Positions 1 through 64,000 of a stretch of DNA of 64,000 nucleotides are shown here, piece after piece. The first letter of the stretch is position 1, and the number at the start of each line of letters is the position of its first letter. Made by a program: the position numbers and the translations under genes. The DNA comes from an uncultured Verrucomicrobiae bacterium (GTDB taxonomy: Bacteria > Verrucomicrobiota > Verrucomicrobiia > Chthoniobacterales > Terrimicrobiaceae), in assembly GCA_963706955.1 (NCBI GenBank), contig CAVPOC010000005.1, positions 120,477 through 184,476 on the forward strand, read 5' to 3'. Below the pieces are notes generated by a model. The model saw nothing but the letters and a program-made list of their open reading frames with translations. It made no database searches and was not told the origin of the DNA.

Positions 1-613
1 TTTCGGGATCGGTAGAACGAATCCGTCAACGTATTGTGCCATATTTTTCTCCTTTTGGTTTGTTACAGTGGAACACGCTCGATTAGGTCAAGCATGCGAA
101 TCTCGACAGGCGACTTCAATGAACGACACGATTTAGAATGTTTTCGACTCGGTGCGTGCCGGGACGCGAAGGCCTCCCTGCGTCGGCGTTTGCGGTGGGG
201 ATATTTGACCCAATGGCATGGTGTCATTCAACCCTCGCGCCCGTGAGGATGCGCTTCCCCTCGGCTGACAACGCCTTTTCGTGCCACCAAGACTCTTCCT
301 TGATGAAATCTGCGCGTCCCTCATTACCAATGCTTGTCCGAAGATACGACGAACCAAAAATGTCTGACAGGACATCGAACAGAGAAAAATCTCACAAGTT
401 CTACAAGGGGCTCGTCGACCGCTCTCGAATTCCTCTTCATTGGGCCGGCTGAGCGAGAAGCTCGGCCGACGTCTCGATGGCAGAACAGCCAATCAAGGAT
501 GATAACCTGTATGCCTGTCTTGAAAAGCGCATGCGAGGGAGGAATCTGCCTCGCGCCCGCAGGGCCAAGTTGAAGGAGCCCGTCGCGCAACCTGTAACAA
601 TAAAGACCACCCG

Positions 614-2656
614 GTGATCCCAGGAGCCCACTCACCTGGGGCGAGAATTTTTCTTGCCTCCTTTCTTGTACTTTTCCTTGAGATCGCGCTGATTCGCTGG
701 ATGCCAGCTTACATCCGGTTGCTCGCTTACTTTTCGAATTTTATCCTCCTGGCCAGCTTTCTCGGAATCGGGGTCGGCTGCCTGCTGGCGTCGTCACGAA
801 AACAGCTCTTCACACTGTTTCCACTAATCCAAGCGCTCGTCATCGCGATGGTTTACTTTTTCCGGCTCGAAGTAGCTGTCGCCCCGACCGGGAGCCTCTA
901 CTTCTCGAGCGGAACTGCCGAGCAGGTCGTGGCCGTGGAAAGCACATTGCTGCTGCCGGTGATATTTGTGGTCGTGGCGGCCCTGTTTACCACTCTCGCC
1001 CAGCGCATGGGAAAGGAGATGGGCACACTTCCGCCGCTCCGCGGATACACGCTAAATCTGCTCGGCAGCCTTACAGGTGTTGGACTCTTTGCGCTCATTT
1101 CCTGGTTGCAACTCTCGCCAACCTGGTGGTTCGCCATTGGCTTCGCCGCGGCAATTCCACTCCTGCTGACCTCCGAGCCGGGCACGGGCCACTCTGCGCC
1201 TAAGGGCGTCGCACTCACGACGAACATCATTCTCCTGCTCGCCGCGCTGTTTTGTGTTCATCTCCTCGCACGAGGCGCACGCTGGTCACCATACTACAAA
1301 ATTACCTTTGGACGAGCAGATGGGGACGCGGTGATAGAGGTGAACAACATTTTTCACCAATCAATGGCCCCGGTAGGCCAGAAAGAATACTTCTACCAAT
1401 GGCCCTACATGGCCTTTGGGGACACGTTTCAAAACGTTCTCGTCCTCGGCGCAGGCTCGGGAACGGATGTTGCCGCGGCCTTGAAACATGGCGCCATTCA
1501 TGTTGATGCCGTCGAGATTGATCCCGTAATTGTCCAGCTCGGGCGTGAATATCATCCTGATAGGCCCTATTCCGATCCTCGCGTTAACGTCATCATCGAC
1601 GACGCACGACATTTTCTCAGGACAACAACGAAGAAGTATGATCTGGTAGTTTTTGCCTTGATCGATTCGCTGACGCTGCAATCAAGCTTCTCCGGCGTCC
1701 GGCTGGAGAGTTATATGTTTACGGAGGAAGCCTTCCAAGCTGTCAAGAATCGCCTCGCCGCAGACGGGTTGCTGGTCGTCTACAACTACTTCCGCGAACC
1801 ATGGCTCGTCGATCGGCTGGCAAACATCTCGGCTGCGGCCTTTGGGCAGGAACCACGTGTGCACGTCCATGAAGCGCGTGCCTATCTTGGGGTCTTAATG
1901 GCTGGGCCGAGACTATCCAAGTTGACAAAGGATCCATCGATCCCGGTGCGCGTTACTGCGTATGGGCAGTCGCACGCACCAAGTCCGGCACGTATCCATA
2001 GACGCGATGCGACCATTGAACCGGCAAGTGACGATTGGCCGTTTCTTTACCTTCGTGACCGCCACATCCCCCAGCACTATCTTTCCGCATTGGGTCTCAT
2101 CCTGGCAGTATCTACGGTTGCCGTTTTCCTCGTTCTTCGGGGACATCCCGGGAGATGGGCATGGGACTTCTTCCTTCTCGGAGCTGGATTCATGCTCCTC
2201 GAGACCCGATCGATCACTCAGTTTGCGCTGTTGTGGGGATCAACGTGGGTAGTGGCATCGCTCGCCATTGCCTCTGTCCTGGCGATGGCGCTCGTGGCCA
2301 ACTTCATTGTCTCCAAAGTTGAGATCGTCAGATTATGGTTGGTCGGAGGTATTCTTTTCACCCTCCTGGCGGTGAACTTCTTGATTCCTGTCGGCTCAAT
2401 CAGCTTTGAGTCCCGTATCGTCGAATCGCTTTTCTACGCCGGCCTAATGTTTAGCCCGATCTTGTGTGCGGGACTGTTGTTTGGTTCTTCCGTTAAGCGA
2501 TCGACGGCGCTCGCTCGGGACTATGGCACCAATCTTCTCGGCGCGATGTTCGGCGGAGTCAGTGAATACCTCGCCTTAGTCACCGGCTTCGGCACACTAC
2601 TGTTCGCCATCGCACTTTGCTACGTCGGCGCCATTGTTGCCATGAAACGACACTAA
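614..2656 (+). CDS. Membrane protein with central spermidine-synthase-like (class I SAM/dcSAM-binding) domain
   Basis: 680 aa ORF. Hydrophobic N- and C-terminal helices flank VLVLGAGSGTD, VDAVEIDP, IDDARHFL and YDLVVF motifs. Confidence 0.85.
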   Translation: MIPGAHSPGARIFLASFLVLFLEIALIRWMPAYIRLLAYFSNFILLASFLGIGVGCLLASSRKQLFTLFPLIQALVIAMVYFFRLEVAVAPTGSLYFSSGTAEQVVAVESTLLLPVIFVVVAALFTTLAQRMGKEMGTLPPLRGYTLNLLGSLTGVGLFALISWLQLSPTWWFAIGFAAAIPLLLTSEPGTGHSAPKGVALTTNIILLLAALFCVHLLARGARWSPYYKITFGRADGDAVIEVNNIFHQSMAPVGQKEYFYQWPYMAFGDTFQNVLVLGAGSGTDVAAALKHGAIHVDAVEIDPVIVQLGREYHPDRPYSDPRVNVIIDDARHFLRTTTKKYDLVVFALIDSLTLQSSFSGVRLESYMFTEEAFQAVKNRLAADGLLVVYNYFREPWLVDRLANISAAAFGQEPRVHVHEARAYLGVLMAGPRLSKLTKDPSIPVRVTAYGQSHAPSPARIHRRDATIEPASDDWPFLYLRDRHIPQHYLSALGLILAVSTVAVFLVLRGHPGRWAWDFFLLGAGFMLLETRSITQFALLWGSTWVVASLAIASVLAMALVANFIVSKVEIVRLWLVGGILFTLLAVNFLIPVGSISFESRIVESLFYAGLMFSPILCAGLLFGSSVKRSTALARDYGTNLLGAMFGGVSEYLALVTGFGTLLFAIALCYVGAIVAMKRH

Positions 2657-2734
2657 GAGCTCGGCTGCCAGTTTCGACAAGGGGAGAGAATCCAGGCGAG
2701 CTCGTTCGCCGGATCGAATCTCCGCTGGACTAGT

Positions 2735-2863
2735 TTATCTCCAAGTGTAATCCCGAAAGAGTCGTCTGGCCGTTGCCCCTTTTGGGTCCTTGCTTGGCTT
2801 CAGGTCCTTGACTTGAATTGTGCTCTTTTCTTTCTTCGGCTGTTTGTTTGATTTGGCTTTCAT
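2735..2863 (-). CDS. Precursor peptide B6, 42 aa: MKAKSNKQPKKEKSTIQVKDLKPSKDPKGA-TARRLFRDYTWR
   Basis: Hand-translated and absent from the ORF track. Leader is homologous to the five upstream copies. Removing one T from the run at 2780-2783 would instead give KGQ plus a longer core. Confidence 0.75.
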   Translation of the reverse strand: MKAKSNKQPKKEKSTIQVKDLKPSKDPKGATARRLFRDYTWR

Positions 2864-3026
2864 TCTGGCGGTTTGATGGTGGCTTGAGGCCGTTAATAAA
2901 ATCCTGCTAACGAGAGGGACCGTGTGCTGAACTCCCGGTCGGAATAATTCGCCGATGTTCAGCTTAGCTCATCAGGTCCCGCAGGAACGGCTTAATGGGC
3001 CGACTTATCGAACTTAGGCAATAACG

Positions 3027-3185
3027 TTATGCGAAACCACCGCCGGCTCCAAGTCGGCGAAGAGGTCTACCAGGCATCTCCCGACCCCGTATTCCTTGCC
3101 CCTTCGAGTCCTTAGTTGGCTCCAGGTCCTTGAGTTGAACAGTGGGGTTAACCTTCTTGGGTTGTTTCGATGACATTTCTTTCAT
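3027..3185 (-). CDS. Precursor peptide B5, 52 aa: MKEMSSKQPKKVNPTVQLKDLEPTKDSKGQ-GIRGREMPGRPLRRLGAGGGFA
   Basis: Hand-translated: ATG 3185, TAA 3027-3029, conserved 30-aa leader. Confidence 0.85.
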   Translation of the reverse strand: MKEMSSKQPKKVNPTVQLKDLEPTKDSKGQGIRGREMPGRPLRRLGAGGGFA

Positions 3186-3229
3186 GTCGCTGGTGCGTTT
3201 GCGGCTTCTAAGACATCACTGCGCATGCC

Positions 3230-3382
3230 CTAGAATGCCAAAGGGCGAAGGGGTCCGGGACGACGCATGGGTAACTCCCGACCAGGTCGGAGTTGCCCCT
3301 TTGAATCCTTGGTAGGTTGAAGGTCTTTGAGTTCGACACCGGGTTTGTCTTTTTTGGACTGTTTCGTTGGTTTCTCTTTCAT
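3230..3382 (-). CDS. Precursor peptide B4, 50 aa: MKEKPTKQSKKDKPGVELKDLQPTKDSKGQ-LRPGRELPMRRPGPLRPLAF
   Basis: Hand-translated: ATG 3382, TAG 3230-3232, conserved leader. Confidence 0.85.
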   Translation of the reverse strand: MKEKPTKQSKKDKPGVELKDLQPTKDSKGQLRPGRELPMRRPGPLRPLAF

Positions 3383-3490
3383 GCTTGTGGTTCGTTCTGT
3401 TGTTGTTCTTGCGACTTAGCGCCAAAACACCGTTTGGCGCCTGCTTTCGCTTGTTCTTACAAAAGTTTGCTGAGTCGGACTTGATTCCTG
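3379..3490 (-). pseudogene. Decayed copy of small ORF A (NQVRLSKLL*...CFGAKSQEQQQNEPQA*)
   Basis: Similar to 4600-4707. Has an internal stop, and its terminal TGA overlaps the ATG of B4. Confidence 0.55.
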
Positions 3491-3624
3491 GGTGATGTCT
3501 TCGCCTGGAAGAGTGCACTAACAACCGCGACGTCCCGGTCGAGGATCCCCTTGCGAGCTCGGCGTCCGTCAGCAAATCGCGAGCGAGACAGAGGCGGCAA
3601 CGTTCAATAAGCGGGATCTCGACC

Positions 3625-3774
3625 TTACAACCGCGAAAGACCTCCGGGAATTCGAAGAATATCACGAGAAGCCATCAGTCGCTTTTGCCCTTGGGCATCT
3701 TTGATCGGCTTGAGGTCCTTAATTTGGACGCCGGGTTTTTCTTTTTTGGACTGGTTCGTCGATTTTTCTTTCAT
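3625..3774 (-). CDS. Precursor peptide B3, 49 aa: MKEKSTNQSKKEKPGVQIKDLKPIKDAQGQ-KRLMASRDILRIPGGLSRL
   Basis: Hand-translated: ATG 3774, TAA 3625-3627. Confidence 0.88.
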   Translation of the reverse strand: MKEKSTNQSKKEKPGVQIKDLKPIKDAQGQKRLMASRDILRIPGGLSRL

Positions 3775-4026
3775 GGTTGTGGTTTGTTCTACTGTTGTTC
3801 TCGCGATTTCAAACGACGCGAAGTTGTGTTGCCGAGCTTAGTGTCCCCCTTGGGTGTAGAATCGTGGAATCGATTTGACTTGCCGATGACCCTTCTCGTC
3901 CCGGCGGCCGATCCTCGGTTCGCCGAGGCGTGTTAACTAATAACGGCTACCGTTTAAAAAAATGGCCCCCAGACTCGCCCACTTCGTAGCGACATTGAAC
4001 GACTGACCGCTGAGTCGCGATCGACC

Positions 4027-4200
4027 TCAACGGCGCGGAAAGCGTTCTCCAGGAAGTTGAATTATATCTGGAGAAAGCATTCTCATATCTTGAGAAGGCA
4101 TCAGTCGCTTCTGTCCTTGGGCATCTTTGGTCGGCTTGAGGTCCTTGATTTGAACAGCGGGTTTGTCTTTCTTGGACTGCTTGGATGATTTCTCTTTCAT
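4027..4200 (-). CDS. Precursor peptide B2, 57 aa: MKEKSSKQSKKDKPAVQIKDLKPTKDAQGQ-KRLMPSQDMRMLSPDIIQLPGERFPRR
   Basis: Hand-translated: ATG 4200, TGA 4027-4029. Confidence 0.88.
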   Translation of the reverse strand: MKEKSSKQSKKDKPAVQIKDLKPTKDAQGQKRLMPSQDMRMLSPDIIQLPGERFPRR

Positions 4201-4313
4201 GCGTTTGGTTGGTTCTTTTTTGACTTCTGCGGCTTGGCTTCCAAAGTCGGTCCGGCGTGCGGCTTCACCTCGCTCTCGGGAGGAGATTCGTTGAGCCGAA
4301 TGTGTTTGGCCAA
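4197..4313 (-). CDS. Diverged copy of small ORF A (TTG start; LAKHIRLNESPPESEVKPHAGPTLEAKPQKSKKNQPNA), possibly a pseudogene
   Basis: IRL...AKPQ..KK..P pattern aligns with 4600-4707. ATGA overlap with B2. Confidence 0.5.
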   Translation of the reverse strand: MAKHIRLNESPPESEVKPHAGPTLEAKPQKSKKNQPNA

Positions 4314-4456
4314 TGAGCTTTTCTCTTCACGAAAGGCGTATAGGCACTAAGCTGTGGTCGTTAACGTAGCTGCGACTATGGATACGCGTTTGCAACTCGT
4401 CCACGCCGCCTCAACAGCAACGAATAGCCTTTAGGCGCGGTTCGACCTTTAACCCC

Positions 4457-4597
4457 TCAGAAGCCTCCAGGTCTCCGAAAAATCTCTTCAGAGGCCATCA
4501 TTCGCCTCTGCCCCTGAGCATCCTTGGTTGGCTTGAGGTCTTTGATTTGGACAGCTGGTTTATCTTTCTTGGACTGCTTGGATGATTTCTCTTTCAT
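4457..4597 (-). CDS. Precursor peptide B1, 46 aa: MKEKSSKQSKKDKPAVQIKDLKPTKDAQGQ-RRMMASEEIFRRPGGF
   Basis: Hand-translated: ATG 4597, TGA 4457-4459. The 30-aa leader is identical to B2 in protein but differs at several synonymous codons. Confidence 0.9.
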   Translation of the reverse strand: MKEKSSKQSKKDKPAVQIKDLKPTKDAQGQRRMMASEEIFRRPGGF

Positions 4598-4599
4598 GC

Positions 4600-4707
4600 T
4601 TACGGTTCACTCTTTTTTGGGTTTTGCGGCTTGGCACCAAACACCATTCGGCGGCCCGCTTTGGCGTCCTTCTTGGGTATGAGATCGTCGAGCCGAATCT
4701 GATTCAT
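4600..4707 (-). CDS. Small ORF A, 35 aa: MNQIRLDDLIPKKDAKAG-RRMVFGAKPQNPKKSEP
   Basis: C-terminal part of the 4600..4794 ORF. Carries the DLxPxKD motif of the B leaders and is the first ORF after the sigma54-type promoter. Confidence 0.7.
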   Translation of the reverse strand: MNQIRLDDLIPKKDAKAGRRMVFGAKPQNPKKSEP

Positions 4708-4790
4708 CGGCGACGTTTTCTCGGCGCGGGCAGGGGTCGAGCGATGCTTGGGCGGTTGATCACTCACGTTTAAGCCTCGGACGTCTAAGA

Positions 4791-4805
4791 TCAAATTTCA
4801 TGCCA
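4791..4805 (-). promoter_or_regulatory. Putative sigma54 (-24/-12) promoter for the peptide array
   Basis: Minus strand reads TGGCATGAAATTTGA versus consensus TGGCACG-N4-TTGC. It lies between the activator gene and the first peptide ORF. Confidence 0.65.
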
Positions 4806-4938
4806 CCTCGCGCGCGGACCCAGCAAAATAGGGAAAAGGCTAATTCCAAGGCGCTTAATCGAAGCACGCCTGCAAAGGACAAACGATTCTACTGGTAACG
4901 AATCAGCGCAGCCCTGCTTCGAAATAGCTCCGGTCGCT

Positions 4939-5923
4939 TTAGTTTGGAGCCAGGCCGCGCAGATGCCGCGCAAGTTTCCCTCTCGAAATCCGGAGGATCC
5001 GGGCAGTTTCGCGTTGGTTGCAATCCGACATCTCGTAGACGCGACGGACGTGCTCACGGATAATGGCGTCAAGAGCAAACTGGTTTGCAGCTTCCTCGTG
5101 CGCGGCAGTTCCCTTGGCACCATTTAGTGGTCGCTCCACTGCGAGATCGCGCTCAAACGAGACGTGCTTAGGGTGAACCACGTTGCCATCACAAAAGAGC
5201 GCAACGCTACGCATGGTATGGTAGAGTTCGCGTAGGTTTCCCGGCCAGGCATGATTCAGCAGCATCTCCATGGCCGCAGGATGAATGGATGTGATGCGAT
5301 TTCCCGATCTCAGCCGCTGCGGCCTCAAGTTCCATGGCGATCAAAGAGGGCAAATCTTCCTGGCGCTCGCACAGCGAAGGGATGAACAGCACGAGGCCAT
5401 CAAGGCGATGATAGAGATCCTCGCGAAATTTTCCCGCGGCAATACGCTCCCGCAGCGAGCAATTCGTTGCGGAGATGATGCGGACATTCGAACGGTGCAG
5501 GCGCTCACCTCCGACGCGCTCGAACTCGCCATACTCCACCGCGCGCAGGATCTTCGCTTGGGCAAGTGGGCTCATGTCCGCAATTTCATCGAGGAAAAGC
5601 GTGCCGGTGTGAGCCGTCTCAAACTTTCCTCGATGCACCTGCATTGCTCCGGTGAACGCGCCGCGTTCGTGGCCGAAAAGCTCGCTTTCGAGCAGCGTGT
5701 CACTCATTGAGGATGCGTTGAAGGAAACAAATGGTCCGTGCGCTCGCGCCGAAGAATTGTGAATAGCATGCGCCAGCAGGGTCTTGCCCGTTCCGGTCCG
5801 GCCGAGAATGAGCACCGGAGCGTCGCTTTTGGCAGCAAAGGATGCCAGTTGGAGACACCGTCGCATGACGGGATTACGCGAAGTGAGTTCCTCCAAACGC
5901 AGATCGGTAATGGTCCGCATCAT
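4939..5923 (-). CDS. Sigma54-dependent activator (AAA+ plus Fis HTH) without N-terminal sensory domain; +1 frameshift near 5300
   Basis: GRTGTGKT, ESELFGHERGAFTGA, LFLDEI and FREDLYHRL in 5207..5974. WPGNLREL and the HTH NQRETARILRISR are in the overlapping 4939..5328 frame. Confidence 0.88.
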
Positions 5924-5927
5924 GAGG

Positions 5928-7115
5928 TCACGGTTGAAGATTCTCCCGCAGCTGGCGGATCGGCTCAAAGGCATGCTCGATCAAAGTGCGACTGCCGACG
6001 GTGACACGCGCCTCACCCTGCATGCCAACTCGCAAAGGGCGCTCTTCGCTTTTCACGCGAATGAAGGGCCGATCGAGCGACGCCGCGGCGGTGAACTGTC
6101 GGCTGCGCTCGGAGGCAACAGCCGCGGCGCTGATCCATTTTAGCTCGCCTGTCACCGTGCCGTAACGCTGATACGGAAATGCATCGAAGAACAATCTGAC
6201 ATGCTGCCCGATGGTCAGCCGCGCGAGGCCAGATTCACGAACGACCAAGCGGGCGTATGGGATGGCATCGATCGGGGCAAGTTGGCAAAGTTCCGCCCCC
6301 GCTGGCACGACGCTGCCCGCGTTTCGCTGGGCAAGCGAGATGACCACCGCATCATAGGGTGCGCGGATCGACAGGAGGTCGTTGCGCGTGCCAAGGAGAT
6401 CGCGTTGCAGAGCATCGATCTGCAACTTGAGTTTCTGCACATCCGCGATCTCCTCAGTTCGACGACGCGCCCGCTCGGTATCGAGCTTGCTGCGTTCGAG
6501 TTTCAGTGCCTCCAAGGATCTTCCGGCCACATGGAAATCTTTCTCGGATTCAGCGAGGTCCAACTGCACGCGTGTCAATTCGAGGTGCGAGACGCCGCCC
6601 ATCCGCGCGAGTCTGTCGAGCCGCTCCACCAAGTCGCGACTCGTTGCGGTATGTGTCCCGCGAAACTCCAGCTCGCGTTCGAACTGAGCGATCTCCTCGC
6701 TTTTGATTCTTCGCTGGGCGATATGGGCCGCCTCCATTTTGACGATCGTGTCCTCTTGGGTTCGGAGGTCCTGTGTCAACGTCTGAAGCTGCGTATGTTT
6801 CGCGCGAACCTCATCGGAGCGGAGGACGAAGAGTTCCGCGCCGGCGGCGACCTCTTGCGCCTCGACAACGCGAACGTCGCTGACGACACCGTGATAGGGC
6901 GCTTGGATCGGATCGGCACCATGTCTTGGCGCGAGCACAAATTGACAGCGCACCGTCTCCGGAACCTGAACGACAAGGGCCGCGATGAGCGCAACAACGA
7001 AGATTAGTGCCAATAGCCACGCCGTGCCCGAGACGATCAAAGGCGGTGGCTCGACCGGAAGCATTTCAGCCTGCTCATCTGACTCGCGTTTGCTCTGCGG
7101 GAGGGTCGAATTCAT
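5928..7115 (-). CDS. HlyD-family membrane fusion/adaptor protein
   Basis: N-terminal TM helix, coiled-coil middle, IRAPYDAVV, DAFPYQRYGTVTG and LRVGMQGEARV motifs. Confidence 0.92.
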   Translation of the reverse strand: MNSTLPQSKRESDEQAEMLPVEPPPLIVSGTAWLLALIFVVALIAALVVQVPETVRCQFVLAPRHGADPIQAPYHGVVSDVRVVEAQEVAAGAELFVLRSDEVRAKHTQLQTLTQDLRTQEDTIVKMEAAHIAQRRIKSEEIAQFERELEFRGTHTATSRDLVERLDRLARMGGVSHLELTRVQLDLAESEKDFHVAGRSLEALKLERSKLDTERARRRTEEIADVQKLKLQIDALQRDLLGTRNDLLSIRAPYDAVVISLAQRNAGSVVPAGAELCQLAPIDAIPYARLVVRESGLARLTIGQHVRLFFDAFPYQRYGTVTGELKWISAAAVASERSRQFTAAASLDRPFIRVKSEERPLRVGMQGEARVTVGSRTLIEHAFEPIRQLRENLQP

Positions 7116-7124
7116 GAGCAAAAT

Positions 7125-10100
7125 TCAGATACCCAACTGTTGGCTGGAGAGATGGAAATAGAGACCGCGCCTTGCCATGAGCCCATCGTGTGTGCCGGTC
7201 TCGACAATTTCGCCTTTCTCCAAGACGACGATCATATCGGCCTCGCGAATGGTGCTCAGGCGATGGGCGATGACAATGCAGGTCCGCCCAACCATCATGC
7301 GACTGAGATTGTCCTGGATCGCGCGTTCGGATTCGGTATCAAGCGCGCTGGTCGCCTCGTCGAAAATGAGAATTGGTGGGTCTGTATAGAGTGCGCGCGC
7401 GATGGCGACGCGTTGTTTCTGTCCGCCGGATAGGGCGATGCCAGTCTCACCGATGCTCGTCTCGTAGCCCATGGGCATCCGCATGATGAAGTCGTGAGCA
7501 TTGGCGACCTGGGCACACCAAAGGACGCGGTCGAAGTCCGGCTCGGGGTCGCCGAAGGCGATGTTGCGGGAGATGCTTTCACTAAAAATATGATTATCCT
7601 GGAGAACGATTCCGATTTGCCGGCGCACATCACGAAAGTTGAGCTCCTTGAGGTCCCGCCGGTCGAAGAGGATCGTCCCTGTGGTGGGCTCGATTAAACT
7701 AGCGAGCAGCTTTACGAGCGTAGTCTTCCCGCTGCCACTCCGGCCGACGATCGCGACGATCTTGCCGGGAACAAACTCGATGCTAATGCCTTTTAAGATG
7801 TCAGGCGCCTCGGGGCCGCCATATTTAAAGCCAACGCCGCGCAATTCGATATGTCCTTCCAAAGAATGCACAGGGATGAGGCGCGCGCGATCGCTCCCCT
7901 GCTCCGGCTCCGGCTCGAAGATGTCGTTAAGACGATCGAGAAGCACAGCGATCCATTGCCACTGATCCCAGATGCCAAGTGTCCGTAAAATGGCCGCATA
8001 CGCCATCGCGGTCAGCGAACTGAAGGCCACAAATGCGCCCACTGTAAGTTGTCCCTCCATGACCTTACTGGCGCCCACCCACAGGAAAAGCGCCGTTGAG
8101 AGCAATCCAATTGTTTGAATCACTCCGTCATAGGACATGAGAATGAAGTTCGAACGAAACATCTTTCGCAAGACGCTTAGATATTCGTTGAGCATCGAAT
8201 TGCGAAAGCTGAGCTCGGCGGCGGACGCCTTGACGGCTTCAATTCCTTTGATGGCGTCAATTTGTTGCGAGGCGTACTTTCCCTGACTCTCCTCAATGTC
8301 AAAGAAGAGCGGGCGCAGCACTTTGGCCGACCAGATCATCAGGAGCGTGTAAAGAGGCATCGTGATCATGAAGACGCCGGCTAGAGCCGGGCTGTAGACC
8401 AGCATCATGCCAAGCGCGCCAGCAAGCGTGATGATGGAGAAAAGACCGCCAATGCCATGCTCGACTGCGAAAAGTCTTATTTCCCGTGCGCCATTGAGGC
8501 GACGTTGGATGTCGCCGGTCCGTCGACTGTGAAAATATGACATCGGCAGGGAAAGCAGCTGACGAGTGAGAAAGTCGAGTAGAGTCGCGTCTATCCGGAC
8601 CGCCGCGAAGCTGAGGAAATATTGCTGGAGAAGGTTGGCAAGCTGGGTGAAGACGATGGCTGCTCCCATCCCGATCAAAACCACATGGAGGAGATCGGCG
8701 TTGTTTTCGACGACCACCCGATCCAAGACAATCTGCGTGAAGACTGGGAAGAGAAGCTGCAAAAAGGTGACGATGCCCGCGAGGATTAGCGCCTGCAGGA
8801 GGATCATTCGGTGCTGCCGGAACAGGGGTGCGAAACGTCTTACGGTTGATTGTGCTTCCGGAGCCTGTGCGAATGCCTCGGTATAGTCGAACAGGGCGGT
8901 GTAACCCGACCACTTGGCGGCGAATTCCGAGCGAGAGATGCGCCGAAGACCCGCCGCAGGATCAGCCACTCTCACATACGAAGGCGTCACATCGTAGAGG
9001 ACCATCCAGTGGTTCCCTTCCCAATGGACGATCGCCGGCATCGGAAGGTTCGGAAGATTCCGTGGGGAAACCTTGAGCATGCGGGCGGCAAGCCCCAGTT
9101 CGCCGGCTGCATGGCAGATTGCCTTCAGGCTGGTGCCGTCCCGTGACGTGTGGCAAAGCTCGCGGATACGCGAAAGACTTACCTTGCGACCGAAGTGCCG
9201 GCAAATCATTGCCAGGCTGGCTGCACCACAGTCCATCTCGTCGATCTGCTGCACATGCGGTATGCGGCGGATGCGTCTCTTGTCGCGGGGACGGAACAGG
9301 CCTTCCCTGTCGTCTGAGGGCTCCGGCTGCTCCTCATCCAACGCAACCTTGTCCTGCACCCGCGTCTCAGCCGGAAGCAGCTCTTCCGCAAAATCAAGCG
9401 GAACACGCGCAACGACATCGGCTTGATACTGCGCAAGACGTTCCTCAAGTAATTTGCGAAACTCGGGAAACTGTTCTTTCATCTCGCGCACACTTTCGGG
9501 CTGCAGCGCGAGCAGGCGGCAATCCGCGACTGCTTCGACCGAGGCGGCACGTTGTGACCCATTCAAAATGGAGAGCTCACCGAAAAAGTCGCCGTCTCTG
9601 TAAAAAGCCACATTCTTCTGACGGCCGTTCGATTGCGTGAAAATTCGAACTCGCCCCGACTCGATGACGAAGAGAGGTCCGGCAGGATCGCCCTCACGAA
9701 GGATGGTCGCGCCGCGCGCATAAGCGACCGGCGTCATCTTCTCGACCAGTGTCCTGAGAGCGCGTTCTGGAAGTCGCCCGAAGTTGCTAAACTCATGCAG
9801 AAAGCCATGCAAAGTGCGATGCCGCGAGGTCAGCTCGACCGCGGTCTTCAAGTCGGGATGCTCAGTCAACAATGAGAGAAAGTCGGCCCGGTTGAGCCGG
9901 AGAGCGTCCACCGCAGTACTGCACCGGACAGTGGCATTTCGGCAACCGCCCGCGATGAGGGCCTGTTCGCCAAACTGGTCGCCCGGGCGAAGAACGGCCA
10001 AGGCAACCTCTTGACCCTCCTTGATCTCCTTGACGACGCGAGCCCGGCCGTTGACGAGGATGTAACAGGCATCCGCTTCGTCTCCTTCTCTGACGATCAC

Positions 10101-10217
10101 GTCGCCGAATTCGAAATGCTCCTCCTGGAGCACGGCACGCAGGCAGTCAGCCCGATCTTCCGGCAGAAAGCGGAAAAAAGACGAGCGATCCAAGACTTCG
10201 TTTTGGTGTTGCGTCAT
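7125..10217 (-). CDS. Peptidase C39-containing ABC transporter (PCAT) with two N-terminal cyclic-nucleotide-binding domains
   Basis: cNMP motifs FGEQAL..RNATV and FFGELSIL..RAASV. C39 motifs QIDEMDCG, NHWMVL and VADP. ABC motifs GRSGSGKT, LSGGQKQR and DEATSALD. ATG 10217 overlaps the upstream stop (ATGA). Confidence 0.95.
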   Translation of the reverse strand: MTQHQNEVLDRSSFFRFLPEDRADCLRAVLQEEHFEFGDVIVREGDEADACYILVNGRARVVKEIKEGQEVALAVLRPGDQFGEQALIAGGCRNATVRCSTAVDALRLNRADFLSLLTEHPDLKTAVELTSRHRTLHGFLHEFSNFGRLPERALRTLVEKMTPVAYARGATILREGDPAGPLFVIESGRVRIFTQSNGRQKNVAFYRDGDFFGELSILNGSQRAASVEAVADCRLLALQPESVREMKEQFPEFRKLLEERLAQYQADVVARVPLDFAEELLPAETRVQDKVALDEEQPEPSDDREGLFRPRDKRRIRRIPHVQQIDEMDCGAASLAMICRHFGRKVSLSRIRELCHTSRDGTSLKAICHAAGELGLAARMLKVSPRNLPNLPMPAIVHWEGNHWMVLYDVTPSYVRVADPAAGLRRISRSEFAAKWSGYTALFDYTEAFAQAPEAQSTVRRFAPLFRQHRMILLQALILAGIVTFLQLLFPVFTQIVLDRVVVENNADLLHVVLIGMGAAIVFTQLANLLQQYFLSFAAVRIDATLLDFLTRQLLSLPMSYFHSRRTGDIQRRLNGAREIRLFAVEHGIGGLFSIITLAGALGMMLVYSPALAGVFMITMPLYTLLMIWSAKVLRPLFFDIEESQGKYASQQIDAIKGIEAVKASAAELSFRNSMLNEYLSVLRKMFRSNFILMSYDGVIQTIGLLSTALFLWVGASKVMEGQLTVGAFVAFSSLTAMAYAAILRTLGIWDQWQWIAVLLDRLNDIFEPEPEQGSDRARLIPVHSLEGHIELRGVGFKYGGPEAPDILKGISIEFVPGKIVAIVGRSGSGKTTLVKLLASLIEPTTGTILFDRRDLKELNFRDVRRQIGIVLQDNHIFSESISRNIAFGDPEPDFDRVLWCAQVANAHDFIMRMPMGYETSIGETGIALSGGQKQRVAIARALYTDPPILIFDEATSALDTESERAIQDNLSRMMVGRTCIVIAHRLSTIREADMIVVLEKGEIVETGTHDGLMARRGLYFHLSSQQLGI

Positions 10218-11287
10218 GGGGCGCCAATCGGCGGCAAAATCCATCGCACGAAACGCCCGGCCAGTTCGGAAAAATAGCGCTCCACGATCTTCGCTTCCAC
10301 ACGATGCCGCACTTCATCATCGGTCAGATCGAAGTCTGTCTTCCCCAGCAATCGGCAAAGCTCGAAGTGCCCTTCGTGTTCGATCGGATCGAGGATTTCT
10401 CCGGGCCTGGCGCTGAGAAGCCTCGGCTGTAGATCTTCCGGCAGGTCCTCGTAGAAGACACGGCTGCGCCGATAAGGATAGCCTGCACCAGAGGCGACCT
10501 CTTCCATCGGCTCGCCGTCTGCGCTCACGCATTCGAAGACCTCACATGCCGCATCGCGCGAGTCGACTTCAATGAGCTCCAGATCGAATCTCATCAAAGG
10601 CATTCTCAAGGTGTGCAGCACCCGCTCGCGCGAGCCAACACTAAGGATCTCCTCGCGCTGGCCTCGGAAGAGGGCTTCCAGTTCCAACATTTCGTTGAAC
10701 CAAACAACCTCCCGCCCAAGCCCGAGCAGCCACCTGTCGAGCCCGTCGCCGCCCAGTCCACTGCGTTCCAAGAATCGCGCGCGTTCGCTTTCGATCGCCT
10801 TTGCGGTCGGCGCATGGCCCACCCCCTCGCGTGCCGCGATGCGCCACGCTAACGCAGTTGCGAGGCGATCAAAGTCCCCGGTAAACAGCAGGTCGATCTG
10901 CAGTAAATGACGCAGATCCGCCGGCGCGAACGCATACTCTTCCACTTGCCGGTCTGGGCTGGCGGGAGCCGAAGCAGATACCTGCTCTCGGATGAGGAAA
11001 TCGCTGAAGTCGTCGAGACTCAGGCCACGTTCGTCCAGCCATCGCTCGGTTTCCTCAGCACTGATCAGATCACGGTTGATGCGGAACTCCTCTGAGCGGG
11101 CCTGCAGGTCCGCTTCGTCCGTTTCACGACCGCTCGCCCCGCTTTTCACATAGTCGCACACGCGCTTCCAACTCTTTTCGAGGTCACCCCGGAAATGAGC
11201 CGCGCAAATGACGTCGTCCATGGTAATCGTCTTGTTTCCAACATGAAATACCCCAAGATCTCGAACGCCCAACTCTGTGCTAATCAT
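10214..11287 (-). CDS. PpiC/SurA-related accessory protein of the export operon
   Basis: LQARSEEFRINRDLISAEETERWLDERGLSLDDF N-region and parvulin-like C-region (EDLPEDLQPRLLSARPGEILDPIEHEGHFEL). Translationally coupled to the PCAT. Confidence 0.7.
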   Translation of the reverse strand: MISTELGVRDLGVFHVGNKTITMDDVICAAHFRGDLEKSWKRVCDYVKSGASGRETDEADLQARSEEFRINRDLISAEETERWLDERGLSLDDFSDFLIREQVSASAPASPDRQVEEYAFAPADLRHLLQIDLLFTGDFDRLATALAWRIAAREGVGHAPTAKAIESERARFLERSGLGGDGLDRWLLGLGREVVWFNEMLELEALFRGQREEILSVGSRERVLHTLRMPLMRFDLELIEVDSRDAACEVFECVSADGEPMEEVASGAGYPYRRSRVFYEDLPEDLQPRLLSARPGEILDPIEHEGHFELCRLLGKTDFDLTDDEVRHRVEAKIVERYFSELAGRFVRWILPPIGAP

Positions 11288-11577
11288 TGGGATCCAGGGA
11301 TGAAGATCGAGACGTCTGTCCTACGCATCGACGTGTTTTTGCAGATCGCACACGTTTTGACGCCAGGCTTAAAATGCCCCGCAGAGCGCCGCAAGCGACC
11401 ATAGCTAAGTATCTCATAGCATTCAAATGGCCTGCTCTGCAAGTATCTAACGGGCTCAAAGTCCTAGTGATTGGTCAAAATGTGATGTTGAAAGGGTCCC
11501 GACGAGCTCGTAACCAACTCTCAACTTTCAGCTGCGTTGCATGGCGGGGACAGCCTTCCGGACGTAGTCTAGCCCTC

Positions 11578-12399
11578 ATGCAAGCACACGACGACGACCT
11601 GAAGATATTCGAAGCGGAGGGCGCTGCGCCTTTGCCTCCGGCGACCGCTCAGGACTACATGGAGCACGACGGCGCTCGAATCTGGTACGCGAGCTACGGG
11701 CTCGGGCTCCCTGTAATCCTGCTGCATGGCGGTCTCGGGCACAGTGGTAACTGGGGTTACCAGGTCCCGGCGGTGATCGCCTCGGGCTATCGCGCCGTGC
11801 TTATCGACAGCCGAGGCCATGGCCGCAGCACGCGCGATTCACGGCCCTATACCTACGAGTTGCTGGCCTCCGACGTGATCGCGGTCATGGATGTATTGCA
11901 TCTTGAGAGAGCGGCCGTTGTCGGCTGGAGCGATGGCGCTTGCACCGCTTTGATTCTCGCGACAAAGGTTCCGGCCCGCCTTGCCGGGATATTCTTCTTT
12001 GCTTGCAATATGGATCCGAGCGGGCTCAAGGAGATCGCCCAGCCCAATCCGCTCCTCGACCGTTGTTTCCGGCGGCACGCCAAAGACTATGCCGCGCTAT
12101 CCGCCACCCCGGACGAATTCAAAGCATTTACCGAGGCGGTCGGTCGGATGCAGAAGACGCAGCCCGATTACTCTGCGCGGCAGCTGGCTGCTATCACCGT
12201 GCCAGTCGCCATCGTCCTGGGCGAGCACGACGAATTTATCAAACTCGAACATGCCGAATATCTCGCGCGAAATATTCCCGGGGCGGAACTGCTCATCCTT
12301 CCCGACGTCAGCCATTTCGCACCTCTGCAAAGACCCGAACACTTCAATCGCGAGATGCTCGCTTTCATTGCTAAGGCTTGGGGGACCGCTGACGGTTGA
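11578..12399 (+). CDS. Alpha/beta fold hydrolase
   Basis: LLHGGLG, DSRGHGRS, GWSDG nucleophile elbow, HDEFI and SHFA. Confidence 0.9.
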   Translation: MQAHDDDLKIFEAEGAAPLPPATAQDYMEHDGARIWYASYGLGLPVILLHGGLGHSGNWGYQVPAVIASGYRAVLIDSRGHGRSTRDSRPYTYELLASDVIAVMDVLHLERAAVVGWSDGACTALILATKVPARLAGIFFFACNMDPSGLKEIAQPNPLLDRCFRRHAKDYAALSATPDEFKAFTEAVGRMQKTQPDYSARQLAAITVPVAIVLGEHDEFIKLEHAEYLARNIPGAELLILPDVSHFAPLQRPEHFNREMLAFIAKAWGTADG

Positions 12400-12464
12400 A
12401 GGTCAGAGCATCTCGGCGACGAAGTTACGCCGTATTGCCCGATGAATAAGCCTTCCGCCTCTTA

Positions 12465-13496
12465 TCAGAGTTCCGAATTGGCGACGATGAAGTCGAACAC
12501 CTCGCGCGTGATTCTTCTGCCGAAATTCGGCCGCGAGTCGTCGCCGAGCGCACCCGCAGCTCCGCGTAGCACGCCCACGACATACGGCCAATCATCGGTG
12601 TCATAGACATAGAGTCCGGATCCACTGTCGCCGAACCAAGCATCCATAAAGAAGTTGATATAGTCGCCGTTGCGGATGCCATTGCCCTCGTTTCCCCAAA
12701 TCTGTGGTTGTCGTTTGTCGCTCGGATGACCGTAGACGAACATCGTGTTGCCAGTAATTACGGAGTCCGGGGCTTCCCAGAGCCCCTTCCAGCCGCTGGC
12801 TCGGCCCGGAAAATCGCCACAGCCCGCAAATTCCACGACCGCGTAGTCGAAGCGCGCGTCGCCGCCGCTTTGATTGATGAATGCCGTTGGAATCGAGACG
12901 GTATAACAGCCAAACTGACCAAACGGAAACCTGGTCGCGTCTTGGAAGTCGGAGCCTGGAGCAAACCACGGTAGCTCCAGCCAGTTGGTCCCATTGTGGA
13001 CAACGTGCGCGGCAGTGAGAGCGGTCGATGCACCAATCATCGTGCCAGAGCCCGAGTATCCGCCGCCGTCGCGTGGCAGATAGGTGACAGTACTCCAAGG
13101 ATAGGATGTATTGTCCCTTCGGACGACGCGATTGTCGGCGCCAATGATCCCTGACCGGGGGCGCAGCATCCTGGCCTCCAGTCGCTCTCCCTCCGATCTG
13201 CCTAATGGCGAAAAGGACTGAGTTCGGCGATACGGGTCGGCCTTGCGAAGGCGGGCGACGGCCCCTGAGGATGCTTCGCCTACATACTCGTAGCCTCCTC
13301 TCAAGACGACTGGACGGAGAGCCTCGGCAAGTTGCTCATCGCTCATATCCAGAGCAGGTGCCAACTCCTCTCCGCTCGGTGGGATGATGCGTGGATAAAC
13401 AGAACTCCGAACGAACTGCGCCTTACCGCGGAGGGTTAATGTTTGTCCTTTCGGGCCCTCGAAGGTTTTGGGCGCGTAATCGATAGACTTTGCCAT
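12465..13496 (-). CDS. Trypsin-like (V8/glutamyl endopeptidase-type) serine protease; start uncertain
   Basis: LTAAHVV, FDYAVV and GDSGSG catalytic triad motifs. Confidence 0.85.
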   Translation of the reverse strand: MAKSIDYAPKTFEGPKGQTLTLRGKAQFVRSSVYPRIIPPSGEELAPALDMSDEQLAEALRPVVLRGGYEYVGEASSGAVARLRKADPYRRTQSFSPLGRSEGERLEARMLRPRSGIIGADNRVVRRDNTSYPWSTVTYLPRDGGGYSGSGTMIGASTALTAAHVVHNGTNWLELPWFAPGSDFQDATRFPFGQFGCYTVSIPTAFINQSGGDARFDYAVVEFAGCGDFPGRASGWKGLWEAPDSVITGNTMFVYGHPSDKRQPQIWGNEGNGIRNGDYINFFMDAWFGDSGSGLYVYDTDDWPYVVGVLRGAAGALGDDSRPNFGRRITREVFDFIVANSEL

Positions 13497-14107
13497 ATAA
13501 TTCCTATTTTGGATGTCTTGCGCCTTTCGCGTGGCGCCTAACAATGAATTGATTGCTTATTAATGCGAAACGCGGCGAAACATAAATTGGCCAGCCAGAA
13601 CTTTTGTCCTTTTCTGAAACAAATGGTCCCCTAAGGCCTTCATGCTTCCCTGTCTAATTACAACGACATTCAAAGACGCGAGTTTCAAAGTCCGGAGAAT
13701 TGCTACGAAGGTCGAAGCGCCACGAACGGTTGCAACGGCAAACACGGTAGCAGCGGTGTTCTCACCGCCGATACGCCGCGACGGCGTTGAGGACATCGCC
13801 GTTACAAAGAACGCCGACTGCTCATCAACAATCAACCATCAACTAGCTCCAGAGCACCATCGGCGCGGCTTTGGGGAGCATACCCGTCTCGGGCCGTCTC
13901 AGGTGTGGTGCCGGGCGTCCCGCCCGGCACAGGAGCGTTTCGCGCGTCTCTGGTCAATCATCTCCCCTTGGCCGCCGTAGCTTCAGCGAAGGAGACTGGA
14001 CGCCGAAGCCCTCCAGACGAAGGAGGCTCAATTGACTCACAGAACTCGCGAAAGAGAGCACTGTCTTTTGGCAAAGTAAACCGCGTCCCATCTTTGCTTC
14101 ACGCAAG

Positions 14108-14524
14108 TTAAAAATCAGGACGGTTGGGAGAAAGAATTCGGATCTTCGGAAAATAGTCGCGCAGGTACCCTCGGTCGTCCGTTGCCAGCAAATCAGCTTG
14201 GGTGGCAGCATGTGCACCAACAAGGAAATCCGGCAGAATCGTTGTCCGTGGCCCGCCCTCCTTCCGGTAATTCCGGAAGATGCGTCCAGCCAGGTTGGCC
14301 GCCTCTTCGCTCAGCGCGCTGTGTCGTAGATCAAGGTCACTAAGGGCGGTCCGGCAGGCGCCGTCTGATGGGAAGAACGACCGGATCTCCGCAAGCACCA
14401 CCGAGGAAACCAGCAGAGAGGCAGCTTCCGCGGCGGTTTGCAGACATTCGAGCCAGCGCTCTCCTGTCGGTTCACCCTTGAAGATCGCCAGCAGGACGGA
14501 AGTATCAACCGCGATGACGCTCAC
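14108..14524 (-). CDS. vapC: PIN-domain toxin (VapC family)
   Basis: AVDTSVL, LAEI, LPDFLVGAHA and LATDD motifs; overlaps the antitoxin stop. Confidence 0.9.
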   Translation of the reverse strand: MSVIAVDTSVLLAIFKGEPTGERWLECLQTAAEAASLLVSSVVLAEIRSFFPSDGACRTALSDLDLRHSALSEEAANLAGRIFRNYRKEGGPRTTILPDFLVGAHAATQADLLATDDRGYLRDYFPKIRILSPNRPDF

Positions 14525-14787
14525 CGGCGGTTTCTTTTCCGCCGGCCTTTGGGCAACTCGACCGGGCCGCGCAGTTCCTCCAGAAGATCAGTCACGCTGC
14601 GACCTTCAAGCTCCGTCTTAAGGCAACCGAGCACCCTCCTTTGCTTCCGACGATCAACCACCTTGCGCAGCCTGATTCCATCCTCTCTGGCGGCAAAGTC
14701 AATCTGTGCCCCAGGTTCAATACCGAACCGGTCTCGCAACTCCTTGGGAATGGTAACCTGACCTTTCGAGGTGACCTGCGCTTTCAT
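14521..14787 (-). CDS. AbrB/MazE/SpoVT-family antitoxin
   Basis: VTSKGQVTIPKELRDRFGIEPG motif directly upstream of the PIN gene. Confidence 0.9.
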   Translation of the reverse strand: MKAQVTSKGQVTIPKELRDRFGIEPGAQIDFAAREDGIRLRKVVDRRKQRRVLGCLKTELEGRSVTDLLEELRGPVELPKGRRKRNRR

Positions 14788-14793
14788 AACAAG

Positions 14794-14822
14794 AATGTAA
14801 GAATCGTCGGTTAGAATGACAA
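14794..14822 (-). promoter_or_regulatory. Sigma70-type promoter of the TA operon (probably a leaderless mRNA)
   Basis: TTGTCA-17 bp-TACATT, ending 6 nt before the ATG at 14787. Confidence 0.55.
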
Positions 14823-14992
14823 GTAATACCTTGATCGGCCGAAAGACGTTTCGATCGGCACCTGACCGCGCATCAGGTCAACCGTGGTAGCCCACCGAAG
14901 AAGTCACTTGAAATAACATCCAGGCCCGTCCTGCGCGCTCGCAAGATGAACCACAAATACTGGCCGCCGATCCGCTGAATGTCATATGTCAA

Positions 14993-16721
14993 CGGGCTGT
15001 TGCCCAAACAGGACGAGTTCTGGCGTGAAAAATGCTTAGGGATGGAGTGAGCTATGAGTGGGTCAATGGCAGAAGCCGACCGAGCTGTGGGTCGGAACCG
15101 AAAAAGATTAGGCAGACGAATTTGGCCTTAGATCAGTTTGCTAAGAAAGAGCAATGGAGTACTCGATGCTTGTGGTTCGTTTGCCGCGAAGTGATCCTCA
15201 GGCTTTTACGGGAGCAATGGCCACGATGTAGGTCGATCCTGAATGCTTTATCACCAGAGTCTGACGCTCCAGCGGGCTCGCTTAAAGATGTGCTGCAGCG
15301 AGCGCGCGCTCGATGCGAATTGTGCCGCTGCGCTTGAAATCATCTGCCGGCGCTTACGGTCAGAGCGGGCTTGCGAGGAATGGGATTGCTGGCTCACAGT
15401 GTATCCTGAGCCTAGCGCGCATAGCGCTTGAGGGATGCGACCAAGTTCTTATGACGCGTGCAGAACTGTCGCAGCCTGCAGCGTCGCGCAGTGTGTCCCC
15501 GCTGCGGGCCGATATTCGATAGCAGCCACGCTTGGCATCAAAGTGGTGCCTGTAAAGTCGCGGCGAATCTCTCCCGCAACTCGGGCATCGAGGTAGTAGT
15601 CCGGCTGCGAGGCTGAGTAGAGCTAAAGTGTTCTGGAGCGAGATAGATTACCATGGCTGCGCGCATTGCAGCAGTTTGCTGCGGTCAGATCGAAAGCTGC
15701 ACATGCGCCACCGACCATGACTCGACGGTGTGTCCGAAAGCAATCAGGGTAGGCCGTACTCCCTGCCGTAGCGGCTCGTCGGCTACCTGCCGACCTTGGT
15801 CTTGGCAGCGGTGACGCCGCTCATGTCTTTCGACGGGAGCTGTCGATGAAGCTCAGCTGAGCTTCATCGACAGCTCCCGTCGTTAGTCGTGATCGCCGTC
15901 ACCACTGCCAAGCCTAGGTCGTCAGGTAGCCCGATGAGTCGTTATAGGAGGGAGTACGGCCTGCCCTGACTGGTGCCGGACCACCGTCGAGTCAGGGTCG
16001 GTGGTGCATGCGCAGCTTTCGATCTGACGCGAGCCCCCGCTGCAATGCGCGGAGTCCAAGGTCTTCTATCTTGCTCCTGCTCACTCAAGCTCTACTCACC
16101 TGCGCCGAAGCCGACCACCTCGATGACTGGTTGCGGACGCATTCGGCGACGAGAGAGGCATCACAGATACCAGCTTTGTTGCCATCGACCAGGCTCCGCA
16201 TGCAACACACTGCTCGACGCTCCGGGTAAAGAGCCGCTCAAAGACTTGCAGGATCCCCAACAGTTTGCGCGCTTTGCTCAATACACTGTGAATGGGGATC
16301 TCATCCTCAAGCGCGTACGCGGGCCTAGGAACCACTAGATAAAGCCAAGCGCAGCGGCACAATCCCCGCATAGCTCGCTCTGACCGCATGCGCTGCGCAC
16401 ATGGTTTCGAAAGAGCAGGAACATCAGCTTGATGCCGCCATGCATCACGGGGTCGACCGAGCCCGCTGGCGCGGATTGCTCCCGTACAAAGCATTCAGGA
16501 TCACCTCATCGCGGCGCATCAAAACCCGAGGATCATCGCCAAAAACCACGATTGCATCTATTCTTAGCGCTTAATCGGATACTGGCTAAGGCCAAATTCG
16601 TCTGCCTAAGCTTTATCGGCTTCCGACCCACAGCTCGGTCTGCTTCTGCTCAATGGCCCATCAGAGCTAACTCCATGCCTAAGATTTTGCCACAAGCTCA
16701 TCCTTTTTGAGCAACAGCCCG
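14993..16721. repeat. 1.73 kb imperfect palindrome / foldback element with IS-like ends and TCAA flanking duplication
   Basis: Perfect 52-bp palindrome at 15831-15882. Arms match in reverse complement out to CGGGCTGTTGCCCAAA...TTTGAGCAACAGCCCG. TCAA at 14989-14992 and 16722-16725. Confidence 0.85.
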
Positions 16722-16729
16722 TCAAGAGC

Positions 16730-16771
16730 TGACCCCAGGTGCTAAGTGACCCTAAATGCTAAGTGGGGTCA
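16730..16771. repeat. REP-like short inverted repeat TGACCCC...GGGGTCA
   Basis: TGACCCC at 16730 and GGGGTCA at 16765, with TGCTAAGTG present twice between them. Confidence 0.5.
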
Positions 16772-16802
16772 CCCCAAGTGGGTCGATCCGTTACAGAGGA
16801 GC

Positions 16803-17222
16803 TTAGACCAGATTGATCGCTACGTCGATGTTGCCGCGAGTTGCGTTGGAATACGGGCACAACTGGTGCGCCGTTTCCACCAACGTCTGAGCGAGTTCGC
16901 GCTCCAGACCCGGCAGGCTGACGTTGAGACGGGCCGCGAGGGCGTAAGCGCCGCTGGTTGTACCCAGGTCCACTTCCGCGTCGATTGCGACGTCAGGCGA
17001 GAGAGCGACCTTCTTTTGGCCGGCGGCGAACTTTAACGCGCTGAGGAAGCAGGTCGACCAACCCGCGGCCAAGAGCTGCTCGGGATTGGTGCCAGTGCCC
17101 GCAGTGCCGGGAGGCGACACCTTAACATCGAGTCGCCCGTCGTCGGTGCGCGAGGCTCCGCCCTCTCGGCCACCGGTGGTATGAGCTTTGGCGGTGTAGA
17201 GCACTGTTTCGAGTTTCGTCAC
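16803..17222 (-). CDS. ohr: Organic hydroperoxide resistance protein (Ohr/OsmC)
   Basis: LYTAKAHTTGGREG, GTNPEQLLAAGWSTCF and AHQLCPYSNATRGN; GTG start. Confidence 0.9.
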   Translation of the reverse strand: MTKLETVLYTAKAHTTGGREGGASRTDDGRLDVKVSPPGTAGTGTNPEQLLAAGWSTCFLSALKFAAGQKKVALSPDVAIDAEVDLGTTSGAYALAARLNVSLPGLERELAQTLVETAHQLCPYSNATRGNIDVAINLV

Positions 17223-17289
17223 GGTAAATTCCTTTCCTGGTCGAGTTTGATGTTTTTTGAAGGACTTGTCGGCTGTGCGTATTTTATGA

Positions 17290-17620
17290 CGTTCGTTGAT
17301 CTCCAAAATAACTTGAATGATGGCCGCTGTCCCGATTGGCAAACTCTGAACGCCGACGACCCTCGTACATGACCATTTTCGTCGCCAAAGAGTTGCACGA
17401 ACAGATCTGGTGCACCGTCAGCGACGGCGGCGTGCTCGACAGAGAGGTTTCCTCCGGGCCGTCTAGTGATGGGAAGTTTCTTATCCACTACCGGAAGCAT
17501 CCCGCTCAGAAACAGCAGGGAGCCGACCTCGGAAAGCGTGACATAGGCGCCCAAGGCGCCGGGGCGATTGGGAGGTACCTAACCGAGTTCGCGCAACCGC
17601 GAAGCCAGTTTGACGGCACA
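17290..17620 (-). pseudogene. RidA/YjgF-family remnant with internal deletion
   Basis: GAYV...LLFLSGMLP is followed abruptly by VADGAPDLFVQLFG...H.R; frameshifted. Confidence 0.6.
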
Positions 17621-17676
17621 ATTTTCACCGGCCGGGCGCGACGCCGGGCCTCATGGATCCTTGTCGCCGCGCAGCT

Positions 17677-18162
17677 TTACCCGCGACGCGCGGCGTCGAT
17701 CTTCGCGATATCAATTCTCCCCATTTCCATCATCGCCTCGAAAGCGCGTCGGGCTTCGGCGCCGCCGGCGGCCATGGCCTCTGTCAAAGTGCGCGGGGTG
17801 ATCTGCCAGGAGAGGCCCCAGCGGTCCTTGCACCAGCCACAGGCGCTTTCCTGGCCGCCGTTATCGACAACCGCGTTCCAATAACGGTCGGTTTCCTCCT
17901 GGGTGTCGGTCGCGACCTGGAACGAGAACGCTTCACTATGCGGAAAATCCGGCCCACCATTAAGGCCCAAGCAGGGAATGCCAAGGACCGTGAATTCAAC
18001 CGTGAGCAGATCTCCCTCTTTGCCCGAAGGATAGTCGCTCGGCGCTTTATGAACCGCGGTCACTTCACTATCCGGAAACGTGGCGGCATAAAACCGCGCC
18101 GCCGCCTCCGCGTCCTTGTCGAACCACAGGCAGATGGTGTTTTTGGGTATTACTTTCTTCAT
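17677..18162 (-). CDS. VOC / PhnB-like (3-demethylubiquinone-9 3-methyltransferase family) protein
   Basis: CLWFDKDAEAAARFY, LNGGP, SEAFSFQV and CGWCKDRWGLSWQI. Confidence 0.9.
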   Translation of the reverse strand: MKKVIPKNTICLWFDKDAEAAARFYAATFPDSEVTAVHKAPSDYPSGKEGDLLTVEFTVLGIPCLGLNGGPDFPHSEAFSFQVATDTQEETDRYWNAVVDNGGQESACGWCKDRWGLSWQITPRTLTEAMAAGGAEARRAFEAMMEMGRIDIAKIDAARRG

Positions 18163-19038
18163 GGTAAATTTAACAATTGGCTTAACTGTCTGACGAACAA
18201 GCCATCGTTTTCAGGACACCAAAATTTTCCGGACTCACGGCATGCGCATGGACGGCCTAAACGATTCGGCGATCAAACGTTAAACATTTCCACCATGCAG
18301 CAGGATTCGACCGTTCCGATTAGCCCAAACGCGAGCAACTGCCCTGCATTGTTAAGGAGCAGCGTGATCGGTCCTAGCTGCTGTTCTACCTTGGTCACAA
18401 TTTCCGCGGCAGCCACCGGATCGGTCGCATCGTCTGGAATAGCAACGATCTGATCTGCCGCAGAGGTGAGTTGCGCCGCAGTGTCGTCTCGCTCAGACGC
18501 CGAGCAGGCTGTAATTGCGACGCACCAGCCGGTGGCAAGCGAGGCCTGAGCAAAGGCTCGACCTAATCAGCGGCCGCCACCCGTAACTAAGGCTCAAATC
18601 CATCAAGCCACCTACTAGGGCTTTGCATTGCATCTAAACGTGGCGTGCCGAAGCGAGCGCCATGGCGTCTAAGGAATCCCAAAGCGGGGTTTGCACCGAA
18701 TCGATCCGCAAACGAGAAAGCTGTCCGTAGTGCCAAGCGGAAAATGGCACCGGGAATTTGTGTCACTAACTAACTCCGTTTTCTAACTGGCGCAGCCGAA
18801 GGCCTCGGACCCGATTTGCTTCCTTTCCACGTTACATTGCTACTAAGTCAGACGGAACAGACTTTGCCGATCCCGATGGTCCTGCTCCGCGCCTAACTTA
18901 TACTGACGAAAAAAATCAAAGCTCCATCCGGTGGGGTGGAGCGTAATCTTCGTTTATAAAGCGTCTCCATCAATTGGGAGCGCATGTATTTCACCAACCA
19001 CACACAACGAATTTTTATAATTTCGAGAGGAGTCGATC

Positions 19039-20028
19039 ATGAGAACGAAAATGAGACTGATCGTCGCACCGGTCGCGCTGATCTTTGGAATCGAAGCGAT
19101 GGTGCTCACAAGCGAGGCGCAAACGAGCAGCCGGGCGCGAGACCGTGATAGTGATAAACGCCGATGCGGACGAGTGTTCGCAATTAACCCAAAAAACGAG
19201 TTGTTGCGGCTCGATGCTAAGGCGCAAACGCGGGGCAGGGGCGATGACGATGATGATCATGAGAGAGTAAGGATCAAGTCGCGCCTGCCCATTTACGGCC
19301 TCACTCTAGGCGAGATCCTGGTTGGCATCGACTTCCGTCCAGCCACCGGTCAGCTTTACGGCCTGGGCACCCCCGGCGGCGGGCCCGGCTCGGCGCAACT
19401 TTACATCATCGACACTGAGACGGCGATCGCGACGCGTGTCGGTGGGCCCAACGCGGTGCTGGGCGGCACTTCATTTGGCTTCGACTTCAATCCAGTTCCC
19501 GACCGCATCCGGGTCGTCTCTAACGCCGGCGAGAACCTTCGGCTGAACCCGGATAACGGTGCGATTGCGGGTATGGACGTGAATCTCGCATACGCGCTCG
19601 GTGACCCGAATGTGAACGGCCTACCCAGTGTCGTCGGCGTCGCCTATACGAACCCCGACAACGACCTGCAAACGAACACCGTGCTTTACGACATCGACTC
19701 AGGGCGCGATACCGATCCCGCCCCTGGCGGCGGCGACGTCCTAGCCATCCAGGTCCCCCCTAACGGTGGACAGTTGAACACCGTCGGTCGGCTAGGCATC
19801 AATACGGACGACATCGTCGGTTTTGACATCAGCCACCGGAACGTGGCGTTGGCGGCGCTGCAGGAGGGCCAGAGCTCCTCGAGGCTTGTCAGCATCGACC
19901 TGATATCAGGCCGGGCAACGGACCGAGGCCGAGTTGGCGAATTACTCACCGGCCTCGCCATCGAACTCGGCCCGCAGTGTGATGCTAGCAACAGCGACCG
20001 TGGGGATAATGATGACAGCGACCGATAG
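19039..20028 (+). CDS. Secreted DUF4394-like protein
   Basis: Signal peptide; GIDFRPATGQLYGL, FDFNPVPDRIRVVS, NLRLNP, AYTN and PPNGGQLNTVGRLG. Confidence 0.8.
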   Translation: MRTKMRLIVAPVALIFGIEAMVLTSEAQTSSRARDRDSDKRRCGRVFAINPKNELLRLDAKAQTRGRGDDDDDHERVRIKSRLPIYGLTLGEILVGIDFRPATGQLYGLGTPGGGPGSAQLYIIDTETAIATRVGGPNAVLGGTSFGFDFNPVPDRIRVVSNAGENLRLNPDNGAIAGMDVNLAYALGDPNVNGLPSVVGVAYTNPDNDLQTNTVLYDIDSGRDTDPAPGGGDVLAIQVPPNGGQLNTVGRLGINTDDIVGFDISHRNVALAALQEGQSSSRLVSIDLISGRATDRGRVGELLTGLAIELGPQCDASNSDRGDNDDSDR

Positions 20029-20168
20029 GTCCGCCGGGGTGGTTAGGGGCACCATGTGGAGGTGAGCCCCTCGACTAGGGTTCATTGAATCGCATGCCAT
20101 CTAACAACGGCGCAAGTACCCGCCCGCGAATCAGCGTATCTCTTATCGAAGACTCTTCTATGTATACC

Positions 20169-20540
20169 TTACGCGACATCGGCCGAAAGGCAGAAACGGC
20201 GGACCTCGCTATTGAACACATCGGGTTGCTCCATGTTGCTCACGTGCCCAGCGTTCGAGATGATGGCAAGCTGCGCATTGGGGATCGACGCATGGAGCTG
20301 CCGCGCGATGTGCAAGGGACTGCGACGGTCATCATCGCCCTTCAGCACCAGTGTAGCCACGTCGATGTTCGGTAGCAGATCTGTCGTATCGACCTCGGCG
20401 GACGACAACGACATGGCTGAATCGCTCGGCATGCGAACGATAAAACTCCTGCGCCAGCCGCCCCAAGACAAGCCGAGGATGTGCGCCCGCTCAATCCCGA
20501 TAACGTCCAGAAACCCTGCTAGAGATTGAGAATAGCTCGC
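20169..20540 (-). pseudogene. Alpha/beta hydrolase remnant (internally deleted)
   Basis: AHILGLSWGG joined to TLVLKGDDDRRSP...NAGHVSNMEQP; no N-terminus. Confidence 0.6.
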
Positions 20541-20582
20541 GGTGGTGAACGGGTTAGGCGGGTCTGAGGATAAACCCGCGAC

Positions 20583-20843
20583 ATGTTCGCGATCTACGAT
20601 GCAAATGGCGACGGGTACATCACCGAGGCGGAGTTTGTCGCCGACGGCGGCACGCCGAGCATGTTCCGTGAGTTGAATGTCAGCGGCACCGACAAGCTCA
20701 CGAAGGACGAGGCGATGAAGAGCGCGTTCATTCGCAATCGGGTCGCGGCGCCATTCGACGAGGCCGACGTGAATCATAACGGCTACGTGACCTGGGAGGA
20801 ATTCCAAGTCGCGCTCGCCAAGCGGCGCGCCTACGTGCGTTAG
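20583..20843 (+). CDS. EF-hand protein, probably N-terminally truncated
   Basis: DANGDGYITEAE and DVNHNGYVTWEE loops. Confidence 0.6.
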   Translation: MFAIYDANGDGYITEAEFVADGGTPSMFRELNVSGTDKLTKDEAMKSAFIRNRVAAPFDEADVNHNGYVTWEEFQVALAKRRAYVR

Positions 20844-20869
20844 AGCCTGAGTTCGCGGAAACCTCGCAC

Positions 20870-21230
20870 GGCGGCGACTTCAACTTCGACTTCAACGTCT
20901 CGATCACCGAAGAACAACAACACGAGGGAAGCATCGAATACAACTACGAGCGCGGCAGTCCCGCGCTGGACGCGACAGAGATCCCGCTGCCCGACGCGCA
21001 AAACGCGGCCATGACTGGAACCGACCCGCCACCTACTCGCGCGAGAGGCCGGGCATGAGCGCGTTCGCGCTCGAGGACGGCGTTGTCTACCACACCTATT
21101 CCACCTACGCGCGCGGACTGGACAGCCTCTGGGGCATGTACCAGTGGCTCAACCGTGCCCCGAAGGGACGCAACGGACGCAACGAGCCGGGCCTCAGCGT
21201 TTGGTGGCTCCGCCACGACGGACGACAGCG
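20870..21230 (+). pseudogene. DUF899 (thioredoxin-like) C-terminal remnant
   Basis: DFNFDFNVS...IEYNY, then GMSAFALEDGVVYHTYSTYARGLD.LWGMYQWL.RAPKGRN. Confidence 0.7.
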
Positions 21231-21444
21231 CTCGTGGCAAAGAACGCTAAGTTCTCGCCAAAGGGAGACATCTCTACGAGGTAGGAGCGTCAGGATCGGG
21301 GCGCGCGCGCGTCTCGCGCGTCCTCGCCGCCGAAACGCCGCGGCAGCGATGAGGGCATCGCCGCTACAAAAACCCTTCTGCTCCATCAACCACCTGTCCG
21401 CCGTAGCTCGCGGAGCGTAGGAGGATCAACCAACACCCGAGCTG

Positions 21445-21633
21445 TTACCTCGATGACGGCCCTTCATAGCCAATGTGGCCAATGCGACCCTGATCGCGCA
21501 CTACTTGTTGCTGGCGTTGCAGCTGTGCTTGCCATATCCGTTCGCTGCCCGCGGATTGAGGTGCGCTGCTGCTCGCGCATCCGAGAACTAGTAAAGATAT
21601 CGCAAGCGTGGACCCAGTAAACCGAAGCCTCAT
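21445..21633 (-). CDS. Small putative lipoprotein (62 aa)
   Basis: LLVLGC lipobox after a hydrophobic stretch; degenerate paralog near 30290-30470. Confidence 0.5.
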   Translation of the reverse strand: MRLRFTGSTLAISLLVLGCASSSAPQSAGSERIWQAQLQRQQQVVRDQGRIGHIGYEGPSSR

Positions 21634-21844
21634 TCGAGACCATACTGCACTAACCATAACGCCGAAACCAAAAACCAATCGCCTTTGGGAGTCCGGTTTT
21701 GCACCCAGTGAAGATTGTGCCCGGCGAGGGCGCCGGGCACCACACCCGAGACGGGCGTGCTCCCCGAACCAAGGCAAGAGCAGGTCAGAAGCGTCGACCA
21801 GAAGCACGTTGCGAGCCGTTCAGAGAGTGCTTTAATGAAGGAGC

Positions 21845-23449
21845 ATGCCCCCCCTTGATGTGACCGGTTCAAACGGACCGGAGACCGATCGTGAGGTCAT
21901 CCTGGAGATGAGCCGGATTACCAAGAAGTTTGGCTCGACTCAGGTCTTGACCGAAGTGGACTTCGCTCTGCGAAGGGGCGAGATCCATGCTTTGATGGGC
22001 GAGAACGGCGCAGGTAAGTCGACCTTGATGAAGATCGCGGCCGGGCTAATCGACGATTTTGAGGGCGAGATTGCGGTCGATGGCAGCCCCGTGCACCTGA
22101 ACTCTCCGCGGGCGGCGACGCGGGCGGGCATCGCGATGATTCAACAGGAACTGAGCTTGGTGCCGGAGCTAGCCGTGGACGAGAACATCTTTCTCGGCCA
22201 GGAGAAACGAGGTGGCCTATTTTTTTTGGTAGATCGGCACCGCCAGATCGAAGCGACGCGGGCGGTTCTCGCGCCGTTGGATTTCCAGGCGCGTATCGAT
22301 CAGCCGGTGACCCGGCTGCGCGTCGGTGAACAGCAATTGGTCGAGATCGGCAAAGCGCTCGTATCGAAAGCCCGGATCTTGATAATGGACGAACCGACCT
22401 CGGCATTATCGATTCACGAGACGGAGCGTTTATTTGCGGTAATCCGACGGCTCTCCGGCGAGGGTGTTGCCATCGCTTACATTTCTCACCGCATGGAAGA
22501 GGTCTTCGCCCTGGCCCATCGGGTTACTGTTCTCCGCGATGGACGCTTGATCGGCACGTTGGCCGCCCGGGAAGCTAACCGACGGGAAGTGATCCGCATG
22601 ATGGTGGGCCGCGAACTGCAGGAGGTTCTCGCCTCCGGCAAAGCCGACGCGTCTACTCGGCAACCGGTTCTCCAAGTTCGCAACCTCCGGCTGGAGCACC
22701 CAGCCCCGACCCCGAGCCGGCCGATGCTAGTCGATCGGGTTTCGTTCTCCGTCGCAGCTGGCGAAGTGCTCGGATTAGCCGGATTGCTCGGGGCCGGGCG
22801 AACGGAAACCTTGGAAGTGCTTTTCGGCCTCCATCCGGAATTCGCCGACGGCGAAATCTTCGTCAATGGCCGGCGAGTGTCGGTGCGAAATCCGATCGAA
22901 GCCAAGCAGCACGGGATTGCATTAGTGACCGAGGACCGCAAGCGTGACGGTCTGATCCTTGGCGCCGGCATCGATCGAAATGCCGAGCTGACGGTGATGC
23001 GTTCGGTGTCGCGTTTCGGAATCGTCTCCCGACGCGACGAGCGCGAGGTTGCCCTGCGGACCATCCAGCAACTCGGCATTCACGCTAGAGGCCCAGAGCA
23101 GGTCGCCGGCACGCTCAGCGGTGGTAACCAACAGAAGCTGGTTATCGGAAAATGGCTTCAGGCTGCTCCAAGAATTCTGCTTCTTGACGAGCCAACCCGC
23201 GGGATCGATGTGGGCGCTAAGGCAGACGTTTATCGCCTGATCCAACAACTCGCCGAGGAGGGCCTGGCGATCGTGCTCGTATCGTCGGAATTGCCCGAGC
23301 TAATCCTGTTGAGCGACCATATCCTTGTCTTGCGAGAAGGTCTCCCAACGGCACGGTTGAATCGATCGGATTTTCTCCATGAGACCATTCTGGAATACGC
23401 TTCGCCCGGCGGGCCGGTCCAACCCGAATTTGCGGAGGTAGCCGCATGA
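21845..23449 (+). CDS. Sugar ABC transporter ATP-binding protein (RbsA/MglA type)
   Basis: GENGAGKST, MDEPTSAL, LSGGNQQK and DEPTRGIDVGAK. Confidence 0.95.
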   Translation: MPPLDVTGSNGPETDREVILEMSRITKKFGSTQVLTEVDFALRRGEIHALMGENGAGKSTLMKIAAGLIDDFEGEIAVDGSPVHLNSPRAATRAGIAMIQQELSLVPELAVDENIFLGQEKRGGLFFLVDRHRQIEATRAVLAPLDFQARIDQPVTRLRVGEQQLVEIGKALVSKARILIMDEPTSALSIHETERLFAVIRRLSGEGVAIAYISHRMEEVFALAHRVTVLRDGRLIGTLAAREANRREVIRMMVGRELQEVLASGKADASTRQPVLQVRNLRLEHPAPTPSRPMLVDRVSFSVAAGEVLGLAGLLGAGRTETLEVLFGLHPEFADGEIFVNGRRVSVRNPIEAKQHGIALVTEDRKRDGLILGAGIDRNAELTVMRSVSRFGIVSRRDEREVALRTIQQLGIHARGPEQVAGTLSGGNQQKLVIGKWLQAAPRILLLDEPTRGIDVGAKADVYRLIQQLAEEGLAIVLVSSELPELILLSDHILVLREGLPTARLNRSDFLHETILEYASPGGPVQPEFAEVAA

Positions 23450-24731
23450 ACACGATGGTCGGGCGCATCTTCAAGTTTATTTTGACGACCAAGCTTTTCT
23501 GGGGTCTGGCTGTCCTTTACGCGACCGGGGTGATCCTGTCGCCGGTAAACAATAAAGGAATTAACATCTTCCTGAGTCCGGGTAACCAAGCCGATGTGCT
23601 GCGACAGGTTTCCAACAACGGCATCATCGCTGTCGGGATGACACTGGTGATTCTCACCGGTGGAATCGATCTTTCGGTCGGCTCAATGATGGCGCTTGGG
23701 TTCAGTTATTTGCGCCATGCTTCTGACTCAGCAGGGATGGACGAACGCATCGTTGTTTTCCATTCCGATCCTGGCCGTGATGTGCGTCCTGCTGTGTCTA
23801 TACTTGATCCCTATGGTTGCGATGAATATGCCCGGCGCGGCGCATCGCAGCAGCGAAAAACCGCCCACCAAGATCGTCGCTGCGGGGGCTGTGGTGGGTA
23901 TTATTCTGGCCGCTCTCGCGGTTGCCTGGACGATCGGACAGCTCGAGCCGAAATTTGGTGTTCTCGGCGTGCTCATTACCGTGCCGGCTGTGGGGTTTGC
24001 GCTAGGTGCCTTGAACGGCGTCATCATCGCCAAGGGCCGCCTCCAACCGTTCATCGTCACCCTCGCGATGATGGTTGCGATTTTGGGACTGGCGCGATTG
24101 CTGGCCGGCCAGGATGCGGCGGTTTATCCCGTCTATACGGGTTCGAATGCGACCGAAGACTTTGACGTGTTGCGGGCGCTGGTCTTTAACGTTGTGCCTG
24201 TCCCTGGGATTTTCTTTCTGCTGGCCGTTTTCCTCTTCGGCTTTGTTTTAAAGGTAAGTACTTTCGGCCGGTACGTCTATGCCATTGGAGGCAACGAACA
24301 AGCAGCGCGACTCGCCGGTATCCAGGTCGATCATGTCAAGATCGCCGTCTACGCGATCTCCGGGAATGCTGGCAGCTTTGGCCGGTGTTCTCTACACCGC
24401 ACAGTACCGCCAGGGAAAGCCAGACGCCGGCGTCGGAGCAGAGCTGGATGCCATCGCAGCCGTGGTGATTGGCGGGACTAACCTCATGGGCGGCAGAGGA
24501 TCCATGACTGGCACGCTCGTCGGCGTGCTGATCTTCGGCTTTCTGGGCAACATTCTGCTGCTTAAAAATATTGACAGCAACACGCAGCTGGTCCTCAAAG
24601 GGCTGATCATCCTTGGAGCCGTGCTGCTTCAGGAAGGGCAGATGGCTGGTTGGCTGAGACGAATTCGACCACGCGTCGACAAGACGCCCGAGAAAAAGCC
24701 CGCTGTGGAAGCAGTCGGGACTCAACGATGA
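23446..24731 (+). CDS. Sugar ABC transporter permease; two +1 frameshifts (~23700, ~24362)
   Basis: GGIDLSVGS, FGRYVYAIGGNEQAARLAGI and ELDAIAAVVIGG are spread over three consecutive frames. Confidence 0.85.
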
Positions 24732-24926
24732 AAACGGATATGCAAGACAGATTCTCCCAAGGCCGGAGACGGCTATCACGGCTCCGGCGACTTCAGGCAG
24801 CGGAACGCCTCCGCTCCGCGACAGGCTCGCAAAACTCAACCCCAGCATTTACGACTCTAGAATTATCCTGTCACATGGCAGCGATGAGATAAACAAGAAC
24901 AAAACCCCATAACAACAAAACCCCCT

Positions 24927-25892
24927 ATGCAAAGAAGAACATTCCTAAAGATAAGCGCAGCCGTGGCTGCGATGAGTGCGGTCTTTAAACCGTCGGATGG
25001 GCTAGCCGAGGATAAGAAATATAAATTCGGTTTCTCGCAGGTCACAATCGTTGAACCCTGGCGCGTTCAATTCAACAAGGACATGAAGAAGGAGGCGGAA
25101 AAGCACTCGAACCTGGAACTGATCATTACCGATGGACAGGACAAGACCGAGAAACAGGTCGCCGATATCGAGAACCTGATCCGTCAGGGCGTCGATGTCT
25201 TGATAATCAGCCCGAAAGAATCGGCCGGACTCACCGGAGTCACCCTCAAAGCAATTGAGGCCGGAATTCCGACGATCATTCTGGATCGTAATGTTGACAC
25301 GGACAAGTACACGCAGTTCATCGGCGGCGATAATGTAGCGATAGGCCGCGCCGCCGGCGAGTATACCGTCAAGTTGCTCGGCGGTCCGGGCAATGCCAAA
25401 GGTAACGTCATTGAGCTCTGGGGCGGGATGGGCACGCAGCCAGCCCACGATCGCAGCAAGGGGTTCCACGAATTTATCGACAAGGAACCCGGCATCAAAT
25501 CGCTGCTCCAGCCGATCGATACCGATTGGAAGCAGTCGAAAGGATATGACGTGATGTCCACGGCGCTGAAATCGTTCGACAAGATCGATGTCGTCTACGG
25601 GCACAATGATCCGGTCGCCTATGGAGCCTACCTCGCGGCGAAGGATGCCGGACGGGAAAAGGAAATTAAGTTCCTCGGCATCGATGCTCTGCCTGGGGAA
25701 GGTGTCACCTGGGTCAACAAGGGACAGCTGACGGCAACCTTCCTCTATCCGACACCTGGAGCGGAAGGTGTCCGCCAAGGGTTGAAGATCGTCAACGGCG
25801 ACAAGGTCGAGAAGAAGATTATCCTGCCGACAATGACGATCGACAAATCGAACGCGGCGCAGATTCTCAAGGAGCAGGGTTTGCCAGAATAA
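24927..25892 (+). CDS. Sugar ABC transporter substrate-binding protein with Tat signal
   Basis: MQRRTFLK twin-arginine signal; RbsB-like motifs (GVDVLIISP, LDR, HND). Confidence 0.92.
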   Translation: MQRRTFLKISAAVAAMSAVFKPSDGLAEDKKYKFGFSQVTIVEPWRVQFNKDMKKEAEKHSNLELIITDGQDKTEKQVADIENLIRQGVDVLIISPKESAGLTGVTLKAIEAGIPTIILDRNVDTDKYTQFIGGDNVAIGRAAGEYTVKLLGGPGNAKGNVIELWGGMGTQPAHDRSKGFHEFIDKEPGIKSLLQPIDTDWKQSKGYDVMSTALKSFDKIDVVYGHNDPVAYGAYLAAKDAGREKEIKFLGIDALPGEGVTWVNKGQLTATFLYPTPGAEGVRQGLKIVNGDKVEKKIILPTMTIDKSNAAQILKEQGLPE

Positions 25893-26159
25893 TCTTAGCT
25901 TAAATCGACGCGCGGTCGGGTGTGTCCACATGCAGGAGTTCCAGCTAGCTCCGGCAGGGGGCGGTCACGTGGCCAAGCTTAGCGGCTCGGGGACCGCGTT
26001 GCGGTTCCTGGGCCGTTGGCAGGCTTGTTGCGAAGGCGATGCTCTCCTTCGTTCAAGCGAGCGGGCCACGCCGGTTTCTTCCCGTGGTTGCAGATGTGGA
26101 GCTCGTCACAAATATGCGCTGGCCAAATCGAGCTCGTAGGACCGATATCTACTTAAAAT

Positions 26160-27235
26160 ATGAGCAAAGACCGCGGGCTTAGCGTTGGAGTTATCGGCAC
26201 GGGAATCATGGGAGCCGATCACGTAGAAACGATTACGAGGGCAGTTTCCGGGGCCGAGATTTGCGCTGTCGCTGATATCGATCCCAAACGTGCAGAGAAC
26301 GCCGCCGCACACGTCCCTGGCGCGAAGGCTTTCGCATCGGCCGAGCTCCTCATCGAGTCGCCCGAGGTCGATGCCGTCATTATCGCATCCAGCGATGCGA
26401 CACATGCTCAGTACGTGACCGCGTGTATTTCCGTCCGAAAGCCGGTGCTGTGTGAAAAGCCGCTGGCACCGACCTTGGCGGAATGCGAGGGGATCCTTCG
26501 CCTGGAGCAGTCGGCCGGTGTGCGGCTGATCCAGGTAGGATTTATGCGTCGATTTGATCCCGGTTATGTGGAATTGCATAGAAGGATCGCCGCCGGGGAA
26601 GTGGGCACTCCCGTGCTCGCCCATTGCGTGCATCGCAACGTCGATGTGCCCGCAGGTTGGACTTCCGAGACAACTGTGGTCAGCGCTGCTTCACACGAGA
26701 TCGACGTGATGCCCTGGGTTTTCGGGCGGGACATCATCGAAGTCACCTGGCTTTCTCCAAGGCAAACTCCCCCTGCATCTCTGCGAGACCCTCAAGTGAT
26801 AATAATGGAACTCGAGGGCGGCGCTCTTGTCTTTGACGAGCTCTTTATGAGGTCCGGATACGGCTACGAAATCCGATGCGAAGTTGTCGGCACAGCAGGC
26901 ACAATAGAGTTGGCACCGACGTCGCGAGTTGAGTACGCGCTCGCGTTTGAAAGTCAGCCGGGACTTTCCCCCTGATTGGCGTGGACGCTTTGCGGACGCG
27001 TATCGACGGGAGTTGCAAACCTGGGTTGATGCAGTCACTCGTTGGCGTTCAGGGGAAGTCGAGAATAAGGTGGGTCCGGTCGATGGTCCCGACGCCTGGG
27101 ATGGGTACCGTGCGGCGCTCGTCGCGCAAACTGTCCTGCTCTCAATGGCGCAGGGCACCCCGGTCCCCGTGCGAGCCGATGGCAGTGCCCGAATTATACA
27201 AACCTTACCACAGGTCGCTTACGAACTCTGCATGA
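26160..27235 (+). CDS. Gfo/Idh/MocA oxidoreductase (inositol 2-dehydrogenase-like), frameshifted near 26930 and probably near 27176
   Basis: GVIGTGIMG, LCEKPLA, QVGFMRRFDPGY and GYGYEIRCEVVG; C-terminus RFADAYRRELQTW...GPDAWDGY lies in the next frame. Confidence 0.85.
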
Positions 27236-27418
27236 AAGGGCCTGCCATGCAGTGCCAGAATGCGAACTGTAATCTGCCTGCGCCCACCTCCAAAAAATTT
27301 GTAGAGGCGCTACAACTCTGCCAATTTTGGACAACGTGATTTGTTACACTGCCTACCGAAAGTGAGTCCTCACCGTTATCCGGCGGAGCTAAAGGGCCGA
27401 AGTTTTGGCCCGAACAGA

Positions 27419-28801
27419 CTATAGCGATTTCAAATACTCGATCAGTGCTACCCTGTCTGGTTCGCTAAGACTTAGCTGTAAAGGCTCCGTGTAGTGGTCG
27501 ACGACCTCGCCAAGCGTCTTGAAGCGACCATCGTGATAGAAACCTCCTTTCGCTCGAACAAAAAGTCCGTTCAACGGGGTCGTTCGATACCGGCGATCCG
27601 GCGAGCGATTGGCTTGAAAATCGTCTATGCCGATCTCGGCGCCGGTATGCATTGGCCATCCCGGCTCAGTGAACAGCGGGGGAACGTGGCACGTCGCACA
27701 TTTCCCAGCACCCCCAAAGACCTTCTTGCCCACCTCCGCAAGCTTATGATCGTAGGAATTAGCCGGAGGCTTGGGAGCGGGAATAGATAGCTGATAAAAC
27801 TGCAGCGCCGCCATCTTGGATGTGATCAGATCGGGCTGCCCACGGACATTGTCGAAGCCTTGGCTGACCGCCAATGGAAATTGACCGGACCGTAGCCGGC
27901 GATCAACGAATGTCCCCTGCCCATGCATCTGAAGATTGGCCACATAGGCGTTCCAGTACGGCACGCCGCCCCAACCGGTGTAGGTATGCAGATTTTGTCC
28001 GGCTAACCCGTAGGCGGCCGGAATGACCGTCGCCGCGGAGCGTCCGTCGGGCCGAAAACCCTTCCCATCGATGTTTAGCTGGGCATCATATTTTCCCGGA
28101 CCCCAGGCGGCAAAGATTCTCCGCACGGTCGCCTCGTCCTTGCGCAGAGCGCTGGCGAACGGCTGGAGATTCGGACCTAAATTAATAATGGCGCCGATAT
28201 CGAGATCACGGTTTGGCCAGCCGTCCAGCCGGCGTCCGATGCCGCGGGCAAACGAGTTGTCCACGGTCGAATGACACAGTGCGCACTGAATGCCAACGGA
28301 GCGTAGCTTACCTTGCTCAAAGAATCCCGTGACACCCACAACCGAGTTCGCCCGCAGCAGCTCGACGGTGGTCTTCGGATCCTCGAGGCTGACCGAGCCG
28401 CCGCGGAGCGCCTCGAAAAGAATTCTCGGCAACATTCCCGAATCAACCTTGAGACCGAGCTCAAGCGCACGTGTCGGTGTTAATCCAGGCCCGACGCCGC
28501 CGAGTTTTTCGCCGAGGATCGCCTCGTGAAGCCGCACTTGATCTCCCCAGAATCGCTCACTGCCAAAGGTATCGAAGCGAAAAATGTTTTGCCCGCTGCC
28601 CAACAGGAGGTGCGAGTTCAAGCGGATCTTGCCTTGGAATGATGGGCGCGGGATCTGCTGGGTCGTCACCGCTGGATTTGTCTCCACGCTGCGGGGAAAC
28701 TCCAGACATGCCGCTACCGCAAAAATTAAAATAGCAAACAGCGACGCAGCTTTGACGCGGCTCTTGAGCAGCATACTCTGAGGAATCTCGGACCCACACA
28801 T
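27419..28801 (-). CDS. Di-heme c-type cytochrome (CcP/MauG/RoxA-superfamily-like), exported
   Basis: Two CxxCH motifs (CALCH, CATCH), YRTTPLNGL, FYHDGRF and a hydrophobic N-terminal segment. Confidence 0.8.
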   Translation of the reverse strand: MCGSEIPQSMLLKSRVKAASLFAILIFAVAACLEFPRSVETNPAVTTQQIPRPSFQGKIRLNSHLLLGSGQNIFRFDTFGSERFWGDQVRLHEAILGEKLGGVGPGLTPTRALELGLKVDSGMLPRILFEALRGGSVSLEDPKTTVELLRANSVVGVTGFFEQGKLRSVGIQCALCHSTVDNSFARGIGRRLDGWPNRDLDIGAIINLGPNLQPFASALRKDEATVRRIFAAWGPGKYDAQLNIDGKGFRPDGRSAATVIPAAYGLAGQNLHTYTGWGGVPYWNAYVANLQMHGQGTFVDRRLRSGQFPLAVSQGFDNVRGQPDLITSKMAALQFYQLSIPAPKPPANSYDHKLAEVGKKVFGGAGKCATCHVPPLFTEPGWPMHTGAEIGIDDFQANRSPDRRYRTTPLNGLFVRAKGGFYHDGRFKTLGEVVDHYTEPLQLSLSEPDRVALIEYLKSL

Positions 28802-29156
28802 GATCTCCGCTCATCCAAAACGACGGCTACCAAATCGGTCGAGCAATGGAAATTACGCCGGCCGCTCAGCGACCTTCATTTAGTGGAGGACTGTTTGAAC
28901 TAGACTCAACTGAGACAAAAAGTCAATAACTTTCTTCGTTTTTGGGTTGAACCGCTATCATTGCCGTCGTTTTACGAAGGGAGTCTGCAAGGCTCAGAGC
29001 ACTCCTCTGTTCGGATTCCCGAGATTAAGAGGGGTGACAGGACGTCACGATCGCGTCACATCGGCGTCTGCTCGAGGGTGGTGCAGATCGTCTCCTCAGT
29101 TTGGCCGCGCACGAACTTTCCTTTTGCCGCCCATCTGTTTCACGATATTTGCGGAC

Positions 29157-29978
29157 TTACCGCTGTGTTGATTTGGGCGACTCTCGCTCCGCAGTGGCCG
29201 AGCCGAGATGTTTAAATTTGATGATCGCTTCGGTGGCAGCATCAGCGATGCGCTGCTGAGTTTCAGGTGTCTGTAATGAAGCTTCCTCACTGCGATTGAC
29301 AATCACGCCACATTCGAGGAGCACCGCCGGCATTGTCGCCGTTTTCAGAACGATCAGATCGTCAAACTCGTAAAGTCCTAGGTCTTTTCGTATAAGGTTT
29401 CGGCCCTCGCCAGGAATTTTCTCCGCATGATGCAGCGTCGGAGGGAACCCTCGCGCAATCATTGCCTCACCGAGCAGACGCGCAAATTGCAGACTTTGCG
29501 CGAACTTGGGATTCTTTCGAGAAACAAACACCGAAAAACCACTGAAGTTGTCCGAATATAGATGCGTCTTCCCGCCGACGCTCCATTCTTTCACATAGCG
29601 GCGCTGGACCGAATCATGATGGACCGAGAGAAACAAAGTCGCCTGCTTACTGGCCGCCTGTCGAGTGCGCTCTGCGAGCGAGATGGATTTGCCATTGGGG
29701 TTGATGATAAGAGCGTCGACCTCACCGGACTTCGTCAGGGATCGCAACAGCGCCTCGGCGATTGTCTTGTTGAAAGAATATTCGCCCACTCCTCTCGCGC
29801 TGTAGGCGCCGGGACGCTTGACGCTGTGCCCGATATCCAACGCAACGCGAGGCTTGAGGTCAGAGCCCGCACTCGTCGCGACCGACACCCAAAAAACCAG
29901 CCAATTAACAAGCAGCACGCACCTCATCTCAGATGCGCGTAACCCTACTGGAGGACAAGCCAGCCGCAAGATCGTCAT
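29157..29978 (-). CDS. N-acetylmuramoyl-L-alanine amidase (Amidase_3)
   Basis: VALDIGH, GEYSFN, SLAERT, FLSVHHDS and PAVLLECG. Confidence 0.88.
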   Translation of the reverse strand: MTILRLACPPVGLRASEMRCVLLVNWLVFWVSVATSAGSDLKPRVALDIGHSVKRPGAYSARGVGEYSFNKTIAEALLRSLTKSGEVDALIINPNGKSISLAERTRQAASKQATLFLSVHHDSVQRRYVKEWSVGGKTHLYSDNFSGFSVFVSRKNPKFAQSLQFARLLGEAMIARGFPPTLHHAEKIPGEGRNLIRKDLGLYEFDDLIVLKTATMPAVLLECGVIVNRSEEASLQTPETQQRIADAATEAIIKFKHLGSATAERESPKSTQR

Positions 29979-30289
29979 TAGCGAGCTATGTCCATCGTAT
30001 CCGTTTAATCATGCCAAGTTGGAGTCCGCCAAATTACGCGCCCGATGGCTCGCATCAATTCTGGCGAACCTTCCTGGCAATGCGTGACGCGATCGAAACT
30101 TAGGAATTTAATTCTCGCGCGGAGGGAGAGCCGTCTCCTGCGGAGCAGAGCTCTGGTCCGGCCGCGCCGCAATTCCGCTTGGTGAGAAGCCTACGGAAAC
30201 GACTGGGCGGTTGCCTCACGGTCGACGTAGGTCACCGCCACGTCGATCACGAGCGCTTCCTCCAATGCGGCTTTTACCTCCCGCTGTTG

Positions 30290-30470
30290 GTTTTTCATTG
30301 ACTACCTGGTCCGTCATAGCCAACCCAACCGATGCGCCCATTTTCGCGCGCACCTTCCTGCTGCCACGCCAGCTCTTCGCCCACATGCGGTCGGAGCTCG
30401 CAGATTCCCGCGCATTCGGAGCGCATCCGAGAAACAAAGAGGCCAAAGCCGCGACGAGTGCCAGGTGTTG
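30290..30470 (-). pseudogene. Frameshifted paralog of the 21445-21633 lipoprotein
   Basis: LFLGCA...SDRMW, then in another frame QQEGARENGRIGWVGYDGP, versus SERIW...QGRIGHIGYEGP. Confidence 0.5.
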
Positions 30471-30699
30471 CATAATATTAAGATACGGAGCCGACGATTC
30501 TTTGGATGCTTCTTTTTCCTCGCCTTCGCACATAAGTCACCAAGGCGCATCGTCCCGCTATGAGCTCTCTTGTTTCGCACGAATTATGGGGCATCTGGCG
30601 GTCTGGGCTTATGCCCGTGGCGCAGAGCACGGGCTGAGTCGGACGTTTCCTTTCCGTCGCTCGTCATCGTCGCCGGAGCAATGGTGCTCATGGGTTCAG

Positions 30700-31165
30700 G
30701 GAATTCGACTGGACCGAATCGTGATGGATGGAGAGAAATAAGGTTGCGCGCCGACTGGCAGCCTGTCGAGTGCGCTCTGCTAACGAGATGGACGTGCCTT
30801 GAGGACTGATGATAAAGGCGTCGACCTCATCGAACTTGTCAGGGATCGCAACATCCGAATTGATGGCGACGTAACGATCGTTCCCCGACCGGTTCGAGGC
30901 AGCGTATCGCTTAGAATTGGAGGCTTTTTTTAGCGAATGCCGCGGCAATGACTCTGTTGAAAGAGTATTCCCCACCTCCTCTCGCGCTGTCGGCGCCGGG
31001 ACGCTTGACGCTGTGCCCGATATCCAAAGCAATGCGAGGCTTGAGGTCAGAACCCGCACCGGTCGCGATAGCCAGGCAATAGAGAAGAGGGTTAATAAGC
31101 ACCCGGCAGCTCATCTCAGATGCACCCAATCCTACTGAAGGACATCTCAGCCGCAACAATGACGT
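30700..31165 (-). pseudogene. Degenerate, truncated duplicate of the amidase gene
   Basis: GSDLKPRIALDIGHSVKRPGA and SLAERTRQAAS...FLSIHHDSVQ in different frames; DNA similar to 29605-29980. Confidence 0.8.
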
Positions 31166-31251
31166 TTAGAAGCAAGCCCAGCAGCGATACGAACCGGACG
31201 CAGGCGGCGGCGATCCCGCCCGGCCCGACCATCGACTAGTCGACGCGTCAA

Positions 31252-31638
31252 TTAAGAAGCTCTCTTCTTCTTGGAATTCGACTTTGGACGTTCTCTGGCT
31301 GTCCGCTCGGCGGATTTTCCGGCGACCGCTTTCTTTGGCGAACTCCCTTGATTTTGCTTCGCCCTGGAAGCGCTTGCGGGACGATTTGGAGTAAAAGAAC
31401 CTGCCTTGGTCTTTAACTCGGCCGCAGCATCCTTTACTGATTTGACAGCCTGCGGGGATACTAGGGATTTTCCCTCGGCCGCTCTGTTGCCCATCACGGT
31501 CCCCGCGACGGCACCTAAGATTGCTCCGACTGGACCTGCAATCGCGCTTCCGACTACTGCTCCCGCAACTCCACCGGCTGTTTGCTTCGTGACCGGCAGA
31601 TTTTCATCCGGTTTTGCCTTCGACTTTTTCGTTGCCAT
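31252..31638 (-). CDS. Glycine-zipper protein with Lys-rich termini
   Basis: AGGVAGAVVGSAIAGPVGAILGAVAGTVMG plus a basic C-tail. Confidence 0.7.
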   Translation of the reverse strand: MATKKSKAKPDENLPVTKQTAGGVAGAVVGSAIAGPVGAILGAVAGTVMGNRAAEGKSLVSPQAVKSVKDAAAELKTKAGSFTPNRPASASRAKQNQGSSPKKAVAGKSAERTARERPKSNSKKKRAS

Positions 31639-32092
31639 AAAATTGATCTTTCACTCTGGTATCGTGCTAGCACCGCATAATGGTCGGCTACCGCTGAAAG
31701 TGAGAAGGCAGCCCGCTAAGTCCGGATCGCTTCGCGTCATCGGCTCCTTCAGTCGAAGGATCGCATTCGTGTGGCTTCAACTGACTATCACCATGGGAAA
31801 AATTCGTTCGGCGGGCAATACCTACCCTGCCGAAACTTGCTCAAAGGGGTGATTCCAACCCTCTTACTTCGTCCCATTCATCAAGTGTTGGCGCCAAAGA
31901 CTCCAGCGATTAGAAAAACCTCACGGCGACGCCTTGTTACCCGCAACCTTTCTAAAATCACTTAGCTCGACCGCATGCGCCGGACGCCTGATGTGCTAGA
32001 GACCAAGACCTCAAGGGCGTGCGGCAGGGGGCTCCGGCGGGGTTCGTGGAAGGTGCTTGCATACGGGTTGTTTCCCTTTTAACAATTCGTCT

Positions 32093-32584
32093 ATGAGCAC
32101 ATCGAAGGTCGAAACTAACTCGCCCGCTTCACCGCTCGGCAGTTCTCTTCTGGTCCGCGCCAACGAAGGCCAGACGTTATATGCATTCGGCGAGACCTTC
32201 GTCATTCTTGTTGACGGCAAACGAACCGGAGAGCAGTTCACGGCTTTTCTCAGTACCAGTCCGCCCGGCGGCGGGCCGGGTCCGCATTACCATGAACACG
32301 AAGATGAATGGTTCTATATCGTAGAAGGACAGGTGAGTTTTCTTCTAAACGGTAGCTGGACCGAACTGTGCCCGGGCGATTGCGTTTACTCCCCCCGCGG
32401 CTCGGTGCACGCTTTCAAGAATAACACCGATCAACTTATTCGCGTGTTGACCACTGCCTCCCCCTCGGGAATTGAACATTTCTTTGCCGAAGCAGCCGAG
32501 GAATGGGCGAAACCTGAGCGCGACATGAACCGCATAATAGGGCTTGCGGAGAAATACGGACATCATCATCTCGTAAACCCATGA
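32093..32584 (+). CDS. Cupin-domain protein
   Basis: GPHYHEHEDEWFYIVEG and PGDCVYSPRGSVHAF. Confidence 0.88.
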   Translation: MSTSKVETNSPASPLGSSLLVRANEGQTLYAFGETFVILVDGKRTGEQFTAFLSTSPPGGGPGPHYHEHEDEWFYIVEGQVSFLLNGSWTELCPGDCVYSPRGSVHAFKNNTDQLIRVLTTASPSGIEHFFAEAAEEWAKPERDMNRIIGLAEKYGHHHLVNP

Positions 32585-32917
32585 GAGCTATAAGCGGTTG
32601 TTGAGCGCGCGAAAGTCACGACTCGATCGTGACTTGCGCTGCGTAGGGACTATCCCGCCAAAGGCGGGGCTAAAAACGGCCGTGTTTTCCCTCTCCGCCT
32701 TGATCAGGATGGTTTCGCGCGCGCCGTCGGGAGCGAGGACGAAATTTGTCGGTGGGCGAGATTATCGGCCGCCACTTTGCTGATGCACGGCCCGCAAGCC
32801 TTCGGAATGTGACGCCAATGTAACATTCGACGCCGCCAAATGCCTTGTAAGGGGGCGACGCGCTGGAGATGCTTGCACAACATCATTCCCAAAAGTTTCA
32901 AGATCGGGAAATCACAT

Positions 32918-34582
32918 ATGAAAGTCAGAGTTTATCATAACGGCGACGACGTTTTCATTGCCTGGAAACCGGATGGGTTCATCCCGTTTTGCCGCGGATT
33001 CGCTTTGCTTCGGAGGCGCAACGGCCTTGAGGAAGTCGTGAGCACCTGGGTTGGGTTCGAGGACGACGAGCACGAGGAGGGCGAGCGCCGCGCCTCGATC
33101 AACTGGCCGATCCAGAAATACCAGTGGACCGATTACATGGCGAATCCAGGCGACAAGGTTCAATACCGCGTGCTGCCAATGGTTGGGCCGGACAAGAGGA
33201 GCCTGCGGGCTGACGCCAGCACGGCGAGCGAGTGGACCCCGGAGATCATCCTGACGCACGTGGTCACGCCGAAGATCGAGGCGTATTTCAACCGCGGCAT
33301 CGTGGCCGCTCAGTGGGTCTCGCGCCGCCTGGGCATTACCGAGCAGGACTCGAAGGCGGCGAAGCTGCGGAAGGTTATCGAGACGCCGGACGATCCGTTT
33401 CGCAACTACCTGACCGGTCCGCTGGGCGCGCGGCTGTTCGCCCTGCTCGATGACGTGGCCAAGGAGAACCGGGAAATCTTTGCGGTGCTCTACGAATTGG
33501 ACGACGAGCAATTGGAAGCGGCGCTCGAGAAGATCGGCCGGCGTGCGCATGTCGTCCTCGCCAATGGCAGTGTAAAGAAGAAGGGAGAAGACCAGAACAG
33601 CGAGGCGCGGGATCGGCTGCGCGAGAAGATCGATCTGCATGACCGGATGGTTTCGCCGCGCGCTCTCGGACACAACAAGTTCCTGGTCATTTGCGATGAG
33701 GACGGGAAGCCGCGCTGGGTGTGGACGGGAAGCCAGAACTGGACGAAGACGGGGCTTTGCACGCAGGCGAACAATTCCCTGCTGATCGACGATCCTCAAC
33801 TCGCCGCCGAATACAGGTCGCAGTGGACCTTATTGAAGGAGGCCGCCAACGCGACGCCGGACGATTTGAAGACGAGCAATAGTCAGCCGCGCGACGAGAA
33901 GGTGAGCCGGACGCCGGTGCGGTTGTGGTTTACGCCTACGACCGGGCAGGTCGATTTGAAGGAGGCGCGCGGGATCATCACCGGAGCGAAGCAGGCCATC
34001 CTGTTCCTGATGTTCAATCCGGGGCCCAAGGACACGCTTCTCAACGAAATCATCAAGGCGGCTCGCGCTGGCAGCGCGGGAAAACGGCTCTACATCCACG
34101 GGGCGATCAACCAGGATCCGAGCACCTCGGCGAATCCGGTGGAGTTGTTCGAGCACGCCAACTCGGAGAAAGCGGATTTCGAGGTCGTGCTTCCGGCAGC
34201 TATCGACGAGATAACGACCTTCTGGCAAAAAGAGTTGAGAAAATTGCCGGGGACCTTTGCGATGGTCCACAGCAAGGTCGTGCTAATTGATCCGTTCAGC
34301 GAGAACCCGGTGCTCCTCACCGGCTCTCACAACCTCGGACCAAAGGCGAGTGGCATCAATGACGAGAATTTCCTAATCATTCGGGACGCTCCCGGACTGG
34401 CGGCGGCCTACGCGACGAACATCATGGCGATCTACAACCAGTATCGCTGGCGCTTCCGCCGACAGGTTCAGCCGAAGAGCAAACGGTGGAAAGGGTTGAA
34501 GGACGACGACGCCTGGCAGAAAAGCTACCTCAAGGCCGGAAGCGAGGCGCTCCGAGAGATCGACTTTTGGGTAGGTGAATAG
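32918..34582 (+). CDS. Phospholipase D-like protein (two HKD motifs)
   Basis: HNKFLVICD...WTGSQNWT and HSKVVLID...TGSHNLG. Confidence 0.9.
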   Translation: MKVRVYHNGDDVFIAWKPDGFIPFCRGFALLRRRNGLEEVVSTWVGFEDDEHEEGERRASINWPIQKYQWTDYMANPGDKVQYRVLPMVGPDKRSLRADASTASEWTPEIILTHVVTPKIEAYFNRGIVAAQWVSRRLGITEQDSKAAKLRKVIETPDDPFRNYLTGPLGARLFALLDDVAKENREIFAVLYELDDEQLEAALEKIGRRAHVVLANGSVKKKGEDQNSEARDRLREKIDLHDRMVSPRALGHNKFLVICDEDGKPRWVWTGSQNWTKTGLCTQANNSLLIDDPQLAAEYRSQWTLLKEAANATPDDLKTSNSQPRDEKVSRTPVRLWFTPTTGQVDLKEARGIITGAKQAILFLMFNPGPKDTLLNEIIKAARAGSAGKRLYIHGAINQDPSTSANPVELFEHANSEKADFEVVLPAAIDEITTFWQKELRKLPGTFAMVHSKVVLIDPFSENPVLLTGSHNLGPKASGINDENFLIIRDAPGLAAAYATNIMAIYNQYRWRFRRQVQPKSKRWKGLKDDDAWQKSYLKAGSEALREIDFWVGE

Positions 34583-35074
34583 CCGGGCTGCTTGGCCGAT
34601 TCAGATCGGGTTGCTGCTTATCGATCATCGGTTCAACGTCAGGATGCTCCCCCCACCGTGCCACTCGCCGGTTGAAGGCCACTCATCTCATAGTGATAGA
34701 GATTGCGGCTGGAACGCTTCCGAGAAGCAGGCGATCAGGTTTTCCTATCGCGCGGCGTTCGCGATTCTCTAGCCAGTCTCGCGGCAATATCTGTTAAGAT
34801 GGGGACAGCCTCGCAGGCTTCGAATTCGTCGCTACCAAGCGGGCCTCCACCAAATGGTTTTGCCCGGTAGAGCGCTAACGCGCAGGTGGTCGAAGCGGAG
34901 GTTCCAGAAACATCCGTGTTTGACTTCCGGGCTTGCTTTGTCACTCTGCGCTCATGGAAACGCACGCTTTCGGCTTCAGACTTCGGGCCAACGCCCCGGA
35001 GGGCCAAAAGCGATTTCCTATCAGTCCACCGTGAATCTGAAGGTGCGGTTGGTCTTGCGGAGCGGACTAACCCG

Positions 35075-36031
35075 ATGATGGAACACATCGCCGTCGTCGG
35101 CGCCGGATACATGGGTGGCGGAATCGCCCAGGTCTTCGCGATGGCGGGCATGGATGTGGTGATCGCGGACGCCGATCCCACCCTCGCAGCGCGCCATCTT
35201 GATCGACTTCGCCAAGAGGCCGAGGATTTCGAGAATCGAGGGCTGTTCGAGCCGGGCTCGGCGGAACTGGTGCGAAAGAACCTCCGCGCTGCCGATAGCG
35301 TTGCCGAGGCGGTCGCCGAAGCAGATCTCATCGAGGAGGCGGTATTCGAACGGCCTGAAGTCAAGGGCCCAGTCCTGCGCAGTATCGAGTCTGCGGCTCG
35401 CCCGGAAGCAGTGATCGGCAGCAACACCTCGACCCTGCCGATTGGTGATCTTGCTGCCGACTTGGTGCACCCGGAGCGCTTCCTCGGCATCCACTTTTCC
35501 AACCCCGCGCCGTTTATCCCGGGGGTAGAACTGATTGCGCACTCCGGAACCGACGAGGCCGTCATCGAAGCGGTCGAAGCTCTCGTGCCTGTTACGGGCA
35601 AGCTAACCGCTCGCGTTGGAGACAAGGCCGGCTTTGTGCTCAACCGGCTGCAGTACGTGCTGCTCAAGGAAGCGATCAACCTAGTCGAGGAGGGCGTGGC
35701 CACGCGAGAGGACGTGGACATTATCGTCCGCACCACCTTCGGTTACCGGTTGCCCTTCTTTGGGCCTTTTGCCATCGCCGACATGGCCGGCCTGGACACT
35801 TACCGCGACGGCTTCCGCACCTTGCAACAGCACTACGGCGAGCGGTTGGCTGCGCCCAAGATGCTCATCGAACTGGTCTCGGCTGGCCATTACGGGGTCA
35901 AGCAAGGCGGCGGGTTCGTCACCGCAGCTGGCGACCAAGCACCGCTGGTCGCCTATCGCAACACCGCCTATGCCCGACTAGGGCAACTTCTCAAGGAACT
36001 CGGTCCGGCCCCGAAGGCAGGCGATGAATGA
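35075..36031 (+). CDS. 3-hydroxyacyl-CoA dehydrogenase family protein
   Basis: VVGAGYMGGGIA, EAVFE, SNTST, GIHFSNP and GFVLNRLQ. Confidence 0.9.
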   Translation: MMEHIAVVGAGYMGGGIAQVFAMAGMDVVIADADPTLAARHLDRLRQEAEDFENRGLFEPGSAELVRKNLRAADSVAEAVAEADLIEEAVFERPEVKGPVLRSIESAARPEAVIGSNTSTLPIGDLAADLVHPERFLGIHFSNPAPFIPGVELIAHSGTDEAVIEAVEALVPVTGKLTARVGDKAGFVLNRLQYVLLKEAINLVEEGVATREDVDIIVRTTFGYRLPFFGPFAIADMAGLDTYRDGFRTLQQHYGERLAAPKMLIELVSAGHYGVKQGGGFVTAAGDQAPLVAYRNTAYARLGQLLKELGPAPKAGDE

Positions 36032-36966
36032 TCAGTTCTCCTTACACCGCTGAGAACTGGCCGATCGCCGCCTCCATGCTGTCCTTTGGAAACAAGGATT
36101 CCCACGGTGGCGCGATTCACGACGCCGAACCTGAGGAATGGGCCAAGCAGCTGCGGCTCGTGCGGCGCATCGGCTTCACCGAAGTCGACCCCACTGATAC
36201 CTGGGTCCGGGTTGGCGATCTCAGTCCGGAGCGGCTCGCCGACTTCAAGAGCGTGCTCAGCGATGTCGGCCTGACGATACCCGCTATCTCGAGCGCACGT
36301 CGCAGCGTGATGGATCGCGAACACGGCGAGGAGTACCTCGCCTACAGTCACCGGCTGCTCGATGTGGCGGCGGAGCTCGGCGTTCCGCTGGTCAACTTTG
36401 GCTTCTTCCAGGCGCTGACGGCTGAACAACAGCGCGTATTATGGTTCTGGCTGGCCGACGGCTGGCACGACGACGAGGCGCCGGAGGTGCGAAGTCGGGC
36501 CGCTTTGTTGATCCGCGAGCTGGCGGAGCACGCAGCGAAAAATGGCCAGCAGATCACTCTCGAAGTCTATGAGGACACCTACGTCGGGACTTGCGATGGG
36601 GCTGTGAAGTTCCTCAAGGAAGTTGGACACGACGCCTGCGGCTTGAACCCCGATATCGCCAATCTTATCCGTCTGCATCGTCCGATCGAGCCGGTGCAAG
36701 ACATGCTCGACAAGGTCCTGCCGTACGCCAGGTACTGGCACGTGAAAAACTACCTGCGCGACGAGGACCCGACGACCGGCCAGGTGATGAGCTTCCCAGT
36801 GCCGATGGAGTTTGGCTTGATCAACTACCGTGCCGCCATAAGCCAGGCCCTCGAGCTCGGCTACCGCGGTGCCTTCATGTGCGAGCACTACGGCAGCGAT
36901 GCGATCACTGTGATCGGCAAGAACCGCGCTTATATCCGGGACATCCTCGCCACCTTGATCGACTGA
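36028..36966 (+). CDS. Sugar phosphate isomerase/epimerase (AP endonuclease 2 TIM barrel)
   Basis: LEVYEDTY, GLNPDIAN, WHVKNY and MCEHYG; ATGA overlap with the upstream gene. Confidence 0.85.
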   Translation: MISSPYTAENWPIAASMLSFGNKDSHGGAIHDAEPEEWAKQLRLVRRIGFTEVDPTDTWVRVGDLSPERLADFKSVLSDVGLTIPAISSARRSVMDREHGEEYLAYSHRLLDVAAELGVPLVNFGFFQALTAEQQRVLWFWLADGWHDDEAPEVRSRAALLIRELAEHAAKNGQQITLEVYEDTYVGTCDGAVKFLKEVGHDACGLNPDIANLIRLHRPIEPVQDMLDKVLPYARYWHVKNYLRDEDPTTGQVMSFPVPMEFGLINYRAAISQALELGYRGAFMCEHYGSDAITVIGKNRAYIRDILATLID

Positions 36967-37025
36967 GCGAAGGAGCGAAGATCGTCGCGGTCATCTAGGC
37001 CCGCCGGACCACTGGAACTTAGCTC

Positions 37026-38060
37026 TCACTGGCCGAGTTCGTCCTCGAGGTGGACTCGGATGATCTCATCGAATGAGGTTTCGGCGGTGAAGCCGAGCGC
37101 GCGGGCCCGGGTCGCTGCCAGGGCGGGCGCCCAGCCGGACACCATGCGCATGATCGTCTCGTCCGGCTCGCGGCGGATCAGCGCCACCGCCGAATCACCT
37201 GCGACGCGACGCAGCGCCTCGATCTGCTCCCCGACGGTCGCGCTGACCCCCGGCATCGACAGGGTCCGGTCCGGCCCGATCAAGGCGGAGTCGATCGTCG
37301 CCGCCTGGATCAGGAAGCCGACCGCCGAGCGCGGCGAGGCGTGCCAGTGCCGGACGGACTCGGGCACCGGCAACACCGCCTCCTGACCGACCAGCGGCTC
37401 GCGCAGGATGCTGGAGAAGAACCCGGATGCCGCTGCGTTTGGCTTGCCAGGACGGATGCAGATGGTCGGCAGCCGGATGCCAACCCCATCGACGAACCCA
37501 CGCCGGGTGAAGTCCGCCAGCAGCAACTCGTCGATCGCCTTCTGAGTCCCGTAGCTCGTCCGGGGCGTCGCCGGAAATTCGTCCGGGATGAGATCGGGCA
37601 ACGGAGCGCCGTACACCGCGATCGAGGACGCGAACACCAGCCGCGGCAGATAGCCGTCCACGAGATGAGTGCGACGGATCGCTTCCAGCAGGTGGCGGGT
37701 GCCGTCGAGATTGACCCGATAACCCTTGTCGAAGTCGGCTTCCGCCTCGCCGGAGACGACCGCGGCTAGGTGGAGGATCACCTCCGGCCGGCGAGCCACC
37801 ACAGCGTCGCCCGCCCCCGGTCCCGCCAGGTCGAGCACGGCGCGGTCGAGCACGCCCGTCCAGGCCTCAGGTGTCGCAGGCTCCACGACGTCGAATAGGC
37901 TGAGCCGGTCCAGGGCGACCCCGCCGAGGTGGCCATCGGCAACGAGCCGATCGGTCAGCTTGCGGCCGATCATCCCAGCCGCGCCGGTCACTGCGACATG
38001 CACTCCGATCCTTCTCTCGTCTTTAGGCGGAGTTTGAGAGTGCGCGGTTTGATTGTTCAT
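37026..38060 (-). CDS. denD: D-erythronate dehydrogenase-like NAD-dependent epimerase/dehydratase
   Basis: VTGAAGMIG, HLAAVVSGEAEADFDKGYRVNLDGT, SYGTQKA and RPGKPNAAASGFFSSILREPL. Confidence 0.8.
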   Translation of the reverse strand: MNNQTAHSQTPPKDERRIGVHVAVTGAAGMIGRKLTDRLVADGHLGGVALDRLSLFDVVEPATPEAWTGVLDRAVLDLAGPGAGDAVVARRPEVILHLAAVVSGEAEADFDKGYRVNLDGTRHLLEAIRRTHLVDGYLPRLVFASSIAVYGAPLPDLIPDEFPATPRTSYGTQKAIDELLLADFTRRGFVDGVGIRLPTICIRPGKPNAAASGFFSSILREPLVGQEAVLPVPESVRHWHASPRSAVGFLIQAATIDSALIGPDRTLSMPGVSATVGEQIEALRRVAGDSAVALIRREPDETIMRMVSGWAPALAATRARALGFTAETSFDEIIRVHLEDELGQ

Positions 38061-38519
38061 AAGCATCACCCATTAGATTGGGAGGTTCCATCTCGTAAGC
38101 TCTCTGCTGGCATCCTTGAAGGCGTCTGCTGCCTTTCAGTGCTATCCAGACCGAGGAGAAGCTGTATTAGATAGAATCCAAATACTTTACGCCGAGGAGA
38201 CCATAATCTTCCCGAGTAGCTCTAGTCGAACAGCTTCAGCCGAAGGAATAGCGATAGAACACGCGCCGGCGCGGGGCCGAAAAGCATAGAATTTGGCTGC
38301 CAAGCCTTAAGTCCCGATCTGTTCGGCGCGTTCGGTGCTTCGACTTGGAGGGTTAGTGATGTGACCGCTCCTAACCACTGACAAAGCGATCAATCGAGGT
38401 TTCACGATGGAGTTACCTCTTAAGGCTCCCTAAACAAATCGACGATCAAGGTTGGTTGATGTTGTTCGACGGTGCCCAATTTCTACGCTCCTCGGAGTCA
38501 CTGACCCAGAGCGCCGCGT

Positions 38520-39348
38520 TCAAGGGAGCCGAAACGTGAGTTCGATCGCCGTGTGATCGGAACCATTGCCGGGGATCGCCCGGGCGCGAACTTCACGAAG
38601 GCCGCGCACGAACACATGATCGAGAACAAATCCATCGGGCCACTTCGTCAAATGGTGGGACTCGGCCACATCCACGTGCGCCAGCCCGAGCCGGGCAGTC
38701 TCGGCAAACAAAAGGTCCGTCTTCTTCACGGTCATGGGTGTTGAAATCACCCGCCCATACGACTGGCCCGCGATGGCGTGCGATTTCTTCGCCGACCGCA
38801 GCCAACTGGCGCCTGAACGGTTCTAGATCGAACGTGAATTTGCCCGCGAGGTTCAGCCCATGCGTGTTGGCTACAAGCAGTTCATCGCCGCTGGCGGCAA
38901 TGCGATAGACGGTGACGATGCTGCTCTTTGGAGTGCCAACGATGGGCTCGCTATTGCTCGTCAGCATGACCTTCGATCGAACTGGGTTGGCAGTCGCGCC
39001 GGTCGCGCAGCCGGCAAAGCCGTCACCATAGCGGATCGCGTGCGCCATGACGTAGTGGTGACCGCTGATCGCGGTGACGGTCCCTTGTGGGCCACGCCCA
39101 GCCCCATGAGTCGACATTTCCTGCAGGACAATGACGTCAGCGTTTCGAGTCAACCGTGCGAATTCGCTACCGAAGCGCGTCCGTGTGCCTTTGTAGACGT
39201 TCCAATCCAGAAATCGCACGCTGCGCGAGAGTGAAGTCTTCGTGGCTGTACCGAACGTGCTCGAAATCGGCTGGCTGGACTTGATCGGACTCGCGCAAGC
39301 GGCCAGACCAATTGCACAAAGAAGAGAAAGAAACGTCCGCAAAATCAT
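38520..39348 (-). CDS. Endonuclease/exonuclease/phosphatase (EEP) family lipoprotein; frameshift near 38735
   Basis: LAAC lipobox, WNVYKG, LQE, NTHG and AGDFNT; LDHVFVRG and SDH in the next frame. Confidence 0.82.
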
Positions 39349-39870
39349 AGTGCCCCCGCGAGATTGAACGGCCGGGTGGTGCAGTAAGCGGAAGGACACG
39401 CGGAGAGACCCTTTGCCGACTACTACACTACTGACAAGGCGAATGGCGATTGTGAAGACCCGCAGCCATAGGGATCGTCCCCACCTAAGCGGGGCTCCAC
39501 GAAATTCGCTGCGCCTGGCTATGGCGCTAACGCGCGGGTGGTGTATTTGGCTTTGATCGTTTCTACGCGATCCGCAGGCGTACGCGGATCGCGGGCGGGA
39601 TGTCCGTTTGGTTGCCCTTCGTGTAGAGCATGAAAAGGACGAAACGTCGCGTGTCCGACAACCAGAGGCAGATCACCCGTGCACCCGAACTTTTGCCGCG
39701 CCCTGGCAATTTCACTCGCGCCTTGCGCAATCCTCCCGAATGCCGAATGAAGTCGCCACTCTCGGGATTCGCTGAAAGTTCGGCTTGCGCTGGGCAAACT
39801 TCGGATAACTTGACTTGGCTCCGTCACGTCCTCAGTGGTGGCGGGGTGGCTTGCAGTATTAGATTGAGGT

Positions 39871-41073
39871 ATGGACCTTCCTGTGAACCCGCCAATTTTG
39901 CCGATGCTCGCCAAGCCAATCGGCGAACTGCCGGTAGGCGGAACATGGATCTTCGAACCGAAATGGGATGGATTTCGTGCGCTGGTGTTTCGCGACAGGG
40001 ACGAGATCCTGATCCAGAGCCGCGATGGAAAATCGCTCAACCGCTATTTTCCGGAACTACTCGAGCCGCTCCGCTCTCAGTTGCCCGATCGCTGCGTGCT
40101 CGATGGCGAAATCGTTGTCGCAAAGAATGGTGCGCTTGACTTCGATGCCCTGCAGTTGCGCATTCATCCCGCTGCGTCGCGGGTAAAGCTACTTTCACAG
40201 GAAATTCCGGCATCGATCGTATTATTCGATCTCCTCTCGGAGGGAGACCAGGATCTGCGGGACACGGCGTTCAGCGAGCGCCGCCGAAGGCTGGAATCGC
40301 TGCTTTTATCTGCAGCGCCGCCAATACACCTGACGCCCGCCACCAGCGAATCAAGCGTAGCGACGGATTGGTTTCGTCGCTTCGAGGGAGCCGGTCTCGA
40401 CGGCGTCATCGCTAAACCGGTTTCGGGAATCTACGAATCTAACAAGCGCGTGATGCTCAAGGTCAAGCACGAGCGCGATTGCGATTGTGTCGTTGCCGGC
40501 TTTCGCTGGCACAAGAAGGGTGGGCGCACGGCTATCGGCTCACTCCTGCTCGGCCTCTACGACGACTCCAGTGCGCTGCAACATGTCGGCGTCTGCGCGA
40601 GCTTCACGGAACAGAAGCGACGCGAGCTTGTGGAATTCCTCGCGCCATACCGCAAGAATGCCCTCGCCGCTCACCCATGGAAAGATTGGGCCGAGCATGG
40701 AGTCGCGAATGAAGCTGAGCATCGCATGCCTGGCGGCCAAAGCCGCTGGAGCCATGGCAAGGACCTGTCCTGGGAACCGCTACGTCCTGAGCTGATCGTC
40801 CAAGTCGCTTACGACCACATGCAGGGCAGCCGCTTCCGTCACGTAGCGCAGTTTCGAAGGTGGCGTCCGGACAAGAAGCCGAGCGAGTGCACCTATGCCC
40901 AACTCGAAGTTGTCCCGCCGCAGGAGCTGGCGGAGATCTTCGGTAGCGGCCGCGTCAATTCGCTATCTCTGATCCTGCTTCGAAGCGCGCCAGTTACGCC
41001 ATTCACGAGTGGGATCGTCATCAGGGTCGGGAGTTTCCTGCGATGGCCGCAGGGCTTCCGGCACGTTCCGTAG
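39871..41073 (+). CDS. ligC: ATP-dependent DNA ligase (LigC-like)
   Basis: PMLAK, FEPKWDGFR, LDGEIV, DGVIAK, MLKVKH, GSLLLGLY and RFRH...RWRPDK. Confidence 0.88.
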   Translation: MDLPVNPPILPMLAKPIGELPVGGTWIFEPKWDGFRALVFRDRDEILIQSRDGKSLNRYFPELLEPLRSQLPDRCVLDGEIVVAKNGALDFDALQLRIHPAASRVKLLSQEIPASIVLFDLLSEGDQDLRDTAFSERRRRLESLLLSAAPPIHLTPATSESSVATDWFRRFEGAGLDGVIAKPVSGIYESNKRVMLKVKHERDCDCVVAGFRWHKKGGRTAIGSLLLGLYDDSSALQHVGVCASFTEQKRRELVEFLAPYRKNALAAHPWKDWAEHGVANEAEHRMPGGQSRWSHGKDLSWEPLRPELIVQVAYDHMQGSRFRHVAQFRRWRPDKKPSECTYAQLEVVPPQELAEIFGSGRVNSLSLILLRSAPVTPFTSGIVIRVGSFLRWPQGFRHVP

Positions 41074-42270
41074 GTTCACTCGGATGCGGGTCCAGGTGGA
41101 TGACCTGCCTCGCATCGAGTCGATCAGCACGTCGTCCACGGCGAGAAGCTTGGTTACTTCTGGATATCTCCTTTTCCACCTTTCCAGACCCGCGAGAGCG
41201 ACATCCTTGTCAGGAGAGTTCGCGATCACGAGAAGTGGCATCTTCGCCCGCGGTTTCTTGGCGGACTTGGCGCGCGAAGGCGCCACGCGCGGTGCTTCAC
41301 CCTCGGTCTTACGAAAATGCGGCGGCCAGGGCGCGTCACCAAGACCCGCGGCCTCGTCTCTTGCCGCGAGTTCGAGCAGCTTATCGATGGAACCTGGCTC
41401 GGCGTCCATCCCGGCGTGTGGATCGCCGAACTCGGCGAAGCGCTTCGGAACCGTGAGGACACCGAAGTCGGCTGGGTCGCAGTCGGGGACCTCATGCCAG
41501 TGGAGTGGCATGGACACACGGGCGTCGGGAAGCGGTCGCACGGAATACGCCGAGCAGGTAGTCCGATCCTTCGCGTTCTGGTTATAGTCGAGGAAAACGC
41601 CGTGACGCTCCTCCTTCCACCACTTCGAACTAGCCAGGCCCGGCAGGCGTCGCTCCACTTCACGCGATAACGCGAGCGCGGCGCGGCGCACTTCGTCGAA
41701 GGCCCAGCGCTGCTGGATACGCACATTTACGTGCATGCCGCGTGAACCGCTCGTTTTCGCCCAGCCACGAAGCCCCATCTCCTCGAGAAGCGATTTCACT
41801 TCAAGAGCCACACGCCGGACGTCCCGCCAGTTTACGCCAGGACCGGGATCAAGATCGACTCGCAATTCGTCGGGGTGCTCGAGATCGCCGGAGCGCACGG
41901 GATGGGGATGTAGCTCGATACAGCCCAGATTGACGATCCAGGCGAGCCCCGCCGCGTCATCGACGACGACCTCTTCCGCTTGGCGGCCCGAAGGGAATGA
42001 CAGCGTGACGGTTCGCAACCACGCGGGCCGCTTGACGGGGGCGCGCTTCTGATAAAACGCCTCGCCTTCGGCGCCGTCTACGAAGCGTTTGAGAACCAGC
42101 GGACGATCGCGGATGCCAGTGAGGACACCCGGGGCAACTGACAGATAGTAGCGAACCAGATCGAGTTTCGAGAGCTTCGTCTGCTTAGAGAAATACAGCT
42201 TGTCCGGGTGAGTCACACGGACTTCCCGTCCGCCGATCGACAGAACCTCAGCCGTGTCATCCTTCATCAC
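40963..42270 (-). CDS. LigD-type primase-polymerase domain protein (Prim-PolC-like)
   Basis: VTHPDKLYF, FYQKR, PDELRVDLDP, KTSGSRGMH, FLDYNQN and YSVRP. Confidence 0.9.
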   Translation of the reverse strand: MMKDDTAEVLSIGGREVRVTHPDKLYFSKQTKLSKLDLVRYYLSVAPGVLTGIRDRPLVLKRFVDGAEGEAFYQKRAPVKRPAWLRTVTLSFPSGRQAEEVVVDDAAGLAWIVNLGCIELHPHPVRSGDLEHPDELRVDLDPGPGVNWRDVRRVALEVKSLLEEMGLRGWAKTSGSRGMHVNVRIQQRWAFDEVRRAALALSREVERRLPGLASSKWWKEERHGVFLDYNQNAKDRTTCSAYSVRPLPDARVSMPLHWHEVPDCDPADFGVLTVPKRFAEFGDPHAGMDAEPGSIDKLLELAARDEAAGLGDAPWPPHFRKTEGEAPRVAPSRAKSAKKPRAKMPLLVIANSPDKDVALAGLERWKRRYPEVTKLLAVDDVLIDSMRGRSSTWTRIRVNLRNVPEALRPSQETPDPDDDPTREWRNWRASKQDQR

Positions 42271-42336
42271 TGAAACAGACTACCATACCGAGCCTCAACT
42301 TATCTTCTTTCGACCGTCGTAACAAAAATGTGTCGG

Positions 42337-42802
42337 CGCGCCCAAGATGCTCATCGAATTAGTCGCAGCTGCCATTACTGGGTCAAGCAAGGCGGAGGTT
42401 TCGTGACCGCAGCCGGCGACCAGGCATCGCTGGTCGCCTATCGCAACACCGCCTATGCCCGGCTAGGGCAACTGCTCAAGGAGCTCGATCCGCCCCCAAC
42501 GGCAGGCGACGAATGATCAGTGCTCCTTACCGCGCCGCGGACTGGGCCGATCGCGACCGCGATGCTGCCCTTTGGCAACAAGGATTCCCGCGGTGGCGCG
42601 ATTCACGACGCCGAGCCTGAGGAATGGGCCAAGCACCTGCGGCTCGTGCGGCGCATCGGCTCCACCGAAGTCGATCCCACGGATACCTGGGTTCGGGTTG
42701 GCGATCTCAGTCCGGAGCGGCTCGCCGAGTTCAAGAGTGTGCTGAGCGATGTCGGCTTGACGATACCCGCTATCTCGACCTCACGGCGCAGTGTGATGGA
42801 TC
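42337..42802 (+). pseudogene. Degenerate duplicate of the 3-hydroxyacyl-CoA dehydrogenase 3' end plus isomerase 5' end
   Basis: Near-identical DNA and protein to ~35852-36315, truncated at both ends. Confidence 0.85.
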
Positions 42803-42904
42803 CCGTCTGGCGAATCGTTGCGAGACCACTAGACACCTGGATCATTTTGTCATGGTTCGAATCCATGCGAGGCAGCCAACGCAAGGCGCCCCGGTTCCGT
42901 GTTG

Positions 42905-43657
42905 TCAGAGTGAGACCGACAAGCCCCCGTCGACGGATAGCACATGCCCGTTGACATAGCTTGCCGCGTCCGAGGCGAGAAAGATTACCGCGCCGCCTAC
43001 CTCTTCAGGTTTCGCCCAGCGTCCCGCCGGTGTGCGCCGCTCGACCCAAGCGGTGAATTCCTTGTCGGCCAAGAGTGCTTGATTGAGTTCGGTGGCGAAA
43101 AAGCCGGGGGCGATGGCATTGACCGTGACGCCGTGACGCCCGATCTCGGCGGCCATTGAGCGCGTCAGCCCATGAAGCCCCGCCTTCGACGCGACGTAGC
43201 CGTGAATGGTCTGGCGAGCGAGGATCGCGACGATCGAGCCGGTATTGATGATGCGGCCATGACCGCGAGGCACCATGACGCGTGCCGCCTCGCGGGCAAG
43301 TCGGAAGCAGGAGGTGAGATTGGTGGCAAGGATCCGCTCGAAATCGCCATCTTCCCATTCCGTGAGAGGGCGGCGATGCTGAATTCCTGCATTGTTGATG
43401 AGGATATCGAGCTTGCCATGCCGGTTGACAATATCGGCGATAGCAGCCGGGCCGGCCTCGGCATCGCAAACATCGAACGCCGCGAATTCGGCGTTGGTCA
43501 ATCTGGCTGCGGCGCTTCGTAGTGTCTCCGGATCGCGACCATTGAGCACCACCCGCGCGCCATGCTCGGCCAGTGCCTCGGCGATTGCCAAGCCAAGCCC
43601 GCGCGAGGCGCCCGTCACCAGCGCAATGCGTCCCTTAAGGGAGAAACGGTCGGTCAT
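42905..43657 (-). CDS. SDR oxidoreductase (gluconate 5-dehydrogenase-like)
   Basis: TGASRGLG, NNAGIQHR, YVASK, NAIAPGFFATELN and RTPAGRW. Confidence 0.9.
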   Translation of the reverse strand: MTDRFSLKGRIALVTGASRGLGLAIAEALAEHGARVVLNGRDPETLRSAAARLTNAEFAAFDVCDAEAGPAAIADIVNRHGKLDILINNAGIQHRRPLTEWEDGDFERILATNLTSCFRLAREAARVMVPRGHGRIINTGSIVAILARQTIHGYVASKAGLHGLTRSMAAEIGRHGVTVNAIAPGFFATELNQALLADKEFTAWVERRTPAGRWAKPEEVGGAVIFLASDAASYVNGHVLSVDGGLSVSL

Positions 43658-43744
43658 CTGATCCTCTCTGCAAAAGAGGCGGGAGCTGCCTCTCGCCTCG
43701 CATCGTCGTCGCGTCTGAACGTACTTGGCGATGCAGATGTCCGT

Positions 43745-43907
43745 CTAAGCTGAGATGATGCCGCAGATCTTCACGTTCGACGAGAGTATCCCGTCCGCTG
43801 ATGCTCGCCCATTCAAGACGCACGAGACGCAACACGCCGAGAAGAACGCCCCGCAAAATCACAGTCACACCGATAACCAGGATGATGTGCTCGACGATCT
43901 CAGGCAT
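43745..43907 (-). pseudogene. DUF1622-like membrane protein N-terminal fragment
   Basis: IGVTVILRGV...EREDLRHHL, then loss of similarity. Confidence 0.4.
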
Positions 43908-44130
43908 CGTTGATCCGCTTACACAGCAATCGTATTAGGAGCGATATTTTTCTCCCAGGTCCGGTCGACGTTCATTGTGCTCGACTGCCACGTCGAACCA
44001 AGCTTCGTGGCAGGTGATCAGCAGTAGTTGGCAAAATCGAGCCACGAGGTCAGGCTGTAGGATCAGGGATGAGGAAACCCCAAGGGAGAGCACCGGTCAG
44101 CGAACCTGCACAGGGAATCCGAAACGGTCG

Positions 44131-44870
44131 TCAGTGGCCGAGTTCGTCCTCGAGGTGGACCCGGATGATCTCATCGAATGAGGTTTCGGCGGTGAAGCCG
44201 AGCGCACGGGCCCGGGTCGCTTCAAGGGCGGGCGCCCAGCCGGACACCATGCGCATAATCGTCTCGTCCGGCTCGCGGCGGATCAGCGCCACCGCCGAAT
44301 CACCTGCGACGCGACGCAGCGCCTCGATCTGCTCCCCGACGGTCGCGCTGACCCCCGGCATCGACAGGGTCCGGTCCGGCCCGATCAAGGCGGAGTCGAT
44401 CGTCGCCGCCTGGATCAGGAAGCCGACCGCCGAGCGCGGCGAGGCGTGCCAGTGCCGGACGGACTCGGGCACCGGCAAAACCGCCTCCTGACCGACCAGC
44501 GGCTCGCGCAGGATGCTGGAGAAGAACCCGGATGCCGCTGCATTTGGCTTGCCAGGACGGATGCAGATGGTCGGCAGCCGGATGCCAACCCCGTCGACGA
44601 ACCCACGCCGGGTGAAGTCCGTCAGCAGCAACTCGTCGATGGCTTTCCGGGTCCCGTAGCTCGTCCGGGGCGTCGCCGGAAATTCGTCCGGGATGAGATC
44701 GGGCAACGGAGCGCCATACACCGCGATCGAGGAACGCGAACACCAGTCGCGGCAGGTAGCCGTCGGCAACGAGCCGATCGGTTAGCTTGCGGCCGATCAT
44801 CCCGGCAGCGCCGGTCACTGCGATATGCACGCCGAGCCTCCTCTCGTCTTTTGGGGAAGTTTGAGAGCGC
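44131..44870 (-). pseudogene. Duplicate of the denD-like gene with a 279-bp internal deletion and a frameshift
   Basis: Near-identical to 37026-37658 and 37938-38040. Confidence 0.88.
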
Positions 44871-45502
44871 CCGATTTACCCTCTGGCTGGGAAAAGCATC
44901 AGCCACTTAGTTACGAGCCTCACTGGATTTTCGCCTCAAGTTTCGCCAAAATCTTCGTAGCTAGTCCTGTGAACTCGAGCAGCGCTTGAATCCGGCCAAA
45001 GCTGCTTGAACTCGACTTCGAGGGCTTCTTTTGATCGAAGAACTTGGTGGAGACCACATGATCCATTTGGTTGGTTGACGATAGTCCGAATTTTGATTCG
45101 CCGTGGTCAATAAATCGAAAATCATGATTTTGTTGTAGACAGCACTCGCGACCCGTGAATTGCCATGGCAACGTTTGCCACCGCGGACCCCGCAGTGTCG
45201 AAAGGAATTGCCGTAAGTCTTTTCATACAGAATTCATCAGTTGGTTGCAGATTGTAGGTAAGGAGAGTAGCTTCCCCGGAACCCCCCAAACTTGTGAAAG
45301 ATGAGGCAAGCTCCCCCCAGAGACCCTCGAGGTTCTCCCCGTGCTTGCCCAAGGACCGTTGCTGCTTCACCCGAAGTCGTTAGACGGATCCTTCACAATT
45401 CAACCCTACCTATCAAATAACATCGAGGAGACAATCCATGGAAGACATTCAACAGCCCAAGTTCGTCGCAAAACCAAACGCGCCCCAACTGAAAGGAAAT
45501 CG

Positions 45503-46644
45503 GATGAAATCCCCTCCTGAGTCGCCTGCTGACGATGGCCGGCGCCCTGTCGCTCCTGTGCGGCATCTCGATGACGGCGATTGCGGCAGGCCCGCAAGTC
45601 GTCACCGGTCCTGGTGCCGATGCCGATTGTTTCAAGCCGTGGAATGCCGACACAAAGTACTTCAAGTGGCCAAAAAAAGATGGTCCCTATCGCATCGCAC
45701 TGGTCAATGGATTCATCGGAAATACGTGGCGTATCCAGATGATCAAAACGGCCAAAGCCTACGCCGACCAGCCCAATGTGAAGAGCCAACTGAAGGAATT
45801 CAAGGTGGTATCGACCGGTGAGGACCTTGCCGCCCAGATCGCCGCAGCAAATAACTTCATTGACTCCGGCTACGATGCAGTGATCGTGAACGCGCTAAAT
45901 CCGGCCGCCTTCGCGCCGGTCGTCAAGCGCGCCAACGCCGCCGGTGTCGTCCTATTGTCATTCGATAACGTTATCGAGTCGCCTGATGCGGTCATAGTCA
46001 ACGTCGACCAGGTCGAACTAGGCCGCCTCGCTGCTCGCTGGCTCTTAAAGGAGATCAAAGCGGACTCGGGCAAGATCCTCGAGGTCCGGGGACCATCGGG
46101 TAATTCGGTCGATCGCGATCGGCACAACGGTTTCCACGAGGTCCTCGATAAATCCGGTAAGAAGTTCGAGGTAGTCGAAGTCGTAGGAAAATGGGATGAC
46201 GGCACCGCCCAGAAGGCGACGGCCGACGCCATTGCGATCCACAAAAAGTTCGATGGTATATATACGCAGGGTGGTTCGACTGGCACGGTCCAGGCCCTGA
46301 TTGATGCGAAACATCCGATGATCCCGGTGTCCGGCGAAACCGAAAATGGCTACCGCAAGTTATGCGCAAAATATGCCGACCAAGGTCTCCACGGTTCGTC
46401 GGGCGGAACGGGGCCAGCCCAAGTCGCGGTAACTATCAAGGCGGCTATCGCCGCACTCCAGGGTAACGCGATTCCGCAGGCGATAGCGTTACCGGTCTCC
46501 TATGTCGAGTTTCCAAATATGAAGGAAGGCCAGGACTACTATCCTGACCTCGCCGACAACTTCTTCGTTGGGAATTCCTTTCCAGACTGCAACATCGGCT
46601 TCACTGCCAAAGAGATCATGGGTAAGTCGGAGTCGAACGAGTGA
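45503..46644 (+). CDS. Sugar ABC transporter substrate-binding protein
   Basis: RbsB-like ORF 45535..46644. Removing one C from the run at 45510-45513 restores the signal peptide MKSLLSRLLTMAGALSLL from ATG 45503. Confidence 0.88.
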
Positions 46645-49600
46645 CGTTTCCTGAAGGGACTGGCGTCCCGGGAGATATTCCCCGCGACGCAACCAGTCCG
46701 GCGGATGTGACGGGGGAACCCTTGTTCCGAATGGAGGGTGTCTCTAAGCGTTACGGCGGCGTGCGCGCACTTGAGGAAGCTCGGTTCGAGTGCGTGAGGG
46801 GCCGAATTCATGCGGTCCTCGGCGAGAACGGCGCCGGAAAATCAACGCTGATAAAGGTGATGGCTGGGGTGGTCCAGCCAGATTCGGGTACATTGAGAAT
46901 GGAGGGCCAGTCTGTCACATTCCGCAATCCGGCAGCGGCGACGGAGGCGGGGATTGCCTGCATTTTTCAGGAACTGTCGCTGATTCCCGACTTGACGGTC
47001 GCCGACAACATCGCGATCACCCGTCCGCCGACGCGCTTGGGCCTGATTGATAGCCGAGCTCAACGCCGCGTCGCGGAAGAGGCACTTGCCCGCGCCGGGG
47101 CGCGTGACATTCATCCGCTCTCGCCGGTGAAGGACCTGCCTCTGTCACGCCGGCAATTGGTCGAAATCGCCAAGGCCCTCTCGCGGAGGCCTAAGATCCT
47201 GATCCTGGACGAGGCGACTTCGGCGCTGACCGCCGGCGACGTCGAGAGGGTCTTCCGCGTTCTCAAACAACTTCGCTCGGAGGGTTTGGCTATCGTTTAC
47301 ATCTCACACCGCATGCACGAGGTCGCCAAGCTCGCTGACGATTGCACGGTTTTTCGCAATGGTCGGTACGTCGCGACATTCGATGCTGGGACGAAGAGCG
47401 ATGAAGCGATCGTGGAGTTGATGATCGGGCGGGAATATAAGAGCGTGTTTCCGCCGAAGGCGGCGGAGATGCCAAAGCGCGCACCGGCGCTCAAGGTTAA
47501 AAATCTATCCTGGGCGGGACGCCTCAACGGGATCGAGCTGTCGATCAGGCCAGGGGAGGTGGTCGGCCTCGGTGGACTAGATGGGCAAGGCCAACACGAG
47601 CTCTTGCTCGCCCTATTCGGCGTTCTGGTCGGAGTCTCCAGCACGGTTGAGGTCGCGGGCAAACCCGTTACTTTGAAAAGCCCACGCACGGCCAAGGGGA
47701 AAGGCGGCATGGCGCTCATTCCTGCAGATCGCAAAACCGAAGGTTTGATGTTGCCGATGTCGGTTCGCGACAATTTGTCCTTTGCCGCCGCTGAGCGATT
47801 CTGCCGCTTTGGCCTGATCGACAGCACTGCCGAAAAAACTGCTATTGATCGGGTTATCCAGCTATTGCAAATCCGATCGGATGGCACCGACGGTCCAGTC
47901 GGTGCGCTTTCTGGCGGCAATCAGCAGAAAGTTGTCATCGGCAAATGGCTGATGATCGAGCCCCGGATCATCCTCCTGAACGACCCGACTCGGGGCGTCG
48001 ACGTCGCGACTAAACAGGAATTCTACCAATGCCTGCGTCGGTTGGCCGACGAAGGTGCCGCCATCCTGTTCTATTCGACGGATTACGATGAGCTGATCGG
48101 CTGTTGCGACCGAGTCCTGGTTCTCTATAACGGCGCGATCGTCCGAACGCTCGAAGGTGCCGCCATTACCGAGCGAGATCTCGTCGCGAGCGCGCTCAAT
48201 CTGCCCACGGCTGCGACGGAGAGCGCTCCGGTGGCGATCACAGAGATGCGTCCGTCGACCGAGAGGTTTGGCTCCCAGCCCGCCGAAGCCACGCCAAGCA
48301 GCCCACGCGCCGTCAATCGACGGAAACGCGACTGGAACTTTTTTTTTGCCGAGCAGCGCGGACTGCTCTTCGCCATCGCGCTGTTTATTGCGATGTTCGC
48401 GCTCTACTTATCGAAGCATCCAGCAGGCTTCAGCGCCAGAGTAGTCAATACGGCGGCCAACACGGGAACCTTACTCGCGCTCGCGGCGATGGCACAGACC
48501 ATCCCGGTTCTCACTGGCGGGCTCGACCTCTCGGTCGGCATGGTCTTGGTGCTCGCAAACTGCGTGGCCTCGACGCTGATGAACGGTTCGCCGCTTCAGA
48601 CGGCGGCCGGGGTCGTGGCGGTCCTCGTTGTTGGCCTCTTATGCGGTGCGATCAACGGCAGTATCGTCGTCTATGGCCGCCTGCAACCAATCATCGCGAC
48701 CCTCGCTACCGGCGCGATTTATTATGGCGTTGCACTCTGGCTAAGACCCTCGCCAGGGGGTACGGTGAACACGGATTTCGCTGACGTCGTTGTCAGCTCG
48801 CTTCCCGGTGGCATCCCGGTGTCCCTAGTTCTTCTCCTCGGGATCGTGCTTTTCATCTGGCTCCCCTACCGCCATTCGGTTCTCGGTCGCGGGGCTTATG
48901 CGATCGGCTCCTCGGAGCAGGCCGCCTATATGTCCGGTATTCCAATCGCCCGCGCCAAGTTCCTCGCTTACGTTTTAGCTGGGCTTCTCTCCTCGGTCGC
49001 TGGCTTGCTCCTGACCTGTATCACCTATTCTGGTGAAGCCAACGCGACTCTTGGCGGCAGCTATACCTTAAACTCGATCGCAGCGGTCGTAATCGGCGGA
49101 ACCTCACTATTTGGCGGCTCCGGCGGCGCGATCGGCTCGATCTTCGGTGCCTTCGTGCTGAGGACGATTGGTAATCTGCTCCTGGTATTCGATCTAGAGC
49201 CGCTCTGGCAGCCGTTATTTCTTGGCGTTGTCCTCCTCGTCGCCGTCAGCCTCGGTTCAGTTCGGCTACTTCGGATCAAAAATAGGCTCGACGTCTACCA
49301 AGGAGGAGGCGAGCGAGCGGTGCGGGTCGGGACTCGCCAACGAATTGATCCGGTGGTGCTAGCGGCGTTCGGCTGCATCGTCGCGCTGCTCCTGATCGGC
49401 TCATTGTATTCGTCGAACTTTCTCTCTCCGGCGTATTTGGTACAGCAACTCCAAGTGGCCTCGTTCCTTGGCGTCATCACCTGCGGTCTCATGTTGGTTG
49501 TCCTCCTTGGCCATATCGATCTGTCAATCCCTTGGGTAGTGGCGATGGGAGGTATGATGTCAACCGCGGCGGGCGGCTGGGGCGGAATCGGTCCGGCGCT

Positions 49601-50273
49601 GGCTATTCCGATCGGCATCGCGTCTGGCCTTGGGATCGGTCTCCTAAATGGCCTTGGCGTCGCCTATCTTCGCGTGCCCTCCATGATTTTTACTCTTGCT
49701 ACCAATGTCATCGTCCAGGGACTGATGATAGTCCACACGAGTGGATTCGCCCCCCAGGATCGGGCCACCGACGCGATGCACCTGATCGCTGTTGGCCGAT
49801 CACTGGCCGGAATACCCAATACGGTTTGGGTCTGGCTGACAGTCGGCCTCTTTGTGGTAGTGTGCCTGACCCGATCGATCTTCGGCCGTCGCGTCTACGC
49901 CATCGGCAATTGCGAGTCGGCGGCTTACCTCTCTGGTGTTGATACACGTCGCGTGACTCTCGCATGCTTCGCTATTTCAGGCGCTTGCGCGGCTTTTGCC
50001 GGCGTTCTGCTCGCTGGCTACTCGACCCACGCCTATCAGGCGATGGGAGACCCGTACCTCCTCCCGGCGATCGCCGCCGTGGTGCTCGGCGGCACGAGTA
50101 TCCTCGGCGGCCGCGGCACATTCCTCGGCACGATCGCTGGCGCAATCCTAATCACGCTGCTGCAATCAATACTTTCAGTGGTCCAGGTGCCGGAAGCTGG
50201 GCGTCAGATTATTTATGGGGTTGTCATCGTCGCCATGCTTCTGCTTTACGGCCGCGAGCGCTTGCATCAGTGA
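46641..50273 (+). CDS. Fused sugar ABC transporter: tandem ATPase plus two permease domains (1210 aa)
   Basis: GENGAGKST...LSGGNQQK, then GGLDLSVG...LNSIAAVVIGG, then GHIDLS...LPAIAAVVLGG, all in one frame. Confidence 0.88.
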   Translation: MTFPEGTGVPGDIPRDATSPADVTGEPLFRMEGVSKRYGGVRALEEARFECVRGRIHAVLGENGAGKSTLIKVMAGVVQPDSGTLRMEGQSVTFRNPAAATEAGIACIFQELSLIPDLTVADNIAITRPPTRLGLIDSRAQRRVAEEALARAGARDIHPLSPVKDLPLSRRQLVEIAKALSRRPKILILDEATSALTAGDVERVFRVLKQLRSEGLAIVYISHRMHEVAKLADDCTVFRNGRYVATFDAGTKSDEAIVELMIGREYKSVFPPKAAEMPKRAPALKVKNLSWAGRLNGIELSIRPGEVVGLGGLDGQGQHELLLALFGVLVGVSSTVEVAGKPVTLKSPRTAKGKGGMALIPADRKTEGLMLPMSVRDNLSFAAAERFCRFGLIDSTAEKTAIDRVIQLLQIRSDGTDGPVGALSGGNQQKVVIGKWLMIEPRIILLNDPTRGVDVATKQEFYQCLRRLADEGAAILFYSTDYDELIGCCDRVLVLYNGAIVRTLEGAAITERDLVASALNLPTAATESAPVAITEMRPSTERFGSQPAEATPSSPRAVNRRKRDWNFFFAEQRGLLFAIALFIAMFALYLSKHPAGFSARVVNTAANTGTLLALAAMAQTIPVLTGGLDLSVGMVLVLANCVASTLMNGSPLQTAAGVVAVLVVGLLCGAINGSIVVYGRLQPIIATLATGAIYYGVALWLRPSPGGTVNTDFADVVVSSLPGGIPVSLVLLLGIVLFIWLPYRHSVLGRGAYAIGSSEQAAYMSGIPIARAKFLAYVLAGLLSSVAGLLLTCITYSGEANATLGGSYTLNSIAAVVIGGTSLFGGSGGAIGSIFGAFVLRTIGNLLLVFDLEPLWQPLFLGVVLLVAVSLGSVRLLRIKNRLDVYQGGGERAVRVGTRQRIDPVVLAAFGCIVALLLIGSLYSSNFLSPAYLVQQLQVASFLGVITCGLMLVVLLGHIDLSIPWVVAMGGMMSTAAGGWGGIGPALAIPIGIASGLGIGLLNGLGVAYLRVPSMIFTLATNVIVQGLMIVHTSGFAPQDRATDAMHLIAVGRSLAGIPNTVWVWLTVGLFVVVCLTRSIFGRRVYAIGNCESAAYLSGVDTRRVTLACFAISGACAAFAGVLLAGYSTHAYQAMGDPYLLPAIAAVVLGGTSILGGRGTFLGTIAGAILITLLQSILSVVQVPEAGRQIIYGVVIVAMLLLYGRERLHQ

Positions 50274-50290
50274 CTTTCCCGTCCTGCGCC

Positions 50291-50416
50291 GTCTGCACTA
50301 AACCACTTCTTTCCCACCCCAGGCTCCAGCGTCCGCACGCAAAACCGTTTCACGGTAGACTCAGCATCGCCCATGCTGCACGTCGCCAGGACTTCGGAAT
50401 GTTTGCGCATGCCGGC
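50291..50416. repeat. ~125 bp direct repeat, copy 1 (copy 2 at 51512-51636)
   Basis: GTCTGCACTAAACCACTTCTTTCCCACCCCAGGCTCCAGCGTCCGCA...GACTTCGGAATGTTTGCGCAT occurs twice. Confidence 0.85.
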
Positions 50417-50944
50417 GCGTATCTATTCCTCAAGCAATTCTCCGGCCACCGCACTCATTCTTTTGCACAGTTCGCGCCAGCCATGACATTCGCTATGCTG
50501 TCTTGAGAGGCGTCAGCGCTCGTCTGTGCACATTCGTGAGCCTCTCCGTGAGAGTGCCCTTACGTTCGGCTGTCCTGCGTTTTGGGGGATTCTGCGCGAT
50601 CAATATCACGCGCAAGTAGTGATAGAGTGTCAGGGTATTAATTTTGGCGGAAATGATCTAAACGTGCCAGGCGGAAAGGCTAGCTCCCTTACAAGTCTCC
50701 TACATAGTCATTGATTGTGTCATTAACTGAGCTCAAGTGGCTCTGATTGGTGGGACGTTGGTGAGGAGGGACATTCGGCTCATATCTTTTCATGGAAAGC
50801 TGATCTGCTAACATCTTCGCTTCACGTGCATCTATTGCGTATCGCGCATAACGGCGACGTCGTATCACAAGGCGCGCCAGCACATAGGTGGGAGTGCACG
50901 AACGGATAACGAGCATCTTCTTAGGCCTCATTCGTTATCTATTG

Positions 50945-51360
50945 TTTTTGAATCTTCTGATTGCGTTTATCGTTTGCTGGCGGACCATCGGTAGTTTTTC
51001 TGAGACGTTTGCGTCATATCAGACTAGATCGACAGCTCAGACTTTGAGTCCTGCGATGCATACTATCTTTGGATTCGACTGCTTTGGGCTTCTCTTTACA
51101 CCGCTAAATGGCAGAGCGCATATGATCGTATAGCTAGCTTTCTGAATGGTATGTTATTATGACCTGAGGACCGGCGGCTTCAGCGACTGCGGAGTGGCGT
51201 TATGGTTCGTGTTGCAGTCGGGCACCGCTATTGGGTGCAGTGGCGGTCAATATTTCATGCCATCTAAGGAAGAAAAAGAAGATATGGATCCTGATGTCCA
51301 ATACATCGTGTTTGAATGCCTACTCTATAATCTCCGAATTTTCTGACTCATTAGCGAATT
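50945..51360. repeat. Indel-riddled duplicate of 56545-56970
   Basis: Shared CTGATTGCGTTTATCGTTTGC, GACTAGATCGACAGC, CAGCGACTGCGGAGTGGCG and CCGAATTTTCTGACTCATT. Confidence 0.8.
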
Positions 51361-51879
51361 TTGGCCATGTGGTGACAGGCACACTTGAGCCGGCTGGTCC
51401 ATCCCTTCGCAAATTGATTCAATTCGATCAGTTAACGTTTGATAGCTAAAGGTTAGAAGCGGTGGATCTTCTGCGACTGCTTTCAGAACCAATGGATATA
51501 CGTCCAAGACAGTCTGCACTAAACCACTTCTTTCCCACCCCAGGCTCCAGCGTCCGCATGCAAAACCGTTCCACGGTAGACTCAGCATCGCCCATGCGAC
51601 GCCGCCAAGACTTCGGAATGTTTGCGCATACCGGCCGTATCGCACTGCTCGGCATGGATGCTCCACATCAAGGCGCGCAGCTTGCGCACTTGGTTGACAC
51701 TATCGACCAGCGCCTGGGCGCGATATTTCCGACATCTCAACTGTCACAAGGGTGGACTCTCGGCCTGAAAACATTGTCGCCCGCGGCATCTTCCCGGTTG
51801 AAAAAAAATTTCCCCTAAGGCTGGGTTCGCCTAGGGTTATGCATAGGTTTCGCCTTGAATAAACGGCGGTTTATCCTTC

Positions 51880-53526
51880 ATGAGCAACCCGCGTCGCGAC
51901 AACGAGCTGGATCAACTAAATCTGGCACTGAGTTCGGCAGAAATGGGGACTTGGGATTGGGATCTGCCAACTGGTGTGTTTTGGTGGGATGAGAGGATGC
52001 ATGTTCTTTTCGGACTGGCTCCAAGCGCATTCAAAGGGAGCTACGAGGAGTTTCTTGGTTTGATTCATGAAGAGGATCGTAAGAGGATTCGCAGCGAATT
52101 CATGCGCGCGATTGCGGACCGCGCCGCCGTGGATACCGAATTTCAGGTCGCCTGGCCCCCCGACGGAAGCCAGCACGTGGTGAGGATGCGGTCAGGGGTA
52201 CACTGTGACGACAACACGGAGATCTCGCGAATCGCCGGAGTAGCTTGGGACGTCACGGAGCGTCGCCAAGCCAATCTGGCTTCAAACAAAGAGCGCAGTT
52301 TATTGAGTACGTTGATGGATAAGCTGCCATACACATTCTATTTCAAGGACCTAGACAGCCGCTTCGTCGCAGTGAGTCGGACCCTGGCTGAATACCACGG
52401 CAGAAAGGATCCTGCGCAGATGATCGGCCTAACCGATCGAGACCTGTTTTCCAGCGAACACGCGCAGGGCGCCCTAGCGGATGAGCGTGAAATCATTCGC
52501 ACTGGTAGACCGATCATCGACTACGAAGAGAAGGAGACCTGGCCGGATCGCGAAGACACTTGGGCCTCGACTACAAAGATGCCGTGGCGGGACGCACAGG
52601 GCAACATCATCGGAACCTTCGGCATTTCCCACGACATCACCGAGAAGAAACGCGCTGCCGAAATGGCCGCGATGCGCCTCTTGGGCAAGTACGCGCCCGT
52701 GGATCTCGTTAGAAGACTATATCGCGAGAAAAGCGAACCCGTCCTTGGTGGCGAGCTGATGGAAATTTCGATCATGTTTAGCGACATAAAGGGGTTTACG
52801 ACGCTTTCTGAGCAACTCGATCCGAATCGACTTGCTGAGATGCTCGGTCTCTACCTCGATACGCTCTCATGCATTATCCAGAGAGACACCCAGGGCACGA
52901 TCGACAAATACATCGGCGATGCCATCATGACGATCTGGAACGCGCCCGAACCGGTTCCCGATCACCCGCAAATGGCGTGCCTCGCGGCGCTACGCTGCCG
53001 CGACGCGGCGCGATGTCTCGCGCAGGCACCCGAATGGCGCGAATTTCCCGTCTTTGAGACACGCTTCGGATTGCATTGCGCGAAGGCTCTGGTTGGGCAT
53101 TTCGGCGCGCGCGACCGAATGAATTATACGGCCATCGGTGATGCGATCAATCTCGCCTCTCGGCTCGAAGGACTCAACAAGTTGTACGGTACCTCGATTA
53201 TCGCCAGTGGCACCATCGTCGAGCGCGCAAATGAGGTTTTCGATTTTCGCCTTTTGGATGTCGTCGCGGTGAAGGGAAAGACTGACCCGATCAAGATCTA
53301 CGAGCTGCTCGGAATGAAGGGCGCCTTCGAACACTGTCGCCAGGCGGTATCTTACGAGAGTGCATTCTCAGCATATGCAGCCGGAAATTTCGAACGCGCG
53401 CTCGCTGTCCTGCAGGATAACGCGAGCGACCCTCCGAGCACCGTATTGATCGAACGGTGCAAGGCTTTTTTGCAAGTGCCGCCTCCCGCGGATTGGCGCG
53501 GAATCTACATATCGGCGTCGAAGTAG
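51880..53526 (+). CDS. PAS-PAS class III adenylate/guanylate cyclase
   Basis: MGTWDWD PAS_3 domain, second PAS (FYFKDLDSRF), IMFSDIKGFT, DKYIGDAIM and YTAIGDAINLASRLEGLNK. Confidence 0.92.
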   Translation: MSNPRRDNELDQLNLALSSAEMGTWDWDLPTGVFWWDERMHVLFGLAPSAFKGSYEEFLGLIHEEDRKRIRSEFMRAIADRAAVDTEFQVAWPPDGSQHVVRMRSGVHCDDNTEISRIAGVAWDVTERRQANLASNKERSLLSTLMDKLPYTFYFKDLDSRFVAVSRTLAEYHGRKDPAQMIGLTDRDLFSSEHAQGALADEREIIRTGRPIIDYEEKETWPDREDTWASTTKMPWRDAQGNIIGTFGISHDITEKKRAAEMAAMRLLGKYAPVDLVRRLYREKSEPVLGGELMEISIMFSDIKGFTTLSEQLDPNRLAEMLGLYLDTLSCIIQRDTQGTIDKYIGDAIMTIWNAPEPVPDHPQMACLAALRCRDAARCLAQAPEWREFPVFETRFGLHCAKALVGHFGARDRMNYTAIGDAINLASRLEGLNKLYGTSIIASGTIVERANEVFDFRLLDVVAVKGKTDPIKIYELLGMKGAFEHCRQAVSYESAFSAYAAGNFERALAVLQDNASDPPSTVLIERCKAFLQVPPPADWRGIYISASK

Positions 53527-53650
53527 ATCGCGGAGCGACGACAAGACGCCGCAATAGCAGCCAGCCCACGGCCTGTTCTTGGTGCCGCTTTTGGATCAGG
53601 TTATCGCCGGCGGGAAATGAATTGAGAGGTGGCTCTAGTCCTTCTAGGCG

Positions 53651-53853
53651 TTAACCGGATGGCGCACTGGCGCATAGAGGCGACGCTGAGAGCATCTCCA
53701 TAGCGAGCCAAGCTTCCCTTGTGATTGGCATTGCGCCTCTCTCACGGCGTTGAACGGTGCGGGCCGTAACGGCAAGAAGGTCGGCCACCTGAGCTTGGGT
53801 GCCGATTGCTTGCGAAGGGTAATATAGCCAATCTGTTGGCGATCGATTACCAT
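53651..53853 (-). pseudogene. Small Cro/XRE-like HTH protein, frameshifted
   Basis: LRKQ / IGTQAQVADLLAVTARTVQRRERG split over two frames. Confidence 0.5.
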
Positions 53854-54423
53854 CCGAAAGAATCCGACACATTGTCCTGTTATCAAGTCTTTTACAGAGG
53901 AACCGCTGTCGCGAACTGAGGAGTAGACTCAGAGGGTGTCGGCGAACATGGGGCTCGCGAGCAGGAGCAAAGCGAGCAGTTTTGTCAGCAGTTTTCTCAC
54001 ATTTCGGGAAGCATTCTCGAGCGGCAAGGCGTCCGACTAGGAGGGCGGCCTAACGCAAGCATTTACGTATCGTGCGTATATATCAAGTGATGGAAGCTTT
54101 CCAAATTATTAGTGCTCGGAAAAACGGGTCGACTTTCGCTGAACTCGCGCGCGTCTCTGGCAAGCCAGAAGCAGAGGTCCGTGCCGTTATCAGTTCGCAC
54201 AAAATGAATCTAGAACCACCGCTCAAAGCTTGCGCAATGCCTCCCGTAACTTGACCCGGTGAACGCCAGTTACCAGGACACCGGAAAACATAAATCCTCG
54301 TCCCCGGCGACCATGTCGAGGACACACCAACGGGGTCAGGTGACATGAAAGGCTGATAGCCGCTTGATCTGCGGGCGGGATGGTCTGGGGAGCTGCATAA
54401 AATCGAGGGGTGTAGATTGTGTG

Positions 54424-55516
54424 ATGAAAACACAATCTATCCTCAAAGCGGAGTTGAGCTTCATCGGCATCGACTATCACAAGCGCTAGAGTGTCTTCTG
54501 TGTGCTCGACGCGCAGGGAATGATTCTGGAAAGGGGACGCATCGATCACCTCTGCCCGGAGCAATTTGTTTCGCTGGTGCGACGATGGCCTGGATGTCGG
54601 GTGGTCTTTGAGGCCTGCATGAACTGGCACTGGTTGCTTGAGATTCTGGAAGAGGCGATGCCGCGAGAGGACATCGTGTTAGCCAATCCATTTAAGACCC
54701 GCATTATCGCCGAGGCGCAGATCAAGACCGACAAGGTGGATGCCCGCATTCTGGCCGATCTGCTGCGCGCCAACCTGATTGCAAAGGTGCACATCTGCGG
54801 GAAGGCCACCCGAGAGCTCAAAGAGATGCTGCGTCAGCGGTGTTTCTTTGTGCGCCAGCGCACGATGGTCCGCAATCGCATTCATCGACTCCTTGGCGCC
54901 CAGCACGGGCTGAAACTGCCCCAGTGCAGCGATCTTTTCGGCGCCAAGGGCCTGAGCTTCTTGGACAAGCTTGAGCTTGCCGCGCCCGCCGGACTCCTTC
55001 TCACCCAGCAACTCGCGCTGCTGCGGAACTGCTCTGCGCATCCGGGAGGATGAAAAGGCTCTGGAGGCCATGATCCAGGTAAGCCGCGCGCTCCATCATG
55101 TGCGCAGCCTTCCGGGCATGGGTCCGATCCTCGCGGCGGTGGTCGTGACCGAGATCGACACCATCGAGCGCTTTCCTTCCGCGCAGAAGCTCTGTGGATA
55201 TGCCGGGCTGTGTCCCTCGACGAGCAGCAGCGGAGGCAAGACCTTCCAGGGCAAACTGCTGCCCCGATGCAACAAATGGCTGCGCTTGGCTTTTGTTGAG
55301 GCCGCTTGGGTGGCGGTGGGTTGCTCGCCCTATTTTGGGGACTTTTATCGCCGCAAGCGCTCCGTGGGCAAGAAGGCCAACAGCGCCATCCTGGCCACCG
55401 CCCGGCTGATGGGCCGAATTACCTGGCAACTCTTGACGCAGGAACGCGACTACGCGAGCTTTCCCGTGGAACAAGAACTCCGATGTCGGCCCGCCGGCGG
55501 AGCTTCTCCCCGGTAG
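54424..55516 (+). pseudogene. IS110 recombinase/transposase with in-frame TAG (54487) and frameshift (~55030)
   Basis: FIGIDYHK, VFEAC, KTDKVDARILADL, SLPGMG, YAGLCPSTSSSGGK and LRLAFVEAA. Confidence 0.88.
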
Positions 55517-55619
55517 GCCCGGCAAAGGAAAGGAAGGATTTCCGTACACCAAAGAAGCTAATTTCTTCACCACAGACTTTCCCCAGCCGCTCCCATACAC
55601 GACTGGTTGGTCGCTAAGC

Positions 55620-55790
55620 TCCAAGCTTAGACGGCGCACCTTGGGTCAGGATGGAGGGCTGGGGATCTGTTTGTCACAATGGCAGGGAGGCTTGCACAGC
55701 CCGCCCCAAAGAGAAGTGTGATCCCAGTATCGTCCCTCCCCCCAGGCTCATCCCTCGCCTCTGCAGGAGCAGAACATGCTATTTTTTCGC
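55620..55790 (+). ncRNA. Candidate bridge/seek RNA of the IS110 element
   Basis: Contains GGGTCAG (left target + core), TGTCAC (antisense to the element left end), AGAGAAG (element right end + core) and AGGA (antisense to the right target), amid complementary stems. Confidence 0.55.
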
Positions 55791-55881
55791 CCTTAGTCTT
55801 CGCACGTCCCTTAGCTAGCACTTCGCTTGGAAATTCGCCCTTGACAGCCACTTTCACATTCTTTCAGAGAAGTCCTATATT

Positions 55882-56070
55882 TTACATATTTTCGCGGATA
55901 AGGTTGCATACTCTCGTAGGGTGACCCATAGCAGGCGTTCAGCGATCCATGCGTTTGTGGCCGTCGTGCGTGCCCGCAGTTCCCGGGCTATGCGTACCTT
56001 CCATTTGGGCGCTTTTGCGGCCTCCAGCCGATCCTTTTCTGTCTTGCCAGTTCTTCTTAGTAGGGCGGCC
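55882..56070 (-). pseudogene. C-terminal remnant resembling REP-associated tyrosine (Y1) transposases; partial second copy at 56460-56524
   Basis: KAPKWKVRIARELRARTTATNAWIAERL(A)MGHPTRVCNLI, ending just before the (A)GGACTGACCCC site split by IS110. Confidence 0.55.
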
Positions 56071-56097
56071 ATCCTATGAGCCGAGCAAAAACGCATG

Positions 56098-56248
56098 ACC
56101 GCGAATGGACGCGAAGGGACGCGAATGGAGAGGATAGAAGTGCTGTCATGGCTCTCAGGTGCGCGGTGCGAGAAAGCCAATCGCCGCCCGCGTAGCCTAA
56201 CCCTCCTCGTTCAGAATTAATTCGCATTCATTAGCGTTCATTCGCGGT
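56098..56248. repeat. Short palindromic element with 10-bp subrepeats
   Basis: ACCGCGAATGGACGCGAAGGGACGCGAAT at left and ATTCGCATTCATTAGCGTTCATTCGCGGT at right are imperfect inverted arms. Confidence 0.7.
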
Positions 56249-56526
56249 TTCATTTTCGGCTTCCTAGGCTCCGATCGCCGAGCGAAGCGGCTCAAGACCG
56301 TACCCCTCTGCTACCGCTACCATAGCCGCTCTAACCCTTGCGGAGGTCCATATGTCATATGTTAGCGGAGCCGACCCCTTCGAGCGGCCCTTAGAGTCAG
56401 ATGCCTAATTTTTGGCCATAGGGCCATCTTTTTGAGCAACAGCCCGCATATTTGACGTAGTTTCGCGGATAAGGTTGCCTACTCTCGTAGGGTGACCCAT
56501 AGCAAGGCATTCAGCGATCCATGCCC

Positions 56527-56745
56527 TCATTCATTATCTATTGCCTTTCGAATTTCCTGATTGCGTTTATCGTTTGCGTGGCGGACCCCATCGGTAGTTT
56601 TTTTGAGACGTTTGCCGTCATATCCGACTAGATCGACAGCCTCTAAGACTTTTGAGTCCCTGCGACCTTCATCCTTATCTTTGGATTCAACTGCTTTGGG
56701 CTTATCTTCACACCCAATAAATGGCAAGAGCGCCAATATGATCAT
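56527..56745 (-). CDS. Small putative lipoprotein
   Basis: MIILALLPFIGC followed by a charged domain; decayed copy near 50940-51130. Confidence 0.5.
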   Translation of the reverse strand: MIILALLPFIGCEDKPKAVESKDKDEGRRDSKVLEAVDLVGYDGKRLKKTTDGVRHANDKRNQEIRKAIDNE

Positions 56746-57519
56746 AATAGTTAGCTTTCTTAATGGTATGTTATTATGGCCTACGGACCAACAGCTCAGC
56801 GACTGCGGAGTGGCGTCGTGGCTCAGCGTTGCAGTCCGGGCACCGCTATGTGCAGCGGCTGTCCAATAGTTCCTCATGCCCATCTAAGAAAAGAAGATTT
56901 GGATCCCTGATGTCCAATACATCGTGTTGTGAATCCCATTCCATAATCACCGAATTTTCTGACTCATTGGCAATCTTGGCAATCAGGCATTGGACATAAA
57001 ACTCTCGCTTCTTCCAATCTGGTCCGGAGGTCGCGACTTTCGGTTCGTCACGGGCAGCTCGCGCGACCTTGGCAATGTCCTGACTGTCTTGCTGGATTCT
57101 GTCAGTGGCGACGACGCGCTGACCATCAGCTTTCGGGAGTTGCTCGCACGGCCATCAGCTTTCGGAAGGTGCGCGATCTCGATGACGGGCTTGCTAGCAT
57201 TCCTCGTCCGATCCGTAGGCTGGGAAGCGACAGCGCCTGGAATTAGGGGCGTCCGCTTCGGTTCGCCCAAAGCAGGAGTCGCTTTATTTTTCAGTTCCTC
57301 CTTTGCGCTCATGCGCGAGATACTTCGGCAAAGATGCATGTCAGGAAAGAAATCTTTGGGGAACCGGAATCGCGCCCACAGTTCCTCCGACTGCAGACGC
57401 AAAATGCCTCTCATATTGCCTCATCCCCGCAACAGAGTCGGAAAACTCCAAGGCTGAAAGAAAACGTCCTCGCCTCAGCGGCTCCGGCGACCGGCTCTCA
57501 AAGCGATCAGCTAGCGGAC

Positions 57520-57950
57520 GGCGAGAATCGATTGATGCGGCTTATCAGGCGCAATTGGCGCATGATCCGGCGAATATGAAGATCACGGAAGCGATGCTGA
57601 ATGATCCGAATTTCATGATTCCGTTCATGCGGGCGATTGCCAGCGGAGAAGCTCCCGGTGGGCATAAAGTTTTGAGTGGTGCGCAATGGCGAGAAGCTTA
57701 TGAAATGTATCAACAAGGTGGTGCCGGAGGATTGAAGCAGACAACTTCTGCTTTGGGTTCACGAGCGGGGACTGGCGGAGCCAACAACACCCTTAACATG
57801 AGTTCGCCGATCACGATCAATGGAGTCGCACAGGGAAAAGAATACGCGGTTGCTCGATCGGTGAGGAGTGCAATCCGTGATCCGATCCGGCAAGGGCTCG
57901 ACGAGTTGAAGAAAATGCGCGAGTACGAGGTTCGTGTCACTTACGTTTGA
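57520..57950 (+). pseudogene. Fragment resembling a phage tail/tape-measure C-terminus
   Basis: Gly-rich linker, then NNTLNMSSPITINGV...VARSVRSAI; no clear 5' part. Confidence 0.3.
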
Positions 57951-58531
57951 CGCCGCCTGGGGTGCGCCCAGGTTGCCCGAGCAGAGGCTTCTTGATTGAT
58001 GGGCAAGGCAACCGTCTGAAGAAGTGTTGGAAGGTGCTGCAGACGCGCAAGTTGAGGCCACGTTCGGGACGTCAAATACCTCGGACTGCCGATTCGCCAT
58101 GAGAACTTGGCGAGTCGGCCGAAACCTGATACACTCTAGATGTGAAAGAAGAAAGTGAGGCAAAAGATCCAGACCAAGAGGCTCGCGATCGGCAACGTGG
58201 GGAAAGATTCCGGAAAGAGGACGAAGATGGCGGCGTGGGAGCAAGCCACCAGGGACCGGAAGAGGATCGTAAGCAACGCAGGCGACTCGGCGGAATTGGG
58301 ACGCGGATAACCCATATCGGGCTCGGCTCCTGATTGATGGGCAAGATCGAGGCAAGGAATGCTTTTCGAGAGCGAGGAGGAAACTTGCCACCTCCGAGCA
58401 TTTCGGCGAGTTTGCTAGCGTGAAACTTTTTTTTAGCGGCAACACCGAGGCAACGAAAAAAGAGCTGATTGTGTGTCTGGCTGTCGGGCAATGACTTGTG
58501 AAAAATGCAGGATGGATTTCCTATCAGTCGT

Positions 58532-58948
58532 ATGAAGAAAATGCCCGCCATAACATTTCTTAGCGTCCTGGCCATTCTGTTCTTTGGCTTCGAGTTGTGC
58601 CCCGCGCAGGCGGAAGAGCCCGGTTTGCTAGATGGCATGAAGTTCGAAGGTTCTTTGACGGAGGATGGGTCGCAAGCCGCCCCGTTCGAAGAGACGCTAA
58701 TCTTCGAGAACGGTGAATTCCTCTCGAAGGCTTGTATTCCCTACGGCTTTGGGAAGGCACCCTACAAGGCAACCAGGGACGGGGACAGAATCAAGTGGAG
58801 CGCAGTAGTGCCTAATTCAGATTCTGAGGGAGGGAACAAGGCGGAATGGAGCGGGTCTGTTGTCGGTGACAAGCTTACCGGCAAGATGACATGGTCGAAG
58901 GCTAATAAGACCATCGATTACACCGTCGACGCTGAAACACCTCGGTAG
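58532..58948 (+). CDS. Exported hypothetical beta-rich protein
   Basis: MKKMPA...AQA signal peptide; LDGMKFEG, ETLIFENGEFLSKACIPYGF and WSGSVVGDKLTG. Confidence 0.65.
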   Translation: MKKMPAITFLSVLAILFFGFELCPAQAEEPGLLDGMKFEGSLTEDGSQAAPFEETLIFENGEFLSKACIPYGFGKAPYKATRDGDRIKWSAVVPNSDSEGGNKAEWSGSVVGDKLTGKMTWSKANKTIDYTVDAETPR

Positions 58949-59169
58949 GTTTAGAGCCCAAGTATTTGGAACTCGGGAACCTGGTGAATACTCACTGCTG
59001 TTGCAAGGTCGTTCCGGTTGCTTGTTGATTCCTATCAGTCGGACTCAGGGCCAGAAGCGATTTCCTATCAGTTAAGTAATGATGGAGCTTCCGCCGTGAC
59101 GGCAGACCGCGTAGAGCGTCGGATTGGCCAGAAGAATTGGCGGCAGCGCGTCCCGGTTGCAAGCAAAGG

Positions 59170-59495
59170 TTGGCGCCCTGTCGGGCGTTCTAGGGGTGGC
59201 GTACAACCGCGTCATACTTGGCGTGCTCGAGGTAGCTGGTCGTCTTGAAAAGTGGCCGGTTGAATTGCGAGCGGCGAGCATCGGGAGTGCTGTTGCGCTG
59301 CTGGCATGGTTTTCTCCAGGGATAGTTGGAGGAGGCGAAGGTATCACGCAGAGCACGCTGTCGGGGACTTATGCCTTAGGTCTGTTGCCGGTTTTTTTCC
59401 TCGCTCGATTCGGCCTCGGGGCCGTGTCTTATGCGGCGCGAACGCCCGGCGGACTCTTCGCGCCCATGCTAGTGTTGGGAGCGCAAACCGGCCAC
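59170..59495 (+). pseudogene. ClC chloride channel/antiporter internal fragment
   Basis: GVLGVAYNR, VGGGEG and RFGLGAVSYAARTPGGLFAPMLVLGA. Confidence 0.75.
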
Positions 59496-59705
59496 CTACA
59501 CCTGAGCAGATTGAATGGAACAAGCGGTTTGAGGAGGAAAAACAAGCCAAACGGGAAGCATTTGAAAAATGATAATCGAACGCGAGCGCAAGGCAGCATT
59601 ACAGTTCGAAGGCTACAAACTAAAGCCTTCCTACGATGATCTGGAAAGGATACACCATCGCATCATAGAAGTACGTCGCGCTATCCCAGTCAAATAATCA
59701 ATAAA

Positions 59706-60323
59706 TTAGCCTTGGAGCTCGAAGGCTGGCGCGGGGACTCCGGGGAAGAAGCGGTAATGGAAACGATCGTCGTCGTAACTGCCGCCGTACTTCGGGCTGG
59801 GGTCCAAGCCGAAGTAGACACCTGCGGCCATGCTGCCCTCGCCTAGGTGGTCGGTGGGGCCGATATCGCAGCAAGCGCATTCGAGCGTCTTGCCGGTCAG
59901 TTGGTCGGTGATCACGGTGCGGCAGCCTAGGAACTTCGGGTGCACACTCATTTTCACGTTGCTCGGGATGACGCAAAACTTGACCTTTTCGCTGTCGACG
60001 TATCTGCGGACATCATACTTGTCGTAGCCCGGGTTCACATAAGCGGTCGTGGAAACATATAAGCCCGGATAAGGTGCGCGTTCGCGGGGGTCGCTTTCTT
60101 TCTGCTCATACGGGTTGCCGTATTCGTCTGTCACGATCCCCCACCAGTTCCCTGGGTAGCCCGCATTTGCCAGATAATCGTAAGGCTCCGGCAGACAGCC
60201 ATCCGGCCCGTAAGCCATGGGGCAACCGTCGCAGTCGATGGTAAATTCTCCGACAAAATGCACGCTGCCATCCGGGTCCAGATATACCGGGACGCCGCCG
60301 ATTTTCATTAACACCTCGCTCAT
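59706..60323 (-). CDS. Glycoside hydrolase family 75 (chitosanase)-like protein
   Basis: FTIDCDG, YVDSEKVKFCVIP, LGCRTVI and DIGPTDHLGEGSMA match GH75-type DxDCDG and D.GP...GEGS motifs. Confidence 0.65.
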   Translation of the reverse strand: MSEVLMKIGGVPVYLDPDGSVHFVGEFTIDCDGCPMAYGPDGCLPEPYDYLANAGYPGNWWGIVTDEYGNPYEQKESDPRERAPYPGLYVSTTAYVNPGYDKYDVRRYVDSEKVKFCVIPSNVKMSVHPKFLGCRTVITDQLTGKTLECACCDIGPTDHLGEGSMAAGVYFGLDPSPKYGGSYDDDRFHYRFFPGVPAPAFELQG

Positions 60324-61314
60324 AGAAACCTTGTCCTCCGGAGCGCGACTGTCTGCTCGCGCGAAAGGATGAACTCTCTATCGTCTGTCAGAACAAAAAT
60401 AGCGCGGTGCTGGTCATAGTGCCTCGTTTTCTTACATGGCCGCTTGGGAATAACGAGGAGTTGATAGCAGGGCCCCGCATGTTCCAGCGCGCTGAGGGCA
60501 CTGGCGGACATCCTGAAATTTAGGAGAACTTTTCCCAGTAGGCGTCGGCGCGGGGCCGCAAAGCAGCGAAAAGCCTGATAAATACAGCCTCGGCAGGCAA
60601 TTGCAGAATGCTCCTTCAGGGCATACCGTTCTCTGTGACCGGCTTGGGAACCCTGTAAACATGCGGATCTAAAGACGTATGTGACGAGCGATCCCTGATG
60701 GTGCAAGCGGGAACACCCGCCTTCACATCAGACGAACATTGAGAAAATTCCGGGGACGCGCCAGGGGTCAGTTCCGTGGCGAGTCATTCCAGATCGCCGA
60801 GAGCATGTTGCTTTAAAGGCGACTTCCGGCAGTGGGAGTACCTTGTTGCGAAATTGGCGATTGAAAATTAGCGACCCGCGTCTCCATCCGGCCTCAGCAA
60901 ACCTTTCTGCAACTTGAACGTCTCGGTGCCATTCGTCTTCTGACGGCTGGTAGATCGAATCACTCTCCATTGGTTTGGACGAACAGGCGCTTGGACTAGA
61001 TTTTCGAAGCGGGCATGGTCAAGAGGAAAGGACTCAACGAGCGAGCCCAGGGAATCTCACCGCGCCCGCACTTTTTGCTCGTACAAGAGAGCGGCCCATC
61101 TTTGGAATGCCTACACGTTCGACCGGCTGCCTTTGGTTGTGCTGTCACTGGCTAGTGACTCAGCGCAAAAGCGATTTCCTATCAATAGTCCGGCGAGACT
61201 GGCGGAGTCAGTGGAGCTTTCTCTTGTGTTGGAAAGGTAGGCCATGAACACGAGCCTAGAATGCTTAGCACCCGGCGTCGGTCGGAATCAAGCTGACCAA
61301 GCGGGAAGACGGCG

Positions 61315-61599
61315 TCAGGGCGCTTGCGACGAAGGTGGATGCTCTGCGTAAGAAGCGCCAGTTGCTCGCCTTACATCGCGCCATTCATCCTGGTGCTTAC
61401 GTGTCCGCTCAAGTAAACCAAGCTTTTCAAGTGAACGTATGGTATTGATACTCCAAATCTTCTGACCGAACCTAGGGACAGATCTTCCGTCCAGTATGGT
61501 GCCAGGTGTCACCCAGAACCCACCGTGTAGCCTGTACGTGATGCCGCCGTTCTCTTGGATGAGCTGTATTACGCGCTGCTGATGCGGCGATAGCTTCAT
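61315..61599 (-). CDS. Hypothetical protein (winged-helix-like, phage-like)
   Basis: MKLSPHQQRVIQLI...GGFW...INTIRSLEKLGLLER. Confidence 0.4.
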   Translation of the reverse strand: MKLSPHQQRVIQLIQENGGITYRLHGGFWVTPGTILDGRSVPRFGQKIWSINTIRSLEKLGLLERTRKHQDEWRDVRRATGASYAEHPPSSQAP

Positions 61600-62228
61600 G
61601 AGTATTCCATTCTGGTTCTGCCGGTAGGCCTGATGCGCTTCTTGATCATCTGTGGCGGGGAGTGTCCAAGACAGAATCCGGCAAATAATGCCGCAAGCGT
61701 AATGCCGCACCATATGATCATTAGGACCACGTCTTCAGTAGTGTTTCGCTGGGGAGAGACTGACGCGTCAGTTTGTGGCACAGGCCGCTGGTCTACGACA
61801 ACCGCGTCTCCTGCTCACAGGTGTTGTTATAGCGTGCAGACGCTTCGTCTTGCAAGTGCCAAGTTTCGGTAACCGGTTCAGGGCTGGCCTCTAACGGTTC
61901 TGGATGCACAGTGGACGGTTGTGGCTGTGGCGCAGGCGCCGGTGCGACATCCTGCATGACGGGCTCAGCAGGAGCTGAAGCCGCGAATCCCCAAAACCAT
62001 CACAGGTACATCACTGCGTAAAAAGGCCGGATTATGAGAACGCGATGGAAGGGCCAAAACATCTGGCGCAAGGATGGCAACTTTGTGCACAGAAATTGCG
62101 AACAGTGCAGAAGTGAGTTTTGGGCAAAAATGCCGTGGGCCCGCTTTTGTTCGACAACCTGCCGAGTGCTTTCGGCCTACCACAGGAAGCGCATCATGCA
62201 CCGCATTTAGCCAGCAGGCCAGGGAGAT

Positions 62229-62988
62229 ATGAGCGCGCCGCTGCTCCCGCCGGAGCCGCCGAAGCCCAAGGGCGGACGGCCCCGGGTGTCGGACCGGGCG
62301 GCGCTGACGGGGATCCTGTTCGTGCTGAAGACGGGCATCCCCTGGGAGTACTTGCCTGCCGAGATGGGGTGCGGGAGCGGGATGACGTGCTGGCGCAGGC
62401 TGCGAGACTGGTACCAAGCGGGCGTCTGGCGCAGGCTGCACCAGGTGCTTCTCGAAGAGCTGGCCCAGGCCGATCGCATCGACTGGGACCGGGCCGCGCT
62501 GGACTCCGCCGCGGTGCCCGGCCCCGGGGGGCCAAGAAACGGGCAAGAACCCAACGGATCGCGGCAAACAGGGCACGAAGCGCCATCTTGTGGTCGACGC
62601 CCACGGCATCCCGCTCGCGGTCCTGGTGAGCGCCGCGAACGTGCACGATTCGAAGATGATGCTCGCCACCGTCGACGCCATCGAGCCCATCCGCGCCAAG
62701 ACGCGCGGCAGGCCCCGTCGCCGACCGCACAAGCTCCATGCCGACAAGGGTTACGACTACCGTCACCTCCGTCTGGCCCTGCGCAAGCGCCGCATCATCC
62801 CCCGCATCGCCCGCTGTGGTGTCGAGCCCAAGAACCGCCTGGGACGCTACCGCTGGGTGGTCGAACGGACGCTCTCCTGGCTCAACCGCTTCCGGCGCCT
62901 GAAGATCCGCTACGAGCACCGGGCTGACATCCATCTGGCCTTCTTGCAGCTTGGCTGCGCCCTCATCTCCCTGCGTTTCCTCGGCTAA
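62229..62988 (+). mobile_element. IS5-family transposase in two overlapping frames, 5'-truncated
   Basis: GRPRVSDRAALTGILFVLKTGIPW, TCWRRLRDW, GTKRHLVVDAHGIPL, ADKGYD and RWVVERTLSWL; frame change near 62527. Confidence 0.9.
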
Positions 62989-63054
62989 CCACGTCCAACT
63001 CGCGAGAACGGTCGGCCTGGACCGCCGCGCACGGCCTCTGCTATATCTAGGGAC

Positions 63055-63495
63055 ATGACGATCAAGAGATTGGACCACGTCAGCGTCGTCGTCGACGACC
63101 TTGCAGCCGCTATCGCTTTTTTCACCGCGCTCGGCATGACGATCGAAGGCGAGATGCCGGTCGAGGGCCCGTGGGTGGACCGCGTCAACGGGCTCGAAAG
63201 TGTCCAAGTCGACATCGTTATGATGCGGACCCCAGATGGGCACGGGCGGCTTGAGCTGACGAAGTTTCGCAATCCAAAACTGGTCGAGATCGAACCGGCG
63301 ATCGCACCGCCGAACACGCTGGGCCTCCGGAGCGTCATGTTTACAGTCGAAAGCGTCGACGACACTGTCGCTCGCCTGCGCGCCAACGGCGCCGAACTCG
63401 TCGGCGAGGTGGCCCAGTACGAGGACAAGTACAGACTCTGCTACATGCGAGGCCCTGCGGGCATCATCGTCGCGCTGGCCGAGGAACTCTTCTGA
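63055..63495 (+). CDS. VOC/glyoxalase family protein
   Basis: LDHVSVVVDDL, RLELTKF and YRLCYMRGPAGIIVALAE. Confidence 0.9.
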   Translation: MTIKRLDHVSVVVDDLAAAIAFFTALGMTIEGEMPVEGPWVDRVNGLESVQVDIVMMRTPDGHGRLELTKFRNPKLVEIEPAIAPPNTLGLRSVMFTVESVDDTVARLRANGAELVGEVAQYEDKYRLCYMRGPAGIIVALAEELF

Positions 63496-64000
63496 AGCGT
63501 TCACCGCCTTCGGAGAAACCGGTGGCGCCCTAGGCGCTCCTTCGACTCGATCCCATGGCTCGCAACCATCCTGCTTTCTCGCCTACTTGCGCCGCGGTTT
63601 TGTTAGGCGCACTAAGTAGCCGCTCTGCCCGCGAAAGCGCGCCGCGCTTGCCGTTCTCCGTCGGTGCACTGGCTCTGAATCCGGAGCGTGCCGTTACAAT
63701 CTCAACTGCTGCGATCTTGCCACCCCGTTTCCTATCGCGGAAATGCCACGCTGCGTCCCATTCGGCTCTCAAGGTGATCAGCCCGAAGAGATGACGATTC
63801 TTCGTTGAGAGTGGCATTGTCCTACATCTCTTCACCCGTCGGAGTGTAGGTGAGGAAGAGAGCGCCGTCTGAGCGAGCGGTCAACGCCGTCGCGGCTTTC
63901 GGATTACTTCCAACTTGGATGCCAAGTCGCGCGAGCGCGCGACCAAGTGCCTTAGGCTCTAGGGCTCAACCGGCCCAGACTTTGGCGGCAGTGGCGTTAG

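Follow-up and report, generated by a model that had tools for sequence, protein, structure and literature searches.

The block described here is most likely a self-contained peptide secretion module of some soil Verrucomicrobiota; systems of this general type are known, but this variant is undescribed. Our preferred explanation, to which we give a probability of roughly 0.65, is a set of unmodified cationic peptides exported with chaperone assistance by a PCAT/HlyD machinery under sigma-54 control. The block occupies positions 2735-11287 of the window (the whole 64,000-nucleotide stretch of DNA that we analysed), within a host genome of 4.16 Mb that is 92.5% complete.

A four-gene minus-strand block is followed, on the same strand, by an array of small peptide genes (Table 1). 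Read 5' to 3', the gene order is PpiC-related protein, PCAT (cNMPx2-C39-ABC), HlyD and sigma-54 activator; the first two genes overlap by 31 nt, PCAT and HlyD are separated by 3 nt, and HlyD and the activator overlap by 47 nt. An earlier sequence-only reading had proposed a four-gene operon upstream of six precursors. The common strand and the overlapping or abutting genes agree with this, but the order given in its title was wrong, as the PpiC-related gene comes first. Likewise, the six co-oriented minus-strand ORFs of 42-57 aa were all found in place, but the A-type gene and the decayed A copies had been overlooked: the array totals seven precursors in two classes, one A-type and six B-type.

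Table 1. Features of the peptide-export block, in window coordinates.
Feature	Position	Strand	Description
PpiC-related protein	10214-11287	-	cytoplasmic PrsA/SurA-like; 357 aa, first gene of operon
PCAT	7125-10244	-	1039 aa; two cNMP domains, C39, ABC membrane, ABC ATPase
HlyD-family membrane fusion protein	5928-7121	-	397 aa; Pfam HlyD_3 and HlyD_D23
Sigma-54 enhancer-binding protein	4939-5974	-	AAA+, lid, C-terminal DNA-binding part; without N-terminal sensory domain
Sigma-54-like -24/-12 motif	4790-4805	-	TGGCATGAAATTTGAT; 22 nt before A-type start codon
A-type precursor	4600-4767	-	55 aa, GTG start; leader ...IRLDDLIPKKDAKAG, core RRMVFGAKPQNPKKSEP
B1 precursor	4457-4597	-	46 aa, site GQ, core RRMMASEEIFRRPGGF
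Weak A-type remnant	4263-4331	-	5' of B2; profile E 0.21 only
B2 precursor	4027-4200	-	57 aa, site GQ, core KRLMPSQDMRMLSPDIIQLPGERFPRR
B3 precursor	3625-3774	-	49 aa, site GQ, core KRLMASRDILRIPGGLSRL
Decayed A-type copy	3385-3507	-	internal stop, 5' of B4; A-type profile E 1.6e-6
B4 precursor	3230-3382	-	50 aa, site GQ, Pro/Arg-rich core LRPGRELPMRRPGPLRPLAF
B5 precursor	3027-3185	-	52 aa, site GQ, core GIRGREMPGRPLRRLGAGGGFA
B6 precursor	2735-2863	-	42 aa, site GA, core TARRLFRDYTWR

According to the preferred explanation, the activator would turn on transcription from a sigma-54-type promoter ahead of A, and the whole array would be read as a single transcript. The chaperone could then bind the precursors and keep them unfolded, the C39 domain would cut after the GG-type site, and ABC/HlyD, together with an unlinked outer-membrane channel, would export Arg-rich, Cys-free cores of 12-27 aa that undergo no further modification. 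The cNMP domains may gate export on a nucleotide signal. Once outside the cell, the A peptide, which is conserved, could have a housekeeping or signalling role and the diversifying B peptides could be used against or between neighbouring cells; this is the direction in which we lean.

The first 30 residues of the B-type precursors align without gaps and 12/30 columns are invariant among the six copies, so the Lys-rich leader described by the sequence-only reading stands. The leader is Lys-rich in every precursor, the A-type one included, and finishes with (I/V)x(L/I/V)xDL(I/K)Pxx(D/N)xxGG, in which the final GG is altered in this genome to AG (A), GQ (B1-B5) or GA (B6). The canonical double-glycine leader motif is LSxxELxxIxGG; the leader was rightly set apart from it. 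In related Chthoniobacterales MAGs it ends in a true GG (...DLxPxKDAKGG). Gln at -1 is unusual for C39 sites, as is Ala at -2, and we count the GQ and AG sites against the preferred explanation. Pfam and NCBIfam had no family for the scanned peptides (0 NCBIfam families for the 7 window peptide ORFs), and the NHLP and Nif11 leader models of NCBIfam had no match in the window peptides.

The B leader is under strong purifying selection. At the protein level the leaders of B1 and B2 do not differ, with 9 synonymous and 0 non-synonymous changes between them, as the claim of selection on the peptide had anticipated, and leader pN/pS ranged from 0 to 0.46 in all 28 pairs formed by the six window copies and two copies of the related locus L007. 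These two results rule out chance ORFs. A leader profile search of the 4.16-Mb genome matched at the six B places only. We also considered the leader as a general secretion signal for large proteins, and rejected this candidate since at E<=1e-3 it occurs on 35 proteins of 108-346 aa versus 2473 short ones. Among seven of the long proteins that were read, five resemble gene-call read-throughs or chimeras, P0268 resembles a real larger cargo and P0259 was left unclassified.

Beyond the leader, the B cores form conserved families across metagenome proteins, as seen among the best database matches. The B2 core family is also found in proteins such as P0123 and P0141, the B3 core has a near-identical counterpart in P0139, the B4 core family is common to P0121 and P0128, and the B6 core to P0162 and P0166. 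In addition, L007 holds orthologues of B5 (L007:16687-16839, core GPRGREMP...) and B6 (L007:16913-17044, core RTTRLFRDYTWGR).

The A-type gene, preceded by an SD-like GAGG at 4774-4777, has orthologues at the same position in L007, L008, L009, L012, L028 and L029, and a decayed-looking one in L010. Its peptide is conserved over the full length, including the core right after the GG position. A pure export signal would not typically show this, and we count it too against the preferred explanation. The decayed A copy was found in the genome profile scan as well (G000:C5:123861-123989, 1 TAA), and the DNA of the weak remnant is homologous to the A-type region (alignment A2; repeat family D6). The array probably grew as an A+B unit of ~400 nt was duplicated in tandem and the surplus A copies then decayed. 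Rfam gave 0 matches at the gathering score over the whole window, so the repeats are not accounted for by any known RNA element. Inside the array, the minus strand showed no terminator-like site, and a scan for sigma-70 promoters and terminators stayed at chance level, without any match on the strand of the array.

Two soil RNA libraries, from two studies, yielded contigs that match 3492-4616 with 0-6 differences; they carry no strand and may include DNA carry-over. They lie over B1 (4450-4616), over B2 (3977-4191) and, from both libraries, over B3 (3646-3886 and 3654-3804). Within the stretch considered, 2700-6000, contigs were absent on 2700-3491 and on most of the activator gene, and are uninformative there.

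That PCATs export double-glycine peptides is textbook knowledge. Judged by its domains, the exporter of this block is a PCAT, with an apparently intact C39 domain and ABC membrane and ATPase domains like those of the solved PCAT1 and ComA. Pfam found cNMP_binding twice, Peptidase_C39 (E 1.6e-36), ABC_membrane and ABC_tran; residues 329-1035 matched PCAT1 (4ry2) with E 3e-117, and ComA (8hf7) was matched with E 1e-99. The C39 motifs QIDExDCGAA, NHWxVL and ADP are invariant in 10/10 orthologues, and we take them to hold the catalytic triad, with C339, H412 and D428 as candidates. When loci with GQ and GG sites were compared, only C39 columns 389 and 449 differed consistently, in a comparison of 2 loci with 8 that relatedness confounds. 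The adaptor reached 132 bits against TIGR01843, under the cut-off.

The PpiC-related gene adjoins the PCAT gene in all loci. Its protein had no Pfam match and scored 33.2 bits against TIGR04500 (PpiC_rel_mature, MirC-like), not reaching the cut-off of 180; its orthologues match the same model weakly in 12/12 cases (best E 8.3e-10). On these profile scores it is a distant TIGR04500/MirC relative. The AlphaFold model (pLDDT 88) found PrsA, SurA and Cj1289 as the best PDB folds in Foldseek, with E ~6e-6 for PrsA/SurA, and its C-terminal part compares with parvulin domains at TM 0.5-0.64. No N-terminal hydrophobic stretch was seen by eye in the translation. Furthermore, a predicted complex of this chaperone with B1 scored 0.34 versus 0.00 for the best control, with partner pLDDT of at least 46 and at least 57% of contacts agreeing between runs, and so weakly supports binding: the predictor's mark was reached by 116/157 solved complexes and 2/215 mismatches, and a pass at <=0.60 is wrong in most cases if the guess was not already a likely one.

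The activator is split in this assembly into two frames, 5207-5974 and 4939-5328. Pfam identified Sigma54_activat (E 1e-61) and AAA_lid_14, and the translation contains GAFTGA. In L007 and L009 the gene is a single frame; relative to L007, the window has one extra base near 5299, and a DNA contig of a related strain (run X5) has one letter fewer at 5299, i.e. no extra base. In the host genome, rpoN is matched in two frames at the end of a contig, and neither match reaches the cut-off. We count the frameshifted activator and the rpoN cut by the contig end among the points against the preferred explanation.

The motif TGGCATGAAATTTGAT is the only match to the sigma-54 pattern near the array. Over the whole window, the consensus scan found 63 matches versus 65 expected and is therefore uninformative by itself. 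In 8/8 Chthoniobacterales loci, YGGCAY-N5-xTGxT stands upstream of the A-type GTG, at a distance of 12-22 nt. The -24 half is kept in all eight, and the -12 half reads TGR/T-T, without the consensus C (TTGCW). In several loci the promoter-like motif overlaps the SD-like purines. The off-consensus -12 half, the short distance from the start codon, the overlap with the purines and the lack of enrichment in the window are also counted against the preferred explanation.

The block recurs in Chthoniobacterales MAGs, as the same four genes and then A and B peptides. The four-gene order is kept in 6/7 loci from genome contigs, the seventh (L013) meeting a contig edge inside PCAT, and L028 and L032 likewise keep the four genes. 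B-type copies number six in the window, two in L007 and L008, one in L009, L012, L028 and L029, and none in L010; the leaders end in GG in L008, L009, L012, L028 and L029. Among the best 120 database matches of each class, the A-type site is GG in 120/120, and the B-type site is GG in 47, GQ in 42, GA in 6, AG in 3, other in 4 and unparsed in 18. Flanking genes vary between loci.

In a phylum sample of 401 genomes, five have a strong match to the PpiC-related protein and the A-type peptide is found in 5/5 of those, with A-type matches in seven genomes and B-type matches in three overall. Together with the homologous peptides of the recurrent block, this bears out the proposed tie between leader-bearing precursors and C39 PCAT/HlyD. 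In the family f41 the peptides are unlinked from the exporter: its A-like ORFs lie directly before pilin-like Big_9/cadherin genes, with a canonical sigma-54-type motif, TGGCATGGCTTTTGCT, upstream, and G247 and G337 still have the PpiC-related/cNMP-PCAT pair. The genome G070 has an A-like ORF and its best exporter match spans residues 465-1035 only, the C39 part not being found. We count both the f41 peptides away from the exporter and G070 without the C39 part against the preferred explanation.

Three alternatives have to be weighed. The peptides could be true RiPPs, in which case the PpiC-related protein would be an obligate partner, as MirC is, for a modifying enzyme whose gene lies elsewhere; the cores would then be modified, e.g. 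cross-linked, before export. Many cores do contain Ser/Thr/Lys and Asp/Glu, the weak TIGR04500 matches of all twelve orthologues go in the same direction, and according to PMC13097080, MirC and MirB are both needed for rosaritide and cluster with a PCAT. Against this, the TIGR04500 score is far under its cut-off, and TIGR04187, the MirB-type ATP-grasp family and the one searched for genome-wide, had 0 matches in the 92.5%-complete genome. Coherently with the 'no maturase in window' of the sequence-only reading, Pfam found no radical-SAM, YcaO, lanthipeptide or ATP-grasp protein among 51 window ORFs, a set that beyond 13.5 kb comprises ORFs of at least 130 aa and the 88-aa ORF at 14521-14787. 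In the loci examined, the neighbours of the block include no conserved enzyme; the flanks encode RecBCD, CHAD, a K channel and an epimerase. The RiPP half of that earlier proposal was thus not borne out, and we regard modified products as unlikely. The reading of the ORFs as decaying or untranslated repeats without present function could draw on the decayed A copies inside the array and on the activator frameshift of this assembly. It is close to refuted: the B1/B2 leaders and the pN/pS values (at most 0.46 in 28/28 pairs) speak for selection, thousands of homologues exist, orthologous cores are kept in L007, and the activator of the related strain lacks the extra base.

The small proteins could also act inside the cell, as regulators that export removes (the A peptide, for instance, restraining the sensor-less activator until shipped) or as uORFs tuning the genes behind them. 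PspF-type logic makes a sensor-less sigma-54 activator depend on a partner in trans, so this activator, which has no sensory domain, would need one; the full-length conservation of A also fits, as does the position of the f41 A-like ORFs, which have a sigma-54 promoter on one side and large pilin-like genes on the other. Conversely, the Chthoniobacterales arrays have no same-strand follower, the next gene in the window being convergent, and the B cores are conserved families of their own. We consider this reading quite improbable. A secretion-coupled switch would combine regulation with export: A would restrain the activator directly or via the chaperone, a nucleotide signal at the cNMP domains would open export, the loss of A would free the activator, and hypervariable B peptides would be made and released. 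It too seems unlikely to us; if true, a cNMP-bearing PCAT would gain identified substrates, still missing for HetC, and a PrsA/SurA-like chaperone would serve unmodified peptides in the cytoplasm. Returning to the preferred explanation of unmodified exported peptides, no immunity-like gene or receptor kinase was found by ORFs and Pfam in the four-gene/peptide block, which we count against it; nor did the block, in the window or in related loci, show a further conserved small gene, immunity genes having no general model.

Chthoniobacterales are a major soil lineage. Cluster representatives from soil metagenomes at E<=1e-3 number 1770 for the A family and 2473 for the B family, and none of the 240 A/B matches listed has a functional name, which suggests a common, unannotated secreted-peptide repertoire of this lineage. 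No description of these peptides was found in the literature searched, and in a microcin survey (PMC12219008) the words Verrucomicrob, phyla, cyclic nucleotide and sigma do not occur. The earlier statement that this is not a described class therefore holds in part: no Pfam or NCBIfam model and no literature description exist among those searched, but there are ties to known systems, namely the distant TIGR04500/MirC relative and cNMP-bearing PCATs such as HetC (PMC10986499). Candidate substrates adjoin a cNMP-bearing exporter here, whereas HetC still lacks an identified substrate (PMC10986499); cleavage and ligand gating are therefore directly testable. Moreover, a PrsA/SurA-like cytoplasmic protein travels with the exporter and no modifying enzyme was found; the chaperoning suggested for MirC would thereby be separated from the ligase that accompanies MirC.

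The activator is of PspF type, with an AAA+ domain starting near residue 30, a DNA-binding domain and no sensory domain, but it sits inside a peptide-export operon and scores 216.6 against TIGR02974 (cut-off 443.55). For the exporter, the best NCBIfam matches are TIGR03796 (NHLP-family bacteriocin export transporter) and TIGR03794 of NHLP/Nif11 export, and the adaptor matches too; however, the scores are below the curated cut-offs (545.7 versus 853.3 and 43.1 versus 156.2) and NCBIfam found no NHLP/Nif11-type precursors.

Class II microcin/colicin V export likewise places a C39-ABC exporter and an HlyD adaptor beside small precursors, which are taken as unmodified, as here, and most relatives of our locus have GG leaders as well; the outer-membrane channel of such systems is TolC-like and unlinked. 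The leader here measures ~30-38 aa, is rich in Lys and has Pro at -8 and Asp-Leu at -11/-10, whereas theirs is a short LSxxELxxIxGG; the exporter carries two cNMP domains, and genes for a PrsA/SurA-like protein and for a sigma-54 activator also belong to the operon. No immunity gene was seen in the block, and there are two precursor classes with sites GQ, GA and AG.

The rosaritide (mir) cluster, as described in PMC13097080, also has a cytoplasmic SurA-like chaperone-domain protein beside a PCAT, MirD, and a precursor. It includes the MirB ATP-grasp, whereas no ATP-grasp ligase was found here (TIGR04187 in the genome, 51 window ORFs), and the TIGR04500 score here is far below the cut-off. The C-domain of MirC is described in that paper as unlike the Cj1289 PPIase domain, whereas our model is parvulin-like C-terminally. 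Finally, HetC of Nostoc PCC 7120 has a cNMP-type domain ahead of an active C39-ABC exporter; this domain is required in vivo and binds ppGpp in vitro, according to PMC10986499. The same paper describes one cNMP domain, and HetC lacks both a neighbouring adaptor gene and an identified substrate, whereas the exporter studied here has two such domains and both an adaptor and candidate substrates adjacent to it.

The sequence-only reading had described six co-oriented ORFs of 42–57 aa (B1–B6) with a common 30-aa leader, and these are indeed present: residues 1–30 align without gaps, with 12/30 columns invariant. The B1 and B2 leaders are the same protein, with nine synonymous and no non-synonymous differences, and when eight leaders (six from the window, two from L007, the nearest related locus) were compared in all 28 pairings, pN/pS was 0–0.46, with synonymous sites near saturation. 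Because of these values, B1–B6 are judged to be protein-coding genes under purifying selection, with chance ORFs excluded, in line with the selection on the peptide proposed earlier. The leader profile matched only six places in the 4.16-Mb genome, namely B1–B6. All the window cores are Arg-rich and none contains Cys.

Coordinates of the features (window positions unless a locus is named)
Feature	Position	Strand	Description
PpiC-related protein	10214–11287	minus	357 aa, no Pfam match
Exporter (cNMP-PCAT)	7125–10244	minus	1039 aa; two cNMP-binding domains, C39 peptidase, ABC membrane domain, ATPase
HlyD-family adaptor	5928–7121	minus	
Sigma-54 activator	4939–5974	minus	split in two frames
Promoter-like motif	4805–4790	minus	TGGCATGAAATTTGAT, window copy of YGGCAY-N5-xTGxT
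A-type precursor	from GTG at 4767	minus	55-aa ORF directly before B1; GAGG 7–10 nt upstream
B1	4457–4597	minus	B-type ORF
Faint A-type remnant	4263–4331		A-type profile E 0.21
B2	4027–4200	minus	B-type ORF
B3	3625–3774	minus	B-type ORF
Decayed A-type copy	3385–3507		A-type profile E 1.6e-6, internal stop
B4	3230–3382	minus	B-type ORF
B5	3027–3185	minus	B-type ORF
B6	2735–2863	minus	B-type ORF
A-like GG-leader ORF regions, family f41	L024:9969–12558; L025:7273–10162, 11344–15400; L027:412–3234; L026:8775–10063		

The count of six precursors holds for the B-type ORFs, but a seventh precursor, the A-type one (leader MSDQPPKHRSTPARAEKTSPMNQIRLDDLIPKKDAKAG, core RRMVFGAKPQNPKKSEP), precedes them, with 2 nt between its stop codon and the start of B1. 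DNA homology to the A-type region is seen 5′ of B2–B4, both in alignment A2 and in repeat family D1, whose four copies are spaced by 392, 426, and 397 nt. From this homology and the decayed A-type copies it follows that the array grew as a unit of A plus B was duplicated in tandem, the surplus A copies being lost afterwards.

The four operon genes, which share the strand of the array and overlap or abut one another, lie upstream of it in the order PpiC-related gene, exporter, HlyD adaptor, and activator; this corrects the order in the earlier title. Scanning one genome per species gave seven related loci, all in Verrucomicrobiota or Chthoniobacterales MAGs. The gene order is kept in 6/7 (in L011 the activator is cut by the contig end), while L013 stops at a contig edge within the exporter; the four genes are also kept in L028 (genome G048) and L032 (G300). 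In all relatives except L010, the activator is followed by an A-type gene and then by one or two B-type genes; in L010 the A-type ORF retains only its start and no B-type gene was found. Because the flanking genes differ between loci (RecBCD, CHAD, K channel, epimerase), no other gene belongs to the four-gene block and its peptides. A membrane protein of 680 aa that contains a spermidine-synthase-like domain (614–2656, plus strand) is convergent with the array and is kept beside it only in L007 (86% identity). On the other side, 1.2 kb upstream of the operon, lies a trypsin-like peptidase (12465–13544, minus), to which none of the 11 related loci searched has a match; one metagenome ORF (P0247) fuses a homologue of it directly to a B6-type precursor. 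A VapBC-like toxin-antitoxin pair (14108–14787, minus) consists of a 138-aa PIN-domain protein and an 88-aa MazE/AbrB-type antitoxin, whose genes overlap by 4 nt.

Both the A and B leaders end in a true double glycine in L008, L009, L012, L028, and L029, where the A-type site reads ...KLIRLDDLIPKGNVSGG followed by RQLLFGATD... and the B-type leader ends in ...VKVRDLKPSKDAKGG. In the window and in L007, whose exporter is 85% identical to that of the window, the A site is AG and the B sites are GQ, GA, or AQ. The B5 and B6 cores have L007 orthologues (GxRGREMP... and R(L)FRDYTW(G)R).

Searched against a collection of 5.8 billion proteins, the A-type profile matched 1770 proteins at E≤1e-3 (3007 candidates scored) and the B-type profile 2473 (5549 scored). 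None of the 240 hits listed carries a functional name, most being unnamed or "hypothetical protein"; P0168 and P0216 bear stray automatic names, and a precomputed Pfam domain exists for P0216 alone. The A-type peptide is conserved over its full length in the 26 members read, including the post-GG stretch RQLLFGATD(I/T)xQT.... Among the best 120 of the 2473 B-type proteins, the site was GG in 47, GQ in 42, GA in 6, AG in 3, other in 4, and unparsed in 18. Since the B cores fall into recurring families (RRLMASQDMRMLSxDxIRLPGGGLPRR, LRLGRELPMRRPGPLRPPAF, and TARRQFRDYTWGR), they too are under selection. The families of the GG group include tandem cores of low complexity, as in (AGRTV)n and (QGHxA)n; many GG-type cores are short tandem repeats, also (GATRQ)n (L029:393–566; P0212, P0219, P0223, P0230), hydrophilic and frequently His- or Arg-rich.

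Only 35 longer leader-bearing proteins (108–346 aa) were found. Of the seven read, five are apparent gene-call read-throughs or chimeras, P0268 is an apparently genuine larger cargo, and P0259 was left unclassified. Some metagenome frames run leader-core-leader-core with no stop (P0143, P0169, P0174, P0239; P0160, P0165, P0176), joining an A to a B precursor or one B-like unit to another.

The exporter's C39 motifs (QIDExDCGAA, NHWxVL, and ADP) are unchanged in 10/10 orthologues, and the solved PCAT1, ComA, and HlyB align to residues about 330–1035. Read from the translation, both cNMP domains keep the FGE...R(x)A(T/S) loop. A PAS-PAS-adenylate/guanylate cyclase gene (51880–53526, plus), about 40 kb away, could be the source of the ligand. 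Among studied proteins, HetC of Nostoc, a PCAT bearing a cNMP domain, comes closest. According to PMC10986499, this domain binds ppGpp in vitro and is required in vivo, and HetC has no known substrate.

All 12 orthologues of the PpiC-related protein match TIGR04500 weakly (window protein 33.2 bits, cut-off 180). Its AlphaFold model, built from the 12-sequence alignment (mean pLDDT 88), has as best PDB matches PrsA (5tvl, 4wo7, 7l75, 6vj6), SurA (2pv3, 9hg5), and Cj1289 (3rgc), with E values between 6e-6 and 1e-4; in its C-terminal alpha/beta part it matched isolated parvulin domains with target TM 0.5–0.64, and a language-model atlas gave the same lead. The protein is expected to be cytoplasmic, since neither a signal peptide nor a membrane helix was seen by eye in the translation. 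TIGR04500 is the family of MirC, which according to PMC13097080 is needed together with the ATP-grasp ligase MirB for rosaritide production, in a cluster that also holds a PCAT. No MirB-type ligase (TIGR04187) matched in the window's genome, and no maturase family was found among the 51 window ORFs scanned, as the sequence-only reading had held. Filing the locus under TIGR03796 or TIGR04500 was rejected because both curated cut-offs were missed. Complex prediction gave weak support to a pairing of the PpiC-related protein with B1: the score was 0.34 (best control 0.00), the partner had a pLDDT of at least 46, and at least 57% of the contacts agreed between runs. In the calibration of the method, passes at this level are wrong more often than right for pairings that were not likely beforehand.

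The activator lacks a sensory domain; its AAA+ domain begins near residue 30, and a DNA-binding part forms the C-terminus. It is split in two frames and has one extra base near 5299 relative to L007, and at exactly 5299 a related strain's DNA contig (run X5) is one letter short. The genome's sole rpoN match (G000:C5:65–1050, outside the window), located at a contig end, is likewise spread over two frames, and several other window genes are fragments (e.g., Voltage_CLC, 59124–59639; a hydrolase tail, 20169–20807). This suggests indel errors in the assembly, which makes an assembly indel a plausible origin of the activator split.

The motif YGGCAY-N5-xTGxT lies 12–22 nt ahead of the A-type GTG in 8/8 Chthoniobacterales loci. 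Its −24 half is canonical, but the −12 half lacks the consensus C and the distance to the start implies a 5′ UTR of about 1–11 nt; for this reason sigma-54 control of the array is rated as no more than likely, with support from the canonical promoter that precedes the homologues in f41, another Verrucomicrobiota family. No terminator-like site was found on the array strand, which fits a single transcript. Between the activator stop and the motif lies a 24-nt inverted repeat (4850–4873/4908–4931; arms 34 nt apart and 75% complementary), which could terminate the operon or be bound by the activator. Two soil RNA libraries from different studies (X19, X20) yielded contigs over B1–B3 and their spacers (3492–4616, 0–6 differences); being strandless and open to DNA carry-over, they give only a hint of transcription.

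Across 401 Verrucomicrobiota genomes, strong PpiC-related matches (E≤1e-120) occurred in five (the window's own G000, G048, G300, G247, and G337), with weak ones in two more; A-type matches occurred in these five plus G070 and G058 (7/401; weak and stop-containing in G058), and B-type matches in G000, G048, and G300 (3/401). Because the genomes are related and effectively form two lineages, the counts do not amount to a statistical test. G300 holds two additional B-type leader matches apart from the operon (G300:C2:77489–77790). In f41 the parts are unlinked. The PpiC-related gene of G247 and G337 adjoins a full-length cNMP-PCAT, after which comes a glycosyltransferase-4 gene; neither HlyD nor the activator had a match within the stretches retrieved there. 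The f41 A-like ORFs lie apart from this pair, behind the canonical sigma-54 promoter TGGCATGGCTTTTGCT (97 nt ahead of the start in two copies), and directly precede large Big_9/cadherin proteins with a pilin-like N-terminus; these are of 784–1258 aa, L026 having instead a 366-aa protein without Pfam match. G070 has an A-like ORF, but the C39 part is missing from its best match to the exporter, which counts against a strict link.

Full-text searches of a literature collection with few subscription journals gave no description of such a system. The locus would function in the manner of class II microcin or GG-peptide export, with five differences from the systems described: the leader type, the double cNMP domain of the exporter, a built-in PrsA/SurA-like putative chaperone without maturase, a sensor-less sigma-54 activator, and a conserved A precursor that is paired with diversifying B precursors.

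Follow-up and report, generated by a model that had tools for sequence, protein, structure and literature searches.

The 1,729-bp loop-less palindrome at positions 14993-16721 of the window (the whole analysed stretch of 64,000 nucleotides, which is C5:120477-184476 of genome G000, an assembly of 4.16 Mb in 15 contigs) is, to judge from its sequence, very probably (about 0.9) a consensus artefact, in which an insertion sequence (IS) of the IS1182 family would have been blended base by base with its own reverse complement. What underlies it is real and ordinary, namely an IS1182-family element inserted at a TCAA target site, with tips, a target duplication and an empty-site allele.

As it stands in the assembly, the element consists of two inverted arms, 14993-15856 and 15857-16721, which meet at an axis at 15856/15857 and have a perfect palindrome of 52 bp at their centre (15831-15882). 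When the left arm is globally aligned with the reverse-complemented right arm, the 917 columns comprise 659 matches, 153 mismatches and 105 gap columns, corresponding to an identity of 72% overall and of 81% when only aligned pairs are counted. At the tips, which form terminal inverted repeats at 14993-15017 (plus strand) and 16697-16721 (minus strand), the first 11 bases (CGGGCTGTTGC) are identical and complementarity is recognisable over approximately 25 bp, and the 4-bp sequence TCAA abuts the element both on the left (14989-14992) and on the right (16722-16725). No other long palindrome without a loop is present in the assembly. The first-pass annotation had described this structure correctly, including the position of the axis, the perfect centre, arms of about 865 bp that remain complementary to their ends, and the direct TCAA flanks, and its view that the IS-like termini and the 4-bp duplication belong to a transposable element is borne out as well, since the corresponding empty site also exists. 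Its description of the palindrome as non-coding stands insofar as no open reading frame (ORF) inside 14993-16721 exceeds 132 aa, but the label is misleading because pieces of an IS1182-family transposase, though frameshifted, are recognisable in its interior.

The same annotation had read many of the arm differences near the centre as compatible with G-U pairing in a plus-strand transcript, and had proposed a non-autonomous foldback transposon or a rod-like RNA or ssDNA element. The 153 arm mismatches include 27 that would be G-U pairs in a plus-strand transcript, 30 that would be so in a minus-strand transcript and 96 of the transversion type, so neither a G-U excess nor any other RNA signal is present in the arms, and the strand-biased G-U or compensatory changes by which a rod-like RNA or ssDNA element would be recognised were not found among these differences. 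An Rfam scan of 14500-17300 (E ≤ 1) yielded only sub-threshold noise of miRNA-hairpin and DUF805b type, with E values of 0.06 or weaker, and an RNA family for this region was rejected on that ground. Pfam likewise gave no family for the three largest ORFs that the element has on its plus strand (101, 121 and 93 aa), and these were rejected as genes.

The key to the structure lies in its relatives. A search of the whole genome for copies and for a transposase, which had been proposed in the first-pass annotation, was successful: BLAST with one arm revealed one further locus, C2:154337-155861 (1,525 bp), which was matched in both orientations, has the same tips and carries a transposase ORF of 482 aa. 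Among the 61 genomes considered (G000 and 60 relatives), copies were found in G000 and in four others of the same genus (G004, G009, G010 and G018). The tip motif recurs at the ends of the copies in C2 of G000 and in all four of these genomes, and TCAA is present on both sides of each of the three copies of which both ends could be read (the window copy, the C2 copy and the one on G009:C2). The window copy and the C2 copy are collinear in reverse orientation, with 92% identity over 1,560 aligned columns, and nearly all of the length difference between them is due to single bases that only the window copy has. When left (L) and right (R) arms of the window copy (1) and the C2 copy (2) are compared over aligned pairs, L1 and R2 are 90% identical, R1 and L2 95%, L1 and R1 81%, and L2 and R2 only 64%, the last with a negative alignment score, which means that each window arm is closer to its counterpart in C2 than to its own partner arm. 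Since the window arms resemble the opposite arms of the C2 copy and the latter's own arms are unrelated, the C2 copy represents this element in reverse orientation and is not a palindrome.

We denote as X the intact C2 copy, oriented like the window copy, and as rc(X) its reverse complement. When X and rc(X) are aligned globally, 899 positions match, as compared to 897-932 when the window copy is aligned with shuffled rc(X); X is without self-complementarity, and its match to rc(X) is at the level of chance. A self-inverted BLAST of 19 relative loci, besides the window's own L002 and L014, detected no palindrome across the element, and the other self-inverted matches at the relative loci were short and located outside the IS. 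An explanation by two diverged arm types (A and B) that would be older than the duplication was considered and has been superseded by the intact ORF and by the comparison with X and rc(X) described below.

The transposase gene identifies the family. Oriented like the window copy, the C2 copy has its 482-aa ORF on the minus strand, where it spans almost the whole element; the product of this ORF scores 306.3 bits against the NCBIfam model NF033551 (IS1182 family transposase, cut-off 270) and matches Pfam families PF13751, PF05598 and PF01609. IS1182 transposases are DDE enzymes with an N-terminal DUF772 and a C-terminal DDE_Tnp_1_6 domain. Several relatives have a long transposase frame (433-507 aa), such as the G009 copies with ORFs of 507 and 433 aa, and others are truncated or frameshifted, including the copies with broken frames in G004 and G010 (e.g. 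G004:C11 and G010:C4). The window copy keeps only frameshifted pieces of the gene. The longest of these, an ORF at 16096-16494 (minus strand) from the N-terminal DUF772 region that is broken by extra bases, aligns in BLASTP with residues 93-176 of the intact protein (47/90 identical, 52%, E 7e-20). From the transposase score, the inverted tips of about 25 bp and the 4-bp duplication it follows that the element belongs to the ordinary insertion sequences of the IS1182 family and has a length of about 1.5 kb. The intact sister agrees with this family in having PF05598 and PF13751, a length of approximately 1.5 kb, terminal repeats of about 25 bp and a direct duplication of 4 bp, and the window copy has the family's terminal inverted repeats, its short target duplication and an empty site. 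The window copy differs in being 204 bp longer than its sister, in being palindromic and in lacking an intact frame, departures that are fully accounted for by an admixture of reverse complement.

These relatives also bear on the proposal of a foldback element. Bacterial MITEs and REPINs and eukaryotic foldback transposons resemble the window copy in their terminal inverted repeats, target duplication and apparent lack of coding capacity, but in those families the palindromic, non-coding form is the unit that is repeated, whereas the relative loci found here are without a palindrome and several have an ORF of 433-507 aa. The relatives are thus ordinary, non-palindromic IS1182-family elements with a full-length transposase gene, and neither of the two element types suggested in the first-pass annotation is supported for the window copy.

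Three other repeats were noted along the way. The locus G009:C21:50757-51453 (L003, 1501-2208) is a solitary IS piece of about 700 bp with a single terminal repeat, hence a truncated copy, and it matches both window arms, as is predicted if the window copy is a merge of two orientations. In G004:C7:417162-419860 (L009, L018 and L016), about 1.4 kb separates the matches to query positions 224-716 from those to 745-841, probably because something has been inserted into this IS copy. Elsewhere in G000, C4:166804-167232 and C4:169638-170066 form an inverted repeat of 429 bp with 99.3% identity and arms that are 2.4 kb apart, a candidate for a composite transposon or an invertible segment.

The composition of the window copy was resolved by aligning it with X and, independently, with rc(X). 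Relative to X, the window copy shows 1,397 matches, 110 mismatches and 222 insertions, and 330 of these 332 non-X bases, with all 222 insertions among them, match rc(X) in an independent global alignment (0.99), as compared to 160-192 and 159-193 for the same 332 positions in two sets of shuffled controls. Per base, 475 positions can be derived from X only, 330 from rc(X) only, 922 from both and 2 from neither, which accounts for 1,727 of the 1,729 bases. Along the 1,729 nt, X-only and rc(X)-only bases alternate with 250 changes of source, which corresponds to a granularity of about 7 nt, and such changes occur in each of the twelve bins of 144 nt. In the perfect 52-bp palindrome, which would be the centre of the merge and at which the intact copy has no palindrome, the right half is identical to the intact IS, and in the left half bases of the IS itself are interspersed among those of its reverse complement. 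All but two bases of the window copy thus stem from the true sequence or from its reverse complement, the two being finely interleaved, and such a pattern arises only from a consensus in which both orientations are superimposed. At mismatching columns the X base was kept in 265 cases and the rc(X) base in 108; because of this preference, the transposase gene at the window site is probably on the minus strand.

Natural decay can hardly produce such a composition. Degenerate copies with broken frames do occur in the related genomes, as mentioned above, and one could imagine an IS pseudogene in which small insertions and substitutions happened to raise self-complementarity. The natural diverged copies, however, match rc(X) merely at chance, with 144/246 non-X bases for the copy on G009:C2 (0.59, control mean 142) and 129/222 for that on G004:C11 (0.58, control mean 130), against 0.99 for the window copy. 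Furthermore, all 222 length differences between the window copy and X are insertions, the opposite of the bias towards deletion that is usual in decaying bacterial DNA, and the remaining sequence is nearly identical to X. We regard decay by chance as so improbable that it can practically be dismissed. A true ancestral palindrome that has decayed was rejected also, since it would need a retained and perfectly complementary mirror partner for every base that was lost in X.

A palindrome that is physically present and maintained in the chromosome, whether as a non-autonomous foldback form derived from the IS or as a rod-like ssDNA or RNA element, would fit the clean flanks, the IS tips and the target duplication that the deposited assembly displays. 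Against it stand the 250 source switches at such a fine scale, and the origin of 330 of the 332 non-IS bases in the reverse complement, since decay of an ancestral palindrome does not give such complementary sets. We are aware of no biological mechanism by which a sequence and its reverse complement, which are not homologous, could be interleaved so finely. The non-palindromic state of all relative loci that were searched, the lack of both a G-U bias (27 versus 30) and an Rfam family, and the failure to find the interior in any contig of four public runs (see below) argue in the same direction, and we consider a physically real palindrome very unlikely. Equally hard to accept is that an IS1182 element and its reverse complement were interwoven in cells by some templated process and then remained stable in a bacterial chromosome: X and rc(X) are not homologous and presumably cannot pair or recombine along their length, which makes interleaving by biology implausible.

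Independent information on the site was obtained from contigs of four public metagenome runs from four studies (X1, X5, X6 and X7), which were placed on the window at a minimum likeness of 80%. These are short-read contigs from other samples or of uncertain origin in which rare variants are dropped, so that absence of a sequence from them is no proof. None of the indexed public runs contained more than 0.40 of the sampled words of 14400-17300, a region of 2,901 bases, 1,172 of which lie in the flanks; only 34 of the window copy's own 1,699 31-mers occur in X or rc(X). The flanks were covered for 99-100% in the four runs, with 0-2 differences in X5, X6 and X7. Since the immediate flanks are free of errors in comparison with these public contigs, the assembly is not of poor quality everywhere. 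An empty-site allele, as predicted in the first-pass annotation, was found in a contig of X6 (1,248 nt), in which position 14987 is joined to 16721 with a single TCAA, skipping 1,733 bases (1,729 + 4), and X7 has a joint that resembles it with a short side of 30 nt. The occupied site is represented in X5, where contigs pass from each flank into the IS tips, over about 25 nt on the left and 90 nt on the right.

The interior as printed in the assembly was reproduced by no short-read contig of the four runs, and the contigs that could be placed on it require the gaps that X predicts. The mismatches and gaps observed were 17/48 for 15793-16365, where 19/50 were predicted from the X track, and 3/24 for 15942-16224 (predicted 4/24); further pieces on the X track gave 12/8 for 15345-15482 (predicted 13/8) and 19/23 for 15236-15482 (predicted 23/23). 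A piece at 15069-15223 followed the rc(X) track instead, with 13/11 observed and 15/11 predicted. The segment 15564-15757 had no contig cover and was left out of the evidence.

Artificial palindromes are known from long-read sequencing, and a chimeric read of the classical type, in which a sequence is followed by its own reverse complement because of folding back or a missed adapter, might have been built into the contig. Foldback and palindromic artefacts of long reads, such as those from missed adapters, strand switching or chimeras of whole-genome amplification, are documented (PMC12870357; PMC6218980). The artefacts described there concatenate a sequence and its reverse complement, whereas in the window copy the two are superimposed base by base between fixed flanks. 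A concatenated pair would be twice the length of the repeated sequence and would have unique sequence on one side only; the window copy has 1.13 times the length of the IS, its two unique flanks follow each other in the right order and are joined in the empty-site contig of X6, and each arm interleaves both halves of the IS. A read of this classical kind is therefore a very improbable source of the palindrome. The superimposition within fixed flanks indicates a consensus or polishing step rather than a chimeric molecule. The first-pass annotation had itself named a fold-back read artefact as something that would overturn its interpretation; an artefact of assembly or reads is indeed the best-supported reading, but its classical fold-back form is disfavoured.

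Under the blending of two orientations that we prefer, the site carries an IS1182-family IS of about 1.5 kb with terminal inverted repeats of about 25 bp and a TCAA duplication, and this IS and its reverse complement would have been overlaid between the fixed flanks in a single consensus. Bases supported by one orientation alone would be retained as insertions, and where the aligned bases differ, one or the other would be picked. Such an overlay is expected to yield an imperfect palindrome without a loop, some 13% longer than the IS, with its axis exactly in the middle and all reading frames destroyed. The cause may be sought in reads that contain the IS in both orientations within the population and that were forced into alignment by a partial-order or polishing consensus, or alternatively in a purely computational error. 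When the union of X and rc(X) was simulated by global alignment under seven scoring schemes, the products were 1,640-1,811 bp long, as compared to the actual 1,729 bp, and had an identity of 0.745-0.813 to the window sequence, where X alone gives 0.800 and shuffled sequence 0.69-0.71. This naive simulation with seven schemes thus fitted the window sequence no better than X alone. The portions of the literature covered by our search gave no description of a base-level merge of two orientations.

Regarding the target, most copies of the IS have inverted half-sites on either side at a constant distance, in the arrangement GGGTCA ... TYRA / IS / TYRA ... TGACCC. In the window these half-sites are at 14975-14992 and 16722-16740, and they are also found in the flanks of loci L001, L004, L006, L008, L009, L010, L012 and L018. 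The empty-site contig of X6 retains them, and they are consequently part of the target; that they belong to the IS was rejected for the same reason. Targeting of an abundant REP-like palindrome (GGGTCA N6-16 TGACCC) was tried and rejected too, as this motif has no matches in the window and 3 in the genome, which is close to chance. The arrangement suggests that the IS prefers a rare palindromic target. Because GGTCA and TGACC half-sites surround TCAA and make the target roughly palindromic, insertion in either orientation is possible; it is conceivable, although we lean slightly against it, that both orientations of the IS really occur at this one site in the population and that the two alleles were merged by the assembler.

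Directly left of the insertion, 14108-14787 (minus strand) encodes a MazE/AbrB-type antitoxin (88 aa) and a PIN-domain toxin (138 aa) in frames that share 4 bp, a pair that resembles VapBC, and directly right of it an OsmC-like gene is located at 16803-17342 (minus strand). Further along the window, a BPD_transp_2 gene (PF02653; an ABC permease for sugars or branched-chain compounds) at 23446-24481 (plus strand) is split over two overlapping frames and stops short, one frame matching profile positions 4-43 and the other 37-188 of 269, which hints at a frameshifted pseudogene or at an indel error in the assembly. An alpha/beta-hydrolase ORF at 20169-20807 (minus strand) matches only the C-terminal end of its Pfam family (Abhydrolase_1, positions 192-244 of 245), and is possibly another broken gene.

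The case carries a caution, since a consensus step can give a mobile element the appearance of a giant palindrome with terminal inverted repeats and a target duplication. For similar finds a cheap and decisive test is at hand, which is to take the bases at which the suspect sequence departs from an intact sister copy and to see if every one of them fits that copy's reverse complement. The biological significance is modest: an ordinary IS1182-family element has inserted between a toxin-antitoxin pair of the PIN/MazE type and an OsmC-like gene. If both orientations are truly present at this single site, it would be a small but real case of orientation-independent IS insertion into a palindromic target.
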